A stretch of 63,410 nt of DNA, the filler included, from an uncultured Methanosarcinales archaeon (GTDB taxonomy: Archaea; Nanobdellota; Nanobdellia; Woesearchaeales; JACPBV01), in the NCBI GenBank assembly GCA_964492935.1. It is 4 parts of 4 records of this genome, joined end to end, with 100 filler letters (N's around TTAATTAATTAA, not from the genome) between each part and the next. Parts side by side here need not be neighbours in the genome. Positions count along the whole stretch, not along the records: positions 1 to 19,179 come from CAZBLF010000024.1; 3 more parts are not named here. One strand, given 5' to 3'. Shown piece after piece: positions 1 through 63,410 of the stretch. Every line of letters begins with the position of its first letter. Position 1 is the first letter of the stretch. Below the pieces are notes generated by a model, which saw only the letters and a program-made list of their open reading frames with translations, was not told where the DNA came from and searched no databases. The position numbers and the translations under genes are program-made.

Positions 1-2
1 AG

Positions 3-74
3 CATGAGATTTCTCTTGATGCTCATGTGATGAAGAAGGCGCGACGCGCACTCGATAGGATGATGGAGATTTAG
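3..74 (+). CDS. nadA: 3' end of a probable quinolinate synthase (truncated by window edge)
   Basis: Manual translation HEISLDAHVMKKARRALDRMMEI* resembles the NadA C-terminus (ARxAL(D/E)RM). Confidence 0.6.
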   Translation, partial: HEISLDAHVMKKARRALDRMMEI

Positions 75-116
75 TGAAGAGAAATATTTATATAGGCTTC
101 TTCTTAGAATGAGTAT

Positions 117-918
117 ATGAATATTAGAGTGTTCTTAGTGGTCTTGATTTCTGCTTTTCTTGCAGGTTGTTCCGGTTTGAGTACAAGTGGTCAGGCTTCG
201 TTTGGAGCGGTGGCAGAAGATGGATTGGCAGCACATTATTCGTTTGACGAGGGTACCGATGTTACATCTGATGTTTCTGGTAATGGATTTGATGCATCGT
301 GTTCAGGGAGTAACTGTCCGGGGGTTTATTCCTGATGGAAAAATTGGCGGCGCGTTTCACTATGATGGGGTGGATGATCACTGGAATGTTCAGGGGCAGG
401 TGCTTGTGGGTAATCAGTGGACGATCGCTAGCTGGATTAGGCCTGAGGATTTTGGAGGGAATTCGATGGGTCTTGGTATCTATCATCAGGGTCCTAGTTT
501 AGGTACTAATTTTTTGGTGTATTTTGGTGGAGCTGGCTATCCTGGAGAGACTATTGGTGGGCGTACGAACCAGGGCACCTTTCTTACGTCTCCCGGAGGA
601 GATCTTACGCTCAACACATGGCAGCACGTCGCTATGGTCAATAATGGCGGTATGGTTACTTGGTATCGGGATGGTAATGCGATTGGCAATTCGACACAGG
701 GCAGTCCTGGCAATGCGGATACGGCAACTGTTTCGTATATCGGTTCTTGGTATAATTTAGCTCCCGGTAGATCGTTTAAAGGTGATATTGACGAATTGGT
801 TATTTTTAATCGGTTATTGAGTCCGGAAGAGATCCAGGGATTGTTTACTGCTGCTCCGCTTTCAATGGAACAGCGAGTAGATCAGTTGATTCAGGCAATT
901 GCTCCAGAATTAGTCTAA
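117..918 (+). pseudogene. LamG/concanavalin-like domain lipoprotein, frameshifted at the G5 run 320-324
   Basis: ORF 117-335 has a lipobox (LAGC) and the LamG start (HYSFDEG..DVSGNG). The second frame continues DGKIGGAFHYDGVDD...WQHVA..WYRDG..FKGDIDE. Removing one G joins them. Confidence 0.75.
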
Positions 919-941
919 TTTCTAATTTGTAATGTGTTTTA

Positions 942-1457
942 CTATACTTTTTCTTTCCTTCTCTTTCCTTCGTATGTCTTAATGTCTACTATATCCTTGA
1001 GCAAATTTTGATGTTCTCTTTCTGCCATTTTCTTTTTTACGAGTTGAGCAATTTCGAAGCGTTTGCGTAAATTTGCTGCAATTTGAATGGCTTTATTCCG
1101 GTACTCCAATATTTTCTGGCGACTTTCAAATTTTTCGGTAGATTGTTCGAGCAAGTTTCTAATCCTCTTTAACTCACTTTCAACCTTACTTCTTTCCTTT
1201 TCCTTTTCCTTACTCGTGGACGCGTCTTTCTCAATTGCTATTTCCGCGTTGAGTTGATTGATTAGATTTAGTAATTCAGTAGTCTTGAGTGAGGCTGCAT
1301 TGTGTCCATTAAGCAGTTTTGACAACTCTTTAGCGGATTGTAGTACTATGAGATACCAACTACACAGCTTCTCCGTGTCGTTAAATTGGGGTGAGAGATT
1401 CGTAACACTCTCTTGTGTTTCGTCTATTTTTTGATATAGTGATTTCTTAGTTGCCAT
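942..1457 (-). CDS. Coiled-coil hypothetical protein (paralog of 1447-1941)
   Basis: K/E/Q-rich helical ORF; likely start at ATG 1457 (MATKKSLYQKIDE). Confidence 0.6.
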   Translation of the reverse strand: MATKKSLYQKIDETQESVTNLSPQFNDTEKLCSWYLIVLQSAKELSKLLNGHNAASLKTTELLNLINQLNAEIAIEKDASTSKEKEKERSKVESELKRIRNLLEQSTEKFESRQKILEYRNKAIQIAANLRKRFEIAQLVKKKMAEREHQNLLKDIVDIKTYEGKRRKEKV

Positions 1458-1941
1458 GATGCGCCAAAGAAAGCTCACTTATAGTGGCTTCTAGCCTCTC
1501 TTGCTCCTGAATTTCGTCTTTTCTCCTTTTTCCCTGGAGTCTTTCTATTTTTTCCATTATCTTATCAAACTGCTTCTGAAGACGATCACCGTATTGAGAT
1601 AATTTCAATTCAGATTCGAAGCTCGATTCTAGTTCTTCAAACTTCCTCGATGCTACGATCCGGCTGGCTTCTCTTTTTTGTAGCTCTTCACTATCCATGT
1701 TAGGAGATGACTCTTTTCCTTTGCTCAATTCTCTTTTGGCGTTTTCCATTTTTAATTGAGCACTTCCAATGGACCTCATTTTTTGTCCCAAGTCTGTTAA
1801 TTGACTTACTAGTGTAGTTGAGTGTAGAATTAATTGCTCTTCTGACTTTTCCTCTCTTGCTATTTTTGTTGCAAGGGCGATAACGTCATCCAACTCTTGG
1901 TAGAATCCTTTTTTTCTTCTAAAAATACTGAAGATGTCCAT
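1447..1941 (-). CDS. Coiled-coil hypothetical protein
   Basis: 164 aa K/E-rich helical ORF with a TATA-like TTAAATAA upstream on the minus strand. Confidence 0.65.
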   Translation of the reverse strand: MDIFSIFRRKKGFYQELDDVIALATKIAREEKSEEQLILHSTTLVSQLTDLGQKMRSIGSAQLKMENAKRELSKGKESSPNMDSEELQKREASRIVASRKFEELESSFESELKLSQYGDRLQKQFDKIMEKIERLQGKRRKDEIQEQERLEATISELSLAHHGN

Positions 1942-2011
1942 AATCTTGAATTGCGATTTTGGATTATTTAAGCTTTTCTATGCTGTTTCTTCTGGTTGTG
2001 ATGGGAAAGAA

Positions 2012-2980
2012 TTAATCTATTCGAGTAACGGAAAATCCATCCTGAGGCAAGCGATGGGTAAACCCTGTTTCAGAGATCAGATGATTAAGTCCAACGGCAA
2101 TGAGTTTGTCTCCTTGTTTTAGGTCGTCAAGCACTTTAGGATACCATAGGTTGTTTCTTCCATCGCAGATAGCATCGTTAAACATGCGCATGTCTTCATC
2201 TAACTCTGCAAATGCGTCCTTGAAATAATCAATGTCCCCTCGCCAATAGTCGGCTTCATCCATCTCGACAAGTCCCGTATTCCTATCTCCCGGATCTATT
2301 TGCCACCAGATAAGTTTTTTCCAGACTGATTCTGGTATAGAATCTTCAATCTCTACAGTTGATTGACCTTCATCTAGGCTACGGATCACTTTTTCTTGCG
2401 ATAAAGCATAGCTCATGAGTTGTAAATCGATAATATTGTCTTTTTCATTCTCGGTGGTTGCTGCATGGTTCATGATGTTGCCCATTGCAGCGTATTCAGT
2501 ACTTAGGGACTTAGGTATTGGACCACCAGAGTTTTTTATTATCTCTTTCTTCGTTGCTTCTTCGATTGCTGTTCTTCGGTCCGATGCAATTTGATGTTTG
2601 AAACCTAGGGGATCATTAACCAGCGATGAAATTTCATCGAACATAGACCAAGATTTTCGTGTATAAAAATTGGAAAGATATGATGCGATGATTTCTTCGG
2701 AAAAATCATCCTGCAGTTGTTGGCGAATATATGATTCAACTTTATTTCGCTCAGATCTGTTGAATAGAGTTGATCTCCCGTCTCTTAGTCGACGGTACTC
2801 GGCTCTTTTTGGGAGTGTAAAATCACTACCTTTTTCAACATAGACTGTTTTCGAGGCATCGATAAGCTGATGTAGGGCAGATAATTTATCGGGCTCGGAT
2901 GGATAGTGCATGGTACCGATTAGATAAGAAACATTTCCTTGATACTCTGCTTTCCAGGCAAAGGGGAGGTCTTTAGCCAT
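2012..2980 (-). CDS. TraB/GumN (TIKI-like) family protein
   Basis: Motifs SYLIGTMH, RNxxW and IAVGLNHL. Confidence 0.8.
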   Translation of the reverse strand: MAKDLPFAWKAEYQGNVSYLIGTMHYPSEPDKLSALHQLIDASKTVYVEKGSDFTLPKRAEYRRLRDGRSTLFNRSERNKVESYIRQQLQDDFSEEIIASYLSNFYTRKSWSMFDEISSLVNDPLGFKHQIASDRRTAIEEATKKEIIKNSGGPIPKSLSTEYAAMGNIMNHAATTENEKDNIIDLQLMSYALSQEKVIRSLDEGQSTVEIEDSIPESVWKKLIWWQIDPGDRNTGLVEMDEADYWRGDIDYFKDAFAELDEDMRMFNDAICDGRNNLWYPKVLDDLKQGDKLIAVGLNHLISETGFTHRLPQDGFSVTRID

Positions 2981-3042
2981 AAGAATTGATTTTCAAACTT
3001 CCTTTATAAGACTTTCTGTAATTAACCACTAATAAGTAATAA

Positions 3043-4098
3043 CTAATCTAACTTCTTCTGTCCTGCGTATTCTACTATCGAATCTTGCATGACTTCTAAT
3101 AGGATGCCAGCTTCTTCTAGCATTTCACGGCTTTCTTGGGCTGCATGGTATTTCATCTCGCAGACTACTCTTTTTATTCCGGCTGAGATTAGTAATTTGG
3201 TGCAATCGAGGCAGGGTTCCATTTTACAGTATAGGGTTGCGGAATGAATGTCTACTCCTGAATTTGCGGCCTGCGCTATGGCGTTTGCTTCGGCGTGAAT
3301 GGTACGAATGCAGTGTTGGGTGACTGAACCATCCTCATGAATAGTTTGCTTAAACCAGTGCCCTACGTCATCACAGTGGGCCATTCCGGGTGGTGATCCT
3401 ACGTAACCGGTGGTCATGATTCTTTTGTTCTTTACAATGATGCATCCTGCACGCCCGCGATTGCAGGTTCCTCGCGTGCCTACCGTTTTTGCTAGCTCTA
3501 GGAAGTATTCATCCCACGGCGGACGGTGATGTGCGGCTGCCTCGTGGATTTTCGGATAGGTTTCGTCGATGAGTTTGTGGAATGCCTCGATGGTGGAATC
3601 GTTCTGGATTGAGAATTGCGACATATCGATACATTTCTGGATTTGTTGTCCGGAATCGTTGTCTGAAACCATTTCCTTTTGTTCTGCTTCCTGGAATAAT
3701 TCAAAGGTTTCGGGTTCAGATTCTTTTCGGCCGCGCGCTGACATTCGTTCGAAGCGCATTTCTGGTGGTGCTAAGATTGCTGCAAGGGTAAAGTTTTTGG
3801 CTTGGCCGAGTTCTTTGATTTCTAATGGATTGCGAATTGAGGAGATGATGTAGTTTTTATCATCATCCATTACTTCTAATGCTCTTCTTGCAAGCGCATT
3901 ATTTCCTTCGGTTTCTCTTAATTTTGTACCTTCACGTTGTAAATTTTCTCTGGTGATGGGGATGTCTTGCTTTTTTAGGACTTCTCTAAGCATATCAGAA
4001 AGAGAAAGATGGATGAAGTTGTGCTTTTCGATGAGATAATTAGCAAAGGTGTCTTTGCCGGAGCAGAAGGTGCCGGTTACTCCTATTTTTATGGGCAT
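3043..4098 (-). CDS. P-loop kinase (dephospho-CoA/NMP-kinase-like) fused to dCMP deaminase
   Basis: N-terminal GVTGTFCSGKDT; C-terminal WDEYF, HAEANAI and PCLDC zinc deaminase motifs. Confidence 0.85.
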   Translation of the reverse strand: MPIKIGVTGTFCSGKDTFANYLIEKHNFIHLSLSDMLREVLKKQDIPITRENLQREGTKLRETEGNNALARRALEVMDDDKNYIISSIRNPLEIKELGQAKNFTLAAILAPPEMRFERMSARGRKESEPETFELFQEAEQKEMVSDNDSGQQIQKCIDMSQFSIQNDSTIEAFHKLIDETYPKIHEAAAHHRPPWDEYFLELAKTVGTRGTCNRGRAGCIIVKNKRIMTTGYVGSPPGMAHCDDVGHWFKQTIHEDGSVTQHCIRTIHAEANAIAQAANSGVDIHSATLYCKMEPCLDCTKLLISAGIKRVVCEMKYHAAQESREMLEEAGILLEVMQDSIVEYAGQKKLD

Positions 4099-4147
4099 GT
4101 ATGTGGTAGGCGTTGTTCGTTTATATGGATTGTTATGTTGTAGTCCC

Positions 4148-5143
4148 TTAATCCCAATCTAAATTACCGGCGGTCTGGTACTCGGTTACGCGGGTTTCGA
4201 AGAAGTTCTTTTCTTTGGATAGGTCGGTTGATTGGGACATCCAAGGGAAAGGGTTTTCTTTTCCGTAGACTACGGGGAGATCGATTCTTAATAACCTGCG
4301 ATCGGCGATGTGTTCGACGTAGTCGCAGAATTGTTGGGCGTTTATGCCTAGTAATCCTTGAGGGCACGCATCGTGGGCGTACTTTTTCTCTAGTTCTACT
4401 GCTTTTTTGATTAAAGCGACAATTTCGTCCTGGAATTCTTTGGTCCAGATTTCTGGGTTTTCTTTCTTGATGGTGTTGATGAGGTCGCAACCAAAAGCTA
4501 GGTGGAGAGATTCATCACGCATGATATATTCGAACTGCTCTCCGATGCCAACCATTTTGTTTTGACGTTTGAGTGCGAGCATCATTGCGAATCCTGCGTA
4601 AAAGAAGATTCCTTCCATGATGACATAGTAGCCGATGAGATCGTGGATAAACTTTCTAATTTCATCAATCCCGGTGGTCTCAAAGGTGGGTTCGAAGATA
4701 GATTTAGTTAATTCTACAACGAAGTCGTCCTTTTCTTTGATGGAGGGGACGGTATTGTACATGGTGTAGATTTCTTCTGGATCTAGTCCTAATGTATCAC
4801 AACAGTAGATGAAGGTGTCGGTGTGAATAGCTTCTTCATAGGCTTGTCGCAGCAAATATTGCCTGCATTCTGGGTTGGTGACGTGTCGATAGACGGCTAG
4901 AACTATGTTATTAGCGGTTAGAGATTCTGCGGTTGAGAAGAAGCCGAGATTCCAGAGAATCATTCTACGTTCGGTATCGTTGATAACATTGGGAGATTTC
5001 CATTGTTCGACATCTTTCTGCATGGAGACTTCTTCAGGCGTCCAATTGTTTGCAACGCCATCTTTATAGTGTTGGCGCGCCCACATGTAGGTCATAGGAA
5101 GAATCTTGTTTGGATCGGTGGATGAGTTGTTTATAATTACCAT
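4148..5143 (-). CDS. nrdB: Ribonucleotide reductase small subunit, class Ic (R2c) signature
   Basis: FFSTAES, EEAIHTDTF, EGIFFY, RDESLH, KNFFETRVTEYQ. Confidence 0.93.
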   Translation of the reverse strand: MVIINNSSTDPNKILPMTYMWARQHYKDGVANNWTPEEVSMQKDVEQWKSPNVINDTERRMILWNLGFFSTAESLTANNIVLAVYRHVTNPECRQYLLRQAYEEAIHTDTFIYCCDTLGLDPEEIYTMYNTVPSIKEKDDFVVELTKSIFEPTFETTGIDEIRKFIHDLIGYYVIMEGIFFYAGFAMMLALKRQNKMVGIGEQFEYIMRDESLHLAFGCDLINTIKKENPEIWTKEFQDEIVALIKKAVELEKKYAHDACPQGLLGINAQQFCDYVEHIADRRLLRIDLPVVYGKENPFPWMSQSTDLSKEKNFFETRVTEYQTAGNLDWD

Positions 5144-5211
5144 TCGACTTGTTAACGCTTATTGTTTTTTATGCTTTTATATTCTGGAATATAGGGTAAT
5201 CGTATAGAGAA

Positions 5212-8070
5212 TCACTGACAGGCTTCACAGTCCGGATCCATGATGCTGCAGACGTTCGATGATGAGACCTCGGTTGCGGGTGGCGCAGGGTTTTGTGGCA
5301 TTTCATTGGGTGCTGCACCATTGAGGTGTCCATTTTGTAGCTCTGGAGTTGTTTCGGGAGGTGCGGCAGCTCCGTTTTGCTCCTGGTATTCTCGCTTTTG
5401 CGTGAAACCGAACTTTTGTGCGTCTAGCGTTGATTTCTCTATTTGAGAGGCTGCTAGTGAACGGAGATAGTACGTCGTCTTTAATCCCGCTTTCCAGGCA
5501 TGGATGTAGGTCTCGCTTAGTTTTGAGCCGGAGGTGCCTTTCATGAACACGTTATGTGATTGCGATTGGTCGATCCATTTGGTACGGACTGCGGTCATGT
5601 CGATACAGTGTAGTGCATCTATTTCGAAGGCTTCCTGGTATTTGTCTTTGAGCGTTTGTGGTATGCTTGGGATTAGATTTACATTTCCATCATAGTACTT
5701 GAGCTGTTCAAGCATTTCCTCATTCCAGAGCTCTGCTTTCTTAAGGTCTTCAATGAGATAACTGTTTACTACGGTGAATTCCCCGGAAATATTTGCTTTT
5801 ACATACATATTTTTGTAGATGGGTTCGATGCAAGGGAAACAGCCAGAGATATTTGCGATGGTCGCGGTAGGGGCGATGGCCATGGTGTTGCTATTGCGCA
5901 TTCCGTGTTGTTTGATGTGGTCACGTACCGGTGCCCAGTCAAGACGTGCGTCTCTGTTCACTTCGATTTTCATGCCGCGCTCTTCCTCTAGAAGGTCTAT
6001 GGTATCTACAGGGAGTAGATTGCGGTCCCATTTTGAGCCTTTGAAGGATTCGTAGGCTCCTCGTTCCTTCGCAAGGGTTGTTGATCCTAGAATTGCATTA
6101 TAGGAGACCTTTTCCATGGTTCTATCTGCAAATTCTACTGCAGCCTTTGAGGCGAAGGGGATGTCTAATTTGAAGAGTGCGTCTTGGAATCCCATTACTC
6201 CTAATCCTACTGGTCGGTGTTTCATGTTGCTGTTTTTAGCTTCATCCGTAGGATAGAAGTTGAGGTCGATGACGTTATCGAGCATGCGCATGGCTGTCTT
6301 AATAGTTTTTGATAATAATTCATCATCTAGTTTTCCTTCGTGAACGTGGATGCCAAGATTGACGCTTCCTAGATTGCAGACTGCGGTTTCGGTCTCCGAG
6401 GTGTTTAGGGTGATTTCGGTACAGAGATTGCTACTGTGGACTACTCCGACATGATCTTGTGGTGATCTGATATTGCAGGGATCCTTGAACGTAATCCAGG
6501 GATGGCCGGTTTCGAACAGACGTGAAATCATCTTTCTCCACATTTTCTTTGCGGGGATGGTTTTGTGCTTGCGCATCTGACCATTTTCTGCTTTTTGTTC
6601 GTATTCGATGTATTTTTTCTCGAAGGCACGTCCATATAACTGATGGAGTTCGGGAACTTCGTCTGGTGAAAATAAGGTCCAATTTTCTTCATTGATGATA
6701 CGCTTCATGAAGAGATCGGGAATCCAGTTTGCGGTGTTCATGTCGTGAGTTCTTCTTCTATCATCACCGGTGTTTCTTCTGAGGTCAAGAAAATCTTCGA
6801 TGTCAAGATGCCAGGTTTCGAGGTAGGCGCACGTCGCTCCACGTCGTTTACCAGACCTATTGATGGCCATGGTGACGTCGTTTGCAATTTTAAGGAAGGG
6901 AATGACGCCTTGTGATTCTACATTTGTTGATCCAATCCAGGAGCCGGTACCGCGAATGCTGCTCCAATCGTTACCGAGACCGCCGGACCACTTTGATAAT
7001 TGGGCATTGTCGCCTAGACATTTGAAAATGTGGGAGAGATCGTCTTTTACGGTGGTTAGATAACAGGAACTTAATTGTGGGTGTGTTAGGCCTGCGTGGA
7101 AGAGAGTTGGTGTCGAATTTACGAACTTTAGTGAAGAAAGGACGTCGTAAAATTCTAGCGCTCTCTTTTCTTTATCGGGTTCATTCAGTGAAAGCCCCAT
7201 GGCTACACGCATCCAGAAGGATTGAGGTAGTTCGAGACGTTTTTCCTGCGTTTTGATGAAGTAGCGTTCATAGAGTGTTTGGATGCCGATGTACTTGAAC
7301 ACGAGATCTCGCTCGATTTTGAGTCCATAGGAGAGTTTTTCAAGGTCGAAGTCCAACATTTTTGGATTGAGTAGGTTTTCTTCTACTGCCTCTTTGATTG
7401 ACTTTACAAATGCGTCGCGATAGCCGAATGCGAAGGTTTCTTCCTCAACGGATTCGCCGATTACTTCTTTATAGAGGTCCTGGAGGAACATGTGTGCAGA
7501 AAGATAATCGTAGTCGGGATCTTTTTCGATATAGGAGATGGTTGCTAGGACTAGTGCTTTGCCGATTTCCTCAGTGGTGATTCCGTCAAAGATGTTTTTG
7601 AGGAGCTCTTTTTGGATGAGTTCTGGTTGGATGCCGGGTAGGTTGCTGGCGAGGCGTTCAATGGTGCCTCCTATTTTTTTTGCATCGAATAATACGGCGG
7701 TACCATCTCGTTTTTTTACGGTTAATCTGCCCATGCGCGCTTTTTCTACGTTTTGGTCGCGTTCTACAGATCTAGCGTCTTGGCGTTTTGCTCGATAGAG
7801 GATGTATTCCTTTGCAATTTCGTAGTGGCCTGACTTTACGAGATGTTTTTCTACAACATCCTGGATATTTTCAACATTGGGGAAGAAATCTACGAAGCGT
7901 TGTTCAATTTCTTGCTTGACATCGTCGATGATGGATTCGAATTCAGCTTGCTGTATTTCTTTTCCGGCTGCTTTTACTGCTTTTTTTACTGCATTTTCTA
8001 CTTTGATGGGGTCGAAAGGGACTACCTCTCCATTTCTCTTCGTTATCATTAAGTGTACTGCTTCTGCCAT
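5212..8070 (-). CDS. nrdA: Ribonucleotide reductase class I large subunit with two ATP cones
   Basis: Two KRxG..FD ATP cones, SSCYL, SNLCTEI, KTTYY and C-terminal CEAC. Confidence 0.95.
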   Translation of the reverse strand: MAEAVHLMITKRNGEVVPFDPIKVENAVKKAVKAAGKEIQQAEFESIIDDVKQEIEQRFVDFFPNVENIQDVVEKHLVKSGHYEIAKEYILYRAKRQDARSVERDQNVEKARMGRLTVKKRDGTAVLFDAKKIGGTIERLASNLPGIQPELIQKELLKNIFDGITTEEIGKALVLATISYIEKDPDYDYLSAHMFLQDLYKEVIGESVEEETFAFGYRDAFVKSIKEAVEENLLNPKMLDFDLEKLSYGLKIERDLVFKYIGIQTLYERYFIKTQEKRLELPQSFWMRVAMGLSLNEPDKEKRALEFYDVLSSLKFVNSTPTLFHAGLTHPQLSSCYLTTVKDDLSHIFKCLGDNAQLSKWSGGLGNDWSSIRGTGSWIGSTNVESQGVIPFLKIANDVTMAINRSGKRRGATCAYLETWHLDIEDFLDLRRNTGDDRRRTHDMNTANWIPDLFMKRIINEENWTLFSPDEVPELHQLYGRAFEKKYIEYEQKAENGQMRKHKTIPAKKMWRKMISRLFETGHPWITFKDPCNIRSPQDHVGVVHSSNLCTEITLNTSETETAVCNLGSVNLGIHVHEGKLDDELLSKTIKTAMRMLDNVIDLNFYPTDEAKNSNMKHRPVGLGVMGFQDALFKLDIPFASKAAVEFADRTMEKVSYNAILGSTTLAKERGAYESFKGSKWDRNLLPVDTIDLLEEERGMKIEVNRDARLDWAPVRDHIKQHGMRNSNTMAIAPTATIANISGCFPCIEPIYKNMYVKANISGEFTVVNSYLIEDLKKAELWNEEMLEQLKYYDGNVNLIPSIPQTLKDKYQEAFEIDALHCIDMTAVRTKWIDQSQSHNVFMKGTSGSKLSETYIHAWKAGLKTTYYLRSLAASQIEKSTLDAQKFGFTQKREYQEQNGAAAPPETTPELQNGHLNGAAPNEMPQNPAPPATEVSSSNVCSIMDPDCEACQ

Positions 8071-8073
8071 TCG

Positions 8074-8529
8074 TTATTTCACCTTCGCTACTGCTTGTAT
8101 TTCTTTTTCAAAAGATCGTAAATGTCTGAAATCTCGATATACTGATGCAAACCGGATATATGCTACTTTGTCGAGGTGTAAGAGTTTTTCCATTGCGATT
8201 TGGCCGACTAGGGTGCTTTCAATCTCGTTAGAATCTTGCTTTCTCAGTTCAGCTTCGATTTCATGCATGAGGTCGTTGATTTTTTCGATGCTGATTGGTC
8301 TTTTCTCGCAGGCTCTGATGATTCCTCGTCGTATTTTGTTGGAGTCAAACGGATCTCTTGAGCCATCTTTCTTGATGATGAAGAGCTCTAGATCTTCGAC
8401 TTGTTCGTAGGTGGTGAAGCGTTTGCTGCACTTGCTGCATTCCCGTCTGCGCTTTGTTACCATGTCATTGGGAGTTTCTCTTTTATCGGTGACGCGGTGT
8501 TCGGTGCTTGAGCAGTAGGGGCATTTCAT
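8074..8529 (-). CDS. nrdR: Transcriptional repressor NrdR
   Basis: MKCPYC..RRRECxxCxxRFTTYE zinc ribbon, ATP cone, AYIRFASVYRDF. Confidence 0.95.
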   Translation of the reverse strand: MKCPYCSSTEHRVTDKRETPNDMVTKRRRECSKCSKRFTTYEQVEDLELFIIKKDGSRDPFDSNKIRRGIIRACEKRPISIEKINDLMHEIEAELRKQDSNEIESTLVGQIAMEKLLHLDKVAYIRFASVYRDFRHLRSFEKEIQAVAKVK

Positions 8530-8535
8530 CGTTTT

Positions 8536-8582
8536 TCACAATATGTTGTGTTCTTTTTGAATTTTACTACAATATATGGGTT
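8536..8582. promoter_or_regulatory. Tandem NrdR boxes, pair 1
   Basis: CACAATATGTTGTG (8537-8550) and TACAATATATGGGT (8568-8581) start 31 bp apart and match the acaCWAtATaTWGtg consensus; they lie directly upstream of nrdR. Confidence 0.8.
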
Positions 8583-8623
8583 TATTATAATTTATAAGCA
8601 TTTTTTTGAAATATGGCTTAGAA

Positions 8624-8670
8624 ACACCGTATCTTGTGTTTTTTTTAAATTCTTAATCAACATATGGTAC
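8624..8670. promoter_or_regulatory. Second, weaker pair of NrdR-like boxes
   Basis: CACCGTATCTTGTG (8625-8638) and ATCAACATATGGTA (8656-8669), again 31 bp apart. Confidence 0.55.
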
Positions 8671-8931
8671 TGATTTCCGAGAATCTTGTATATAAAGATT
8701 GTTATAGTGTAATATATGGATTAAAAGATATAGGTTGTTAACTCTATTCTGTTGTTGTAGAGAAAACAATGGTTTTTCGACTGTAATCAGGTATTTTCAT
8801 ATCTCTGGAGTGAAGACTGTGATTCCTCATAGGGTGGTGATGTCATTCTATATATTCGGTTCTTTGTTTCTTACAAACTTTATTTTTTCATCAAGGAAAA
8901 AGTATTTAAGTGTCTGGAAGAGCTGTTGTAT

Positions 8932-10185
8932 ATGATTGCGAAACTGCAGGAAAGACTCCAGGGAAAGACGAAAGAGGTACGGGAGTGGCTTTCGAGAGAG
9001 AGAGATTCGCTTAAGAAGCAAGGTTATCTTCTGCCTATTTATTCTTCCTTTGATGTGCGGGATGCAGGGTTTAAGGCTGCATCCATCGATGCAAACTGTT
9101 ATCCTTCCGGCTTTAACAATATTGGAGGGGTAGCAAAAGGGAAGGCTATCCAGGCTTTTAAGCAGTATATTGGCAAGCTGTATCGTGGCAAATCCCTTCT
9201 CTTGATTAGCGAACCATCAACACGTAATGCGTTCTATGTAAGTCATATTTGTGCATTGAAAACTTTGCTTACGAAGGCAGGGTTTCAGGTGACGGTCGGC
9301 ACTTTTTGGGAGGGTAGCGATGCTGCTCGCGAGGTTGAGGATGCAGGCGGCCATATGCTCTCAATTGAAAAAATTACTCGAAGTGGAGATACACTTAGGA
9401 CTCAGTCATTTTCTGATGGTTTTTTACTCTTAAACCATCCTTTTTTGACTGCTGATGATCCGGTGTTAATTGGGTTAGACCAGCCTCTTTATCCCTCTGC
9501 AGCGATTGGATGGGCTTTTCGAAAGAAGAGTGATCATTATCGGCTCTATGACACTCTTGTGGACTCTTTTGCAAAGCATATTGGTATTGACCCCTGGCTC
9601 TTGAAGACCGAATGGGATGTGGTGAGTGGGATCGATTACAGGAGTAATGATTCTTTGCAGCGCATTGCCGATGCTACTGATGCTTTGCTTAAACGCATCA
9701 CTCTACGTTACAAGAAGGCAGGTATCACTCAACAGAAGCCGTATGTTTTTATCAAGTCTAACTCTGGTGCTGAAGGGCGAAGTGTGTATTCCGTCTCTAG
9801 TGGAAAGGAGGTTCTTAACTTGAATAGCAGTACCCGAAGAAAATTGCGTTTTGGTAAATATCAATGGCCGGTTGAGGAAGTTGTTCTACAGGAAGGCCTT
9901 CAGACGATTTACAAGGTTGCATGTTTGCCTGCTGAACCCGTAGTGTATTGTGCAGGGGGCAAGGTTGTAGGGGGTTTTATGCGAGTTCATTCGAAGCAGG
10001 ATGATAAATCTAATCTGAATGTCCCCGGAATGCAGTTTAGTGGATTGTTGGAGAATAGTATAACAAAACCGCTCTTGGATCATGTTACTGATCAATCAGA
10101 TCTTTCGGTGTACGGGATTTTGGCAGCTATAGGGAATATAGCGATTGTTCAGGAGACCATTGCGATGGAACAGCAGTCTTCTTAA
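8932..10185 (+). CDS. gshA: Glutamate-cysteine ligase, GshA (Acidithiobacillus ferrooxidans-like, ATP-grasp-related type)
   Basis: PIYSSFDVRDAGFK..IDANCYPSGFNN, W..RKKS.H, PYVFIK, AEPVVY..VVGGF.R.H..NLN.PG. Confidence 0.8.
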   Translation: MIAKLQERLQGKTKEVREWLSRERDSLKKQGYLLPIYSSFDVRDAGFKAASIDANCYPSGFNNIGGVAKGKAIQAFKQYIGKLYRGKSLLLISEPSTRNAFYVSHICALKTLLTKAGFQVTVGTFWEGSDAAREVEDAGGHMLSIEKITRSGDTLRTQSFSDGFLLLNHPFLTADDPVLIGLDQPLYPSAAIGWAFRKKSDHYRLYDTLVDSFAKHIGIDPWLLKTEWDVVSGIDYRSNDSLQRIADATDALLKRITLRYKKAGITQQKPYVFIKSNSGAEGRSVYSVSSGKEVLNLNSSTRRKLRFGKYQWPVEEVVLQEGLQTIYKVACLPAEPVVYCAGGKVVGGFMRVHSKQDDKSNLNVPGMQFSGLLENSITKPLLDHVTDQSDLSVYGILAAIGNIAIVQETIAMEQQSS

Positions 10186-10263
10186 ATACAACCTTTCGAA
10201 CCTAGTTATTCAAATTCCGTAAGCTTTATAATCCAGGAGTTTTTGCTTATTTATGGGATTTCA

Positions 10264-11028
10264 ATGAGAACGATATCAGTTTTTTCTATCAAGGGCGGCG
10301 TAGGTAAAACTACAACTGCGGTTAATTTGGCTTCAGGACTTGCTCGAGCTGAAAAGAAGGTGTTGTTGATTGACTTAGACCCGCAGGGAAGTGTGGATCT
10401 GTCGTTACGGGTGAAGCCGGACTATACTATTTATGATTCGATGATGGACGAGCAGCCATTGCAGCAATGTATTGTTAATTTGGGTAAGAATTTGGATGTG
10501 ATTGCTGCTAAAGAGAGTTTATTGCAGGTTGAGCAGATTTTGGCTCAGAATATGGACGGCGATACTGCTTTGACCGATCGTATGAAGAAATTGACGGGAT
10601 ATGACTTTATTATTTTGGATTTGGCTCCTGCTTTGACGTTATTGACGAAGAATGCTTTGGCGTTTGCACAGGAGTTGGTGGTTCCGGTATCGACTGATTT
10701 CCTCGGTATTGAGACGTTGAAGAAGATGGAATCGGTCGTTAATTCGATTAATAATGAATATGGCCATAAATTGAAGATTACGAAGATTGTTCCTACGCTT
10801 TACGATAAAAGAAGTAATATTTGTAAGGATACTTTAGCTGAATTGCAGAATTTGTATTATGAGCGGGTGACGTATCCGATTCATTATACTGCCAAGGTTA
10901 AAGAGGCTCCTAAATTTGGTAAATCTATTTTTGCTCATGCGAAGGGGAGTAAGGGTGCCAAGGACTATGAGCGGTTGGTAGAAGATGTTATTGCGATGAA
11001 AGTTGCTCCGTTGGTTGCTCGGAAGTAG
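10264..11028 (+). CDS. ParA/Soj family ATPase
   Basis: Deviant Walker A KGGVGKTT, LIDLDPQG, EAP..GK. Confidence 0.9.
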   Translation: MRTISVFSIKGGVGKTTTAVNLASGLARAEKKVLLIDLDPQGSVDLSLRVKPDYTIYDSMMDEQPLQQCIVNLGKNLDVIAAKESLLQVEQILAQNMDGDTALTDRMKKLTGYDFIILDLAPALTLLTKNALAFAQELVVPVSTDFLGIETLKKMESVVNSINNEYGHKLKITKIVPTLYDKRSNICKDTLAELQNLYYERVTYPIHYTAKVKEAPKFGKSIFAHAKGSKGAKDYERLVEDVIAMKVAPLVARK

Positions 11029-11029
11029 T

Positions 11030-12178
11030 TTAGGCTGGGATTTTGGAGAGTTCTTTTGGAGGTTGTGATGTTTCTGGTTCTACTCCAATGGCTTTCATAA
11101 ATTCGGCGGGACTTTGCATCCAGAGGTCATACGCTCTTTGGACTCCATGTGTTTTTATCCATGGTACGCTCTTTGTTTTAACATGCTGGTATTTACTTCT
11201 TCTATCATATAGTGCATACGTTTCATCGGTTAACTCATGCATATTTCTGATGCCTAGTTTGACGCCTAACTCAGCTGCCAGTACTACTGATAACCCTTCT
11301 GAGAAAGTCTCTATTGCTGTAGTATAATCATATCCTGCCCCCACGAGCTCGAGGTAATTGTCTTCGAAGTCTTCCCCCATCCTGTGAGGAATAATTTCTG
11401 AGAATGGGGTGTGGATCAGAAATTGTGAAGCACCGAGTATCATGTTGCCGATTAGCGGTTTATGCGTCTTTGGATCATACTTAGTGAGATTTGCCCCCCC
11501 CGTGTCTTCCCGTACTCCAAATGCGCTAGCATTTGCATATACTGCTTCGTTCATTATCACCTCTAACGAAAATATGCCGTAGAATCCATCAACAACAAAG
11601 ATGTTGTCCTTTTTACGCGATTGGTATTTGCCATTTCTTGTGACTGGGATTATCGATAGGTCGGAATCGGGTAGTCCCTGGATTTTGCTATATAGAAACT
11701 CAATGGCTTGATCGATGTATTTTAGAGATTCGTCTTTCACCTTTGAAGAAAGGGGTAAGCCTCTATAGGATAGATACTTCCTGATTTCGTAGTCTTGTTC
11801 ACTGAACCCTGATTGAATCATGTGTTCTGTTACAACCTGATGCATTGTGCTTAATGGGTTATTCTCCTCTGCATTCATTCTCTGGAACGGGATAGAAGGA
11901 CCTAATAGGGGATACCTTTTTTCTGCATCCTCAGTTTGTAGATTTTCTATAAAATCGGCTTGGTGTGTCAGAAATGGCCATGGGTCGGGGGTCTTTGGCA
12001 TTAGCCAATATGCTAGCCCTCCTGCAGTGAGTAGGGATCCCGTTGCTGATAGTTTAAGGAATCTTCTTCGACTGGGACTTTCTTCTCGTTGAGGTACTTC
12101 ACTTGTTGATGGTTCTTGCAGAGGGACACTAGGAGCTTTCTCTCTCTTTCTTGGTTTTCTTCGTGTTTTTTTGCTCAT
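11030..12178 (-). CDS. Hypothetical membrane-anchored protein with twin-arginine-like motif
   Basis: Basic N-terminus, then SRRRFLKL followed by a hydrophobic helix. Confidence 0.65.
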   Translation of the reverse strand: MSKKTRRKPRKREKAPSVPLQEPSTSEVPQREESPSRRRFLKLSATGSLLTAGGLAYWLMPKTPDPWPFLTHQADFIENLQTEDAEKRYPLLGPSIPFQRMNAEENNPLSTMHQVVTEHMIQSGFSEQDYEIRKYLSYRGLPLSSKVKDESLKYIDQAIEFLYSKIQGLPDSDLSIIPVTRNGKYQSRKKDNIFVVDGFYGIFSLEVIMNEAVYANASAFGVREDTGGANLTKYDPKTHKPLIGNMILGASQFLIHTPFSEIIPHRMGEDFEDNYLELVGAGYDYTTAIETFSEGLSVVLAAELGVKLGIRNMHELTDETYALYDRRSKYQHVKTKSVPWIKTHGVQRAYDLWMQSPAEFMKAIGVEPETSQPPKELSKIPA

Positions 12179-12320
12179 TTTTGTCTTGGGACTTTCTGTA
12201 TCTGGTTCTGCTTTTGACTTTATAAATGTATGTTTATTTGCTACTGGAGAATGGTTAATGAGTAAGTTTTTGCTTTATCACAAACTATATAAAGTTCCTT
12301 TCTCGTAATTTAGTTTTATC

Positions 12321-13481
12321 ATGGTCAAATTTAAGGATTTTTTTGAGAAGATTTCTCCTAAGAAAGTACTTGCACAAATAAGCCCGATTTTAATTAATCC
12401 TACTTCGTCTGGGATACAGATTAATTTGTCTCGGAGATTCTTGATTTTTCAGTTGTTGGAGAAATTGACTCGTCGGATTGAGGACGATCCGTATCTGAAT
12501 TTCGTTAGTATTCTGAAGAATTATAAGGTGTTGGGAAGCATTATTACTGGGAATTTGCACGAGTTGCATCGGGATCGTAATACCTTGTATTTTAAGAATT
12601 TCTTTATCGATCGAGACTTGTACAAGATGGTGAAGCAGGATTTGGAATGGGTGTACAATAATTATGAGGAGTTGCGTGAGTCGTTGAAGTTGACGGTTAC
12701 TAAACGAGGAATTATTGTGTATGATAACCATCAGCAGAACCAGTTTAATGTGTTGTTGTTGACGATTCACTCTGGGACGTGGATTCGTCGAGATATTGAG
12801 GATAAGCTTGCTATTACGCGTGAAAAGCGGTTGTTGGATGAGGATATTGATACGCACAAGATTTATGGTCCTCTGGTTTTGGATAAAGGCGGGATTTGGA
12901 TAGACAATAAGGCTTCGCGTTTTGCTTGTGACTATAACAGAGGTCCGGATAGAAGAATTTATGCTAACAAGTCTGAACGGTGGATTAAACAGGTGTGGAA
13001 GGAGGAATTATCGATTGCGCAGCGGAATTGGTTGATAGAGGGATATGAGGAATTTTATTTTACGTTGGATAAGTTGATTGATGCGTATAAGTTTAACATT
13101 ATCTTTGATGGTCACTCGATGAAGGATGCTAAAGGTAGACCTCAAATGAGTTTTGGTACGAAATATATTCCTCCTTTTTACATGCCGGTTGTTCGTTCGA
13201 TGCAGCGGAAGTTGAATAATCTTGGATATAATCCTGTTTCGTTGAATGTTCCTTATTCAGGCGGATTTATTTTGCAGTGGTTATCGCAGAAATATCCTGC
13301 TGCCTTTACACTTTCGATGGAGGTTAACAAGTTGCTTTATATGACGAAGAACCGTAAGAGGACTAAGGTAACGCTTTTGGAGAAGATGTCCTCTAACATC
13401 TCTGCGATTTTCGATATTGATGATGAGGATGCGTTACAATCTGGATTTAAGTTGAATTTGAAAAGTACTTCTAAGATATAG
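12321..13481 (+). CDS. N-formylglutamate amidohydrolase-like zinc hydrolase with N-terminal extension
   Basis: TIHSG, DEDIDT, SRFACDYNR, IFDGHSM, NVPYSGG, MEVNK. Confidence 0.8.
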   Translation: MVKFKDFFEKISPKKVLAQISPILINPTSSGIQINLSRRFLIFQLLEKLTRRIEDDPYLNFVSILKNYKVLGSIITGNLHELHRDRNTLYFKNFFIDRDLYKMVKQDLEWVYNNYEELRESLKLTVTKRGIIVYDNHQQNQFNVLLLTIHSGTWIRRDIEDKLAITREKRLLDEDIDTHKIYGPLVLDKGGIWIDNKASRFACDYNRGPDRRIYANKSERWIKQVWKEELSIAQRNWLIEGYEEFYFTLDKLIDAYKFNIIFDGHSMKDAKGRPQMSFGTKYIPPFYMPVVRSMQRKLNNLGYNPVSLNVPYSGGFILQWLSQKYPAAFTLSMEVNKLLYMTKNRKRTKVTLLEKMSSNISAIFDIDDEDALQSGFKLNLKSTSKI

Positions 13482-13575
13482 GAGACATAAGAATTGGTGC
13501 TCGGTTGAACATTTCAGATTTGATTTATCTCCTCTATTAATAGTTTTCCATCGTCATAATACTTAAGTACGGGTA

Positions 13576-14481
13576 ATGAGTAGGGGAGGTATGTTTTCTG
13601 AAAAGAACCCTTTGATGCTTGTGGGTGTTGGAGGGGTTGCTGATATGTTGATCGATGTTCATCGGAAGGAACATTTAGCCAGCGGCGAACTACCCTTATT
13701 TCTTGTGGATAAAAATGAGATGAGCCGTCATCCGGATTATCCTTCAAGTGTTGTTGATATACTTGCCCCAGGAATTGAGATTCATAGTGAGAATTCTGAT
13801 TGGGAGCCTAATGAGCAGTCTCCCTTAGTAGATCTGTTACGAAAGGTGGATCCTGGAGGCATCATTTTCTATCCTTTTGCTCCGGTGGGCGATGAAAGTG
13901 TACGTTTGGATGAATATGGTAATGTTCATCCGGTGTACTACCATGAACATGCTACAGATTGGTATAATAGATCGTTACAACAGAACCCTCTTCTTACCTA
14001 TCAGATGCTCGAGGCGGTGAAGTATGTCTATGATACACAGAATGAGGGCGAGCGCAAAGACCTTCACTTTATGCAGGTGAGTTCTGGATCTTTTCATCAG
14101 GCTGGGCCGTATGCTCTCTCAAAAAGAGAACAGGTTGCGTTGACAGAGGGTGCATGCTATAGATACCATCGTGATCATCCGAATTTACATATTTTTGGGA
14201 AAGTTGTTGAGTATTGGAGACCCTTGCCTGTAGTCGAGTGGGATAAACTAGAGAGTGCGGGGAAAGGGCAGACTCAGTTTACTCATGCTGATGATGTGGG
14301 GAGATTTACGTTGGCTTTTATGAAGGGGAGCAATGAGCTTGTGTATGATGAGAATGATCCCCATGTTGCTTTTGCGACTTATGCTCTTACAGCAAATGAT
14401 CCTTCGCTTCCTTTCTTTTCTAGAGTAGGTAAGGAAAAGTTTGGTGCACCCAACCATAGGTTTACACGATATGAAGTGTAG
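13576..14481 (+). CDS. Divergent SDR/NAD-dependent epimerase-like protein
   Basis: Gly-rich VGVGGVA, QVSSG, YxxxK (PYALSK), FTHADDV. Confidence 0.5.
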   Translation: MSRGGMFSEKNPLMLVGVGGVADMLIDVHRKEHLASGELPLFLVDKNEMSRHPDYPSSVVDILAPGIEIHSENSDWEPNEQSPLVDLLRKVDPGGIIFYPFAPVGDESVRLDEYGNVHPVYYHEHATDWYNRSLQQNPLLTYQMLEAVKYVYDTQNEGERKDLHFMQVSSGSFHQAGPYALSKREQVALTEGACYRYHRDHPNLHIFGKVVEYWRPLPVVEWDKLESAGKGQTQFTHADDVGRFTLAFMKGSNELVYDENDPHVAFATYALTANDPSLPFFSRVGKEKFGAPNHRFTRYEV

Positions 14482-14515
14482 GAACTCTTAAAAGGAGTGA
14501 GTACTTTTTGTAGGT

Positions 14516-14767
14516 ATGGCCACTTTAAATTCACTTTCTAATGATGTTGAGGCTATTAAAAAGCGTAATTTACAGGTTGAGAAGGATAAGGCGTGGGAGA
14601 CTTCTTTTGCTCGTAAAGGTGTTGTCTTTGGGCTGACGTATGTTTTTATTGTGGTGTTTATGTTGGTGAATGGATTGCCTAAGCCGTATGTGAATTCTTT
14701 GATTCCTGCATTAGCTTTTGTGCTTTCTACGTTAACTTTGAGTTGGGCGAAGAAGTTTTATTCTTAG
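14516..14767 (+). CDS. Small membrane protein
   Basis: 83 aa with two hydrophobic segments. Confidence 0.65.
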   Translation: MATLNSLSNDVEAIKKRNLQVEKDKAWETSFARKGVVFGLTYVFIVVFMLVNGLPKPYVNSLIPALAFVLSTLTLSWAKKFYS

Positions 14768-15519
14768 TATCTTACTTTCCAACCGATCTTCATGAGGTAT
14801 ACTACTACTGCTACGGTTGTTGCGGTTAGGATGAAGGTGACTGCCATTCCGATTCCTAAGGGGCCGTCAGTTACTCCTAATAAGCCATATCTGAAGCCAT
14901 CTACGAAATAGAAGACGGGGTTTAGGAGTGTTATTTTCTGGAACCAAATGGGGAGATCTTTGATGCTGTAGAAGACGCCGCCTAACATGGTTAGGGGTGT
15001 TAGAAAGAAGGTGGTGACTACACCGAGATGTTCGAAGGTTTCTGCTTTTAATGCAAGGATGATACCGATTGAGCCGAAGAGCATGCAGGCTAGGATGAAG
15101 TAGTAGAGGAGTGCCCAGAGATGTGCTACTGAGGGGACTACAAAGAGCAGTGTTACTAGGAAAATTCCGATTGATACTAGAAGACTTCTTAGGGTTGCGC
15201 CTACGAGATAGGCTGAGACGAGTTCTAGGTAGCTTGTGGGAGTGGTTAAGATTAATTGAATCTGTTTGGTCCACTTTGACAGGAATAATGAAAATGAGGT
15301 CGAGGTGAATGATGAATTGATGACGGCCATCATGATTAATCCAGGAACGAGGAATTCTGTGAAGGGAGCTCCGATGGTTGATTTGTCTTTAAGCACGAAA
15401 TTGAAGATGGTTAGGAAGAGAAGTGATGAAATGATTGGAGGAAAGAGTGATTGGGAAAGGGTGGTGTACAATCTATAGAGTTCGCGTTTTACTATATATG
15501 CAAAGCTGGTTCTACTCAT
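14764..15519 (-). CDS. ABC-2 type transporter permease
   Basis: FLVPGLIMM, PLTMLGGVFY, NPVFYFVDGFRY; about six TM helices. Confidence 0.9.
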   Translation of the reverse strand: MSRTSFAYIVKRELYRLYTTLSQSLFPPIISSLLFLTIFNFVLKDKSTIGAPFTEFLVPGLIMMAVINSSFTSTSFSLFLSKWTKQIQLILTTPTSYLELVSAYLVGATLRSLLVSIGIFLVTLLFVVPSVAHLWALLYYFILACMLFGSIGIILALKAETFEHLGVVTTFFLTPLTMLGGVFYSIKDLPIWFQKITLLNPVFYFVDGFRYGLLGVTDGPLGIGMAVTFILTATTVAVVVYLMKIGWKVRY

Positions 15520-16420
15520 TTTTGGTGATTCTCAGGAATACTTTTTCTAGTGATTCGTTTTTGATGTCGATTTCTTCTATTTTGATTCCTGCCTTTTCTA
15601 TGGTTTTGATGATGTCGTTTGCTTTTTTTCGGATGTCTTTTCCTACTACCAAAGTTGTGGTGTTGTCGTGAATCATTTTGCAGGCTTCTACTTTAATGAG
15701 GTCCTTGGGAACGGGTTTGTTTGATTTTATTTTGAGTTCCTGATTGGAGAGGTCTTGCATGATGGTTTCTTTTTTGTCCATCGCTAGGATTTTTCCTTCA
15801 TTCACGATGCAGATGGTGTTGCAGAGTTGCTCGACTTCTTCGATATAGTGAGAGGTTAGCATGATTGTTTTGCCTTCTTTGTTGATTCTCTTCATCAATT
15901 TCCAGAAGTCTTGTCTTAGCTCTACGTCCATGGCTGCTGTTGGTTCGTCTAAAATTAAGATTTTTGGATCGTGGACTAGGGATCTTGCTAATAGTAATCT
16001 TCGTTTCATTCCTCCAGATAGTGCTCGTGTGTTCTTTTTTCTGTGTTTTTCTAGACCGAAGTCTTTGAGCATTAATTCTACTCTTTCTTTTATTTTCTCT
16101 CTTTTTAGTCCGTAGTAGCCCGCGGTGAAGTGTAATGCTTGCTCTACGTTGAGGAATGGGTCGAGATTTTCTTCCTGTGGCGAGAATCCTATTAATTTTC
16201 GTGCTTCGATGTAGTCTTTTACATTATCATTTCCGAAAATGTTTATTGATCCTTCGAATTTTAATAATCCCATGATGCATTGTATTGTTGTTGTCTTGCC
16301 GGCACCATTCGGTCCAATGAATCCGAAGAAATCTCCCTCTTGGATGTAGAAGTCCATGTCTTTGACTGCTTGTTCATCCTTGTAGTCCTTCTTCAGGTTC
16401 TTGATTTCGATTGCTTGCAT
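15512..16420 (-). CDS. ABC transporter ATP-binding protein
   Basis: GPNGAGKTT, LSGGMKRR, LILDEPT. Confidence 0.93.
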   Translation of the reverse strand: MQAIEIKNLKKDYKDEQAVKDMDFYIQEGDFFGFIGPNGAGKTTTIQCIMGLLKFEGSINIFGNDNVKDYIEARKLIGFSPQEENLDPFLNVEQALHFTAGYYGLKREKIKERVELMLKDFGLEKHRKKNTRALSGGMKRRLLLARSLVHDPKILILDEPTAAMDVELRQDFWKLMKRINKEGKTIMLTSHYIEEVEQLCNTICIVNEGKILAMDKKETIMQDLSNQELKIKSNKPVPKDLIKVEACKMIHDNTTTLVVGKDIRKKANDIIKTIEKAGIKIEEIDIKNESLEKVFLRITKNE

Positions 16421-16465
16421 TCGTTTAGAAATCTGGAGGTTGGTTTTAAAGGTTGTTGTTGAGGA

Positions 16466-17788
16466 TTATTCGATTAGTGTATTGACTTCTTCTAGAATTT
16501 GATTTAGTGTTTCTTCGTTGTTGCTGTCTACGATGATTCTTAGTAAGTTATTCTCTGTTTTGGATGCTCTGGCCCAGAGGAAGGTGTGGTCGTCGATGTG
16601 GATTTTTAATCCTCCACTGAGGTCTCCGGTTTCTTTTACTGGATGGGACTTCCAATGATCTTTGAGTTTGTCTTTTACCTGGATGGGATGTTCGGTTTTG
16701 ATTTTCTTTTGGATTGTGAAATATGGTGGAAGTTTTTTTATGAGGTCTTCCAGCGTGGTGTTGTTTTTCGCTAGAATTTCTATTACTTTTAATAGCGTGG
16801 TTATTCCGTCTCTACTAGTTGCAGGAGGTAGGATGATTCCACCGTTGCTGCCCTCTCCCCCTAAGATTGCTTGATGTTCTTTCATGGCTTCTACTACATT
16901 TATTTCTCCTACCTCCACTTCAACGAGATGTGCTTTGTGTTTATGGGTGATTTCTCTCACTACTTGCGAGGTTGCGTCGTTGGTGATGATGGTTGCCTGT
17001 TCAGTTAACATATCGTCCGCGATGATCGCAAGGATGTGGTTTCCGTTGGCCAGGGTGCCGTCTTTTAGTAGCATTTCAACACGATCTGCATCGCAGTCTA
17101 GGCCGGCTAGGAAATGATTGTTTTGGATGTGCTCTTGTAGTGGCTCTAGCGATTCTTTATTGGGTTCGATGGCTCGTTTGAATTGTCCTTCTTCATCATT
17201 AATGAAATTGAAGCAGGTTAATTCGAAGTGTTGCGCGATTTCTTTGAGATGTGTGGCGCAGCCGCCGTTGGGATCTATGAGGATGGTGCCTTGGAAGGAT
17301 CTGATGGTTTCTAGGTTGAGATGGTCTTGGATGTGGGAGATGTAGGCAGTTAGGGCAGCTTCGTGTTCGTCTTGTAGATTTGCTTTGATTTCTTTTGGTT
17401 CTTGTTGTTGTGCTAATTCTATTAATTGTTTCATGTCGTTTGGATGTAGTAAGGAGCCTTCATTTGAAAGGAATTTGAAACCGTTGAATTCTGGTTCGTT
17501 GTGTGAGGCGGTAATCATGATACCTGCATCTGCGTTGAAGTTTTTTACAGCTGCTTGCGCTGCGGCTACGGGTAGGGTGCCGATGTCGATGATGTTCGGT
17601 AGGATGGTTGCGAATGCTGCTTTTATTTCGTTGCTTGATTCTCTGGGATCCGTGCTGATGACTACTTGTGGATTGGGATTGATTTGTTTTAGGAGTGCTA
17701 AGAAGGCAGAGGCGTATTTTTTGGTTATCTCTAGGGTAAGGTCTTTATTGTAGACGCCTCTAATACCGGAAAATGATTCGATGAGCAT
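16466..17788 (-). CDS. Phosphomannomutase/phosphoglucomutase family protein
   Basis: ITASHN, DCDADR, GGEGSNGG, RASKTE. Confidence 0.9.
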   Translation of the reverse strand: MLIESFSGIRGVYNKDLTLEITKKYASAFLALLKQINPNPQVVISTDPRESSNEIKAAFATILPNIIDIGTLPVAAAQAAVKNFNADAGIMITASHNEPEFNGFKFLSNEGSLLHPNDMKQLIELAQQQEPKEIKANLQDEHEAALTAYISHIQDHLNLETIRSFQGTILIDPNGGCATHLKEIAQHFELTCFNFINDEEGQFKRAIEPNKESLEPLQEHIQNNHFLAGLDCDADRVEMLLKDGTLANGNHILAIIADDMLTEQATIITNDATSQVVREITHKHKAHLVEVEVGEINVVEAMKEHQAILGGEGSNGGIILPPATSRDGITTLLKVIEILAKNNTTLEDLIKKLPPYFTIQKKIKTEHPIQVKDKLKDHWKSHPVKETGDLSGGLKIHIDDHTFLWARASKTENNLLRIIVDSNNEETLNQILEEVNTLIE

Positions 17789-17863
17789 GGGTTGATGGAT
17801 GTGTGTCTTTTTTTAAAGGTTACTTAGAAAAGCTTTATATATCTGGATTCTGAATATGCTGTT

Positions 17864-18634
17864 ATGGCTGAACAGCAGCAGATGTCTCAGGAACAGATGG
17901 ATGAGATGCAGGAGAAGATTAAGAACATGTCTCCTGAGGAATTACGGGAGTTTCAGAAACAGCAGTGTATCTTTTGTCATATTATTTCTGGTAAGGTGCA
18001 AAGTAAGAAGATTTATGAGGATGACAAGGTATTGGCTATTTTGGATATTAATCCTGCTAATCCTGGGCATGTTTTGGTGTTGCCGAAAGAGCACTATGCG
18101 ATTATGCCGCAGCTTTCTAGTGAGGAGATTTCTAACGTGTTTATGATTGTGAAAACGATTTCGAATGCTTGTTTGCGTTCTCTGGGTGTGCAGGGGACTA
18201 ATATTATTGTTCAGAATGGGGTTGCTGCTGGACAGAAGGCGCAGCACTTCATGGTGCATGTTATTCCACGCCAGGAAGGTGATGGATTGGTGTTTGACGT
18301 TCCTCAGAAGCAGATGAAAGAGGAAGAGTTAGAGGTTGTACGCAAGAAATTAGCTGCACATTTGGGTCAGAAAAATGAGGTTCCTGGATTGCAGCCGGTT
18401 CAGAAGGCTCCTGTAGCGGAGAGGCAGGCTGCTGAGACTGAGGAGCCAGATATTGAGGAGCCGCCGGAAATTGAGATTGATCATGAAAGAGAGATTCCTA
18501 GTCAGCCGGTTGAGGAAGCTGATGATGAGCCAGAGGAAGAGGAACCTGATGATTCTAATGAGCAAGACGAATCTGATGATAACGAGGAAGGGGTAGACCT
18601 TGACGATATATCAAGGATGTTAGGCAATGGATGA
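17864..18634 (+). CDS. HIT-family protein with degenerate triad (HFMVH) and acidic tail
   Basis: CIFC, LDINPANPGHVLVLPKEH, NG..AGQ..HFMVHVIPR. Confidence 0.85.
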   Translation: MAEQQQMSQEQMDEMQEKIKNMSPEELREFQKQQCIFCHIISGKVQSKKIYEDDKVLAILDINPANPGHVLVLPKEHYAIMPQLSSEEISNVFMIVKTISNACLRSLGVQGTNIIVQNGVAAGQKAQHFMVHVIPRQEGDGLVFDVPQKQMKEEELEVVRKKLAAHLGQKNEVPGLQPVQKAPVAERQAAETEEPDIEEPPEIEIDHEREIPSQPVEEADDEPEEEEPDDSNEQDESDDNEEGVDLDDISRMLGNG

Positions 18635-19179
18635 ACCGCAATGTGTTTTGTGTGAAATCATCTCTGGCAGAGTTCCAGCTCACTCTATCTATGAGGATGA
18701 TGATGTTCTGGCTATTTTGGATTTGAATGGTGCAGCTCCAGGTCATGTGTTTATCATTCCTAAGCAGCATATTCCTATTTTGGAGCAGGTTCCGAATCAT
18801 CTGGTGGGAAAGATGTTTAATGTTGCAAACAACATTAGTTCTGCTATTTTTGATACGCTAAAAGTGCAAGGAACGAACATCTTCATGACGAATGGTGTTT
18901 CAGCTGGTCAGAAGGTTGCTCACGCGATGGTGCAAGTTATTCCTAGGGCTGAAGGCGATGGCATTCAGTTGGAATGGCCGCCAAAACAGTTGGATGAAGA
19001 GGAAATGTCAACTATTGAATTGAAGCTTAAAGAGGAAGTAGGTAAGATTGGTTTTGGTTCAGGTGGAGGTTCGAGTACTCCTGCTGTGGCTGCTGAAGTA
19101 GCAGCTCCTGTTTCGAGTCCTGATTCTGAGATTGAGGGTGAAGATAATTATTTGTTGAAGCAGTTAGAGAGGATACCTT
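18627..19179 (+). CDS. Second HIT-family protein with degenerate triad (HAMVQ); ends at contig gap
   Basis: CVLC, PGHVFIIPKQH, AGQKVAHAMVQVIPR. Confidence 0.85.
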
Positions 19180-19279
19180 NNNNNNNNNNNNNNNNNNNNN
19201 NNNNNNNNNNNNNNNNNNNNNNNTTAATTAATTAANNNNNNNNNNNNNNNNNNNNNNNNNNNNNNNNNNNNNNNNNNNN
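19180..19279. other. Artificial contig linker
   Basis: N run containing TTAATTAATTAA (stops in all six frames). Confidence 0.97.
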
Positions 19280-21751
19280 GGATATTCTTCTGCAGCAATC
19301 CATCCCGCAACGTCTTTTATTCTGAATCAGTATATTGCGGTTGGAACACAGCTGAAGGTTGAGCGTCCGGGAAAGGCTGCTGCTCTGACGTGTTGTGATT
19401 CTATCGAGGGACCGATCGTGTTATTAAAGGACGGCACGGTGAGGCGGCTTCACACCTTGGCTGAGGCCAAGCAGCACTCAAAGGAGACGGCAAAGATTTT
19501 GTTTTTGGGAGATTTATTGTTTAATTATGGCGATTTTTTTAATCGTGCACACACCTTAATTCCCGCAGGGTATTGCGAGGAGTGGTGGATTCAGGAGCTG
19601 GAGCTCTCGGTTAAGAAGAAACACGGTTCCCTGGATTTTGAGGCAGTGGGAATGGAATGTGGAATCGATGGCGCGTTTGTCAAGTCGCTCTTCGCAGATC
19701 CCCTTTTTGTTTTTCCTACCGCAAAGCAGGCGTTAGCATTGTGCAAGACGTATTCGGTGCGTTTGCATCCAAGACATACATATCACTGGAACATACTTTC
19801 GTTTGTGGAGTTTACTGCGTTGCTTGGATCACTACAAAAAGGAAAAGTTATTGCGGAAGGCGAAGGGCACCGGATTGTCTTTGCGTACGAGGAGTCCTTT
19901 AAATCCCAGCTAGAGGTGATTGGGGTGCCGCACAAGGCGATTGCGAACGAACACCTTGTTTTAGAGGGGGACGAAGCGGCAGTATTTGTTGCGCTTTTTT
20001 ATGGTGACCAGAAGAAGTTTTCGGGAGTATCGGAGACCAAGGGACAGACTACTACGGATTTACTCAACGAGGTGTGCTCGATACAACAGCAGGACAAATC
20101 AGGAGTCTTTATTGGGGCGAGGATGGGGCGGCCGGAGAAGGCGAAGATGCGGAAATTGGCGGGTAGTCCGCACGTACTGTTCCCGGTAGGAGATGAAGGG
20201 GGGAAATTACGTTCTTTTCAGAGCTCTATGGAGAAGGGCAAGATTACTGCGGAACTCAAGGCATATTATTGTGGTGTGTGTAAAAGTTCCGCGCTGTTTG
20301 GGGTGTGTGAGCGATGCAATACTGCGACCGTTCCTGCATTTGTGGATAGGTCAAGTGGGGCGATGACGTTGAAGCAGGGCGACAATCACAGTAGCTATCA
20401 CAAGACGACGATCCCCATCAGAGACTTATTTCAGAAGTTGAGGAAGGACTTGAAAGAAAAGGTACTTCCTGATTTGATAAAAGGGGTGCGCGGGACCTCG
20501 AACCGAGACCACACGCCCGAACACTTATCGAAAGGAATTTTGCGGGCAAAGCACAATGTGTATGTCAATAAGGATGGGACGACGCGCTATGATATGACTC
20601 AGCTTGTTATTACTCACTTTAAGCCCTTGGAAATCGGAACAAGCGTTGAGCGATTGCGAGAATTAGGTTATGGGCTTGATTGTTATGGGAAGCCGCTTGT
20701 TGATGATAATCAGATTTTGGAATTGAAGCCGCAAGATATTGTGCTTCCTGCCTGTCCAGAAAGCCCGGAGGAGGGTGCAGACGAGATTCTCTTCAGAACT
20801 ACGAAGTTTCTGGATGACTTGTTGGTAAAATTGTATGGGGTAAAGGCATTCTACAAACTCAAGTCAACGAAAGACCTGGCAGGACACCTTGTTAATGCGC
20901 TTGCTCCCCACACCTCTTCGTCGGTTGTCGCGCGAATAGTCGGATTTTCCAAAACGCAAGGGTTCCTAGCACATCCGATGTTGCACGCGGCAACACGAAG
21001 GGATTGTGATGGGGACGAGGCATCGGTTACGTTATTATTAGACACGCTTCTTAATTTTTCTCGGCAGTTTCTTCCGAACACACGAGGAGCAACGCAGGAT
21101 GCTTCGTTGGTGTTGACGAGCAGAGTAATTCCTTCGGAAGTAGACGATATGGTCTTTGATGTGGACGTGGTGTGGAAGTATCCTTTGTCGTTTTACGAGG
21201 CGGCGCTTGCGTACAAGGGACCCTGGGAAGTAGAGATAGAGCAACTTGGAAAGCGGCTCAATACTCCCGCACAGTATGAGGGAATGGGATTTACACACGG
21301 CATTTCAAACATTAACGAAGGAGTGATGTGTAGTGCCTATAAAACGTTGCCCTCGATGCAGGAAAAGTTACAGGGGCAGATGGATCTCGCGGACCGAATC
21401 CGTGCCGTGGACGAGGCAGACGTGGCGAGACTGGTGATTGATAAACACTTTATACGAGACATTAAGGGCAACCTGCGAAAGTTTTCACAGCAGCAGTTTA
21501 GATGTAGCAACTGCAATACTAAATATCGGCGTCCGCCACTGATTGGAAGATGCACAGAATGTCACGGGACGATTATTTTTACAATTTCTCAAGGATCTAT
21601 AGTGAAGTATTTGGAGCCGGCGATTAGTTTGGCTACGCGCTACAATCTGGATGCTTATATGCAACAGAGTTTGGATTTAGTTAAGCGTAGGGTCGAAGGT
21701 GTCTTTGGAAGGGAGCCGGACAAACAAGTCGGACTTGGAAGTTGGTTCTAG
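19280..21751 (+). CDS. polC: DNA polymerase D large subunit DP2 (5' truncated by gap)
   Basis: Frame is open from 19280 (IHPAT..GTQLKVERPGK); IGARMGRPEK, KDGTTRYD, RRDCDGDE, C-terminal zinc finger; no intein. Confidence 0.95.
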   Translation, partial: GYSSAAIHPATSFILNQYIAVGTQLKVERPGKAAALTCCDSIEGPIVLLKDGTVRRLHTLAEAKQHSKETAKILFLGDLLFNYGDFFNRAHTLIPAGYCEEWWIQELELSVKKKHGSLDFEAVGMECGIDGAFVKSLFADPLFVFPTAKQALALCKTYSVRLHPRHTYHWNILSFVEFTALLGSLQKGKVIAEGEGHRIVFAYEESFKSQLEVIGVPHKAIANEHLVLEGDEAAVFVALFYGDQKKFSGVSETKGQTTTDLLNEVCSIQQQDKSGVFIGARMGRPEKAKMRKLAGSPHVLFPVGDEGGKLRSFQSSMEKGKITAELKAYYCGVCKSSALFGVCERCNTATVPAFVDRSSGAMTLKQGDNHSSYHKTTIPIRDLFQKLRKDLKEKVLPDLIKGVRGTSNRDHTPEHLSKGILRAKHNVYVNKDGTTRYDMTQLVITHFKPLEIGTSVERLRELGYGLDCYGKPLVDDNQILELKPQDIVLPACPESPEEGADEILFRTTKFLDDLLVKLYGVKAFYKLKSTKDLAGHLVNALAPHTSSSVVARIVGFSKTQGFLAHPMLHAATRRDCDGDEASVTLLLDTLLNFSRQFLPNTRGATQDASLVLTSRVIPSEVDDMVFDVDVVWKYPLSFYEAALAYKGPWEVEIEQLGKRLNTPAQYEGMGFTHGISNINEGVMCSAYKTLPSMQEKLQGQMDLADRIRAVDEADVARLVIDKHFIRDIKGNLRKFSQQQFRCSNCNTKYRRPPLIGRCTECHGTIIFTISQGSIVKYLEPAISLATRYNLDAYMQQSLDLVKRRVEGVFGREPDKQVGLGSWF

Positions 21752-21791
21752 AAGCAAAAGCTATATATAGTCGGTTTTAGATAATTGGCGT

Positions 21792-22625
21792 ATGGTCCTG
21801 GAGTCTTTGTTTAGTGCTAAAGCTGCTGAGCGCAAGCCGCGGAAGCTTTTTTTTATGGGCTTTCTGTATACTTCTGTTGCTATGTGGCTTTCTTTGTGGA
21901 TTTTTAAATCGCATGCGTCGTTGGTGATGGTATTCCTTACGGTGTTGGCGGCCGTTCCGTTAATGTACTCTACGTTATTGTTGGAAGAGGAGAAAGACAT
22001 GCAAGGATATTCTGAATCGTATTTATTGAAGGAGCATGGCAAGGCGCTGTCTTTTTTCGTGTTTCTTTTCTTGGGCGCGACATTAGCATTTACGTTTTGG
22101 TATGTGGTGCTGCCTGCAGACATCACTTTGCAGCTGTTTGCGGTTCAGACACAGACGATTGCTGACGTCAATACCCAGGTAACGGGGGCCGCAGTTAATT
22201 CAGCTGCTTTTTTTTCGAGAATCTTTTTTAATAATTTGAAAGTGTTGATCTTCTGTCTGATTTTTTCCTTTTTGTACGGTTCTGGAGCAATCTTTATTCT
22301 AACCTGGAATGCCTCGGTTATTGGAACCGCAATTGGAAATTTTATTCGGTCGAACCTTACTGCAGATGCAGGTATTTTTCAGTACTTTGAGATTACTTCC
22401 CTAGGGTTATTGCGTTATTTTATCCACGGAATTCCAGAAATATTAGCGTATTTTGTTGGGGGTTTGGCGGCAGGTATTATCTCGATCGCAGTTATTCGTC
22501 ACGATTTTACCTCTAAACGGTTTAATGCTGTGGTTGTGGATGCGAGCGATCTGATTGTCCTGGCGATTGCCATTTTATTTGGTGCCGCATTGATCGAGGC
22601 ATTTATTACTCCTGTTTTATTCTAA
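21792..22625 (+). CDS. SpoIIM/DUF95-like membrane protein
   Basis: IFFNNLKV, WNA..IG, HGIPEI, AALIE. Confidence 0.8.
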   Translation: MVLESLFSAKAAERKPRKLFFMGFLYTSVAMWLSLWIFKSHASLVMVFLTVLAAVPLMYSTLLLEEEKDMQGYSESYLLKEHGKALSFFVFLFLGATLAFTFWYVVLPADITLQLFAVQTQTIADVNTQVTGAAVNSAAFFSRIFFNNLKVLIFCLIFSFLYGSGAIFILTWNASVIGTAIGNFIRSNLTADAGIFQYFEITSLGLLRYFIHGIPEILAYFVGGLAAGIISIAVIRHDFTSKRFNAVVVDASDLIVLAIAILFGAALIEAFITPVLF

Positions 22626-23327
22626 GACCTTAATTTTTCCTGGTTGGACTTCGAAAAGATCTCCTTGGGCTAGCATTCTTTTAACGATGTCCTCGGCATC
22701 TGGACGCTGGAGGTGTTCGACAATTTCCTGCAGGTCCGCTCCTGAACCATCATCTTTTTCTTTGATTAATGTGCAGATGACTTCTGGATCTACTTCTGTT
22801 GTGGCAGGGGGTGTTGGCGCAGGTTGCGGGGAGGTAGCTGGAGAAGATGCAGCTGAGCTAGCGGGAGTCGGAGCAGGGCCTGTTTCCACGACTGGGACCG
22901 TTGCCGGTGCTTCTGTACTAGTTGGTGCTTGACCGTTCGTCTCCTTTTTTCTGATCTCGAACCAAGTTTTGTCGTTTAATTCTCGAACGATTTCTGCTAC
23001 GAGATAGCGTTCTTGTAGATATTCTCTGGGGCGGCCTACAACTAAGACCAATGAGCCGGTTTGTGAGGACTGTAATCCAGGATTATTTTCAAAACTTCTT
23101 ACCACAATTTGGCCGGAGCCGTCATCAATACGTAAGCTACCGAATTGTGAATCTTCCTTTCCGATGACTACTCCCAGGATATTGGCACGTGCTATTTTTT
23201 TAGTGTTGTGCAGGATGTAGTTGGGTTGCCACTCTCCCTCTTCTTTAATATATTCTCCATCAAGGAGTTCGTTAATGCGTACCTTCCATGCTATCTGTCT
23301 TTTCTGAATTGTTTTTGTTTCTGTCAT
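22617..23327 (-). CDS. RPA2-like OB-fold protein with Pro/Ala/Thr linker and C-terminal winged helix
   Basis: RQIAWKV.I, IDDGSG.I, C-terminal GDLFEV.PG. Confidence 0.7.
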   Translation of the reverse strand: MTETKTIQKRQIAWKVRINELLDGEYIKEEGEWQPNYILHNTKKIARANILGVVIGKEDSQFGSLRIDDGSGQIVVRSFENNPGLQSSQTGSLVLVVGRPREYLQERYLVAEIVRELNDKTWFEIRKKETNGQAPTSTEAPATVPVVETGPAPTPASSAASSPATSPQPAPTPPATTEVDPEVICTLIKEKDDGSGADLQEIVEHLQRPDAEDIVKRMLAQGDLFEVQPGKIKVLE

Positions 23328-25402
23328 AATCGATTTATACTCCCTTGTTTTGGTTCAAATATGTCTCCTGATCGTTTTAACTTTTCAATGACTTCTTCTA
23401 CTTTGTCTTGCGCTAGGCCTCTTTTTTTGGCCTCACCCATAATATCGTCTATGGGAACGGTTTTACCTACTTTTTCTTCTAGCGCATTAATGATTTCCTT
23501 GACCACCATGATGCTGTTTCTGGAAGACGCAGAAACGCCGGTAGCGATTCGATCGATATCAATTTTCCCCGTTTCCTTATCGAACCCTACATCCATGAGT
23601 GAATGTTCGAGAATGGCGATTGCTTTCTTTGCGTCTTCTTTTTCGACTTCTTCTGAAAGACGGAGGCGCGCATTGGCTTCGCTCATTCGGACGAGGCCTT
23701 CGAGCTGACGTGGAGAGATAGGAATTGTTTTAATACCTTCTTCGGCGCTGCCACTTGAACGCATTTTGAGATAGTATCCTTTTATTTCTTCAATTGCTGT
23801 GTTGGTGAGTTTTGGACTTACCTTTTGTTTCGCATAGGCGATAAATTTCTTCAGTAGGTCGGTATCGATGTCTTGTTGCACTTCTTGAGGTTTTTGGTGG
23901 AGCTTAAGCATGTGTGATGCTAGTTTATCGTCTTTAGCTCTATCCGGGATGTCTTTGATAGTGAAGATGAGATCGAAACGGTTGATGAGCGCCGGAGGGA
24001 GATCGATTTGCTCTGCGATGATCCCATAGGGATCGAAGCGACCATACTTTGGATTTGCTGCGGCGAGTACGGTGGTACGTGCAAGGAGCGTTGCCTGGAT
24101 ATTGGCCTTGGAAATACTCACGGTTTGATTTTCCATTGCCTCGTGCATTGCGGATCGGTCTTCATCAGTCATTTTGTCCATCTCGTCGATGGCACAGAGA
24201 CCATTAGATGCGAGGACCATGGCTCCTGCTTCCAACGACCAACCACGCAGGAATTCGTCTCGGACGACGGTGGCGGTTAATCCGGCAGCCGACACACCCT
24301 TACCTGAAACATATCTTGCTTTTGGTGCAATGGTGTTGGCTCTTTTGAGTAGCGCAGATTTACCGGACCCTGGATCTCCAATAAGGAGTACGTGCATGTC
24401 TCCACGGCTTTTGACTCCATCTTTTCGTTCTTTGTGGACTCCGCCGACCATTTGGAGAAGAATGGCTTCTTTGATGAGGTCGTGACCGAAAATGGAGGGA
24501 GCCACAGAGCTTACAAGACGGACAATCGAATTCGGATCGGCTGCGATGTCTTTGATTGCTTGTTCTTCTTCCGGCGTAATTGCGACATCCAGAAACGTTT
24601 CTTCAACCGCCTCGACGTTGTTAGCTTCGATGAGAAGATCGAAACGAGTCGAGGTTGCTCCTGTTCGTAAGGTGATGGGGATCTCCTTGATGGTTCCCGT
24701 TACGAGAATTTTTGCACCAGGTGCGGTTTTGCGCTCTGACATGGGCGAGACGAGATCGTCTTTCAGGAACACCTGCATTCGTTTGGGTTGTTCTCCTCCT
24801 TCGAGAGATTCGGAGGATTCTTCTAGCGTTATGCCTTGGGCGTCAACGAGCTCTTTTGATAGCAACTTAAACTTGCCTTTTCGGCCGCAGCCACAGCGGG
24901 TTGGTTCTTTGAATTGTGATTCTAGTTGAAGAACCGAAATAACGTTTCCACACGACGGACATTCGAATTTAGCGGAGGTAACTTGTGGTCGGACGTCAGA
25001 TTTTTGTCGTACGACGCCCTCCATGTAATAGAGTTTCCCTAAATGCTTACTTCTAATTTCTCTAATGAGTAGTTCCTGGCTTTCGGGAAGATTTTCGAAT
25101 CTGATGCGTACGTCTGGATTTCCTTCAAGATCGAAATAGGTGATGGCAAGTTCGGCAGCCTTGATCATTTCCTCTGGCTGATCCAAGATACGCGCAGCAA
25201 GATCGACATCAAAAACGCTTACCTGTTTAAAATCAAGGCTGAGAACATGTTGCTCGCGTCGGAGATTAGCGTTCAACGTAGCTAGGTGATTTTTTTCGAT
25301 GTACTCTCTAAATTTCTCAACGGACTCTGCCCCCTTTGGTTCTTCTTCAAGGACAGGACCATCTACTTCCCCCACAGTAGTCGCCTCACGAATTATACTC
25401 AA
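23324..25402 (-). CDS. mcm: MCM replicative helicase
   Basis: CPSCG zinc motif, GDPGSGKS, IDEMDKM, AAANP; arginine finger in NRFD. Confidence 0.95.
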   Translation of the reverse strand: MSIIREATTVGEVDGPVLEEEPKGAESVEKFREYIEKNHLATLNANLRREQHVLSLDFKQVSVFDVDLAARILDQPEEMIKAAELAITYFDLEGNPDVRIRFENLPESQELLIREIRSKHLGKLYYMEGVVRQKSDVRPQVTSAKFECPSCGNVISVLQLESQFKEPTRCGCGRKGKFKLLSKELVDAQGITLEESSESLEGGEQPKRMQVFLKDDLVSPMSERKTAPGAKILVTGTIKEIPITLRTGATSTRFDLLIEANNVEAVEETFLDVAITPEEEQAIKDIAADPNSIVRLVSSVAPSIFGHDLIKEAILLQMVGGVHKERKDGVKSRGDMHVLLIGDPGSGKSALLKRANTIAPKARYVSGKGVSAAGLTATVVRDEFLRGWSLEAGAMVLASNGLCAIDEMDKMTDEDRSAMHEAMENQTVSISKANIQATLLARTTVLAAANPKYGRFDPYGIIAEQIDLPPALINRFDLIFTIKDIPDRAKDDKLASHMLKLHQKPQEVQQDIDTDLLKKFIAYAKQKVSPKLTNTAIEEIKGYYLKMRSSGSAEEGIKTIPISPRQLEGLVRMSEANARLRLSEEVEKEDAKKAIAILEHSLMDVGFDKETGKIDIDRIATGVSASSRNSIMVVKEIINALEEKVGKTVPIDDIMGEAKKRGLAQDKVEEVIEKLKRSGDIFEPKQGSINRL

Positions 25403-25493
25403 AGCAAATAATTATCGAACTTTTGTTTGCTTTTCCTAATAAACAAAGACAATATCTATGTTCGAATATTTGTTGCCTTTGATATATATATGA

Positions 25494-26081
25494 TTATGCT
25501 TTTACTTTTTTCAGGTTTACAATCAACTTTTCTAGTGCTGAATGTACTTCTGCTTCTGACTTTGTTCCAGTACAAACAATCTTTCCGTTACTAAACAACA
25601 GGAACGTTGCTTTTGCCTCTTCAAGTTTGTATACCAATCCAGGGAACTGTTCTGGTTCGTATTCGGTATTTTCTAACTTCATGGCTAGCACATTGAGGTT
25701 GAGATCCATTCCTACGGACCCCGAAGCCACAATATTCTGGATTTTTACTTCTGGTTCGATTGAAATTTTGATATTTATTTTTTCCAGGCTCTTGATTATC
25801 TTCTTGATGGAGAGATGCACGTTTTCCATGGTTCTTGCACCAGTACACACCACCTTTCCAGAGCTGAAGATTAAGGCGCTGGTTTTGGGCTCTTTAATTC
25901 TAATTACAAGTCCTGGGAATTGTTCTGGGTTGTATTCAGTGTTAGATAGCGTAGCAGCCATCTTTTCAAGCGGAATTTCGTGGTTTAGGGAAGTACTAAC
26001 TACAATATTAACTACTTTGATGTCTCTCTTTGGTTTTTTAGTGACTTTGGTGGTTTCCTGCTTTTTTGTCGCTTTTTTCAT
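25494..26081 (-). CDS. tbp: TATA-box binding protein
   Basis: Two NIV.S...YxPEQFPGLV...GK.VCTG repeats. Confidence 0.97.
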   Translation of the reverse strand: MKKATKKQETTKVTKKPKRDIKVVNIVVSTSLNHEIPLEKMAATLSNTEYNPEQFPGLVIRIKEPKTSALIFSSGKVVCTGARTMENVHLSIKKIIKSLEKINIKISIEPEVKIQNIVASGSVGMDLNLNVLAMKLENTEYEPEQFPGLVYKLEEAKATFLLFSNGKIVCTGTKSEAEVHSALEKLIVNLKKVKA

Positions 26082-26219
26082 GGTATACCCTCCTAATCTG
26101 CCTTTAAATCTTCTAAGAAGACTTTTTAAGTCTCTGTAGACTGTATCCTTTATAAGGGTTTATAAACAACTGAACTTTATAAACCCTTGTTTTATGGTCC
26201 GAAGAACGAGATCTTGATT

Positions 26220-27776
26220 TTAGTTTGCGGTAAGAAGACAGAAATTGAATCCCTTCTCAATTGCCTCGATACTTGCTTTTAGGATATTGGCCGAGACTCC
26301 CACGGTTCCGAAGGTTTCTCCTCGGTAGGAGAACTCTACGTAGACGCGAACAGCACTCTTTTCGGAGGGGTCTTTAACTATTGCAACTTTGAAATTGGTT
26401 AGTTGGATGGGGGATTTGAGTAAGGGAAACGCCAATTCATTCATTGTTTGAAAAGCCGCATCGATGGGTCCACCTGAGACGTGGGAGGAGGCAGCTTTCT
26501 CTTTCCCATTTACTCGCGCATTGATGCTACATTCGGCATACCCTATATCTCCTTCTTCTGATCGGATTTCCCAGCTTTGTATCTCGAGAGGAGAGGCATT
26601 CATTTCTAGGCGCTCTTTTAGCAGATATTGTTCTGCAGGGAGCGTACCCATACCATACCCTTGTTTCTCCATTTCCTCTACGAGAGTGAGCATCTCCTTT
26701 ACTTTTGGATCGTGTTTCTCTACGGTGACTCCGAATTTTTTAAGTACTTCCAGGATATTTGCCTTTCCGCCAAGGTCACTTAGCACAATGTCTCTTTTGT
26801 TTCCTACCTTTGCAGGATCGATGTGTTCGTAGGATGCTCCTTTGTTGATTGCATCTACATGGATGCCGCCCTTATGACTAAATGCGTTTTTTCCAAGGAA
26901 CGGCCGCTTGGGATCTTGTTTTAAATTGGCTAAGGTATCTACTTTTTCGCTCAGGGCAGTTAGGTTTGCTAGCTGTATTTCTGGGAGCTCGGTTTTCATT
27001 TTAAGGAGGAGGTTGGGGAGAATCTGGCAGAGGTCTGCATTTCCGGTTCTTTCGCCTAGGCCATTGATGGTGCCTTGAATCATCTCTACGCCCTCCTCAA
27101 TAGCGACAAGCGAATTTGCAACTCCCAAACCGGAATCGTTATGGAAATGCGCTCCCAGTTTGACCTCTAGGTTTTTCGCACGCAAGTAAGCAAAGACTTC
27201 CCTCAGGATGGTTTTAACCTCTACGGGGAGGGTTCCGCCATTGGTATCGCAGGGGATGATGTAGGATGCACCGGCAATTGCTGCTGCTTCGATACATTCG
27301 AGTGCGTATTTTTTATCGTCTTTATATCCATCAAAGAAATGCTCGAGATCGTAGAACACTTCGAGTCCCTCACTTTTTAGAAATACAATACTTTCCCGAA
27401 TAGCTTCTAGATTTTTCTCTGGAGTTGTAGAAAGCTGCTTTTCGATATGGTCTTTCCATGTTTTTCCGAAGATGCATGCAACGCGTGCTTTGCTCTTTAC
27501 AATCCCTTGGAGGTTTGAGTCTTCTGCAGCTAGAATATCTTTTTTTCGGGTACTTCCAAACGCGACAATGGTGGCGTGATTCAAGGAGAGCTTGGCTGCT
27601 TCATGAAACGTTTCCATTTCTTTCTTGTTTGCTGCAGGCCATCCGAGCTCGATGTAGTCGATTCCGAAACCGTCCATGGATTTAGCTAGTTCTATTTTAT
27701 CCTGGATAGAAAGATTGACATCTGCACTCTGACAACCATCTCTTAGGAGGGTGTCGAAGATTTTAAGCTGCTTCAT
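26220..27776 (-). CDS. cimA: Citramalate synthase, bacterial-type CimA (LeuA family)
   Basis: DTLLRDG.Q, AFGSTR, EHFFDGYK, HFHND, NGLGERTGN, HKGGIH, YEHIDP. Confidence 0.85.
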   Translation of the reverse strand: MKQLKIFDTLLRDGCQSADVNLSIQDKIELAKSMDGFGIDYIELGWPAANKKEMETFHEAAKLSLNHATIVAFGSTRKKDILAAEDSNLQGIVKSKARVACIFGKTWKDHIEKQLSTTPEKNLEAIRESIVFLKSEGLEVFYDLEHFFDGYKDDKKYALECIEAAAIAGASYIIPCDTNGGTLPVEVKTILREVFAYLRAKNLEVKLGAHFHNDSGLGVANSLVAIEEGVEMIQGTINGLGERTGNADLCQILPNLLLKMKTELPEIQLANLTALSEKVDTLANLKQDPKRPFLGKNAFSHKGGIHVDAINKGASYEHIDPAKVGNKRDIVLSDLGGKANILEVLKKFGVTVEKHDPKVKEMLTLVEEMEKQGYGMGTLPAEQYLLKERLEMNASPLEIQSWEIRSEEGDIGYAECSINARVNGKEKAASSHVSGGPIDAAFQTMNELAFPLLKSPIQLTNFKVAIVKDPSEKSAVRVYVEFSYRGETFGTVGVSANILKASIEAIEKGFNFCLLTAN

Positions 27777-27883
27777 AACCGTCGAAAACGCACTTTTCTT
27801 TTAATTGTTTTCGCTTTTCTATTTGTCACTCGTGAATGGTTATTATAGAAAGGTTTATAAAGTAATTTGAGGTCCTAGTATCT

Positions 27884-28666
27884 ATGTTAGTACAGAAAGA
27901 CTTTTTGAGTAAGCTGAAGGATTTTGGTCTCAACACCTATGAGAGCAAGATTTGGACTGCTTTGTTGTCGAGGGGAACTTCGAGCGCAGGAGAATTGAGC
28001 GATATCGCTAATGTTCCGAGAAGTCGAAGCTATGATGTTCTTGAAAGCCTAGAGAGAAAGGGCTTTATTACGATGAAGGCAGGCAAGCCCATTACGTACA
28101 TGGCAGTTGCGCCTGCTGAAGTTATTGACCGGATTAAGGAGAAGTTGGCGGAACACTCAAACAACCAGTTAGCGTTGATTGAAAGCATCAAAACTACGCC
28201 AGTTCTTGATGAACTGAACGCATTACACGTACAGGGAGTTTCAAATGTGCAGCCGGTTGATCTTACCGGCAGTATCCGTGGAAGAAAAAACATTTACAAT
28301 CATCTTATTGCTATGATCAAGAACGCTAAGACAAGTATTACGTTATCTACAACTGATGCAGGATTAGCTCGCAAATCACATACTCTTTTATCTTACTTGC
28401 AGGCAGCTGCAGCAAAAGGAGTTCGTGTTACGATTGCGGTTCCTGGTGGGAAGAAACATGAGCACGCAAAAATATTTTCTGCGTTTTCTACTCTTGTAGC
28501 AGCAACACACACTTCGCGCTTTTGTATTGTGGATAAGAAGGAGACCCTGTTCTTTTTGATGTTAGATGATTCTGTACATCCTAGCTATGAAGTAGCTGTT
28601 TGGGTTGCAACGGACTTTTTTGCAAGTCGGTTAGAGGCAGCATTTCAGCAACATCTTTCTGCTTAG
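27884..28666 (+). CDS. TrmB family transcriptional regulator
   Basis: GLNTYE...VPRSRSYDVLESL wHTH followed by a PLD-like effector domain. Confidence 0.85.
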   Translation: MLVQKDFLSKLKDFGLNTYESKIWTALLSRGTSSAGELSDIANVPRSRSYDVLESLERKGFITMKAGKPITYMAVAPAEVIDRIKEKLAEHSNNQLALIESIKTTPVLDELNALHVQGVSNVQPVDLTGSIRGRKNIYNHLIAMIKNAKTSITLSTTDAGLARKSHTLLSYLQAAAAKGVRVTIAVPGGKKHEHAKIFSAFSTLVAATHTSRFCIVDKKETLFFLMLDDSVHPSYEVAVWVATDFFASRLEAAFQQHLSA

Positions 28667-28741
28667 GCATTAACCAAAGATTTAAATACTACTTATACTC
28701 CTATCAGTCTATATAATTCATCCATAAGAGGTGGTAATACT

Positions 28742-28942
28742 ATGGTTTTAGGCGTCCAAGAAATTACGTTGGCAATTATCGTTGGCACACTAGCTGCGAT
28801 TGTGTATTCTTTGCGGGTTATGGTTCTCATGGAGAGAAGAATTGCTCGGATAGAGATGCATATTGAAAGCGTTGTCGGAAGAATCATGCGTGAAGAGCTC
28901 AAAATCGAACGCAGTCTTAAATCGCGCAAGAAAAAGAAGTAA
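28742..28942 (+). CDS. Small single-TM protein
   Basis: SD-like GAGGTGG upstream; TM helix plus coiled-coil/basic tail. Confidence 0.65.
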   Translation: MVLGVQEITLAIIVGTLAAIVYSLRVMVLMERRIARIEMHIESVVGRIMREELKIERSLKSRKKKK

Positions 28943-28963
28943 TTTCTTTTTCATTTCATTTTT

Positions 28964-29356
28964 TTATCTTTCTATTATTTCTTCGAAAAGGAGTCCTTTT
29001 TGTTCCGCAAGTTCTTTTGTAATTGCATATGAGCTTTCGGTCTTTTTCATATCTTCTAGGGCGAGGAAGTGCCAGGCTGTTTTGTTGAAACGCATTGCGA
29101 TCAAGGGTTCGGCACCATAGATTTCTGCGAATTCTTTGAGTTGTTCGATTTCTTCATGAGGAATGTATTTTGAATCCTCTTTCGAGGTTTTGCATTCGAT
29201 GGCTAGCTTTCGGATTCTATTTGATGCTAGGACATCTGCTGAAGGATATCTGGATGATCCTGAACCTGCAATTCGTACGGCGGCCCATTCTTTTGTTGCC
29301 CAGAATTTGTGGATGAGGTCGCGTTCTGCGTTGATGCCTTTTGATTTTCTGCTCAT
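28964..29356 (-). CDS. hjc: Holliday junction resolvase Hjc
   Basis: KG..AERDL, R.AGSG, D(V)LA, IECK. Confidence 0.9.
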   Translation of the reverse strand: MSRKSKGINAERDLIHKFWATKEWAAVRIAGSGSSRYPSADVLASNRIRKLAIECKTSKEDSKYIPHEEIEQLKEFAEIYGAEPLIAMRFNKTAWHFLALEDMKKTESSYAITKELAEQKGLLFEEIIER

Positions 29357-29401
29357 AATGGAAGTTTAGAAATTCTCTTCTAAATAGTTATCGCTTCTTG
29401 T

Positions 29402-29530
29402 TCGGGATTTGGTGTGTTCGAAATCCTGATGAATTATCTGGGGGTCCTGTGGCCCGGATGGCACAACCCCTACTACGGACCGGATACGTTTCTTTAAAGA
29501 TTTCGACTGGAGCACACCACCTCCCCAGAT
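29402..29530 (+). ncRNA. Putative structured ncRNA, element 1
   Basis: Hairpin 29402-29429; closing stem ATCTGGGG/CCCCAGAT; core shared with 34183-34339; G-U pairs favour the + strand. Confidence 0.5.
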
Positions 29531-30420
29531 TACAAGTCAATAACCATGAAGTCTTTTGCTGCTAGTGTATTGTCGAATACATTTCTTGCATCTTGCTCAA
29601 TTTCATGCGGATTTTTGTAGCGGGCCGAGAAGTGAGTTACGATAAGTTGTTTTGCTCCTGCTTGGTTTGCGATCATTGCGGCGTCTTTGCCAGACATATG
29701 CATGTAGCTCTTGGCTTTGTGTTGTAGGTCTGAGTGATAGGTTGCTTCACAGACGACGAGGTCTGCATCCTTTGCTAATTTGATTGCATTATTGCAGTAG
29801 AGGCTGTCGGCGATGACGGTTACTTTCTTTCCCTCTTCCAGGTAGGTTACGTCTTTCGCAGCTATTTTTTTGCCGTCTACGGTGATGGCTTTGTTATTTG
29901 CTAGCTTTCCCATGAGGGGCCCTTCTGGAATTCCGAGTTTTTTTGTTTTCTTGATATCGATATGACGGACATCTTTTTGCGTGAACGAGTAACCGAGACA
30001 CGGGACTCCGTGTTCAAGCGGAAGTACGTCTAGCTTGAATTCTTTGCTGTCGACAAAGGTTCCTGATTCTACCTCGATAATTTCGAGTTCTACTTTGCGA
30101 TCGAAATCGAATGCTTCGAAGAGGGAAGCGAACCGTTTCTTTGTGCCTTTTGGCCCGTAAATTTCCAATTTCTTCCGATATTCCATGGCGCCTAGCGAGG
30201 AAATTACTCCAGGCAGGCCAAAGACGTGGTCGCCATGCCAATGAGTGAGGAGGATTTTGGTTATTTTGGTTAACGGAATGCCCTTTATCTTGAACTGGCG
30301 CTGTGTGCCTTCTCCTGCATCAATCAAAATCCCTTCATTCTTGAAACTCAAGAACACGGAGGATTGGTTGCGGTCTTTAGTTGGAACCATTGAAGATGTT
30401 CCTAAAATCGTTACTTGCAT
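29530..30420 (-). CDS. rnz: Ribonuclease Z
   Basis: LGTS..PT..RN, DAGEGTQ, THWHGDH, flexible arm GIPEGP, HFSARY. Confidence 0.95.
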   Translation of the reverse strand: MQVTILGTSSMVPTKDRNQSSVFLSFKNEGILIDAGEGTQRQFKIKGIPLTKITKILLTHWHGDHVFGLPGVISSLGAMEYRKKLEIYGPKGTKKRFASLFEAFDFDRKVELEIIEVESGTFVDSKEFKLDVLPLEHGVPCLGYSFTQKDVRHIDIKKTKKLGIPEGPLMGKLANNKAITVDGKKIAAKDVTYLEEGKKVTVIADSLYCNNAIKLAKDADLVVCEATYHSDLQHKAKSYMHMSGKDAAMIANQAGAKQLIVTHFSARYKNPHEIEQDARNVFDNTLAAKDFMVIDL

Positions 30421-30508
30421 AGGTTAGAAGATAGTTGTTTTATATTTAAAGTGATTGGTTGGTGGTGAAAAAGAAAGCTTTTTAAGGGTAGGTCGAGCTA
30501 GGGAGGGT

Positions 30509-31114
30509 ATGGTGAAGAAGGCAAAGAACAAGACGAAAAAGGTTGTAGACAAGGCGAAGAAGGCTGAAGAAAAGCAAGAGGCGCCGAAAGAGGTAGTCAA
30601 GGCAATTTTTGCTGCAGAGCGTGCTATTACTGAAAATTCAGATGCGGCCCGCGATTTGTACAATCAAGGTAGATTTGGGAGCATTCTTGACAATCAGAAG
30701 GTGCAGTTGTCTTTACTTGAGGCAATGTATCTTATGGATAAAGGAAGGTTACTTGTTTTGGATGGGCGCAACAAGGAGATTAGTTACGAGTCTTTCTTGA
30801 AGAAGGCTAAAAAACTGGAGCCGAATTTTTGGATTCGTTATTGTGTTTTTAAGAACATGCGAGATCGCGGATATATTATTAAGACGGCATTGAAATTTGG
30901 TGCCGATTTTAGAGTGTATGATCGAGGCGTTAAACCGGGAGAGGATCACGCTAAGTGGGTGGTGTTTCCGGTCCATGAGGCAAGTACGTTGACCTGGTAT
31001 GAATTTTCTGCAAAGAATCGGGTTGCACATAGTACGCGGAAGCGATTGTTACTTGCGATTGTTGATGAAGAAAGTGACGTTACCTATTACGAGACTCGCT
31101 GGATTAGACCTTAG
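30509..31114 (+). CDS. endA: tRNA-splicing endonuclease
   Basis: RDRGY.IKTALKFGADFRVY, H and K triad residues; ATG follows GGGAGG. Confidence 0.92.
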   Translation: MVKKAKNKTKKVVDKAKKAEEKQEAPKEVVKAIFAAERAITENSDAARDLYNQGRFGSILDNQKVQLSLLEAMYLMDKGRLLVLDGRNKEISYESFLKKAKKLEPNFWIRYCVFKNMRDRGYIIKTALKFGADFRVYDRGVKPGEDHAKWVVFPVHEASTLTWYEFSAKNRVAHSTRKRLLLAIVDEESDVTYYETRWIRP

Positions 31115-31120
31115 TTTTGA

Positions 31121-31220
31121 ATACTGCTGAGGCACGGTCGGATTATGAGATGCTTCGCATTCCATAGTGCCGCGAGAGCGTGATGCGCTCAACAGGAACC
31201 CCCTTAGGCGTCAGCAGTAT
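31121..31220. ncRNA. Putative structured ncRNA, element 2
   Basis: Perfect 10 bp closing stem ATACTGCTGA/TCAGCAGTAT enclosing two hairpin arms and AACCCCC. Confidence 0.45.
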
Positions 31221-31267
31221 CTCGGAGGTTAGCAACATATTTAAACTCGGTTTCCTTCTTTTATGAT

Positions 31268-32224
31268 ATGTCTGCTGAATCTATTCTTCAATTGATTTCT
31301 TCGCGGGGACCGCAAGTACCTACACAGATTGCACAGGCGATCGGAACGGACAGTATTATTGCTTCGGCACATCTTTCTGAATTGTCTTCTCGCGGCAAGG
31401 TAAAAATTTCTCGTATTAAAGTTGGTTCGTCGCCGCTGTATTATTTGCCTGGCCAGGAGGAGAAATTGCAGGATTTTGTTGAGAATCTGCACGATAAGGA
31501 GAAAAAGGCGTATGATTTGCTGAGTGAGGAGAAAATCGTTCGTGATATTGAACAGGAGCCGGTTATTCGGGTTGCTTTACGAGATATTAAAGACTTTGCA
31601 GTACCGTTAGAGGTGCAGCGAGGTGAGCGCAAGGAGATCTTCTGGAAATGGTTTTTGCTTTCTTCTGAGGAAGCGCAAGTTAAGATTACTGAATTGCTTG
31701 CTGGGGGACAGGAAGGGGTTGTGAAGCCAGAGGTGGAGCGGGAGGAGGTTGCTGTAGAAACCGAGGTTGAACCAGCAGAGATGCAGGTGCAGAAAGAGGA
31801 TCAGGAGACGCTGGTTGTAGAACAGCCGGCAGTTAAGGAATCTGTTGTCGAGACACCCATTGCAAAGCCAAAGGTTCAGATCAAAACTACGCCGGCACCT
31901 AAGACGCCTAAAGAAGACATTGACTTTTCAGGAATTATTTCTGAATTTTTCTCATCGAACGAGATTAGCATATCGAAGAAAGAGGTTTTGAAGAAGACGG
32001 AGATTGATTATGTCGTGAAAATACCGAGCGCAGTGGGAGAGATGGAATATTATTGTAAAACGCGCAAGAAAAAGAGTATTAATGATGCTGATTTAGCTAG
32101 TGCGTTCGCTCAGGGGCAGTTGAGGAAGTTGCCGGTGTTGTTTTTGACAACAGGCAAGCTTACGAAGCGGGCAAAAGAGATGTTGGAGTCGGACTTTAAA
32201 GGCATCCAGGTTCGGGAGTTATAA
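31268..32224 (+). CDS. Hypothetical protein with wHTH-like N-terminus and acidic linker
   Basis: GP.VP..IA...SAHLSEL..G.VK.S..KVG.SPLYYL. Confidence 0.75.
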   Translation: MSAESILQLISSRGPQVPTQIAQAIGTDSIIASAHLSELSSRGKVKISRIKVGSSPLYYLPGQEEKLQDFVENLHDKEKKAYDLLSEEKIVRDIEQEPVIRVALRDIKDFAVPLEVQRGERKEIFWKWFLLSSEEAQVKITELLAGGQEGVVKPEVEREEVAVETEVEPAEMQVQKEDQETLVVEQPAVKESVVETPIAKPKVQIKTTPAPKTPKEDIDFSGIISEFFSSNEISISKKEVLKKTEIDYVVKIPSAVGEMEYYCKTRKKKSINDADLASAFAQGQLRKLPVLFLTTGKLTKRAKEMLESDFKGIQVREL

Positions 32225-33258
32225 TGGGTGTTGCAATTACCGATTTACTTGAGCGGAAGACTATTTCGTTTAAGGAGCTACGCGGTAAATTATTGATGGT
32301 GGATGGGCCGTTGTGGTGTTATCAGTTTCTGACTTCTCTTCGTGGGCCGGACGGTAGGCCGTTGACTAATAGCAAGGGCATGATTACTTCTCACATCATG
32401 GGTTTGTTTTCTCGAGTTACTGCTTTGCTTCGAGAAGGTATTTTGCTCGCGTTTTGTTTTGATGGAACGGTTCCTGATTTGAAACTGGCTGAGCGTGCTC
32501 GACGTGCAGGTATTAAGAAAGAGGCTGAGAGGTTGTTGAAAGCTGCGGAGGATGCAGGTGATGATGAAGGAGTTAGAAAATATTCTTCTCGAACGGTTCG
32601 GTTAACTTCTGAAATGCTATCGGACGTGAAGAAATTGCTTGTTGCTCTTGGTATTCCGGTGATCGAGGCTCCTGCAGAGGCTGAGGCACAGGCATCGCAT
32701 ATTGTGAAGCGCGGAGATGCGTATGCGGTTGCTACGAACGATGCAGATGCTTTACTTTTTGGGTCTCCGCTAGTCTTACGTAATTTGTCGATGGCGGGAA
32801 GGAGAAAGAAGACGAACAAGCTTGCTTTTGAGACTGTAGAACCGGAATTGATTACGTTGAAGGGTACTCTTAACTCTCTTGATCTTACTCAGGAGCAGCT
32901 CATTGCGTTAGGTATGTTGGTAGGAACTGATTTTAATGTCGGCGGCATCGAAGGGATTGGCCCGAAAAAGGGACTGGGACTGGTTAAGGAATACAAGGGC
33001 GATTTAGACGGTTTATTCTCTTTCTTGAAGTGGGATTCTTTTTTTGATGTTTCGTGGAAGGCGGTGTTTGACCAGATTCACGAAATGCCGGTAAGTGATG
33101 AGTATTCTTTGGAGATGAGGGAACTGGACGCGGAAAAAGTAAGAGAATTACTTATTGGTAAACTTGAATTCTCTGCTGAACGTGTTGAGGGTTCGTTGAT
33201 GAAACTTGAAAAAGAGATGAAGTCTCGCACACAAAAAGGATTAGGGGATTTTTTCTGA
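32224..33258 (+). CDS. fen: Flap endonuclease 1
   Basis: MGV, YQFL..R..DG, FDG, EAEAQA, D.D.LLFG, GTDFN, PIP-box QKGLGDFF. Confidence 0.95.
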   Translation: MGVAITDLLERKTISFKELRGKLLMVDGPLWCYQFLTSLRGPDGRPLTNSKGMITSHIMGLFSRVTALLREGILLAFCFDGTVPDLKLAERARRAGIKKEAERLLKAAEDAGDDEGVRKYSSRTVRLTSEMLSDVKKLLVALGIPVIEAPAEAEAQASHIVKRGDAYAVATNDADALLFGSPLVLRNLSMAGRRKKTNKLAFETVEPELITLKGTLNSLDLTQEQLIALGMLVGTDFNVGGIEGIGPKKGLGLVKEYKGDLDGLFSFLKWDSFFDVSWKAVFDQIHEMPVSDEYSLEMRELDAEKVRELLIGKLEFSAERVEGSLMKLEKEMKSRTQKGLGDFF

Positions 33259-34082
33259 TGGTTACTTTGAAGGATGCTCTAATTGGGAAGTTAACTGCTG
33301 GGCAGCTCAAACTAGTTCCGAGCGCATTCGATATTGTTGGTGATCTTGCTATTTTTGCTGAATTTTCTGATACGTTGAAGTCGAAAGAGAAGCTTATCGG
33401 GGAGACGTTGCTTCGTTTGAATTCTCAGTTACGTGTTGTCTTGAAGAAAACAGGAAAGTATGGGGGTAAATACCGAACTCCGAAATTGAAGATTATTGCT
33501 GGCGAACGGAGAAAGGAGACCATGCTCGTGGAGAACGGATGTAGATTTAGGTTGCATGCGGAGAATGTCTATTACTCTGTGCGTTCCGGTACCGAGAGAA
33601 AGAGGGTCTTTTCTTTAGTGGGGCCAGGTGAAAGAGTACTGGTGATGTTTAGCGGGATTGGGGCGTATCCGATTACGATAGCAAAGCATTCTCGAGCAAA
33701 GGAGATTGTTGGGGTTGAGATCAATCCAGTTGCACATGCGTATGGGTTGGAGAATGTAGCGCTTAATAAGATTGACAACGTTGCTTTGATTGAGGGAGAT
33801 GTTCTGAAGATCTTGCCGAAGCTTAAGGGGAAGTTCGACCGCATTCTGATGCCGCTTCCGCGTGATGCTGAAAAGTTCTTGGATGTTGCATTGAGCGTAG
33901 CTAAAAAGGGAACGGTGATCCATCTCTATTCATTTGGTCCTGAATCGGGAGAGGATGCTAAAGCGGCGGCGAGGGAGGCTTGTATGGGCCATAGAAAAAA
34001 AAGTAGGATTTTACGCGTAGTTAAGTGCGGTAGTTTTGGTCCCGGGATTTCTAGAATTTGTGTTGATTTTCGTATTGTTTAA
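33258..34082 (+). CDS. trm5: Trm5-family tRNA G37 methyltransferase (short, lacks D1 domain)
   Basis: AFDIVGDLA, ENGC.F, YYS.R..TER.R, MFSGIG.YP, EINP.A, DRILMPLP. Confidence 0.85.
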   Translation: MVTLKDALIGKLTAGQLKLVPSAFDIVGDLAIFAEFSDTLKSKEKLIGETLLRLNSQLRVVLKKTGKYGGKYRTPKLKIIAGERRKETMLVENGCRFRLHAENVYYSVRSGTERKRVFSLVGPGERVLVMFSGIGAYPITIAKHSRAKEIVGVEINPVAHAYGLENVALNKIDNVALIEGDVLKILPKLKGKFDRILMPLPRDAEKFLDVALSVAKKGTVIHLYSFGPESGEDAKAAAREACMGHRKKSRILRVVKCGSFGPGISRICVDFRIV

Positions 34083-34107
34083 AAAGAGAGTTGTGCTTTG
34101 GTTGATT

Positions 34108-34176
34108 GCGCGATGATTTAGTGAACACCCACCTAGGCGCAAGCCGATGAGGTAAAAAAGTAACTGATGAGCGCGC
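34108..34176 (+). ncRNA. Possible box C/D-like sRNA
   Basis: Terminal stem GCGCG/CGCGC, two CGATGA boxes, CTGA at 34164, TTTAAAAA about 25 nt upstream. Confidence 0.35.
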
Positions 34177-34182
34177 TTCTTT

Positions 34183-34339
34183 GTAACTTCTAACGGCTTC
34201 AAAACTAGATCTCTGGAATCGAAAGCTCTGTGGCCCGGGACTGAGCGAGCAAGAAGCGAGCTTCCTGCAACAGCGTAACCCCCACGACGAGCCTGCTTCT
34301 AGATAGTCTGAGTTTTGACTTGATGCTGTTAGAAGTTAC
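34183..34339 (+). ncRNA. Putative rod-like structured ncRNA, element 3
   Basis: 15 bp terminal stem plus nested stems with several G-U pairs on +; core shared with element 1. Confidence 0.55.
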
Positions 34340-34342
34340 TGT

Positions 34343-35497
34343 TTAACCAAACATATGGACGTGGTCTTCAGCGTCTTCTTTTTCGATTTGCTTCACTTTT
34401 TCAATTCCTTTTAGAAAGTCGTCTTTTTTGATGATTGTTCTTGAATCGCGTATCGCGAAGTAGCCGGCTTCGGTACAAATTGCATGGATTTCAGCTCCCG
34501 ATAATCCTTCAGTTCTCTTTACTAAGTCAGCAACCAAAACACTCTTCTCGAGCTTCATATTTCTAGTATGGATTTTGAAAATTTGTGTTCGACCCTCTGC
34601 TTCTGGAACATCTACTCGGATGAGTCGGTCCAATCTACCGGGCCGGATGACTGCTGGATCGAGGATGTCTTTTCTATTGGTAGCTCCAATGAGTTTTACG
34701 TTTCCTAGTGGTTTAAACCCATCTAATTCAGCTAGGAGCTGCATGAATGTTCTGTTGACTTCGCGTTCTCCGGAAGTGCCCACTTCGATTCTCTTTGAGG
34801 CAAGTGCGTCAATCTCATCGATGAAGACGATGGCTGGTGCTTTTTTACGAGCCATCTCGAAAATTTCTTTTACTAATTTTGCTCCTTCTCCGATGAATTT
34901 TTGGACGAGTTCTGATCCTACTACTTCGATGAATGTGGAATTGGTTGCTTTGGCTACTGCTTTTGCGAGCAGGGTCTTTCCGGTTCCGGGCGGTCCGTAG
35001 AGGAGTACTCCTTTTGGTGGCGTAATTCCTACTTTTTTGAAGAGTTCTGGTTTCTTGAGGGGAAGTTCAACCACTTCCTGGATTTCATTAGCTTGCTTCT
35101 TTAGGCCGCCGATTTCGTCCCAGGTGGTTGTGGGTTTTTCGATGATGACAAATGATTCGACGTTGAATTTCTTGGAGGTGGGAACCTTTTCGATTACGGT
35201 TAGATTTTTTTGTTCTGCTAGAACCATATCTCCTGCTTTGATGTTTTTTGCAGAGTCACTCATTTCCACATAGAATTGATTCCCGTTTGGGATTGAGATG
35301 GTTGCGTGTTTTCCATCGACTGATCTAATTTCACAGACCATTAACGGCGGTTTCTTGAACTTGCTAATTTCTTCTCTGAGCTTTCCAATGGTTTCTTTCA
35401 GAAGCGCATTCTCGATTTCGAGCTGATTTGAATCGGTAGCGTAGCTATACATTACGCTGTCAAGAACATTCTTTTCTTTAGATTCGTCCCCATCCAT
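34343..35497 (-). CDS. pan: Proteasome-activating nucleotidase
   Basis: Coiled-coil and OB domain, GPPGTGKT, FIDEID, RPGRLDR. Confidence 0.93.
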   Translation of the reverse strand: MDGDESKEKNVLDSVMYSYATDSNQLEIENALLKETIGKLREEISKFKKPPLMVCEIRSVDGKHATISIPNGNQFYVEMSDSAKNIKAGDMVLAEQKNLTVIEKVPTSKKFNVESFVIIEKPTTTWDEIGGLKKQANEIQEVVELPLKKPELFKKVGITPPKGVLLYGPPGTGKTLLAKAVAKATNSTFIEVVGSELVQKFIGEGAKLVKEIFEMARKKAPAIVFIDEIDALASKRIEVGTSGEREVNRTFMQLLAELDGFKPLGNVKLIGATNRKDILDPAVIRPGRLDRLIRVDVPEAEGRTQIFKIHTRNMKLEKSVLVADLVKRTEGLSGAEIHAICTEAGYFAIRDSRTIIKKDDFLKGIEKVKQIEKEDAEDHVHMFG

Positions 35498-35536
35498 TTT
35501 TTTTATGATTCGTTTATCGTTTAAAAACGTTTTGTA

Positions 35537-36463
35537 TTATCCTTGTAGTTTTCCCGATTTCATGATGGTCTTGTCATCTACGGTGATTGTTGGTTGCGTG
35601 ATGATGCCATCGGCGTGGAATGGGACGTCGATGGTGCCACCAAAGAACGCATTATTTCCGAATGCGATGTGGCAGGTCCCGAGTACTTTTTCATCCTCTA
35701 ATACGGAACCGGTGATGATTGCTTTCGGGTTGGTGCCTATTCCAAATTCAGCCACGTTTCGGTGCTCGTTTGTGGTGAGCTTTTCTTCGAGTTGCGGTGC
35801 GTGCTTTCCGTTTACCTTTGTTACTAGTCCTTGTTTGATTTCTATTGTTAGTGGCTCGTCTAGTTTTCCGATGCCCGCCATACTTGCATCGATAATGAGT
35901 TTTCCGTTGGTGGTACCTTCTACTGGTGCAAGAAAGACTTCACCTGCCGGTAGATTGCCGACCATGCCTTTCTTGAGAATTCCGGTGTCCGGTTTTGCGG
36001 TTCTGTTTTTGATTGAGCAGGTGAGATCTGTTCCTAGGTCTGTGGTGATGGTAACCTGGTTGCCTTCTGTTAGTAGATTGGCGAGTTTAGTGTTTATTGT
36101 GTGGAGTTTGGCGTAGTCAATCGCGAGTGTTCTTTTGGCGGTTTCTTCGGTGATGCCAGGCATTGATGCGATTCTTGCATTCTTCGAAGCTTCATGTGTT
36201 GCTTTGGTGTGAGTGAGTGATTTTTTTGTGATTAATAAGAGAACATCGTACTGTTTCATTGCTTTTGCAATTTCCTCTGGAGGTTCTTCTCCGTTTGCAT
36301 CTGGAATGGGCGTTATATGGATGGCTATGTCGCTACGGTAGGTGGCGAAGGACTTTGCTAGCGATTCTCGGTCGCTATCGGTTATTATGCCGATGGTTTC
36401 GTTTGGTCGGGTATTGAGACAGGTCTCAAATACAATCTTTGATGCTTGTTCTAGGGGATTCAT
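35537..36463 (-). CDS. Aminopeptidase T/M29-like protein
   Basis: GNLPAGEVF, AEFGIGTN, EDEKVLGTCHIAFG, HAD. Confidence 0.85.
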   Translation of the reverse strand: MNPLEQASKIVFETCLNTRPNETIGIITDSDRESLAKSFATYRSDIAIHITPIPDANGEEPPEEIAKAMKQYDVLLLITKKSLTHTKATHEASKNARIASMPGITEETAKRTLAIDYAKLHTINTKLANLLTEGNQVTITTDLGTDLTCSIKNRTAKPDTGILKKGMVGNLPAGEVFLAPVEGTTNGKLIIDASMAGIGKLDEPLTIEIKQGLVTKVNGKHAPQLEEKLTTNEHRNVAEFGIGTNPKAIITGSVLEDEKVLGTCHIAFGNNAFFGGTIDVPFHADGIITQPTITVDDKTIMKSGKLQG

Positions 36464-37527
36464 CGTATCGTGATTAGCTTTTTTGGAAATTTGGAAAGAA
36501 TTTCATGTCCATTTTTTGTTATGTGTACTCCATCCTCTATTCGTATACCGAATTCTTTGTAGATTCCGGGCTCTATCGTCACGAACATGTTCTCTTTTAG
36601 GACGTCTTTTGAATCAGGCTTGAGATTGGGTTGCTCATGAATTTTGATTCCGAATCCATGGCCAAGACCGTGGGTGAAGAGTTCGGCATGGTCGCCAAGA
36701 TCTTTGTTTACTTGCGATACAATGTCTGCTGCTTTTGCTTTTGCTTTACATGCGCCTACTGCGTTTTTCTGTGCTTCAAGCACGCGATTGTAGGTTTGTA
36801 ATTCCTTTTTGGTGGGCGATCCTAGGAAGATTGTTCTCGTGGTATCGGTACAGTAGTTTTTGTATTTAATGCCGAAATCGATGACACAAAAGCCTTTGAG
36901 AAGGCGTTTGTTGATGGGGAAGTGGTGGACTTCGGCTGCGCGTTTGCCTGATGCTATGATGACGGGAAAGGCTAGGTCGCATCCTCGTTTCTTCGCTTCA
37001 TACTGGAAGAAGGCTGCTATATCTGTTTCGGTTTTGCCGCGCGTAAATTGTTTTATTCCTTTTTGGAAGATGGCATCGGAGATTTTGTAGCCTTGCTTGA
37101 TGATTGCAATTTCTTCTTTTGTTTTGGTGGTTCTCAGTTTGGATACTTCTGAACTGATATCTACAAATGTTGCTTTGAAGGTCTTTTTTAAGATTGCCTT
37201 GAGTTGGAGGGTTACTTCTGTGTTGTTGATTGCGATTTTCTTTGGTCGGATGTTTTGCTTCTTTAATTCTTGCGCTAGAAATTTGAGGAGTGGTTTCTTT
37301 TCTTTTGGGTATTTGACTTTGATAGATTTGTGTTGCGCTCCTTTGGCTTCCATTTGAGGCACTACGAGCATCGGTTTCTTGTTGTTAGGTACTGCTAAGA
37401 CGCCGACGCTCTTGTATTGGGCGAAATAGGTACAGTCGGGATCCGGCTTTTCGAAATCGATGCTTACTGCTAGAAATAAATCTATTTTCTTTTCTTTCAG
37501 GATTGTTTGAAGTTCTTTAATTTTCAT
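36460..37527 (-). CDS. Xaa-Pro peptidase (M24)
   Basis: IDFG...DTTRT, HGLGHGFG..IHE, TIEPG, RIED. Confidence 0.9.
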   Translation of the reverse strand: MKIKELQTILKEKKIDLFLAVSIDFEKPDPDCTYFAQYKSVGVLAVPNNKKPMLVVPQMEAKGAQHKSIKVKYPKEKKPLLKFLAQELKKQNIRPKKIAINNTEVTLQLKAILKKTFKATFVDISSEVSKLRTTKTKEEIAIIKQGYKISDAIFQKGIKQFTRGKTETDIAAFFQYEAKKRGCDLAFPVIIASGKRAAEVHHFPINKRLLKGFCVIDFGIKYKNYCTDTTRTIFLGSPTKKELQTYNRVLEAQKNAVGACKAKAKAADIVSQVNKDLGDHAELFTHGLGHGFGIKIHEQPNLKPDSKDVLKENMFVTIEPGIYKEFGIRIEDGVHITKNGHEILSKFPKKLITIR

Positions 37528-37602
37528 GTTGTTTGTATTCTCTCTCGGTTCTTAAATATTTGCTTTCGATAGGTATTTAAAATTCGTCCGTATCTCCATT
37601 GT

Positions 37603-38453
37603 ATGGATAAACGGGTTTTGAATAACGGATTGACGATTGTGAGTAAGCAGATGGATAGTCCTATTGTTTGCTTGCAGGTTACGGTTAAAACGGGAAGTGA
37701 CCAAGAGTCGCTTGAGAATAATGGAATTGCGCATTTTGTTGAACACATGCTGTTTGAGGGCACGGAAAAAAGAGATGGTGCTCGTGCTATAAGCAATGAG
37801 ATTGAAGCAATTGGAGGAGATATTAACGCCTACACTTCCAATCAGCGGACGTGTTATTACATTAAGGTGCCGCGAGAGCATTTTATGCTTGCACTGAATT
37901 TACTTTCTGATTTGGTGATGCAATCTGTGTTTCCGGACAAGTATCTTGAGAAAGAGCGTAAGGTGATCTTGAAGGAGATTAATTTACATCGAGATGAGCC
38001 TCGGAGCCATCAGTGGGTGTTGTTTCAGAGGGCTTTGTTTGGGACGCACGCTGCGGGACGGGCTACGTACGGGACGGTGAAGGCAGTTAGTGGGATGAGC
38101 CGGGAGGATTTATTTGCTTTTTATGAGCAGCATTATGTGGCTGAGTCGATGATTGTTTCGGTTGCTGGCGGTTTTCCAGGTGATGCGATTAAACGTATAG
38201 AGCACGCTTTTGGTGGCTGTCGTGAATCTGCTGTGAGTGGATTTCCCAAGTCCTCATTTCCGGTATACACTCACCTTAACGAAAAGAGAAAGATGAACAA
38301 TTCGTACTTTGTCATGGGATATCGTACGGTTGCGAGAGGGGATCAGGACAGTTACGTGTTTGATGTTATTCGGAGTATTTTGGGGCGTGGTCAGTCTGGT
38401 GCGATTTTTGAAGAAATTCGGAATAAGCGAGGGTTGGCGTATGAAGTAGGGGT
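37603..38453 (+). CDS. M16 family zinc peptidase (3' truncated by gap)
   Basis: HFVEH (HxxEH), NAYTS, EIR.KRGLAY. Confidence 0.9.
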
Positions 38454-38553
38454 NNNNNNNNNNNNNNNNNNNNNNNNNNNNNNNNNNNNNNNNNNNNTTA
38501 ATTAATTAANNNNNNNNNNNNNNNNNNNNNNNNNNNNNNNNNNNNNNNNNNNN
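38454..38553. other. Artificial contig linker
   Basis: N run containing TTAATTAATTAA. Confidence 0.97.
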
Positions 38554-38554
38554 C

Positions 38555-38947
38555 AGTTATTTAGCGTTTATCACTCTGCTAAAGCAGAGTACGGAATTCT
38601 CCTTTAAACTCTACTGGAATTTGGGCAGGATGCTCATATTTGAACCACCTACTGGTCTCGGTGATATTGTTAATCTCCGACCAGAATATACAACTGAGTT
38701 ATCTGGAGCTTTTGATGTTTGTGGACCTCATACTGGAAATGAATTGCTGGCGTTACAAGGTATTGATGGTAAACCCCATCTTAATGATCCTGAAGGTTTA
38801 CTGGGTGACGTTAATTATGACACTATGGAAGCGGGTGTTGAGGCACTGTTACGCTATACTGCAGGAGTACAACCTGTTGATCAGAATCCAAATCCTTCCC
38901 CAGATGATGGGCCAGGAGTTATTGGCAAAGATATATTTGTTCATTAA
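38555..38947 (+). CDS. Hypothetical protein (possibly 5' truncated)
   Basis: Frame is open from the contig edge to TAA at 38947; no recognisable motif. Confidence 0.45.
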   Translation, partial: SYLAFITLLKQSTEFSFKLYWNLGRMLIFEPPTGLGDIVNLRPEYTTELSGAFDVCGPHTGNELLALQGIDGKPHLNDPEGLLGDVNYDTMEAGVEALLRYTAGVQPVDQNPNPSPDDGPGVIGKDIFVH

Positions 38948-38996
38948 CTCAATGATTAGGTAAACCTTTAATAATTCTTACTTGTTCTTTATTTAT

Positions 38997-40217
38997 ATGA
39001 AGATTGTTAGGAGAGAAAGTTTGGTTGTTGATGTAGGTGGTGTTGGCATTGGAGGTGATAATCCTATCCGTGTTCAATCTATGACGAATACTGCTACTTC
39101 GGATGTTGCTGGAACGGTTGCTCAGATTAAATCATTGGTTGATGCTGGTAGCGAGCTTGTTCGGATTACGGTGATGGATGATTCTTTTGCTTCGGCTGTA
39201 GTTGCAATTAAAAAGAAATTGGTGGAGGACGGTTATGATGTTCCTTTAATTGGTGATTTTCACTTTAATGGTCATTTGTTGCTTGATCGTTTTCCTGCGT
39301 GTGCAAAAGCTTTGGATAAATATCGGATTAATCCTGGTAATGTTGGAAAAGGTGAAAAACATGATACTAATTTTAAGTCACTTATTGAGAAGGCTGTTCT
39401 TTATGGGAAGCCTGTTCGGATTGGGGTGAACGCTGGTTCATTGGATCAGTCGGTGTTGATGCGCTTGATGGATGTTAATAGTGCTTTGTCTGAAGTTGAA
39501 CAAAAGGATTCTGAATCGATTCTTGTTGATGCGATGGTGGAAAGTGCATTGGAATCGGCTAAGATGGCTGAATCGTATGGATTGGCTAGCGATAAGATCA
39601 TTTTATCGGCTAAGGTGAGTAATGTTCCTCAATTGATTTCAGCGTATACTCAGCTTGCTGCTGATTGTTCGTATCCCTTGCATGTGGGGTTGACGGAGGC
39701 TGGATTAGGAACTAAAGGTATTGTTGGTTCGGCTGCCGGTATTTCGCATCTTCTTCAGTTAGGGATTGGGGATACGATTCGTGTTTCTTTAACGCCTACT
39801 CCTTCGGGTTCTCGTACTGAGGAGGTTTCGGTTGCACAGCAGATTCTGCAGTCGAATGGTCTTCGTGATTTTATGCCTACGGTGACTTCGTGTCCGGGGT
39901 GTGGTAGGACTACTTCTACTGTCTTTCAGGAGATTGCTCTCGAGATTACCTCTTTTCTTAAGGAACGTACACCGGAATGGAAGAAGAAAGGGTATTCTGG
40001 TTTCGAATCTATGACCGTTGCGGTGATGGGTTGTATTGTGAATGGGCCCGGGGAATCGAAGGAAGCGAATATTGGTTTGTCTTTGCCTGGGGCGGGGGAG
40101 AATCCTACGTCTCCGGTATTTATCGATGGTAAGCAGGTGTGTACGTTGAAAGGTGAAACGCGGATTGATGACTTTAAGCAGATGATTGAGGAGTATGTTG
40201 TTGAACGCTACGGGTAA
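38997..40217 (+). CDS. ispG: HMBPP synthase IspG (MEP pathway)
   Basis: [62 protein letters not shown]. Confidence 0.96.
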
Positions 40218-40249
40218 TCTTTTTATAGTGTTGTAGAGTTGTTCTTTGT

Positions 40250-40789
40250 ATGGAGGGGGAATTTCGTAAGCTACTTGAGTTGATTGGAGAGGATGGCAAT
40301 CGAGAGGGATTGAAGGATACTCCGTTGCGTGCTGCTAACGCTTTTAAGTTTTTGACTTCTGGTTATGGTAAGGATATTCGTACGGTTGCGAATGGTGCGT
40401 TATTTGAATCTGATAACGATGAGATGGTTATTGTAAAAGATATTGAGTTTTATTCGTTGTGTGAACATCATATGTTGCCGTTTTTTGGTAGGGCGCATGT
40501 TGGTTACATTCCTAAGGGTAAGATGATTGGTTTGTCTAAGATTCCGCGCTTAGTTGATATGTTCGCTCAGCGGTTGCAGACTCAGGAGCGGATGACGAAA
40601 CAAATTGCGGATGCTCTTTATGAGTTGACTCGCGGCTATGGGGTTGGTGTTGTGGTTGAAGGTCAACACCTGTGTATGAAGATGCGCGGTGTTAAAAAAC
40701 AGGGTTCGTCTATGAAAACTTCTGCGATGTTGGGTACGTTTAGATCGCTTGCTGAAACTAGAAATGAATTCTTGAGTTTGATTCAGTGA
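40250..40789 (+). CDS. folE: GTP cyclohydrolase I (FolE type)
   Basis: [30 protein letters not shown]. Confidence 0.95.
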
Positions 40790-41997
40790 TTTTGGTGGAA
40801 GTCTATTTCCTTGGTGTTTTCATCTACTTTTGCTCTCTCTTCTAAGTCTTTGAACATTTTTCTTTGTTCTTCTGGAGAGACTCCCATTTTATCTGCTCGT
40901 AATTTGTAGTGTTCAATCGTGCCTTTTCCTGAAATGCCTAGCAGGTTGATGGGTGTTTTCTTTAGATAGTCGTTTGTGGTGAATGGTTTTTTGGAATTTA
41001 CTAGCTTGTCGTATTTCTCGAAATCTATCCAGGTGTGCCATTCTCCGTTGATATTGAATTTCTTCTTTGCTAACATGACGACTCTGGAAGGGATGTGCTC
41101 GGAGACGATTTCGTATTCGTCTAGGTGTTTAACTAGCTGTTTGGTGAAGGTGATTACTTCTTCGTGCATGGGCATGTTGGATTTTTCTAGTCTCTTTACT
41201 GATGCGCCGATCCACATGTAGGCTTTTGCCTCTATGAAGTCGGGATCGCCGCGCTTAATCATTTTTGCATATTCTTCTGGGTCTTGCATATTGAGGTCTT
41301 TGATTAACGTTAGACGGATGCAGGTTCGCTGTTGCTTTTTTGCTAGATGGTCTAGGGATTGGTTTAATCTTTCCCAGTAGTCGTCGAAGAGCGGTAGATC
41401 GATTTCTTTGAGGAGTTTCTTATTGGGAGCGTCTAGGGAGATGTAGAGTTGTGTAGTTGGAGCTAGATCTCTTACTTGTTCGGGATATTGTGCGTTAGTG
41501 ACTAGGAACGTTGAAATTCCTTTTTTGTTGAATTCTTTAATTGCTTCGTTGATTTTGGGATACATTATTGGCTCGCCGGTTAAGCTGAGAGCTACGTGTT
41601 TTACTTGCCTTGATTTTTCGTATACGGGTTTTGAGGCTGATTTGCTGCCTTTGAATCCTACAAGCAGATCGTGGTGTGCTTGTATTGATTCATCTACGAT
41701 GAACTCTGGCTCGTCTTGTTTCCAGGTCCATTCTTTTGCTACTGGTGATTTGTAGCCGCGCCAGCAAAAACTGCATCTGTTTGCGCAGCTGATAGAGGTG
41801 GTCATTTGGAGACATTGATTGGACATGATGCCGTAGAATTTGAGTTTGTAGCAGCCTCCTTCGCCACGAATCATGTTTTTGGTCCAGCCGCAGGGCTTGA
41901 CTGCGGAATGGGAGCCGATGATTCGATAATGTTGCTTGGTGAGGTTGTTTTTAGCAGAATCGGTGAGTTGTTTCTTTTCTTTGTTGATCTCTGGCAT
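40783..41997 (-). CDS. taw1: 4-demethylwyosine synthase (radical SAM)
   Basis: [37 protein letters not shown]. Confidence 0.93.
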
Positions 41998-42067
41998 GGT
42001 GTAAGTAGTTGGAAAATCGGTTAAAAAGGTTTTGGATTCCGAAAGCTTTTAGAATGGATACTGAACA

Positions 42068-42553
42068 TTGATGCCTATGGAAATGTTGTTGCATATCGTT
42101 AATATAGAGGAGGGTAGTTCGCCGATTGAGATTCCTTTGACGGATGAACCCATCTACATTGGACGTATTAGTGAAGGAGATGAGATGAGATTTGTAAAAG
42201 GTAAGCAAGATATATCTTCTAGGTTGGGTTTTCCAGACTTATCTATTTCCCGAGATCATGGTGAATTACGATACAATGGTGCTACCAAAACGCTGGAATA
42301 TATTGATCATGAGAGTAAGAATGGGGCTGTTTTGACTGAGCGAGTGGACATGGGAATGATTCGGAGACGAGTCGGGAAAAGATGGAATTCGCAAGGAAAG
42401 TTTATTAATCCCGATGATCCAAGTATTACTGATAGGGGGCCGTGTCTCAAAGCCTCCATCTCGCTTGGGGAAGAACTCGGTTTGGGAAAGTATGGCGGGC
42501 ACTATGGTGAGCATTATGCTCTTACATTAGGAATGAGGGTAACGGGTTCATAA
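42068..42553 (+). CDS. FHA-domain protein
   Basis: IGR, SISRDH, D..SKNG. Confidence 0.75.
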   Translation: MMPMEMLLHIVNIEEGSSPIEIPLTDEPIYIGRISEGDEMRFVKGKQDISSRLGFPDLSISRDHGELRYNGATKTLEYIDHESKNGAVLTERVDMGMIRRRVGKRWNSQGKFINPDDPSITDRGPCLKASISLGEELGLGKYGGHYGEHYALTLGMRVTGS

Positions 42554-43827
42554 TGTCGAAGGTACATGTGATTACTCAGGGTTGTACTGCTAATCAGGCG
42601 GATAGCGAGATTATGCAGGGTCTGTTGTTGAAGCAGGGTCATTCTCTCGTTGGAGAGGATGAGGCGGATGCGATTGTGTATAATTCTTGCTCGGTGAAAG
42701 GTCCTACCATTACTGCTTTCAAGAAGAAGTTGAAGTCGTTGCGGGATGCGGGTAAGAAGGTGATTGTTGCTGGGTGTATTCCGCAAAGTAATAAGGGGAT
42801 GGGGGAACTTTCTGGACATTCTTTATTGGGAACGGATCAGGTTGATAAGATTGGGGATGTTGTTGATGGAACGCTTTCTGGTCAGGTCGTTTCGCATCTG
42901 GAGAAGTCAGACTTGGTTCGGATTAACTTGCCTTCGGTGCGCTCGGTCAGTTTTATTGAGGCGGTTCCTATACTCCAGGGTTGTTTATCCTCTTGTACAT
43001 TTTGTAAGACGAAGCATGCTCGTGGAAATGCGTTTTCGTATCCTATGAATGATATTGTTCGTAAGATAAGTTCTTCTGTAAAGGAAGGTGTTAAAGAAAT
43101 TTGGTTGACGTCGCAGGATAATTCGGTGTATGGTTTTGAGAATGGGACTAATTTGGCGGAGTTATTGGTTGCAATTGATTCTATTGATCGTGATTTTAAA
43201 GTTCGGGTGGGGATGGCTAATCCTAAGCATATGTTGCCTTATTTGCCTGCTTTAATTTCTGCATTTAAACTAGATTCAGTGTACAAGTTCTTACATCTGC
43301 CGTTGCAGGCGGGTTCTGATCGCGTGTTGGAGGAGATGAAGCGAGGGTATACGGTTAAGGAATTTATGTCGATTGTTGATGCGTTTCGTAAGGAGATTCC
43401 TTCGATATCGATTTCTACCGACATTATTTGTGGGTTTCCTACTGAAAGTGATGCTGATTTTGAGGAGACGCTTTCGGTTGTTAAGGAGATGCGTCCTGAT
43501 ACGATTAACATATCTCGGTTCTGGCCGATGGAGGGTACTCCTGCTAAGCGGATGAAACAGATTGAGGGTGGCGTGATTAAGGAGCGTACTCGAAGGATGA
43601 CTGAGTTGTTTCATTCTGTTGCTTTGGATAGAAATAAAGAGTGGATTGGTTGGTCTGGCAAGGTGTTTATTGACGAGGAAGGTACACCTGGTTCGTGGAA
43701 AGGTCGCAACTATGCGTACAAGCAGGTGGTTGTTAGAAGCTCGGAGAATTTGTTGGGGAAGTCGATCTCGGTGAAGGTTATTGATGCGAGTTCTTTTGAT
43801 GTTAAGGCGGAAATCGTTTCTGAATAG
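42553..43827 (+). CDS. mtaB: tRNA methylthiotransferase (archaeal MtaB/CDKAL1-like)
   Basis: GCTANQAD, CSVK, GC.PQ, CLSSCTFCKT, C-terminal TRAM domain. Confidence 0.88.
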   Translation: MSKVHVITQGCTANQADSEIMQGLLLKQGHSLVGEDEADAIVYNSCSVKGPTITAFKKKLKSLRDAGKKVIVAGCIPQSNKGMGELSGHSLLGTDQVDKIGDVVDGTLSGQVVSHLEKSDLVRINLPSVRSVSFIEAVPILQGCLSSCTFCKTKHARGNAFSYPMNDIVRKISSSVKEGVKEIWLTSQDNSVYGFENGTNLAELLVAIDSIDRDFKVRVGMANPKHMLPYLPALISAFKLDSVYKFLHLPLQAGSDRVLEEMKRGYTVKEFMSIVDAFRKEIPSISISTDIICGFPTESDADFEETLSVVKEMRPDTINISRFWPMEGTPAKRMKQIEGGVIKERTRRMTELFHSVALDRNKEWIGWSGKVFIDEEGTPGSWKGRNYAYKQVVVRSSENLLGKSISVKVIDASSFDVKAEIVSE

Positions 43828-43862
43828 TTATCTTTTTATATAAATTATATCTCTCTGTGTGT

Positions 43863-44858
43863 ATGAAGAATCCTCCTAAGTATTTTGAGCATGCTGTAGG
43901 ATACATGCGTAAGCTCTATAGTGAGGTTCAGGATCGGAAAGGAGATGTGCCTATTGTTGTAGATGGATTTAGACAGAATCTTTCTCTGAAAAATGGCCTG
44001 AAGTTGTCCCAGGATAGAGAAACGCGCCGGGCGATCAATAGTGCTATATTTGAAGAGATGGCGGATCCTTATGCCTCTGCAGAATTTTCAGTGTCTGATT
44101 ACGATCCTGAGTTAGATCAGTACAAAGATCCTGAGCAGCTCAGTACCGATCAAGTTGCTCGGTACTCCTTCGCCACCGATTCCGTTACTCTTGGATTGAA
44201 TCAGCTCGTTCGTTTTTATCAGGTGTTGTCAGATGGAAGGGGTGATCTCGCTCATCGTCCGAGAGAACTTATTGCAATCAAACGTACCCCGGTTATTGAA
44301 GACATTGCTCAAAACAGCAAGGATGGCTTGTACCGTCTCGAGGATGAGAGCTCATTAAGTCGCTATCTTGGAAGTCTCTTTTATCCTGAAGCGATTATGG
44401 AGTCTTGTGCGCTGTGAGATTTTGGAGATACACCCCTGTTTGCCAAATATCATGCATCGGTTCGTGAGGATGCTGTCGATTATCTACACTCTTTTGGAGA
44501 ATCTCCCCCTGTGAATGAGATGGAACTTTTTCCGTTGGAGAACGAGAATATTGCTAAGCTAGAAGAATTTATTTCGTCTAGAGCTGTTGATAGATTTATG
44601 TCTCTGGTTTCTGAAACAGTAGGGTTGCAGTTTAGATATAAGCGCCTCATCACGCTGGGTCGAGGAGATCATATTGATCCGCTCGATACTCATGTTGTGG
44701 ATTGGCTCCTGGGATATTCCTCGGTTAACGGCCATGACACATTGATGCCCTATGCGAAGAATAAAATCTTTGAGGGAACCCACCATGGTGCCTCTGTCCT
44801 CCATAATTTTCCTCAGGGCGATTGGCCATTAATTACTGCACTGACTGAAGAAGCGTAA
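43863..44858 (+). pseudogene. Hypothetical gene split by one in-frame TGA (44415-44417)
   Basis: ORFs 43857-44417 and 44511-44858 share a frame with no other stop between them. Confidence 0.55.
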
Positions 44859-44889
44859 CCATTAAATAATTCTTTTAGTTGCTCATTTT

Positions 44890-45762
44890 ATGGAAGCTTA
44901 CCTGTCAATTGTTAGGGATATTCTGGAGAATGGAATTGTAAAGGAGAATCGGACTGGCGTTAAGGCTAGAACGATCGCTGGTGCGATGTTTTCTCATGAT
45001 ATGTCTACTGGATTTCCATTATTGACTACTAAGAAAGTTCCGTTTCGGAATATTAAGTCGGAATTGGAGTTTTTTATTCGAGGGATAACGGATAAACAGT
45101 GGTTGCAGGATCGGAAGAATCCTATCTGGAACGAGTGGGCGAATCCTGCTAAGGCTGCATATGGGCATTCTGATGAGGCTAAGGCCGCGATGGAGAAGGA
45201 GCGTGATTTAGGGGCGGTGTACGGCTTTCAATGGAGGCATTTTGGTGCTTCGTATGACAACTATGATACTGATTACTCCGGGAAAGGTGTTGATCAATTG
45301 CAGAATGTTGTGGATTTGTTGAAGGATGATCCTTCATCTCGACGTATGATTGTTAATTCTTGGAATCCTACTGTTATGTCTCAAATGGCATTGCCGCCTT
45401 GCCACTATTGCTTTCAGGTTACGGTGATTGATGGTAAATTGAATTTGTTATGGAATCAGCGTTCGGTTGATACTATGCTGGGGTTGCCGTTTAACATTGC
45501 TTCGTATGGGTTGTTATTGCATCTGCTTGCTAAAGAGGCTGGGTTGAAAGAGGGTAAGTTAGTTGGGTTCTTAGGAGATGTGCATATCTATGAAAATCAT
45601 GTTGCTGGTGCTGAAGAACAGCTTAGTCGGGATGTTACTCGTTTTACGTTGCCTAGGCTTACGACAGATCCTTTTACTTCTATTTTCTCCTGGAAAGCTG
45701 AGGATTCTACGGTTGAAGGGTACGAGAGTTTTGAGAGAATTAAGTTTGATATTGCTGTCTGA
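44890..45762 (+). CDS. thyA: Thymidylate synthase
   Basis: RTG, GFPLLTTKK, YGFQWR, SRR, ALPPCH, QRSVD..LGLPFN. Confidence 0.96.
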   Translation: MEAYLSIVRDILENGIVKENRTGVKARTIAGAMFSHDMSTGFPLLTTKKVPFRNIKSELEFFIRGITDKQWLQDRKNPIWNEWANPAKAAYGHSDEAKAAMEKERDLGAVYGFQWRHFGASYDNYDTDYSGKGVDQLQNVVDLLKDDPSSRRMIVNSWNPTVMSQMALPPCHYCFQVTVIDGKLNLLWNQRSVDTMLGLPFNIASYGLLLHLLAKEAGLKEGKLVGFLGDVHIYENHVAGAEEQLSRDVTRFTLPRLTTDPFTSIFSWKAEDSTVEGYESFERIKFDIAV

Positions 45763-45821
45763 TTCTCTACCTGAACATACTCTTCTGTTTGTAGCTCGGT
45801 TTTACTTCGTAAAGCGATACC

Positions 45822-45850
45822 TTTATAACTATAGTCATAATTATAGTATT
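45822..45850 (+). promoter_or_regulatory. vapBC TATA box with overlapping operator-like repeats
   Basis: TTTATAA overlapped by ATAACTATAGTCAT and ATAATTATAGTATT (12 nt period, near-palindromic). Confidence 0.5.
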
Positions 45851-46045
45851 ATGGCAACTACCATACAGGTCTCTGACACGACCAAGCAGCTTTTGGAAAC
45901 GTATAAAGAGGAAAAGCAGGCGTCATCCTACGATGAAGTCATCCATTCCCTCATGGAGAAAAAGCTCAACATTCCAAAATCTATGTTTGGATCGGCAAAA
46001 GGTCTCAGAAAGGGATTTGTGAGAGATCGTAAGGAAAGAATATGA
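45851..46045 (+). CDS. vapB: VapB-type antitoxin
   Basis: MATTIQVS...SSYDEVI..L; overlaps the vapC start (ATGA). Confidence 0.8.
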   Translation: MATTIQVSDTTKQLLETYKEEKQASSYDEVIHSLMEKKLNIPKSMFGSAKGLRKGFVRDRKERI

Positions 46046-46452
46046 ACATTGTCTTCGATACCTATGCGTGGATTGAGTACTTCGAGGGTAGTGCTGCAGG
46101 TGAGGCTGTAGAGCGCTATATTGAAAGCGAGCACTATGCCATCACTACACCTTCAATCGTCCTGGCTGAGCTCTCTGATGCCCATGTTCAAGGAAAAGTG
46201 CAAATGCCTTGGGAAGATATTCTTATTTTTATTAGGTCCCATTCTGAATGTTTGGATCTCGGAGAGGAGATTGCAACAAAAGCTGGACCTCTTAAAAAAA
46301 AGCTACGGATGAAATCTCAAGGAGTAGGCCTTATTGATGCCATTATTCTCGCAACTACAGCTTATTTAGGTGGAACACTTTTAACGGGGGATCCGCATTT
46401 AACTGGAGAAGAGGGTGTTATTGATTTGTCAACGCTAAGAAAGCAAGACTGA
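46042..46452 (+). CDS. vapC: VapC PIN-domain toxin
   Basis: FDTYAWIEY, VLAEL, DAIILAT, LLTGD.H. Confidence 0.88.
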   Translation: MNIVFDTYAWIEYFEGSAAGEAVERYIESEHYAITTPSIVLAELSDAHVQGKVQMPWEDILIFIRSHSECLDLGEEIATKAGPLKKKLRMKSQGVGLIDAIILATTAYLGGTLLTGDPHLTGEEGVIDLSTLRKQD

Positions 46453-46463
46453 AGTGAAAAAGA

Positions 46464-47564
46464 TTAACTTTTCTCAAACAACTTTTCGTATCCTTCATAT
46501 CCTTCTTTTTTTAATTCTTCTTTCGGAATGAACTTTAAGGCGGCTGAATTCATGCACCATCTTTGACCGGTCGGTTCTGGTCCGTCGGGAAAGACGTGGC
46601 CGAGATGGGAGTCTGCATTTTTTGATCTTACTTCTGTTCTTGTTGCTAATAGTTTTTTATCGGTTCTTGTTACAATATTGCTGTTTTCTAAGGGTTTCGT
46701 GAAGGATGGCCAGCCGGTGCCGGAGACGTATTTGTCTTGAGAGCTGAATAAGGGTTCTCCCGATACTAGATCAACGTAAATGCCTTCCTTATTATCCCAG
46801 TATTCATTTTTGAAGGCGCGTTCTGTTCCGTCTTTTTGAGTTATCTTGTATTGTTCTGGTGTTAAGGTGTTGCGTAATTCTTCATCGCTTGGTTTTTTGA
46901 ATTTCATTGGTAGGAGTGCTTCCTTTACCCTTTTTATGGTTTCTGCGTCCCAGATGGTTTCTAGGTATTGATCTCGTCCGGAACCTTTTCGGTATACTTT
47001 GTAGCGTACTGGATTTTTTACGTGGTAGTCTTGGTGGTAGTCTTCTGCTTTGTAGAATGTTTTGAATGGGGTGATTTCTGTTACGATGGGCGCGCTGAAG
47101 ATGCCTAATTCGTCTAGTTGATCTCTCGTTGTTTCTGCTGTCTTTTGTTCTTCTTCGTTTTTGTAGAAAATTGCTGAGCGGTATTGATTGCCGCGATCTA
47201 CGAATGAACCCTCTGCATCTGTGGGGTTAATTTGCTGCCAGAAGACTACTAGAAGTTCTCCATAGGAGACTTCTTTCGGGTTGTAGGAGACTTCAACGGT
47301 TTCTGTGTGTTGTGTTGCTCCTGAAGCTACTTGTTTGTATTCAGGGTTAGCTACTTCGCCTCCTGAAAATCCTGAAATGACTTCGTGGACGCCTGGAACT
47401 TCTTCAAAGGCAGATTCTACGCACCAGAAGCAGCCGCCTGCGAAATATGCTTTCTCTAACGATGGTTTTGGCATGCCTGGATGTTCTCCGGGAAGCTGAA
47501 TCATCTCTTGGCTTTGGCAACTTACTAAGAGTATTGCTAGGGCAAGTAGGATGTAATGCTTCAT
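46464..47564 (-). CDS. msrAB: Methionine sulfoxide reductase MsrA/MsrB fusion with lipoprotein-like signal
   Basis: [38 protein letters not shown]-terminal LLVSC. Confidence 0.95.
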
Positions 47565-47641
47565 GCATTAATTTTACACTTTGAGTATTTAACGTTTATG
47601 TAAAAGATAGGTATTTATAGCTCAGGTTATTCTGTTTAGTT

Positions 47642-48103
47642 ATGATAGCAATTATATCTGCGATGACGAAGGATAACGTTATTGGTAAGGATGGTGGATT
47701 GCCGTGGAAGATTAAGGAGGAGATGCTGCATTTTATGCATACTACGTTAGGAAATACGGTTATCATGGGCCGTACTTCTTTTGATTCTTTGAAGAAACCT
47801 CTTCGCGATAGAAATAATATTGTGTTGACGTCTCAGGATATTTCAATGGATGGGGTGGATGTTGTGCATGATGTTGAGTCGGCTTTGTCGAAAGCTAAGT
47901 CGTATGGTAAAGATATTTATGTTACGGGTGGTTCGGTTGTCTATAGACAGTTCTTGCCGTTGGTTGATACTTTAATTATTTCCTACATTAAGAAGTTTTA
48001 TTCTGGTGATACGTATTTTCCTGATTTTGATGAAAGTGAATGGGAAGTTGAGAAAAAAGAAGAGCATGATGAGTTTGATATTGTTTGGTATACAAGAAAG
48101 TAG
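47642..48103 (+). CDS. folA: Dihydrofolate reductase
   Basis: VIG..GGLPW, IMGR.SF.S, PL..R.NIVL, TGG, GDTYFP. Confidence 0.93.
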   Translation: MIAIISAMTKDNVIGKDGGLPWKIKEEMLHFMHTTLGNTVIMGRTSFDSLKKPLRDRNNIVLTSQDISMDGVDVVHDVESALSKAKSYGKDIYVTGGSVVYRQFLPLVDTLIISYIKKFYSGDTYFPDFDESEWEVEKKEEHDEFDIVWYTRK

Positions 48104-48156
48104 TTATTTATTGTAATATGAGTAGTATTTTTAAATGAAAATGCGTTCTTCAGTGT

Positions 48157-49106
48157 ATGTATCACGTAATGCTAAACATTGCACCGGATAATGGTGCTGC
48201 CTACAAAAGGCTTTATGTATCAGAATTAGAACCTTCTGACATGCTCACTTTGGCAGGTTGTGAAGTTGAGGGGGTTGTTACGTTGGAGGCCCATAAGGAT
48301 GTTGGGGAAGGCATGGTCATACAGGAAGCTAGTAGATTGAAAGCATTGTACCCTAAGTCTCAGGAAGCTACTTCTTTTCGCCCCAGGATTACTCCTGAGG
48401 GGAAATACGCTTTTACGGACTATCAAGGGGATGACTTGCTCCTTGCAAGACGAATAGTCCAGGATGAGGAACTTGAAATTGATGGAGAGACAATGGATGA
48501 TTCTAGTCCGGTGTCGTTTGCACTAGCTAAGCATGGGGGGATGAATTACTTCTTTTTAGATCACCTACTGAAGCGGGTTTGGAAGCATTATTGGAAACGG
48601 AGAAAAAACAAAAAGGCCCCTTTCTTACTGTGCTTGCACAATATCGTAATATTCCTCCGGAACAGGAAGTATATCTTCACTGTGTAATGGAGATTGGTTC
48701 CAGAGGACTAGATTTGCCCCTGGATAGAATTTTGGAAATGGGTCAGTCCATTTCTGCTGCTAGTAACTATATCTCTGCTTCAGGAATAGAATTGGATGAT
48801 TCGGATGTAGGAGGATATGTGTTTAGTCTCATTGAGATGGCTAATGTCTGGGAGCGTCGTAAGGGCTGGATATATTCATTAGGTGGCGAGAAGATACCTG
48901 GTGCTGGAAGACGTCAGAGAGAGTTAAGTGATGGGGAGAAAAAATTAGCATATCGATATGCAGCCCACTCCTTTAATGAGGCGAGTCTTAGAATTTCAGA
49001 GATTAGAAATCAGACTGCTGAAATTTCGCTGACACCTGAAGACTTTCGACATATGGTATCTGAGTCAGTAAAAGCGGCTCTTGATGAACTTCATGATCCG
49101 TTTTGA
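48157..49106 (+). pseudogene. Hypothetical gene frameshifted at the G6 run 48535-48540
   Basis: The second frame opens at 48531; one extra G gives KHGGDELLLFRSPTEAGLEALL. Confidence 0.6.
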
Positions 49107-49114
49107 GGGTTTGA

Positions 49115-50101
49115 TTATTTCTTCTGGAATAATGCTCTGATTTCTTTTCCGACGACTTCGATCGGATGTTTTGCTTCTTCTTCTCGCATTGCTTTGAGTT
49201 TTGGAAGTCCTTGTTCGTATTCGTCCATCCATTCTTTAGCGAATGTGCCATCTTCTACGTCGTCAAGCATTTTCTTCATGTTTTGCTTGACTTCTGGGAT
49301 GATGATTTGTTTGCCTCGTGTTCTTCCACCATATTCTGCGGTGTTACTTACAACATCGTACATATGGGTGAGGCCGCCTTTGTAGACTAGGTCGACAATT
49401 AATTTCATTTCGTGCATGCACTCGAAGTAGGCCATTTCTGGAGGATATCCTTTTTCAGTTAATGTTTCGAAGCCGGCTTTCATTAGCTCTGCTACTCCTC
49501 CGCATAATACTGATTGTTCTCCGAAGAGGTCTTCATAGGCTTCTTGCTCGAAGGTGCACTCTATGATTCCAGCTCTGCTTAGACCACAGGCTTTTGCCAT
49601 GCTTAGTGCTACTGCTTTTGCATTCCCTGAGATGTCTTTATGTACTGCAATTAATCCGGGAACGCCGAAACCTTCTTCGAACGTTCTCCTGACTTCTGTT
49701 CCGGGTGCTTTAGGAGCTACCATGATTGCATCTACGTCTTCAGGAGGGGTAATGCGGTTGAAACAGACGTTAAAACCGTGGGACCAGGATAATGTTTTTC
49801 CTGCTTTAACGTGTTGTTTGATGTGTTGCTCGTAGACTTCTTTCTGGCATTCATCTGGGATCAGAATATGGATGATGTCGGCTTTCTGTGCTGCATCGGA
49901 AATGGTTGCAACTTCTAGGCCCTCTTCTTTTGCTTTATTCCAAGAAACTCCATTCTCTCTTACTCCTACGATAATTGAGATTCCTGAATCTTTCATGCAC
50001 AGAGATTGTGCTCGGCCTTGTGCTCCATAGCCAATAACTGCTACGGTTTTGCCTTGTAACGCATCTAGCGTTGTTTGATCGTCTGTTATTACATTTACCA
50101 T
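49115..50101 (-). CDS. ilvC: Ketol-acid reductoisomerase
   Basis: IGYGAQG, HGFN, APKAPG, DLFGEQ.VLCGG, YFECMHE, SNTAEYG. Confidence 0.96.
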   Translation of the reverse strand: MVNVITDDQTTLDALQGKTVAVIGYGAQGRAQSLCMKDSGISIIVGVRENGVSWNKAKEEGLEVATISDAAQKADIIHILIPDECQKEVYEQHIKQHVKAGKTLSWSHGFNVCFNRITPPEDVDAIMVAPKAPGTEVRRTFEEGFGVPGLIAVHKDISGNAKAVALSMAKACGLSRAGIIECTFEQEAYEDLFGEQSVLCGGVAELMKAGFETLTEKGYPPEMAYFECMHEMKLIVDLVYKGGLTHMYDVVSNTAEYGGRTRGKQIIIPEVKQNMKKMLDDVEDGTFAKEWMDEYEQGLPKLKAMREEEAKHPIEVVGKEIRALFQKK

Positions 50102-50332
50102 TTACTGCACCTCGATTACTTCGATACTATCGTTTAATTTGTTTAGTTGTCCTAGTACTATTTTCTTAATATAGTCGTCAGCGGGAAATACGATGGTGAC
50201 TTCCTTGTTGTTTTCTTTGCTGATTGCGTGGATTTCTTCTATTGCGAAGCCACGACGTGCGAAGATTTGTATTACTCTGGGAAGTGCTCCTACCGAATCT
50301 TTGATGGTTACTTTTACCGTTTTATTCTCCAT
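50102..50332 (-). CDS. ilvH: Acetolactate synthase small (ACT) subunit
   Basis: G.L.RV..IFARRG..I, QLNKL; lies between ilvB and ilvC. Confidence 0.85.
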   Translation of the reverse strand: MENKTVKVTIKDSVGALPRVIQIFARRGFAIEEIHAISKENNKEVTIVFPADDYIKKIVLGQLNKLNDSIEVIEVQ

Positions 50333-52046
50333 CGAAATACCTCGGCTTTACTAATGGACAGTTTCGCCCTAGAAGCATTTCGGTGTTCTTTCCTAGTGGC
50401 GGTACTAAGGGTATGCCATTATCTACTGGACTTGTTGCTATATCGACTAAGAATACTTTATCGGATTCCATTCCTTGTTTCATTGCTTCCTGGATTTCGG
50501 AGGTTTTTGTAACTTTAATGCCCTCTGCACCGAGAGATTGGGCAAGTTTTACGAAGTCGGTGTGTTTGCCAAATTCTGTGGCAATCTTGCGTCCTTCGTA
50601 AAAGGTTTTTTGCCATTGCTGTACGATGGCATAGCCACCATTGTTCAATAATGCTATTGTGAGGGGGATGTCGTTTTCTACCGCTGTTGCGATTTCTTGA
50701 CAGACCATGATTAAGCTTCCATCTCCGGAAATATCTATTACTGGTTGATCTGGTTTAGCAACTTTTGCTCCGATTGCTGCGGGTAGACCGAAACCCATGG
50801 TTCCTGCTCCGGCACTGGTGAGGAAATTTCTTGGATTCTTTACATTCAGGAAATGAGTTGCAAACATCTGGTGATGGCCTACTTCGGTGGTGACGATGGC
50901 GTTATCTGGCAAGACTTCATTAATTTCTTTGATGATGGTTTCTGGTCTGATGGGGGTTTCATCACTCGCTATATTGCAGCTGCACTCTGTGTCTAGCGCT
51001 TTTACTCGTTTTCTCCAAAGGTTTTCTTTTCCCTGAAGTTGCTTTTCCGCTGCAACTGCCAAAATTGATTGTAATGCTGTTTTTGCATCGGTAACAATGC
51101 CCATTTCTACTGCGACATTCTTTCCTATTTCGGTAGCATCGATATCGATATGGATTATTTTTGCGTTGGGTGCGAATGCAGAAATATCGCCGGTGATTCT
51201 ATCTGAAAAGCGTGTTCCAATTGCTAGGATGACATCGCAATTAGCTATTGAGTGATTAACTACCTGGCGTCCATGCATTCCGATCTGACCCAATGCTAGT
51301 GGATGCGTGGTAGGGATTGCGCCTTTCGCGGTGATGGTTGTAGCTACGTAGCACTTTAGGAGTTCTGCAAGCTTTGTTAGTTCAAATCCTGCATTAGCGA
51401 TGGTGACGCCGCCTCCTGCTAAGATCATAGGACGTTCTGCGTTAAAGATAATGTCTACCACTTTGCTGAATATCTCTGTAGATACTGCTGGGAGTGTTTT
51501 TAGTGGGGCGTATTTGAAGGTATCTTGATTGAGTTCGAAGTCTCCTACCATGGTGTCTTTTGGAAGGTCAATGAGGACGGGTCCTGGACGTCCGGAAAGA
51601 GAGATATTAAACGCATCACGCGTATTTTGATAGGCATCTTCAGGTTTTTCTAGTCTGAAATTGTGTTTTGTTATCGGTAAGGTTACTCCAAACGTATCGG
51701 TTTCCTGAAATGCATCTTTTCCAAGTAATTTTGTTGGAACTTGACCGGTAAGTGCTACAATCGGAACGGAATCCATGAATGCATCTGCTATTCCTGTGAT
51801 TAGGTTTGTGGCTCCTGGACCAGAGGTGCCCATACAGACCCCTACTTTTCCGAGAACTCGTGCATAGCCTTCTGCTGCATGTGCTGCTCCTTGCTCGTGC
51901 CGCATATGAATGTGTTTTATGTTAGATTCCTTATGAAATTCATCATATAAGGGTAGGGCTGCACCGCCTGGAATGCCAAAAAGCGTATCTGCTTTTTCGT
52001 CTAATAACGCTTGAACAATGCCCCGTGCTCCTTTGATGGTTGTCAT
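50322..52046 (-). CDS. ilvB: Acetolactate synthase large subunit
   Basis: FGIPGGA, RHEQGAAH, TSGPGATN, GTMGFGLPAAIG, GDGS..NN. Confidence 0.95.
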   Translation of the reverse strand: MTTIKGARGIVQALLDEKADTLFGIPGGAALPLYDEFHKESNIKHIHMRHEQGAAHAAEGYARVLGKVGVCMGTSGPGATNLITGIADAFMDSVPIVALTGQVPTKLLGKDAFQETDTFGVTLPITKHNFRLEKPEDAYQNTRDAFNISLSGRPGPVLIDLPKDTMVGDFELNQDTFKYAPLKTLPAVSTEIFSKVVDIIFNAERPMILAGGGVTIANAGFELTKLAELLKCYVATTITAKGAIPTTHPLALGQIGMHGRQVVNHSIANCDVILAIGTRFSDRITGDISAFAPNAKIIHIDIDATEIGKNVAVEMGIVTDAKTALQSILAVAAEKQLQGKENLWRKRVKALDTECSCNIASDETPIRPETIIKEINEVLPDNAIVTTEVGHHQMFATHFLNVKNPRNFLTSAGAGTMGFGLPAAIGAKVAKPDQPVIDISGDGSLIMVCQEIATAVENDIPLTIALLNNGGYAIVQQWQKTFYEGRKIATEFGKHTDFVKLAQSLGAEGIKVTKTSEIQEAMKQGMESDKVFLVDIATSPVDNGIPLVPPLGKNTEMLLGRNCPLVKPRYFDGE

Positions 52047-52129
52047 GCTGTTTTCACTAACCCGAATCTGGGACGATTTATAAATTTGATGGTACAAATG
52101 TTTTTAAACATAGTCAGAACTAGGACTTT

Positions 52130-52807
52130 ATGGGTGAAGCGATTTTTTCTCTGTATTCAAGATCGGTGGGTGCAAAAGTATGTTCTGGCTTTTTAACTGC
52201 TGGGAGTTATGTTCTTCCGGTGGTTTGTGAGGAGGCTGCTAAGCCACAAACAGAGTTAAGTCCTCTTGAAAAGATGGAGATTAAACCGAATTACCAGGGG
52301 ATATTTGATGCACTTAGGACTGCAAAAGGAGTAAAGAGGGTACGGGATAAGGAGACTGATTCTTATTCTATCGATTTGATTTCTGGTCCTCGGTATGTGT
52401 CTGATGATAAATCGTACAGGATTAAGTTCGTTGAGGCTACTTTCCTTGATGCAGGGAAAAAAGGGGCGGTGGATCATGATTTCCTTGGAGTCCAGATGGT
52501 GTACGAAAAAGGTACTGAAAAGCGAGCTTTTTGGATCAATTATTTCTTCAAGGATAAACATACTCTGGTAGGTACCCTCATGAAAGGCGGGGATGGGAAG
52601 GATGCTGATGCACAATTTGGGCATCTGAAAGAGGAAGTTCTTCCGTTACTGAGGATTGAGCTTGAGGGGAGAGCGAAGAAGCAAAAGAAACCTCCTAAGC
52701 GAGATAGGCGTTTTAAAGCAGATCCTTCCTCTTTTGCTGGAAACGTTCCTTCCTTTCAAAGGATAGGTTCTCGAATTCCTCGAAGAGTGCAACATCGCTT
52801 CTCATAA
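52130..52807 (+). CDS. Hypothetical protein
   Basis: 225 aa ORF with basic C-terminal tail and no recognisable motif. Confidence 0.6.
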   Translation: MGEAIFSLYSRSVGAKVCSGFLTAGSYVLPVVCEEAAKPQTELSPLEKMEIKPNYQGIFDALRTAKGVKRVRDKETDSYSIDLISGPRYVSDDKSYRIKFVEATFLDAGKKGAVDHDFLGVQMVYEKGTEKRAFWINYFFKDKHTLVGTLMKGGDGKDADAQFGHLKEEVLPLLRIELEGRAKKQKKPPKRDRRFKADPSSFAGNVPSFQRIGSRIPRRVQHRFS

Positions 52808-52845
52808 ACCATACATTTTTTAAGTATTAGAAAATTAATGTAGTT

Positions 52846-53925
52846 ATGAAAGTACTCATTCACTACAACGAGATTGGATTGAAGGGGCGTAACTTGCCTT
52901 TCTTCGAGAAGACTTTGTCAGATACTATTCGGAAGCGTTTTTCTTCTGTTAAGATTGTTAAGGATAGTAAGCGGTTTATTGCTGATTTAAGTGGGAGTCG
53001 TAAATCTATTTCAGCTGAGCTGAATACCCTCTTTGGTATTAGTTCGTTTTCTTTTATTGAGACTTGTGATGCGGATGTGGAGGTGTTGAAGAAGAAAGCT
53101 GTTTCGCTGATGAAGAAGGTTTCTGATAAGAAGCACTTTGCGGTTGCTGCGAAGCGTTCGGATAAGAAGTTTGCTTTGAGTTCTCCTGAAGTTAATGTGT
53201 TGATTGGTAAGGAAGCTGAGAAGTTGGGTTTTTCTATAGATCTTACTTCGCCTACGGTTACTCTTTATATTGAAATTACGCACAAGGGCTGTTATTTGTA
53301 TACGTCTAAGGAGCCTGGTTTGGGAGGGTTGCCGGTTGGAACTGCGGGAAAGGTGCTTTGTTTGTTATCTGGCGGCATTGATAGCTCGGTTGCTGCATAT
53401 TTGATGATGAAGCGTGGTTGTCGCGTTGATTTTTTGCATTTTCACAATTTTTTGGATGAGAAGCGTGTTGAAAAATCGAAGATTCCTAAATTGGTGGCGG
53501 TTGCTGACAGATATCAGGGCAATTCTAAGTTGTTTTTGGAGGCGTATAGCTCGTATGAAGAGTTGACAATGGGTAAAATACCTGCTGCGTATGATTTATG
53601 CTTTTTTAAGAATTATATGTTGAGGATGGCTGATGCACTTTGCAAGAAAAAAGGGTATAAGGCAATTATTACTGGTGATAGTGTTGGGCAGGTTGCATCT
53701 CAGACGTTAGATAATTTGAATGCTACCTCTTATTTAGTGGATTCAACTATTTTGCGTCCTTTAATTGGTTTTGATAAAGAAGAGATTATCGATGTGGCTC
53801 GCGAAATTGGAACTTTTTCTTTAAGTGTTGAGAAGTATCAGGACTGTTGTAGTATTATGGCTAAGAAAGCTGAGACTTCTGTAAAGATTAAAATAATGGA
53901 AGAATTGTTGAAGAAGATTCAATAA
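52846..53925 (+). CDS. thiI: tRNA 4-thiouridine synthase (THUMP plus PP-loop, no rhodanese domain)
   Basis: EIGLKGRN, GGLPVGT, LSGGIDS, GDSVGQVASQT, RPLIG.DK, DCC. Confidence 0.92.
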   Translation: MKVLIHYNEIGLKGRNLPFFEKTLSDTIRKRFSSVKIVKDSKRFIADLSGSRKSISAELNTLFGISSFSFIETCDADVEVLKKKAVSLMKKVSDKKHFAVAAKRSDKKFALSSPEVNVLIGKEAEKLGFSIDLTSPTVTLYIEITHKGCYLYTSKEPGLGGLPVGTAGKVLCLLSGGIDSSVAAYLMMKRGCRVDFLHFHNFLDEKRVEKSKIPKLVAVADRYQGNSKLFLEAYSSYEELTMGKIPAAYDLCFFKNYMLRMADALCKKKGYKAIITGDSVGQVASQTLDNLNATSYLVDSTILRPLIGFDKEEIIDVAREIGTFSLSVEKYQDCCSIMAKKAETSVKIKIMEELLKKIQ

Positions 53926-53934
53926 CCTTGGTGG

Positions 53935-54336
53935 TCAGTGAGCCATGTATACTTCATCGCTATCGGACAATTCCTCAGTCATTGGAGGAAGGTACGTTAT
54001 TGGATTGGGTTGTGAGTCAGGATTGATACCGTGCCTTCTTGGATTGACTCCTAGGTTAGAAACATAGTTCCACATACTCTCTAAAACCGCCTGTATAACT
54101 CCCGGATCATAATCAGCATTCTTCACTTGAGAAACTGCATTCCTTAAAGGAACTCCTCTTAGGCCTGCTGTAAATTGATCTATGCTGCCATTTGCTTCTG
54201 GCATTGCCGTGTGCAAAGATGCACCAATGTCCTCAATCAATCCTTGAGGGATTTTCAGATCAGGATCTTGCCTCATCCTGTCTCGTTCCTTCATTTCGAT
54301 TGGTAATTGTAGTCCTGACAATGCCATATTAATCAT
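53935..54336 (-). CDS. Hypothetical protein
   Basis: 133 aa ORF with weak similarity to its neighbour 54352-54738. Confidence 0.55.
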   Translation of the reverse strand: MINMALSGLQLPIEMKERDRMRQDPDLKIPQGLIEDIGASLHTAMPEANGSIDQFTAGLRGVPLRNAVSQVKNADYDPGVIQAVLESMWNYVSNLGVNPRRHGINPDSQPNPITYLPPMTEELSDSDEVYMAH

Positions 54337-54351
54337 CTCCTGGTATATCGT

Positions 54352-54738
54352 TTATCGGTGGACTCTTCCTGGTCGCTCTCGAGGAAGTTCTATTCCCATG
54401 TGAGCGGCGAGTGTTGGATGAGCATTTCCTCTAATTCCTAATCCAATGAGATATTTAGCAACCTCATCTTCTGGCGTCTCTGTAAAGTAGTCTCCGAGTT
54501 TGTCCAATGAGACTCCTGGAGGGAGATTAGACCTTACTCTGGAAACTGCTTCATTAATGCCTCTCCCTTCTCCATCTGGAGAATCCTCCTCAATTTCGTC
54601 AAGACTATTCTGTAGGAAAGAATGTCCACGCTCGGCTGAAATTGGTCGTGTATTGGGAACCGTGAGAAGAACACTTACCGGTCTTCCTCCTGTGCCACTG
54701 CCAAAACCGTTAACTATTAGTCCTGCGTATCTATTCAT
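54352..54738 (-). CDS. Hypothetical protein
   Basis: 128 aa ORF with TTTATAAA upstream on the minus strand. Confidence 0.55.
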   Translation of the reverse strand: MNRYAGLIVNGFGSGTGGRPVSVLLTVPNTRPISAERGHSFLQNSLDEIEEDSPDGEGRGINEAVSRVRSNLPPGVSLDKLGDYFTETPEDEVAKYLIGLGIRGNAHPTLAAHMGIELPRERPGRVHR

Positions 54739-54825
54739 CTTAACTTAACTAACTTTAAATTTAATTTATAAAGCTGATGACACAGTACAGTAAGATTTAT
54801 ATATTCTGACAAGATTCATGGCAAT

Positions 54826-55473
54826 ATGACAACTATCACTACAAAAGTTCATGGTTTTCTGCAGAGACATCCGGTGATTACTCGGTATCTGGATAAGGGG
54901 ATTATTAATTCTAAGGCGTTGGCTGAGCTGATTGATGATGAGGAAAAACTAGAGGGTGCGTATCATGGGATTATTTCTGCGATACGTCGATTTGATATTC
55001 CTAAGCAGCGTCAGGGTATGAAGGAGATTGAAAGGGTTTTGAAGCACTCTAAGATCTCTACGAAAAGTCGATTGGTGCACATTACGTTGTCTCGGGATTT
55101 TGCTTTTCTCTCTGAGGCGTTTCCAAAGATTTTAGCTGCAATTAAACCTGATGTAGGTGAGGTGCTGCGAATTTCTGAGGGTCGGAAATCTTTTAAGATA
55201 TTGGTCGATCAGGCTAATAAGGATGCGATTTTGAAAGTTATCAAAAAGGAGTATGTTCTCGATATTACTGAAGATCTTGCTGAAATCAATATTCAATTTG
55301 GGGAGGGTTTTGATAGAGTGAGGGGAATTCGAGCGACGATTCTTAATGAGATTGCTATTAACAATATCGATATTGAGGAGACGGTTGGATGTTTGCCGGA
55401 ATTTATGATTATTCTGAAAGAAAAAGATATTGGTAAGGCGCACGATGCGTTGTTGACGTTCTTCTACAAATAG
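54826..55473 (+). CDS. Archaeal ACT-like domain protein
   Basis: L..GIIN..ALA..I, AIRR; C-terminal ACT-like region (GI.ATI..EIA.NNI.I.E). Confidence 0.65.
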   Translation: MTTITTKVHGFLQRHPVITRYLDKGIINSKALAELIDDEEKLEGAYHGIISAIRRFDIPKQRQGMKEIERVLKHSKISTKSRLVHITLSRDFAFLSEAFPKILAAIKPDVGEVLRISEGRKSFKILVDQANKDAILKVIKKEYVLDITEDLAEINIQFGEGFDRVRGIRATILNEIAINNIDIEETVGCLPEFMIILKEKDIGKAHDALLTFFYK

Positions 55474-56898
55474 TTACTCAATCTTATTTACGTTTTCTCT
55501 TAGCTTGTGGAAGTCGAAGTCTTTTCCTGACTGGATTGCGAAGGGTGCTATAGCGATTGGGATTATTAATGCTACTATGAATGATTTTAGGAGATTTCCG
55601 CGAGCAAAGGTTGGATCGGGGAAGAGGAAGGCGCCTGCGATTAGGGCTGCTATTGTGCTTAGGATTGCTACTTTGCCTGAATATTTCTTATTGAATAAAC
55701 CGAATAGGGTTGGGAAGACGGCTGCTACACAGATTAAATCTGCAACGAGGAACAGGTATAATACGCTGTATCCTTTTGATGCTACTAGAATTGCGATTCC
55801 TGCTAGAACAAGGGTGAAGGCGCGAGCTGCTCCGATTAGCTTTGCTTTATTGACATGAGGGATTACTCTTACAATATCTACTGCGAAGATGCTGACCATT
55901 GCGTTGAGCAGGGTGTCCATTGATGACATGATTAGGGTTGTTGCTAGAACCATGGTTGTTAGGAGTATCCATGTAGGGGTTGCGTGAAGTAAGAGTGTAA
56001 AGAGTGCTACTGACGGATTTTGAGCTTGTCCTGTGGGAATGGCAAAGAATCCTAATATTCCTACAATGAAAATCGTTACTAGAACGATTAATCCTGCTCC
56101 GATGAAGGAGAGAGACATGATTCTCTTGGTTTTGGGTGCATAGACACGCTGCCAGTTACCCTGGTTAAAGAGTTCTGCTCCGATGATTGCTATTAAGAGT
56201 GTTAGTGCGTATTCTATTCCGTAGGGGTTTGTTGGATTCAGGAGATCGGGGTTTGTGGATGAGACTTGAGTCAGGGTATCTTGGAAGCCTCCAAAAAAGG
56301 AGACGGTTGCGATGAAGATGATTGCTAAAAGTGGGAGAATAAACCAGGTTTGAATTTTGTCGGTGAATAGGGTTGCTTTTAATCCTCCTAGTGAGGTATA
56401 GGCTACGGTTGCAAGACCGATGATTGCGGTTGAGAAGATTAAGGGGGTTTTGAAGACTAATTCGTTGGCTTGTGCTATACCGGATAGTTCTGCTGTTAGG
56501 AAAACGGCCATGTACAAGAGCATGACGATGATAACGATATAGTACATGCCTTTGCCGTATCGTTGTAGGACGTATTCTGTTAGTGAATGTCCATTGGGCA
56601 TTAGTGTTCTTAACCTCTTACCTAGCCAGGCGAAGATGAAGAGGGCTGCGGCTGATGCTATTGCGTATCCTATTAACGCAGTCATTCCTGCGGTGATTGC
56701 TGCTTCGGCTGGACTGAATAGGATCCAGGCGCCCATTCCTGATGCGACTAGGGATGCGATTGCTGCGCCTAATCCTAATGAATTTCTTGAAGAAAGATAG
56801 TCTTCAGCGGTGATATGGTGCTTTTTGCTGTAGATGATTCCTATTGCTGCAAATACGATTGCTGTTAGGATAATGAGTGTTAATCCGAGTGCTTCCAT
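55474..56898 (-). CDS. Sodium:solute symporter family protein
   Basis: YTSLGGLKATLFTD.IQ, WQRVYA, MSSMD; about 13 TM helices. Confidence 0.9.
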   Translation of the reverse strand: MEALGLTLIILTAIVFAAIGIIYSKKHHITAEDYLSSRNSLGLGAAIASLVASGMGAWILFSPAEAAITAGMTALIGYAIASAAALFIFAWLGKRLRTLMPNGHSLTEYVLQRYGKGMYYIVIIVMLLYMAVFLTAELSGIAQANELVFKTPLIFSTAIIGLATVAYTSLGGLKATLFTDKIQTWFILPLLAIIFIATVSFFGGFQDTLTQVSSTNPDLLNPTNPYGIEYALTLLIAIIGAELFNQGNWQRVYAPKTKRIMSLSFIGAGLIVLVTIFIVGILGFFAIPTGQAQNPSVALFTLLLHATPTWILLTTMVLATTLIMSSMDTLLNAMVSIFAVDIVRVIPHVNKAKLIGAARAFTLVLAGIAILVASKGYSVLYLFLVADLICVAAVFPTLFGLFNKKYSGKVAILSTIAALIAGAFLFPDPTFARGNLLKSFIVALIIPIAIAPFAIQSGKDFDFHKLRENVNKIE

Positions 56899-57030
56899 GG
56901 TGCTGTAAAACGGTATTTCTATTAAAAAGGTTTGGAAAATCTCTTATTATTCACATCCCCAGAAAATCTACTATTTTCGCTGGGTTGGGTTAATACGAGG
57001 TTTTTTATTCTCGGTGGGATTGCTTATGTC

Positions 57031-57534
57031 ATGGGAACTGAAGATGCGTTGTTGGCATTGTTGCAGGCTAATACTAAGAACTTGCCGTTGTTTCCGGATG
57101 GGCGGATTAATTATCACGGTGTACGAGAGACTCCGGTGGTTACTATCTTTATTAGGTTTGAGTCGGAGATACTTCTTTTGCAGCGTAGTGAGAAGGTTGC
57201 TCACTATCGGGGTAAATGGAATACGGTTGCAGGGCATTTAGATGAGGTCAAGCCGGTGTGGGAGAAGGCTGCAGAGGAGTTGTCGGAGGAGGTTGGTATT
57301 ACTTCTTCACATATCGCTTCTGTTAAGATGGGTGTTCCTTTCAAGTATGTGGATGAGTCTATAGATAAGGAATGGTTTATTCATCCTCTGCTTGTTGAGT
57401 TGAAGGATAAACCTGCTATTGTTTTAGATTGGGAGCATGATCGGTTTGTGTGGATTACTCCTGGCGAATTGGCTGGTTATGATATTGTTCCGAAAGTGGA
57501 TGTTGGATTGGATCATGTGCTTTCTTTGGAGTAG
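57031..57534 (+). CDS. NUDIX hydrolase
   Basis: LLLQRS..V..Y.GKW..VAG, EELSEEVGI, LDWEH....W. Confidence 0.85.
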   Translation: MGTEDALLALLQANTKNLPLFPDGRINYHGVRETPVVTIFIRFESEILLLQRSEKVAHYRGKWNTVAGHLDEVKPVWEKAAEELSEEVGITSSHIASVKMGVPFKYVDESIDKEWFIHPLLVELKDKPAIVLDWEHDRFVWITPGELAGYDIVPKVDVGLDHVLSLE

Positions 57535-57540
57535 ATTTTT

Positions 57541-57570
57541 GAACTACCACTAGGCTAAAGCCATAGTGGA
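57541..57570. mobile_element. IS200/IS605-end-like hairpin at the contig end
   Basis: AACTA-CCACTAGGC-TAAA-GCCATAGTGG; no transposase is visible. Confidence 0.4.
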
Positions 57571-57590
57571 ATCGTCAAAGTAATCACTTA

Positions 57591-57690
57591 NNNNNNNNNN
57601 NNNNNNNNNNNNNNNNNNNNNNNNNNNNNNNNNNTTAATTAATTAANNNNNNNNNNNNNNNNNNNNNNNNNNNNNNNNNNNNNNNNNNNN
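57591..57690. other. Artificial contig linker
   Basis: N run containing TTAATTAATTAA. Confidence 0.97.
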
Positions 57691-57879
57691 AAAAAGGCGT
57701 ATGTGTTTATTGATAACACGATTGATATTTCTTTGTTTGAGAATTATCCGTTTATTGATGCTTGGGTTAATACGGCTTGTCCAAGAATTGGAATGGATGA
57801 TATTGTGAATGTGAAGCAGCCGTTGGTCAATATTCGAGAGGCGTTTGATCCGGTCAAGGCGTTAGAGGAGCTTGCTTAG
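57691..57879 (+). CDS. dph2: 3' end of diphthamide synthesis protein Dph2 (truncated by gap)
   Basis: Manual translation ...ENYPFIDAWVNTACPRIGMDD...KQPLVN; not in the ORF track. Confidence 0.8.
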   Translation, partial: KKAYVFIDNTIDISLFENYPFIDAWVNTACPRIGMDDIVNVKQPLVNIREAFDPVKALEELA

Positions 57880-57993
57880 TAGCCATCTGGGTGTAACTCA
57901 TTAGGTAGTTTCTGATTGCTTCGATTTCTTTGTTTCTGATTGCATAGTCCGGATTATTGATGAGTCTTCTTACTACTTTCATGAGTGGAGTTT

Positions 57994-58827
57994 TCATGAG
58001 TGTGGGTCTCCGAGTCTTACTGTCTTGAAGGGGAGCCAGCTCATCTGTTCACCCATTTTATAGGCTGAAATTTCTTGGAGGGCGTCTTCATGCATACATC
58101 CAATAAACAGACCTACTTTGGTAGGTCTAGATTTGGGAGCTGCTACCTTTTCGATTACCTGTCCAATTCGGGTGTTTCGGTAGCGGCACTGATCTGCCAT
58201 GGCGTTGCAATAGTCTACAATGTTCTTTCCTTCTGGAGAGTCATGGATTATGGCTTGGAGTAGTTCGTCTTTTTCCCTATCTAGATCTTGGAGGCGTTCT
58301 AATTCCTCATCATTATAGCTTTCTCCGTGCTGGATTAGGACTCCTCTTTTTGCTGATTCTATTACCAGGGGAATTACAAAACTGTAGTCAGTGTGACGGT
58401 TGATTTTCTCTAGTGTGGATTGTATTATTCTAGCTGCAGCCTTATCATCTATCTTGCTCTTAGCTTGTTTTGCTTTCTTGTACTGATGTAGGATGTGGGT
58501 GTAGAAATTATTGATATCTAGTGCTACCTCGTTGTTTAGATAACTGTCTAGGAGAAGTCGATGGTAGGGAGTATCCTTTTCTGCTGCCCCATCTAATTCA
58601 TTGAGAATTTCTTGTAAATCTTTCTTGGTTCCATGTGCGCCTAGTAGGATGGTCATGTCTGGATTGTAATGGCCTTTCCTTCCATATAGAACTGCATCAT
58701 CTGCTATCTCGCTGCTAGCAGGTTTTGCTGGTAAAGAATGGGTTTTAGGTGTGGGTGGAGTATTGCACCCGGTTGCAAGTAAAAGGAGTATCATTGCTTC
58801 AAGAGTTAACTCGCTGACTTTTGGCAT
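57994..58827 (-). CDS. Hypothetical lipoprotein-like protein
   Basis: LLLLATGC lipobox followed by a Pro-rich linker; RN..I and IG..H near the C-terminus. Confidence 0.6.
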   Translation of the reverse strand: MPKVSELTLEAMILLLLATGCNTPPTPKTHSLPAKPASSEIADDAVLYGRKGHYNPDMTILLGAHGTKKDLQEILNELDGAAEKDTPYHRLLLDSYLNNEVALDINNFYTHILHQYKKAKQAKSKIDDKAAARIIQSTLEKINRHTDYSFVIPLVIESAKRGVLIQHGESYNDEELERLQDLDREKDELLQAIIHDSPEGKNIVDYCNAMADQCRYRNTRIGQVIEKVAAPKSRPTKVGLFIGCMHEDALQEISAYKMGEQMSWLPFKTVRLGDPHS

Positions 58828-58904
58828 AGGCTCAGGAATGCATTCTCTTTTATAAATTCAGAGGTACAAAAGTTTTATATAGCCTTTCTCTCAGTTATGG
58901 GGTT

Positions 58905-60425
58905 ATGAATAGATTAGCGGTTAATTTGCCGAAGCTTTCTCGCTTTATCAATAGGCTGATTGTGCTTGGTGCAATCGTTTTTGCAGGTCTTGGCTATTAT
59001 TTGGATTCTGGTTATTATATTGGAGCAGGTATTTTCGGATTTTTTGTGTTGATTAATTTCTATCTGATTTACATTCAGAAGGATACTGCGGTATTGCGTA
59101 ACTTTGGATTATTTGGGCAGATGCGTTATATTTTGATGTCGATTGGACCTGAATTGCGGCAGTATTTGTATGCTTCTGATACTGAAGAAAAACCGTTTAA
59201 TCGTGCTGAACGAGAGGAGGTCTATCAGAAGGCGCAGGGAAAAGATAGTACTTCATCGTTTGGTTCATTAGATAATTTTGATAGTTCTGAGGTGAAGATT
59301 AGACATTCGTTTTATGCTGTGGATAAGGATAAGGTGAAGCCTTTTTCGGTTACGTTTGGTGAGGAGCGCGGCATTAAAAATACGTACACGATTACTAAAC
59401 CGGTTATTATTAGCGCGATGTCGTTTGGTGCTTTAGGTGAACATGCGGTTCGTGCATTATCGAGAGGTGCTAAACGTGCTGGGATTCCGATGAATACGGG
59501 CGAGGGAGGATATCCTAAATATCACCTTCTTGAAGGGGCTGATTTGATTTGGCAGATGGGTACTGCTAAATTTGGTGCTAGAAATGATGATGGTTCGTTG
59601 AATGAAGCTAAATTGAAGAAGATTGCTTCGGAGAAGAATGTCAAGATGATTGAGATCAAGTTTTCGCAGGGTGCTAAACCAGGAAAGGGTGGTTTGTTGC
59701 CGGCTGAGAAAATTACTAAGGAGATTGCTTCCTTACGACACGTGTCGATGGGTAAGGATGTTGTTAGTCCTCCGCACCATAAGGAATGTGTGGATGCTAA
59801 AAGTACGGTTGCATTTATTGGTCGTGTTCAGAAATTAGTTGGAAAGCCGGTAGGTATTAAATTTTGTTTAGGTTCTGATAGTGAATTTAGGGAAATGGTT
59901 AAGGAGATGAAAAGACAGAAGACTTTTCCCGATTATATCGATGTGGATGGTGCTCAGGGTGGTACGGGAGCGGCTCCAAAAAGTTATATGGACGATATTG
60001 GAGTTCCGTTATTTCCGGCATTGCATGCGGTGCAGAATATTTTGGTTAAAGAGGGTGTTCGGGGAAAGTTGAAGTTATTATCTTCTGGCAAGTTAATCAA
60101 TCCTGGGAAGCAGATGATTGCTCTTTCTTTAGGGGCGGATGCCTGTTATACTGCACGTGGTTTTATGTTGGCTTTAGGATGTATTCAGGCTCTGCAATGT
60201 AATAGAAACACGTGTCCGGTTGGGATTACTACTCATAGAAAAGAGTTGCAGCATGGGCTTGATATTGAGGATAAGGCTAAACGAGTTGTTAATTATGTTG
60301 CTAGTTTGGAGCATGAATTTTATGAATTGTTGGCTAGTACTGGGAAGAAAACTTCAGCTGAGCTTTCTGTTTCGAATTTGTATATTCCGGATGGGTATCC
60401 GATTGATATTAGTGAGCATTCTTAG
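58905..60425 (+). CDS. Stand-alone FMN-binding glutamate synthase-family protein with N-terminal TM helices
   Basis: SAMSFGAL, NTGEGG, EIKFSQGAKPGKGG, DGAQGGTGAAP, GCIQALQC...CPVGITT. Confidence 0.9.
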   Translation: MNRLAVNLPKLSRFINRLIVLGAIVFAGLGYYLDSGYYIGAGIFGFFVLINFYLIYIQKDTAVLRNFGLFGQMRYILMSIGPELRQYLYASDTEEKPFNRAEREEVYQKAQGKDSTSSFGSLDNFDSSEVKIRHSFYAVDKDKVKPFSVTFGEERGIKNTYTITKPVIISAMSFGALGEHAVRALSRGAKRAGIPMNTGEGGYPKYHLLEGADLIWQMGTAKFGARNDDGSLNEAKLKKIASEKNVKMIEIKFSQGAKPGKGGLLPAEKITKEIASLRHVSMGKDVVSPPHHKECVDAKSTVAFIGRVQKLVGKPVGIKFCLGSDSEFREMVKEMKRQKTFPDYIDVDGAQGGTGAAPKSYMDDIGVPLFPALHAVQNILVKEGVRGKLKLLSSGKLINPGKQMIALSLGADACYTARGFMLALGCIQALQCNRNTCPVGITTHRKELQHGLDIEDKAKRVVNYVASLEHEFYELLASTGKKTSAELSVSNLYIPDGYPIDISEHS

Positions 60426-60427
60426 AA

Positions 60428-61318
60428 CTATTTCTTTTTTTCAACGGCGTGGCCGCCAAACTCTCTTCGGATGCCAGCAATTACTTTCTTGCCTAGATCG
60501 AATTTGCCTTCTGGTGTTGAAAGTCTTACTTTTCTTGCTTCTTGAAAGCCGGGAGCGAAGCCTTTAACGGATTCTACGGTTTTGGTGAGTTCTTCGATGG
60601 TGACGCTGCCGATTTTAGTACTTAGATCTTTGAAATCTTGGCGAGCAAATGCATCTACCATCCAGTCTAATAAGGAGCTGGTGACGATGCTGGCAGGTTG
60701 CCATACTTTTGCAGCTTTTTTGTAGTCTAATTTCTTTCTTTCTAGTAATTCTACTCCTTCTGCTAGTCCTTGCATAAATGTGTATTCGATGATGTTGTGG
60801 ACGCTCTTTACGTAGTGGCCCATTCCTGATTCTCCGAAGTAGCCGTAGCCTTCTTTCGGTGCTAACGTTTTGCAGAACGGTTCGATGTGCTTGAATTCGG
60901 ATTTTGGACCGCCAATCATTAATGCATAGCCGCGCTTGAGGCCGTGGATTCCTCCTGAAACTCCGGCATCGAAGAGATGGACGCCTGATTTTTCGCAAAG
61001 TTTGCTCTGACGTTGTGCGTTTTCGTAATAGGAATTTGCTCCATTGATGATAATGTCGTCTGCTTTCAATAGTGGAAGAAGTTTTTCGATGTGGTCATCG
61101 GTAATTTGTCCTGCAGGGAGCATTAGCCAGATGATCTTTTTTCCGTCTAATTTGTCTACAACCTCTTGGAGTGAGTATGCGGGGATGGCTCCTTTTTTTG
61201 CTATCTCATCTACCTTTTCTTTGGTGCGGTTGTGGGCGACTACCGAGTGCTTGTTCTTTAGCAGTCTCTCGACCATACTAAATCCCATTCGTCCTAATCC
61301 TATGATTGCTAGTTTCAT
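60428..61318 (-). CDS. gnd: Short-type 6-phosphogluconate dehydrogenase (decarboxylating)
   Basis: GLGRMG, WLMLPAG, DAGVSGG, GHYVK.VHN.IEY, R.EFGGH. Confidence 0.88.
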   Translation of the reverse strand: MKLAIIGLGRMGFSMVERLLKNKHSVVAHNRTKEKVDEIAKKGAIPAYSLQEVVDKLDGKKIIWLMLPAGQITDDHIEKLLPLLKADDIIINGANSYYENAQRQSKLCEKSGVHLFDAGVSGGIHGLKRGYALMIGGPKSEFKHIEPFCKTLAPKEGYGYFGESGMGHYVKSVHNIIEYTFMQGLAEGVELLERKKLDYKKAAKVWQPASIVTSSLLDWMVDAFARQDFKDLSTKIGSVTIEELTKTVESVKGFAPGFQEARKVRLSTPEGKFDLGKKVIAGIRREFGGHAVEKKK

Positions 61319-61337
61319 GTGGTTAGTGTTACGTAGT

Positions 61338-63278
61338 TCATTTTTTGAATTGTTCTTTTATTTTTTTGACAATTGATGCAGGATCGAGCTCTTGATGAGG
61401 GATTTGTTCCCAGATTCCACCTTGACCAGGTTTTATTGCGGCGAGGTGAAGGAATTTTGGTGTTAGATTGTGTTGTAGTAAGGCTTTTGCATAGTTATTG
61501 CCGAAGCCGGACTTTTCGTTTTGGGATTCGACAAAGGCAACTAGTTTTGATGCTCCTACTTTTTTGATCATGGTTTCATCGATTGCATTGAGAGTGGGTT
61601 TGTTGATTAATCCGATATCTATTCCTTGTTCTTTGAGTTGGGTTACTGCGTCAAGGCAACGGTAGAGCATCTCGCCATAGGTTACGATGTAGCCATCGTT
61701 GCCTTCTCTTATTAGTTCATCCTTTCCGGGTTCGAAGGTGTAGTTGCCGTCGTGGATGTTGTTATTGGATTCGTCTTGAATGTAGGGAGTATCGGATCTT
61801 GTTGAGAAGATAAAGCGTAGTCCATCGTCGTCATAGACGCTGTTGACGATTGCTTGCATTTGGAGTGCGTCGGCGGGGAAATACATCTTGATGGAGCTTT
61901 CTTCGGGGAGATGACAGTCGATGAAGCTGAGATTTACTCCGAAATGGCAGGTGTCGTCGGCCATCCAGTCTACTCCGGCATGTGAGAAGTGACAGAGTGC
62001 GTTTCTTTTGTTTAGGGCTGCCATTTGAATTTCAGAAGACAACATTTCACTACCAAATACTGCAAAGGTTGCGAATACGCCTTGTGATCCTTGTTCTGAA
62101 CCGAAACCGGCTGCCCTTAGGAATAATCCTCGTTCCATGATGCCGCCAGAGACATATCTGTCAGGGAATTCTTTTTGAATAGTATTGACGCCGGTGGAGC
62201 CGCCGAGATCTGCACTGTAGACCATGATCTTTTCTCGTCCTTCTTTGCCCTTCTTTTTCATTATTTCTGCTAATGCTTGTCCGAACATCTTTCTGCAGGA
62301 TGCTGTGTCTTCGGAACTTCCACGATATGCTTTTGGATCCTTCTCTTTCACGGGATCGTTTACTTTTGTGGCAGATTCGATGAGTTTGATTGCATTTTTT
62401 TGATTGCGTTTCTTGAGATATTGGATTGCGATTCCTGGAGAGACTGCATCGTGGCCCTTGCTGGTGCCTGCGACTTCGGGAATGTCATGAGCCATTTCAC
62501 GTTTGTGGACAATGGCGATGGGTTCTTTTGCGAGTAGTGCAGAACGGATGGTGGTGTAGAGCACATCTAGATTCTCTGGATTCTTGCCGGTGGTGATGGT
62601 GAGTACTTTCATTCCATGGCCTTCTAGTGTTTTTGCTACGTCGAATCCTGGTAGGTAATCATGGGGGAAGCCTTCGATGGTTACGTTGTTATCGTCAACG
62701 ATAAGCACGACGGGAAGATTGGCGGCAACGGCTTGTCTTGCGGCTTCTGCGTCGTTTCCTTCCTGCTGGGCGCCATCGCTACAGAAGAGGACTACTTTTT
62801 GCTTTGTTCTTTCTGCAACCCCATTGATGTCGGCCCACATATGTCCTAGACGTCCTGAAGCGAAATCTACTCCTAGTTTTTCATTGACTTCGGGATGTCC
62901 AGGTAATCCGGCTTTGTATTCTCGATAGTGAAGTAGGTCTTCCGTTTTCATGCCTTTTTTAGGATCTAGGGCTGCTAGCAGATATTGTAATGCGACACGA
63001 TGTCCTGCTTCATCAAATAATGCTGGGTAGATATTTGATTCGCCTCTCGTAAAGGCTTCTACGATGAGTGCTTCTGGAGCGATGTCATAGGCTCCACCGG
63101 TGTGGCCGGATACGCCTTTTGCTGATGCATAGCCGGTAAAGAAGATCATGCTGTCTCTTGCTAAGTCAATGTTATTTTGTAATTGCTCTTTTTGTTCTGC
63201 AGAAAGCTTTGCTTCTGATAGTTTGAAGGTGAGTAGTTTATATTCCTTGAGATCTATCGGAAATTTCATTTTGTACAC
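61338..63278 (-). CDS. tkt: Transketolase (divergent)
   Basis: GHTGG, LPGHPE, DG..QEG...N ThDP motif, SADLGGS, GIME; adjacent to gnd. Confidence 0.82.
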   Translation of the reverse strand: MYKMKFPIDLKEYKLLTFKLSEAKLSAEQKEQLQNNIDLARDSMIFFTGYASAKGVSGHTGGAYDIAPEALIVEAFTRGESNIYPALFDEAGHRVALQYLLAALDPKKGMKTEDLLHYREYKAGLPGHPEVNEKLGVDFASGRLGHMWADINGVAERTKQKVVLFCSDGAQQEGNDAEAARQAVAANLPVVLIVDDNNVTIEGFPHDYLPGFDVAKTLEGHGMKVLTITTGKNPENLDVLYTTIRSALLAKEPIAIVHKREMAHDIPEVAGTSKGHDAVSPGIAIQYLKKRNQKNAIKLIESATKVNDPVKEKDPKAYRGSSEDTASCRKMFGQALAEIMKKKGKEGREKIMVYSADLGGSTGVNTIQKEFPDRYVSGGIMERGLFLRAAGFGSEQGSQGVFATFAVFGSEMLSSEIQMAALNKRNALCHFSHAGVDWMADDTCHFGVNLSFIDCHLPEESSIKMYFPADALQMQAIVNSVYDDDGLRFIFSTRSDTPYIQDESNNNIHDGNYTFEPGKDELIREGNDGYIVTYGEMLYRCLDAVTQLKEQGIDIGLINKPTLNAIDETMIKKVGASKLVAFVESQNEKSGFGNNYAKALLQHNLTPKFLHLAAIKPGQGGIWEQIPHQELDPASIVKKIKEQFKK

Positions 63279-63410
63279 ATTAATTCTTCTGGTGTTCTTT
63301 ATAAACTTTACTTATGATTGCAAAAGTGGATTGCTATTAGAAATTGTTTTTTTTTCCGGTGGCGTCTCGATGATACTTTCCGAATTCAGCTACTTTCTTT
63401 ATCTGGTCTT

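Follow-up and report, generated by a model that had tools for sequence, protein, structure and literature searches.

Introduction

In Chlamydia trachomatis, the class Ic ribonucleotide reductase (RNR) genes are given as nrdR, nrdA and nrdB (Lundin 2010), and ancestral Chlamydiae are inferred to have combined class Ic with class III (PMC9816063). According to PMC4118035, the chlamydial R2 subunit (R2c) is told apart from the R2-like ligand-binding oxidase (R2lox) by the relay tyrosine Y222 together with F197; the same paper notes that Mn/Fe binding in vivo had yet to be demonstrated for any R2c and that Fe/Fe forms are readily produced. The NrdAz/NrdBz sequence clade includes both Pseudomonas aeruginosa and Chlamydia, often with several ATP cones (PMC9669993); in P. 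aeruginosa NrdAz, nucleotide is bound by the outer cone only (PMC5794259). Class Ic is already known in archaea, from haloarchaea with the same nrdR-nrdA-nrdB operon (PMC3019208). The repressor NrdR is reported from 22% of archaeal genomes (PMC13584703), and we saw no experimental study of it in archaea. Our literature searches found no paper on class I RNR, class Ic included, in DPANN. The locus described here is a new member of a known RNR subclass in an unreported host lineage, most likely within the Woesearchaeota, which PMC8421398 describes as mainly anaerobic fermenters.

Results

The window, that is, the whole stretch of DNA analysed (63,410 nucleotides, filler included), consists of four joined contigs, and the RNR genes lie on the first one (window positions 1–19179; Table 1). 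Both nrdA and nrdB are intact open reading frames, separated by 68 bp. The span of 4148..8070 given in the first-pass annotation holds for these two genes but leaves out nrdR and the operator region. The kinase/dCMP deaminase-like fusion gene is likely co-transcribed with nrdB, and it occupies the same position behind nrdB in two further genomes (G001 and G217).

Table 1. Features of the class Ic-type RNR locus (window coordinates)
Feature	Position	Strand	Basis
P-loop kinase fused to dCMP deaminase-like domain	3043..4098	minus	49 bp behind nrdB
nrdB, class Ic-type R2 (NrdBz), 331 aa	4148..5143	minus	ORF, family model, alignments
Phe111 codon of nrdB, radical-tyrosine position (E. coli Tyr122)	4811..4813	minus	alignment
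Glu73 codon of nrdB, first metal ligand (E. coli Asp84)	4925..4927	minus	alignment
nrdA, NrdAz-type R1, 952 aa	5212..8070	minus	family model, 5IM3 match
nrdA ATP cone 2, about residues 116–203, limits approximate	7462..7725	minus	Pfam; single-cone R1s align from residue 115–118
nrdA ATP cone 1, residues 8–97	7780..8049	minus	Pfam
nrdR repressor (Zn ribbon + ATP cone), heading the operon	8074..8529	minus	TIGR00244, Pfam
Proximal predicted NrdR-box pair (8536–8551 + 8567–8582), 31 bp period	8536..8582	minus	box scoring
TATA-like element, predicted promoter, just upstream of proximal box pair	8591..8598	minus	pattern match only
Distal predicted NrdR-box pair (8624–8639 + 8655–8670), 31 bp period	8624..8670	minus	box scoring
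TATA-like element, predicted promoter, just upstream of distal box pair	8689..8696	minus	pattern match only

The motifs FFSTAES and EEAIHTDTF, on which a class Ic assignment of R2 had initially been based, are both present in the nrdB product. Alignment to Chlamydia-type and E. coli NrdB bore that assignment out in every sequence feature tested: E73, the first metal ligand, aligns with E. coli D84 and with the Glu of FFSTAES in PDB 1SYY, while F111 and H107 correspond to Y122 and H118 of E. coli K-12 NrdB (mature numbering), such that the radical position holds Phe and no Tyr. The variant structure 2ANI has a Tyr in exactly the F111 column. All six metal ligands are kept in the alignment (E73, E104, H107, E177, E211 and H214), as are the radical-transfer residues W34 and C-terminal Y322, and Y206 and F181 are the counterparts of R2c Y222 and F197. 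The Glu/Phe pair occurs in 80 of 80 relative loci compared, with Asp/Tyr relatives at 53% identity to this R2 (L125–L128) as the contrast set. The Y206 relay is not universal, since nine Glu/Phe relatives in the alignment carry Phe there.

The best PDB matches of R2 were 1SYY, 4D8F/4M1I and 2ANI; we take 1SYY and 4M1I to be C. trachomatis R2c. The alignment to 1SYY runs end to end (residues 3–330) and scores 471 bits, whereas E. coli R2 reaches 67 bits. Both subunits scored above the cut-offs of their family models, NF005550 (R2, 555 bits; cut-off 309) and NF005544 (R1, 1332 bits; cut-off 965), and the best solved relatives were 1SYY and 5IM3, which places the pair in the NrdAz/NrdBz clade, a name taken from PMC9669993. 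A class Ia R2, with an Asp ligand and a radical Tyr, is ruled out by the Glu/Phe residues; a class Id R2 would retain the Tyr that is Phe here, and 6CWO–6CWQ gave only 35–38 bits. By its residues R2 is class Ic-type, and it is predicted to use an oxygen-activated Mn/Fe centre.

In R1, Pfam gives two ATP-cone stretches, as the first-pass annotation had proposed. The best solved relative, 5IM3, matched at 1038 bits. The key residues are C336, N548, C550, E552, C565, Y867, Y868 and the C-terminal pair C948/C951, and all nine E. coli R1 catalytic positions are conserved in this nrdA, the sole class I/II alpha subunit gene found in the host genome.

The nrdR product scored 183 bits against TIGR00244 (cut-off 124.65). 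NrdR boxes were scored against a consensus, with the six conserved positions in PMC13584703 (C4, A6, A8, T9, T11 and G13) as a check; three of the four boxes keep all six and the fourth keeps five. The best-scoring box of the whole genome lies in the proximal pair, and of only three pairs genome-wide at a score of at least 8, two are upstream of this operon. The two pairs are 88 bp apart, a layout shared by a same-genus genome. Furthermore, a pair scoring at least 7.5 was found upstream of 19 of the 20 class Ic loci from this order, compared with 3 of 2526 genome windows. The locus thus has the layout of an NrdR regulon, an nrdR gene with paired predicted boxes 31–32 bp apart at an RNR promoter.

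The host is a marine DPANN archaeon and most likely belongs to the Woesearchaeales. Its archaeal nature shows in PolD, MCM, TBP, proteasome PAN and FEN-1, all encoded on the contig that follows in this genome, and the DPANN-like host assumed at the outset is supported. The genome is 84.8% complete with 0.13% contamination, and the RNR contig resembles the rest of it in tetranucleotide composition (r = 0.978). The same operon and neighbours occur in the same-genus genome at 90–97% identity, and contigs from other runs span the dcd-nrdB, nrdB-nrdA and nrdA-nrdR-gshA junctions. Metagenomes from 17 studies, of marine, seawater and vent origin, contain the locus DNA, and no RNA dataset was listed among them. 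Elsewhere, the genome encodes class III NrdD/NrdG; it also has SOD, two peroxiredoxin-family genes, a glutaredoxin, MsrAB and GshA. Neither a heme-copper oxidase nor cytochrome bd was found in the 84.8% complete genome; NrdD was not found in the same-genus genome (80% complete).

Across the order, class Ic was present in 21 of 351 genomes (about 6%). NrdD accompanied it in 17 of these 21 carriers and a full NrdJ in one; order-wide, NrdD was found in 136/351 genomes and NrdJ over cut-off in 214/351. A monomeric class II RNR was not detected over cut-off in the five genomes searched. In three genomes (G064, G167 and G278; 97–99% complete), class Ic was the only RNR found. SOD was present in 23 of 23 class Ic carriers checked, compared with 87 of 201 order genomes. 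The carrier counts come from related, non-independent genomes, so these co-occurrences overstate significance.

Could the host, then, be an archaeon that meets oxygen, as the oxygen requirement of class I enzymes had suggested from the start? The SOD distribution and the seawater and marine DNA indirectly favour exposure. Because SOD occurs in every carrier checked and class Ic is the sole RNR in three near-complete genomes, it is likely that the host and other class Ic carriers meet oxygen, a supported inference. The class III RNR of the host, together with the negative search for terminal oxidases, points to aerotolerance rather than aerobic respiration.

Horizontal transfer from bacteria had also been proposed. 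Bacteria are the likely ultimate source of the nrdAB cassette, but the direct donor may have been another DPANN archaeon, and our trees do not single out a donor, a direction or a number of transfers. The joined alignment was analysed under LG+G4, with Chlamydiae outside the sample and bootstrap support unsettled. In none of the 200 bootstrap trees did the DPANN rows group together; the AU test did not reject a single DPANN clade (p = 0.64 for the quick tree and p = 0.19 for the careful tree). The trees suggest several independent bacteria-to-DPANN transfers, a reading left tentative by the AU result. Composition did not single out a recent transfer: nrdAB had a tetranucleotide r of 0.837, between the 5th and 25th percentiles of 300 random 3.9-kb windows. 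Its GC3 was 0.48–0.52, versus 0.40–0.45 in four housekeeping genes. Searches for a viral carrier gave a best phage-collection match of 51% and, among five viral contigs, 70–71% at best; plasmid matches above 60% were all haloarchaeal (10 records), and no close vector was found. The cassette now stands behind nrdR, a gene common in the order (over cut-off in 266/351 genomes).

Discussion

Taken together, the intact nrdR-nrdA-nrdB operon with its class Ic-signature R2 very probably supplies a Woesearchaeales-type archaeon with dNTPs, independently of vitamin B12, when oxygen is present. By analogy with C. trachomatis R2c (mechanism after PMC8463856, PMC4118035 and PMC5794259), O2 or H2O2 would oxidise Mn(II)/Fe(II) to Mn(IV)/Fe(IV), which an electron passing via Y206/W34 would turn into Mn(IV)/Fe(III). 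This centre, in place of a tyrosyl radical, would then oxidise C550 of R1 via W34, Y322, Y868 and Y867. As in P. aeruginosa, dATP would inactivate the enzyme by way of the outer ATP cone, and it would shut the genes off through NrdR on the predicted boxes, which overlap predicted transcription starts. In anoxia, the task would pass to the class III NrdD/NrdG encoded elsewhere in the genome.

An R2 with the class Ic signature could nevertheless carry another cofactor in this organism, such as Fe/Fe. PMC4118035 and PMC8463856 note that Mn/Fe, Fe/Fe and Mn/Mn sites share the first coordination shell and that R2c is easily mismetallated, and a crude motif scan of the host genome found no Nramp-like gene. 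The end-to-end R2c match with counterparts of F197, W51 and Y222 retained, and the high activity that R2c shows only with the mixed cofactor (PMC4118035), make this quite improbable. In its active form, Mn(IV)/Fe(III), the centre is EPR-silent (PMC4118035), so a missing EPR radical alone would be no proof of the cofactor. R2lox, which is no RNR subunit, shares the Glu/Phe pair and a Mn/Fe site; we rejected it on residues and scores, and its probability is close to nil. R2lox would have Ala in place of F197 (PMC4118035), a ligand channel and no R1 partner, whereas here F181 and Y322 are kept, an intact nrdA adjoins, and R2lox models give only 32–59 bits, far below their cut-offs.

The origin of the contig and the lifestyle of the host also allow other readings. 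A case for bacterial contamination, or for a chimera, in the archaeal bin could be made from the bacterial type of nrdA, nrdB and nrdR, from Babelota at 84% identity among the nearest relatives and from the lack of a ribosomal marker on the contig. This reading is largely refuted, and extremely improbable, given the low contamination, the fitting composition, the synteny, the recurrence of the operon across the order and the junctions spanned in other runs; the contig's GlmM also fits the archaeal model better (290 vs 143 bits, both under cut-off). A strict anaerobe, in which class III does the work and class Ic either depends on sporadic H2O2 for its activation or is carried along with little use, would be in keeping with the NrdD gene, the terminal oxidase result and the mainly fermentative lineage, and H2O2 can activate R2c (PMC8463856). 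We consider it unlikely: the operon is intact and tied to nrdR and predicted boxes, and the SOD counts, the seawater DNA and the genomes with class Ic alone argue for the oxygen-linked enzyme proposed above.

More tentatively, and in our view less likely than not, class Ic RNR might mark an oxygen-exposed guild in Woesearchaeales and Micrarchaeota that gave up the B12 enzyme in favour of a Mn/Fe enzyme activated by O2. Some members, relying on class Ic alone, would be unable to replicate DNA without oxygen or peroxide; others would toggle to class III via an FAD-type PAS redox sensor. DPANN might even be more than recipients, serving as a reservoir that exchanged the cassette with other bacteria and with the Babelota, which parasitise protists. 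The value of the enzyme lies in its use as a likely marker of a Woesearchaeota subset living with oxygen and avoiding B12; closely related to a well-studied class, it brings no new chemistry, and it offers an R2c from a non-pathogen for cofactor studies.

Comparison with known systems

With C. trachomatis R2c, this R2 shares the Glu first ligand, the Phe radical site, all ligands and the counterparts of W51, F197, Y222 and Y338. The host here is a DPANN archaeon, however, the cofactor is predicted, and R1 has two ATP cones compared with three in Chlamydia (PMC9669993). P. aeruginosa NrdAz (5IM3) likewise has two tandem cones, but it works with a class Ia R2 (PMC9669993); a KRDG start, absent in 5IM3, is retained by the inner cone of this R1, and nucleotide binding by that cone is putative. 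In Babelota (Dependentiae), R2 is 74–85% identical in most of the 47 of 61 genomes with NrdAB, an uncharacterised enzyme whose R1 mostly has one cone. None of the bacterial class Ic loci examined has nrdR within it.

The haloarchaea (Halogeometricum borinquense, Natrialba, Halorhabdus and Halobacterium) share an archaeal host, the nrdR-nrdA-nrdB order, the Tyr-to-Phe change and an inferred bacterial origin (PMC3019208), and their class Ic R2s are 62–69% identical to this one. Their R1 is without the first cone region (aligning from residue 124–155), and the hosts are aerobes, mostly with NrdJ too, in which class Ic matches were found on plasmids. Woesearchaeales carriers, on the other hand, mostly do without NrdJ and combine class Ic with NrdD. 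Finally, the locus resembles a bacterial NrdR regulon in its TIGR00244 match above cut-off and its 16-bp boxes at a 31 bp period, but the boxes here stand behind archaeal TATA-like elements and as two spaced pairs, which makes the locus a compact natural test of a bacterial-type repressor on an archaeal TATA promoter.

The operon and its host

We observed that the class Ic operon of this genome (G000; 1.15 Mb, 84.8% complete, 0.13% contamination) is real and intact, with gaps of 3, 68 and 49 bp between nrdR, nrdA, nrdB and a kinase/dCMP-deaminase fusion, in that order. Gene neighbourhood across the N-run joins of the window is meaningless. Could contig C24 have contaminated the bin? This is unlikely, given that its composition follows that of the genome (r = 0.978), that the operon and its neighbours are conserved in a same-genus genome, and that contigs of other sequencing runs span the dcd-nrdB, nrdB-nrdA and nrdA-nrdR-gshA junctions (of these runs, X9 and X10 seem to be a single data set and X2 is possibly the genome's source). 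The host is archaeal, with PolD, MCM, TBP, PAN and FEN-1 among the 33 later ORFs of the window scanned. Its order, which comprises at least 136 families, is probably Woesearchaeales. This DNA was present in 20 of 23 listed runs (17 studies), all marine, seawater, aquatic or hydrothermal-vent metagenomes; 7 of the 20 are possibly the genome's own source.

Features of the RNR locus and related genes (window positions unless a contig is named)
Feature	Position	Strand	Remark
Contig C24	1-19179		carries RNR locus
Kinase/dCMP-deaminase fusion	3043-4098	minus	
nrdB	4148-5143	minus	
nrdA	5212-8070	minus	
nrdR	8074-8529	minus	
Predicted NrdR-box pair	8536-8582		upstream of nrdR; 31 bp period
Predicted NrdR-box pair	8624-8670		upstream of nrdR; 31 bp period
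gshA	8926-10185		divergent from nrdR
N runs between C24, C25, C26, C45	19180-19279, 38454-38553, 57591-57690		
ispG, thyA, DHFR, msrAB	38982-40217, 44890-48103		contig C26
Class III nrdD + nrdG	contig C1		
Acyltransferase-like/nrdG ORF	G000:C1:53495-54949		473 aa
Split nrdD	G000:C1:55092-57283		L002, L003, L169
Putative HTH-PAS gene	G000:C1:57325-58299		L169; divergent from nrdD
Partial RNR-alpha-like ORF	by locus L135 (G126:C2:176982-177965)	opposite to nrdAB	L135; 400 aa

Class Ic residues and the predicted mechanism

The first-pass annotation had claimed a class Ic signature in R2 and two ATP cones in R1, and both were found. Alignment with E. coli K-12 NrdB, which it had proposed as a check, places Glu73 at the Asp84 position and Phe111, no Tyr, at the Tyr122 radical position. 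R2 scored 471 bits against C. trachomatis R2c (PDB 1SYY, residues 3-330) and 67 bits against E. coli R2; the remaining metal ligands (E104, H107, E177, E211, H214), W34 and the C-terminal Y322 are retained. Also retained are F181 and Y206, counterparts of C. trachomatis F197 and Y222, which distinguish R2c from R2lox (PMC4118035). R1 conserves all nine E. coli catalytic positions and is closest to P. aeruginosa NrdAz (PDB 5IM3) among PDB structures; multiple cones are typical of NrdAz, as is a class Ic R2 (PMC9669993).

While the residues themselves are observed, the whole mechanism, cofactor included, is proposed by homology. As in C. trachomatis R2c (PMC8463856, PMC4118035), Mn(II)/Fe(II) would react with O2 or H2O2 to give Mn(IV)/Fe(IV), which would be reduced through Y206/W34 to Mn(IV)/Fe(III) and so generate a thiyl radical on R1 C550. 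Electrons would come from C336/C565, re-reduced via C948/C951, possibly with glutaredoxin, and dATP would inhibit via the outer ATP cone, as in P. aeruginosa (PMC5794259). A proteobacterial-type glutamate-cysteine ligase (GshA), barely above the cut-off and kept in the same-genus genome, could with the glutaredoxin of contig C32 supply reductant. Bacterial-type IspG (MEP pathway), ThyA, DHFR and MsrAB are encoded on contig C26, in keeping with dTTP being made de novo and oxidative damage being repaired.

Predicted control by NrdR

The first-pass annotation had placed nrdA and nrdB correctly (4148-8070) but missed nrdR and the predicted NrdR boxes upstream of it. Scored against an NrdR consensus, both predicted pairs there are among only three genome-wide pairs scoring ≥8. 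A pair scoring ≥7.5 precedes the class Ic locus in 19 of 20 same-order loci; among comparison windows, 3 of 2526 from the genome and 1 of 72 AT-rich ones have such a pair. Three of the boxes hold all six conserved positions named in PMC13584703. A TATA-like element, by pattern, lies just ahead of each pair, so that bound NrdR would obstruct transcription from the predicted starts. The layout of two pairs spaced by 88-89 bp is seen again in several operons that begin with nrdR and belong to different families (L129, L141, L146, L048), which suggests that promoters lie in tandem or that NrdR forms a higher-order complex.

NrdR is above the cut-off in 266 of 351 order genomes, far commoner than class I carriers, and also lies ahead of nrdD in several genomes. 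The simplest reading is that nrdR was resident and nrdAB was later brought under its control; alternatively, nrdR may have come together with nrdAB, as in haloarchaea. At one locus (L142, G254:C12), NrdR and NrdD share a single 854-aa reading frame divergent from the class Ic operon.

Class III reductase and oxygen defence

G000 has one class I/II alpha only, beside its class III genes. SOD, two peroxiredoxin-family genes, glutaredoxin, MsrAB and GshA are present; searches for a heme-copper oxidase and for cytochrome bd found neither in the 84.8% complete genome. Its nrdD is in two pieces: the first ORF, of 686 aa, stops downstream of the Zn-site cysteines, and a second one, of 44 aa, encodes the glycyl-radical tail and has a start that overlaps that stop. 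As the split recurs in most other order-level loci fetched (fused in 4 of 24 distinct loci, picked largely from split-looking matches), it is not an assembly error. GrcA/YfiD is a spare part of pyruvate formate-lyase; by analogy, a detachable NrdD tail could permit repair after O2 cleavage. The nrdG activase appears to follow an acyltransferase-like domain (PlsC-looking by eye) in one ORF, perhaps as a genuine fusion, perhaps through loss of a stop.

Upstream of nrdD there is no NrdR box pair; the spacer to the HTH-PAS gene contains a short palindrome and no NrdR boxes. This gene (N-terminal putative HTH) has MmoS/Aer/NifL-type PAS domains, its closest solved relatives being 3EWK, Aer (8DIK) and NifL (2GJ3), which bind FAD. 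It is divergent from nrdD in 3 of the 24 loci, including G004 (L174) and G197 (L162). Judged from sequence, it is a candidate redox regulator of the anaerobic enzyme, and a redox switch between class Ic and class III is plausible.

Distribution and origin

An R2 family match was found in 37 of 351 order genomes. Residues were read at 30 loci; the other matches are five genomes Glu/Tyr-like by score, the G288 fragments and one weak sub-cut-off match. Glu/Phe occurs in 20 complete loci and Phe in one partial (21 genomes, G000 included; 6% of the order), Asp/Tyr at 6 and Glu/Tyr at 3. The Asp/Tyr class Ia R2s include L112-L116; the Glu/Tyr R2s (L118-L120; G361, G282, G226) lie in frames of 420-470 aa and look like class Id or like NrdB fused to a cone. 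At least three types of class I have entered the order.

NrdD occurs in 17 of the 21 carriers versus 136 of 351 order genomes, and a full NrdJ-level match in G280 only versus 214 of 351 above the cut-off, a count that may contain a few class I alphas. All 23 carriers checked, counting G001 and G004 with the 21, have Fe/Mn SOD, versus 87 of 201 order genomes; these co-occurrence counts carry no p-value, related genomes not being independent. Genomes flagged unpublished contribute at most 13 to the R2, NrdD, NrdR and NrdJ tallies and none to the 21 carriers or the trees. In G064, G167 and G278 (97-99% complete), class Ic was the sole RNR found by NrdD, NrdJ, RTPR and barrel-domain searches. The partial second alpha-like ORF of G126, just downstream of nrdAB, may be a class II gene that is split or decaying. 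A Micrarchaeota-titled phylum (11 of 121 genomes) and Babelota (47 of 61) have similar R2 genes, counted as gene matches of any residue type.

Did the genes come from bacteria, as first proposed? The patchy distribution favours transfer of nrdAB, as does the argument of Lundin 2010 that class I arose in bacteria, but the tree does not settle donor, direction or number of events. Among the best 80 of at least 584 matches, the nearest relatives (77-87%) are DPANN archaea, Babelota, Acidobacteriota, spirochaetes and Thermodesulfobacteriota. The joined NrdA+NrdB tree (74 rows: 34 DPANN-like, 36 of 63 bacterial loci, 3 haloarchaeal and 1 outgroup, without duplicates, partial genes or non-Ic types) has a backbone without resolution, with one starred archaeal-spirochaete and one starred archaeal-haloarchaeal group; a single DPANN clade was not rejected (AU test, p = 0.19).

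Comparison with known systems

Class Ic itself is well studied; this operon is a new member of it in a host lineage, DPANN, for which we found no report in a search of mainly openly accessible papers. Ribonucleotide reduction is absent from the main text of a Woesearchaeota genomics paper (PMC8421398) and DPANN from PMC9531940; the genes themselves are probably in RNRdb or GTDB-wide tables already. What deserves following up is the ecological reading, in which the carriers would be an oxygen-exposed DPANN subset. Haloarchaea listed in table 3 of PMC3019208, a type of operon that our searches also recovered, share with G000 the nrdR-nrdA-nrdB order and the Tyr-to-Phe change, and the pairing of class Ic with class III in G000 is the one inferred for ancestral Chlamydiae (PMC9816063).
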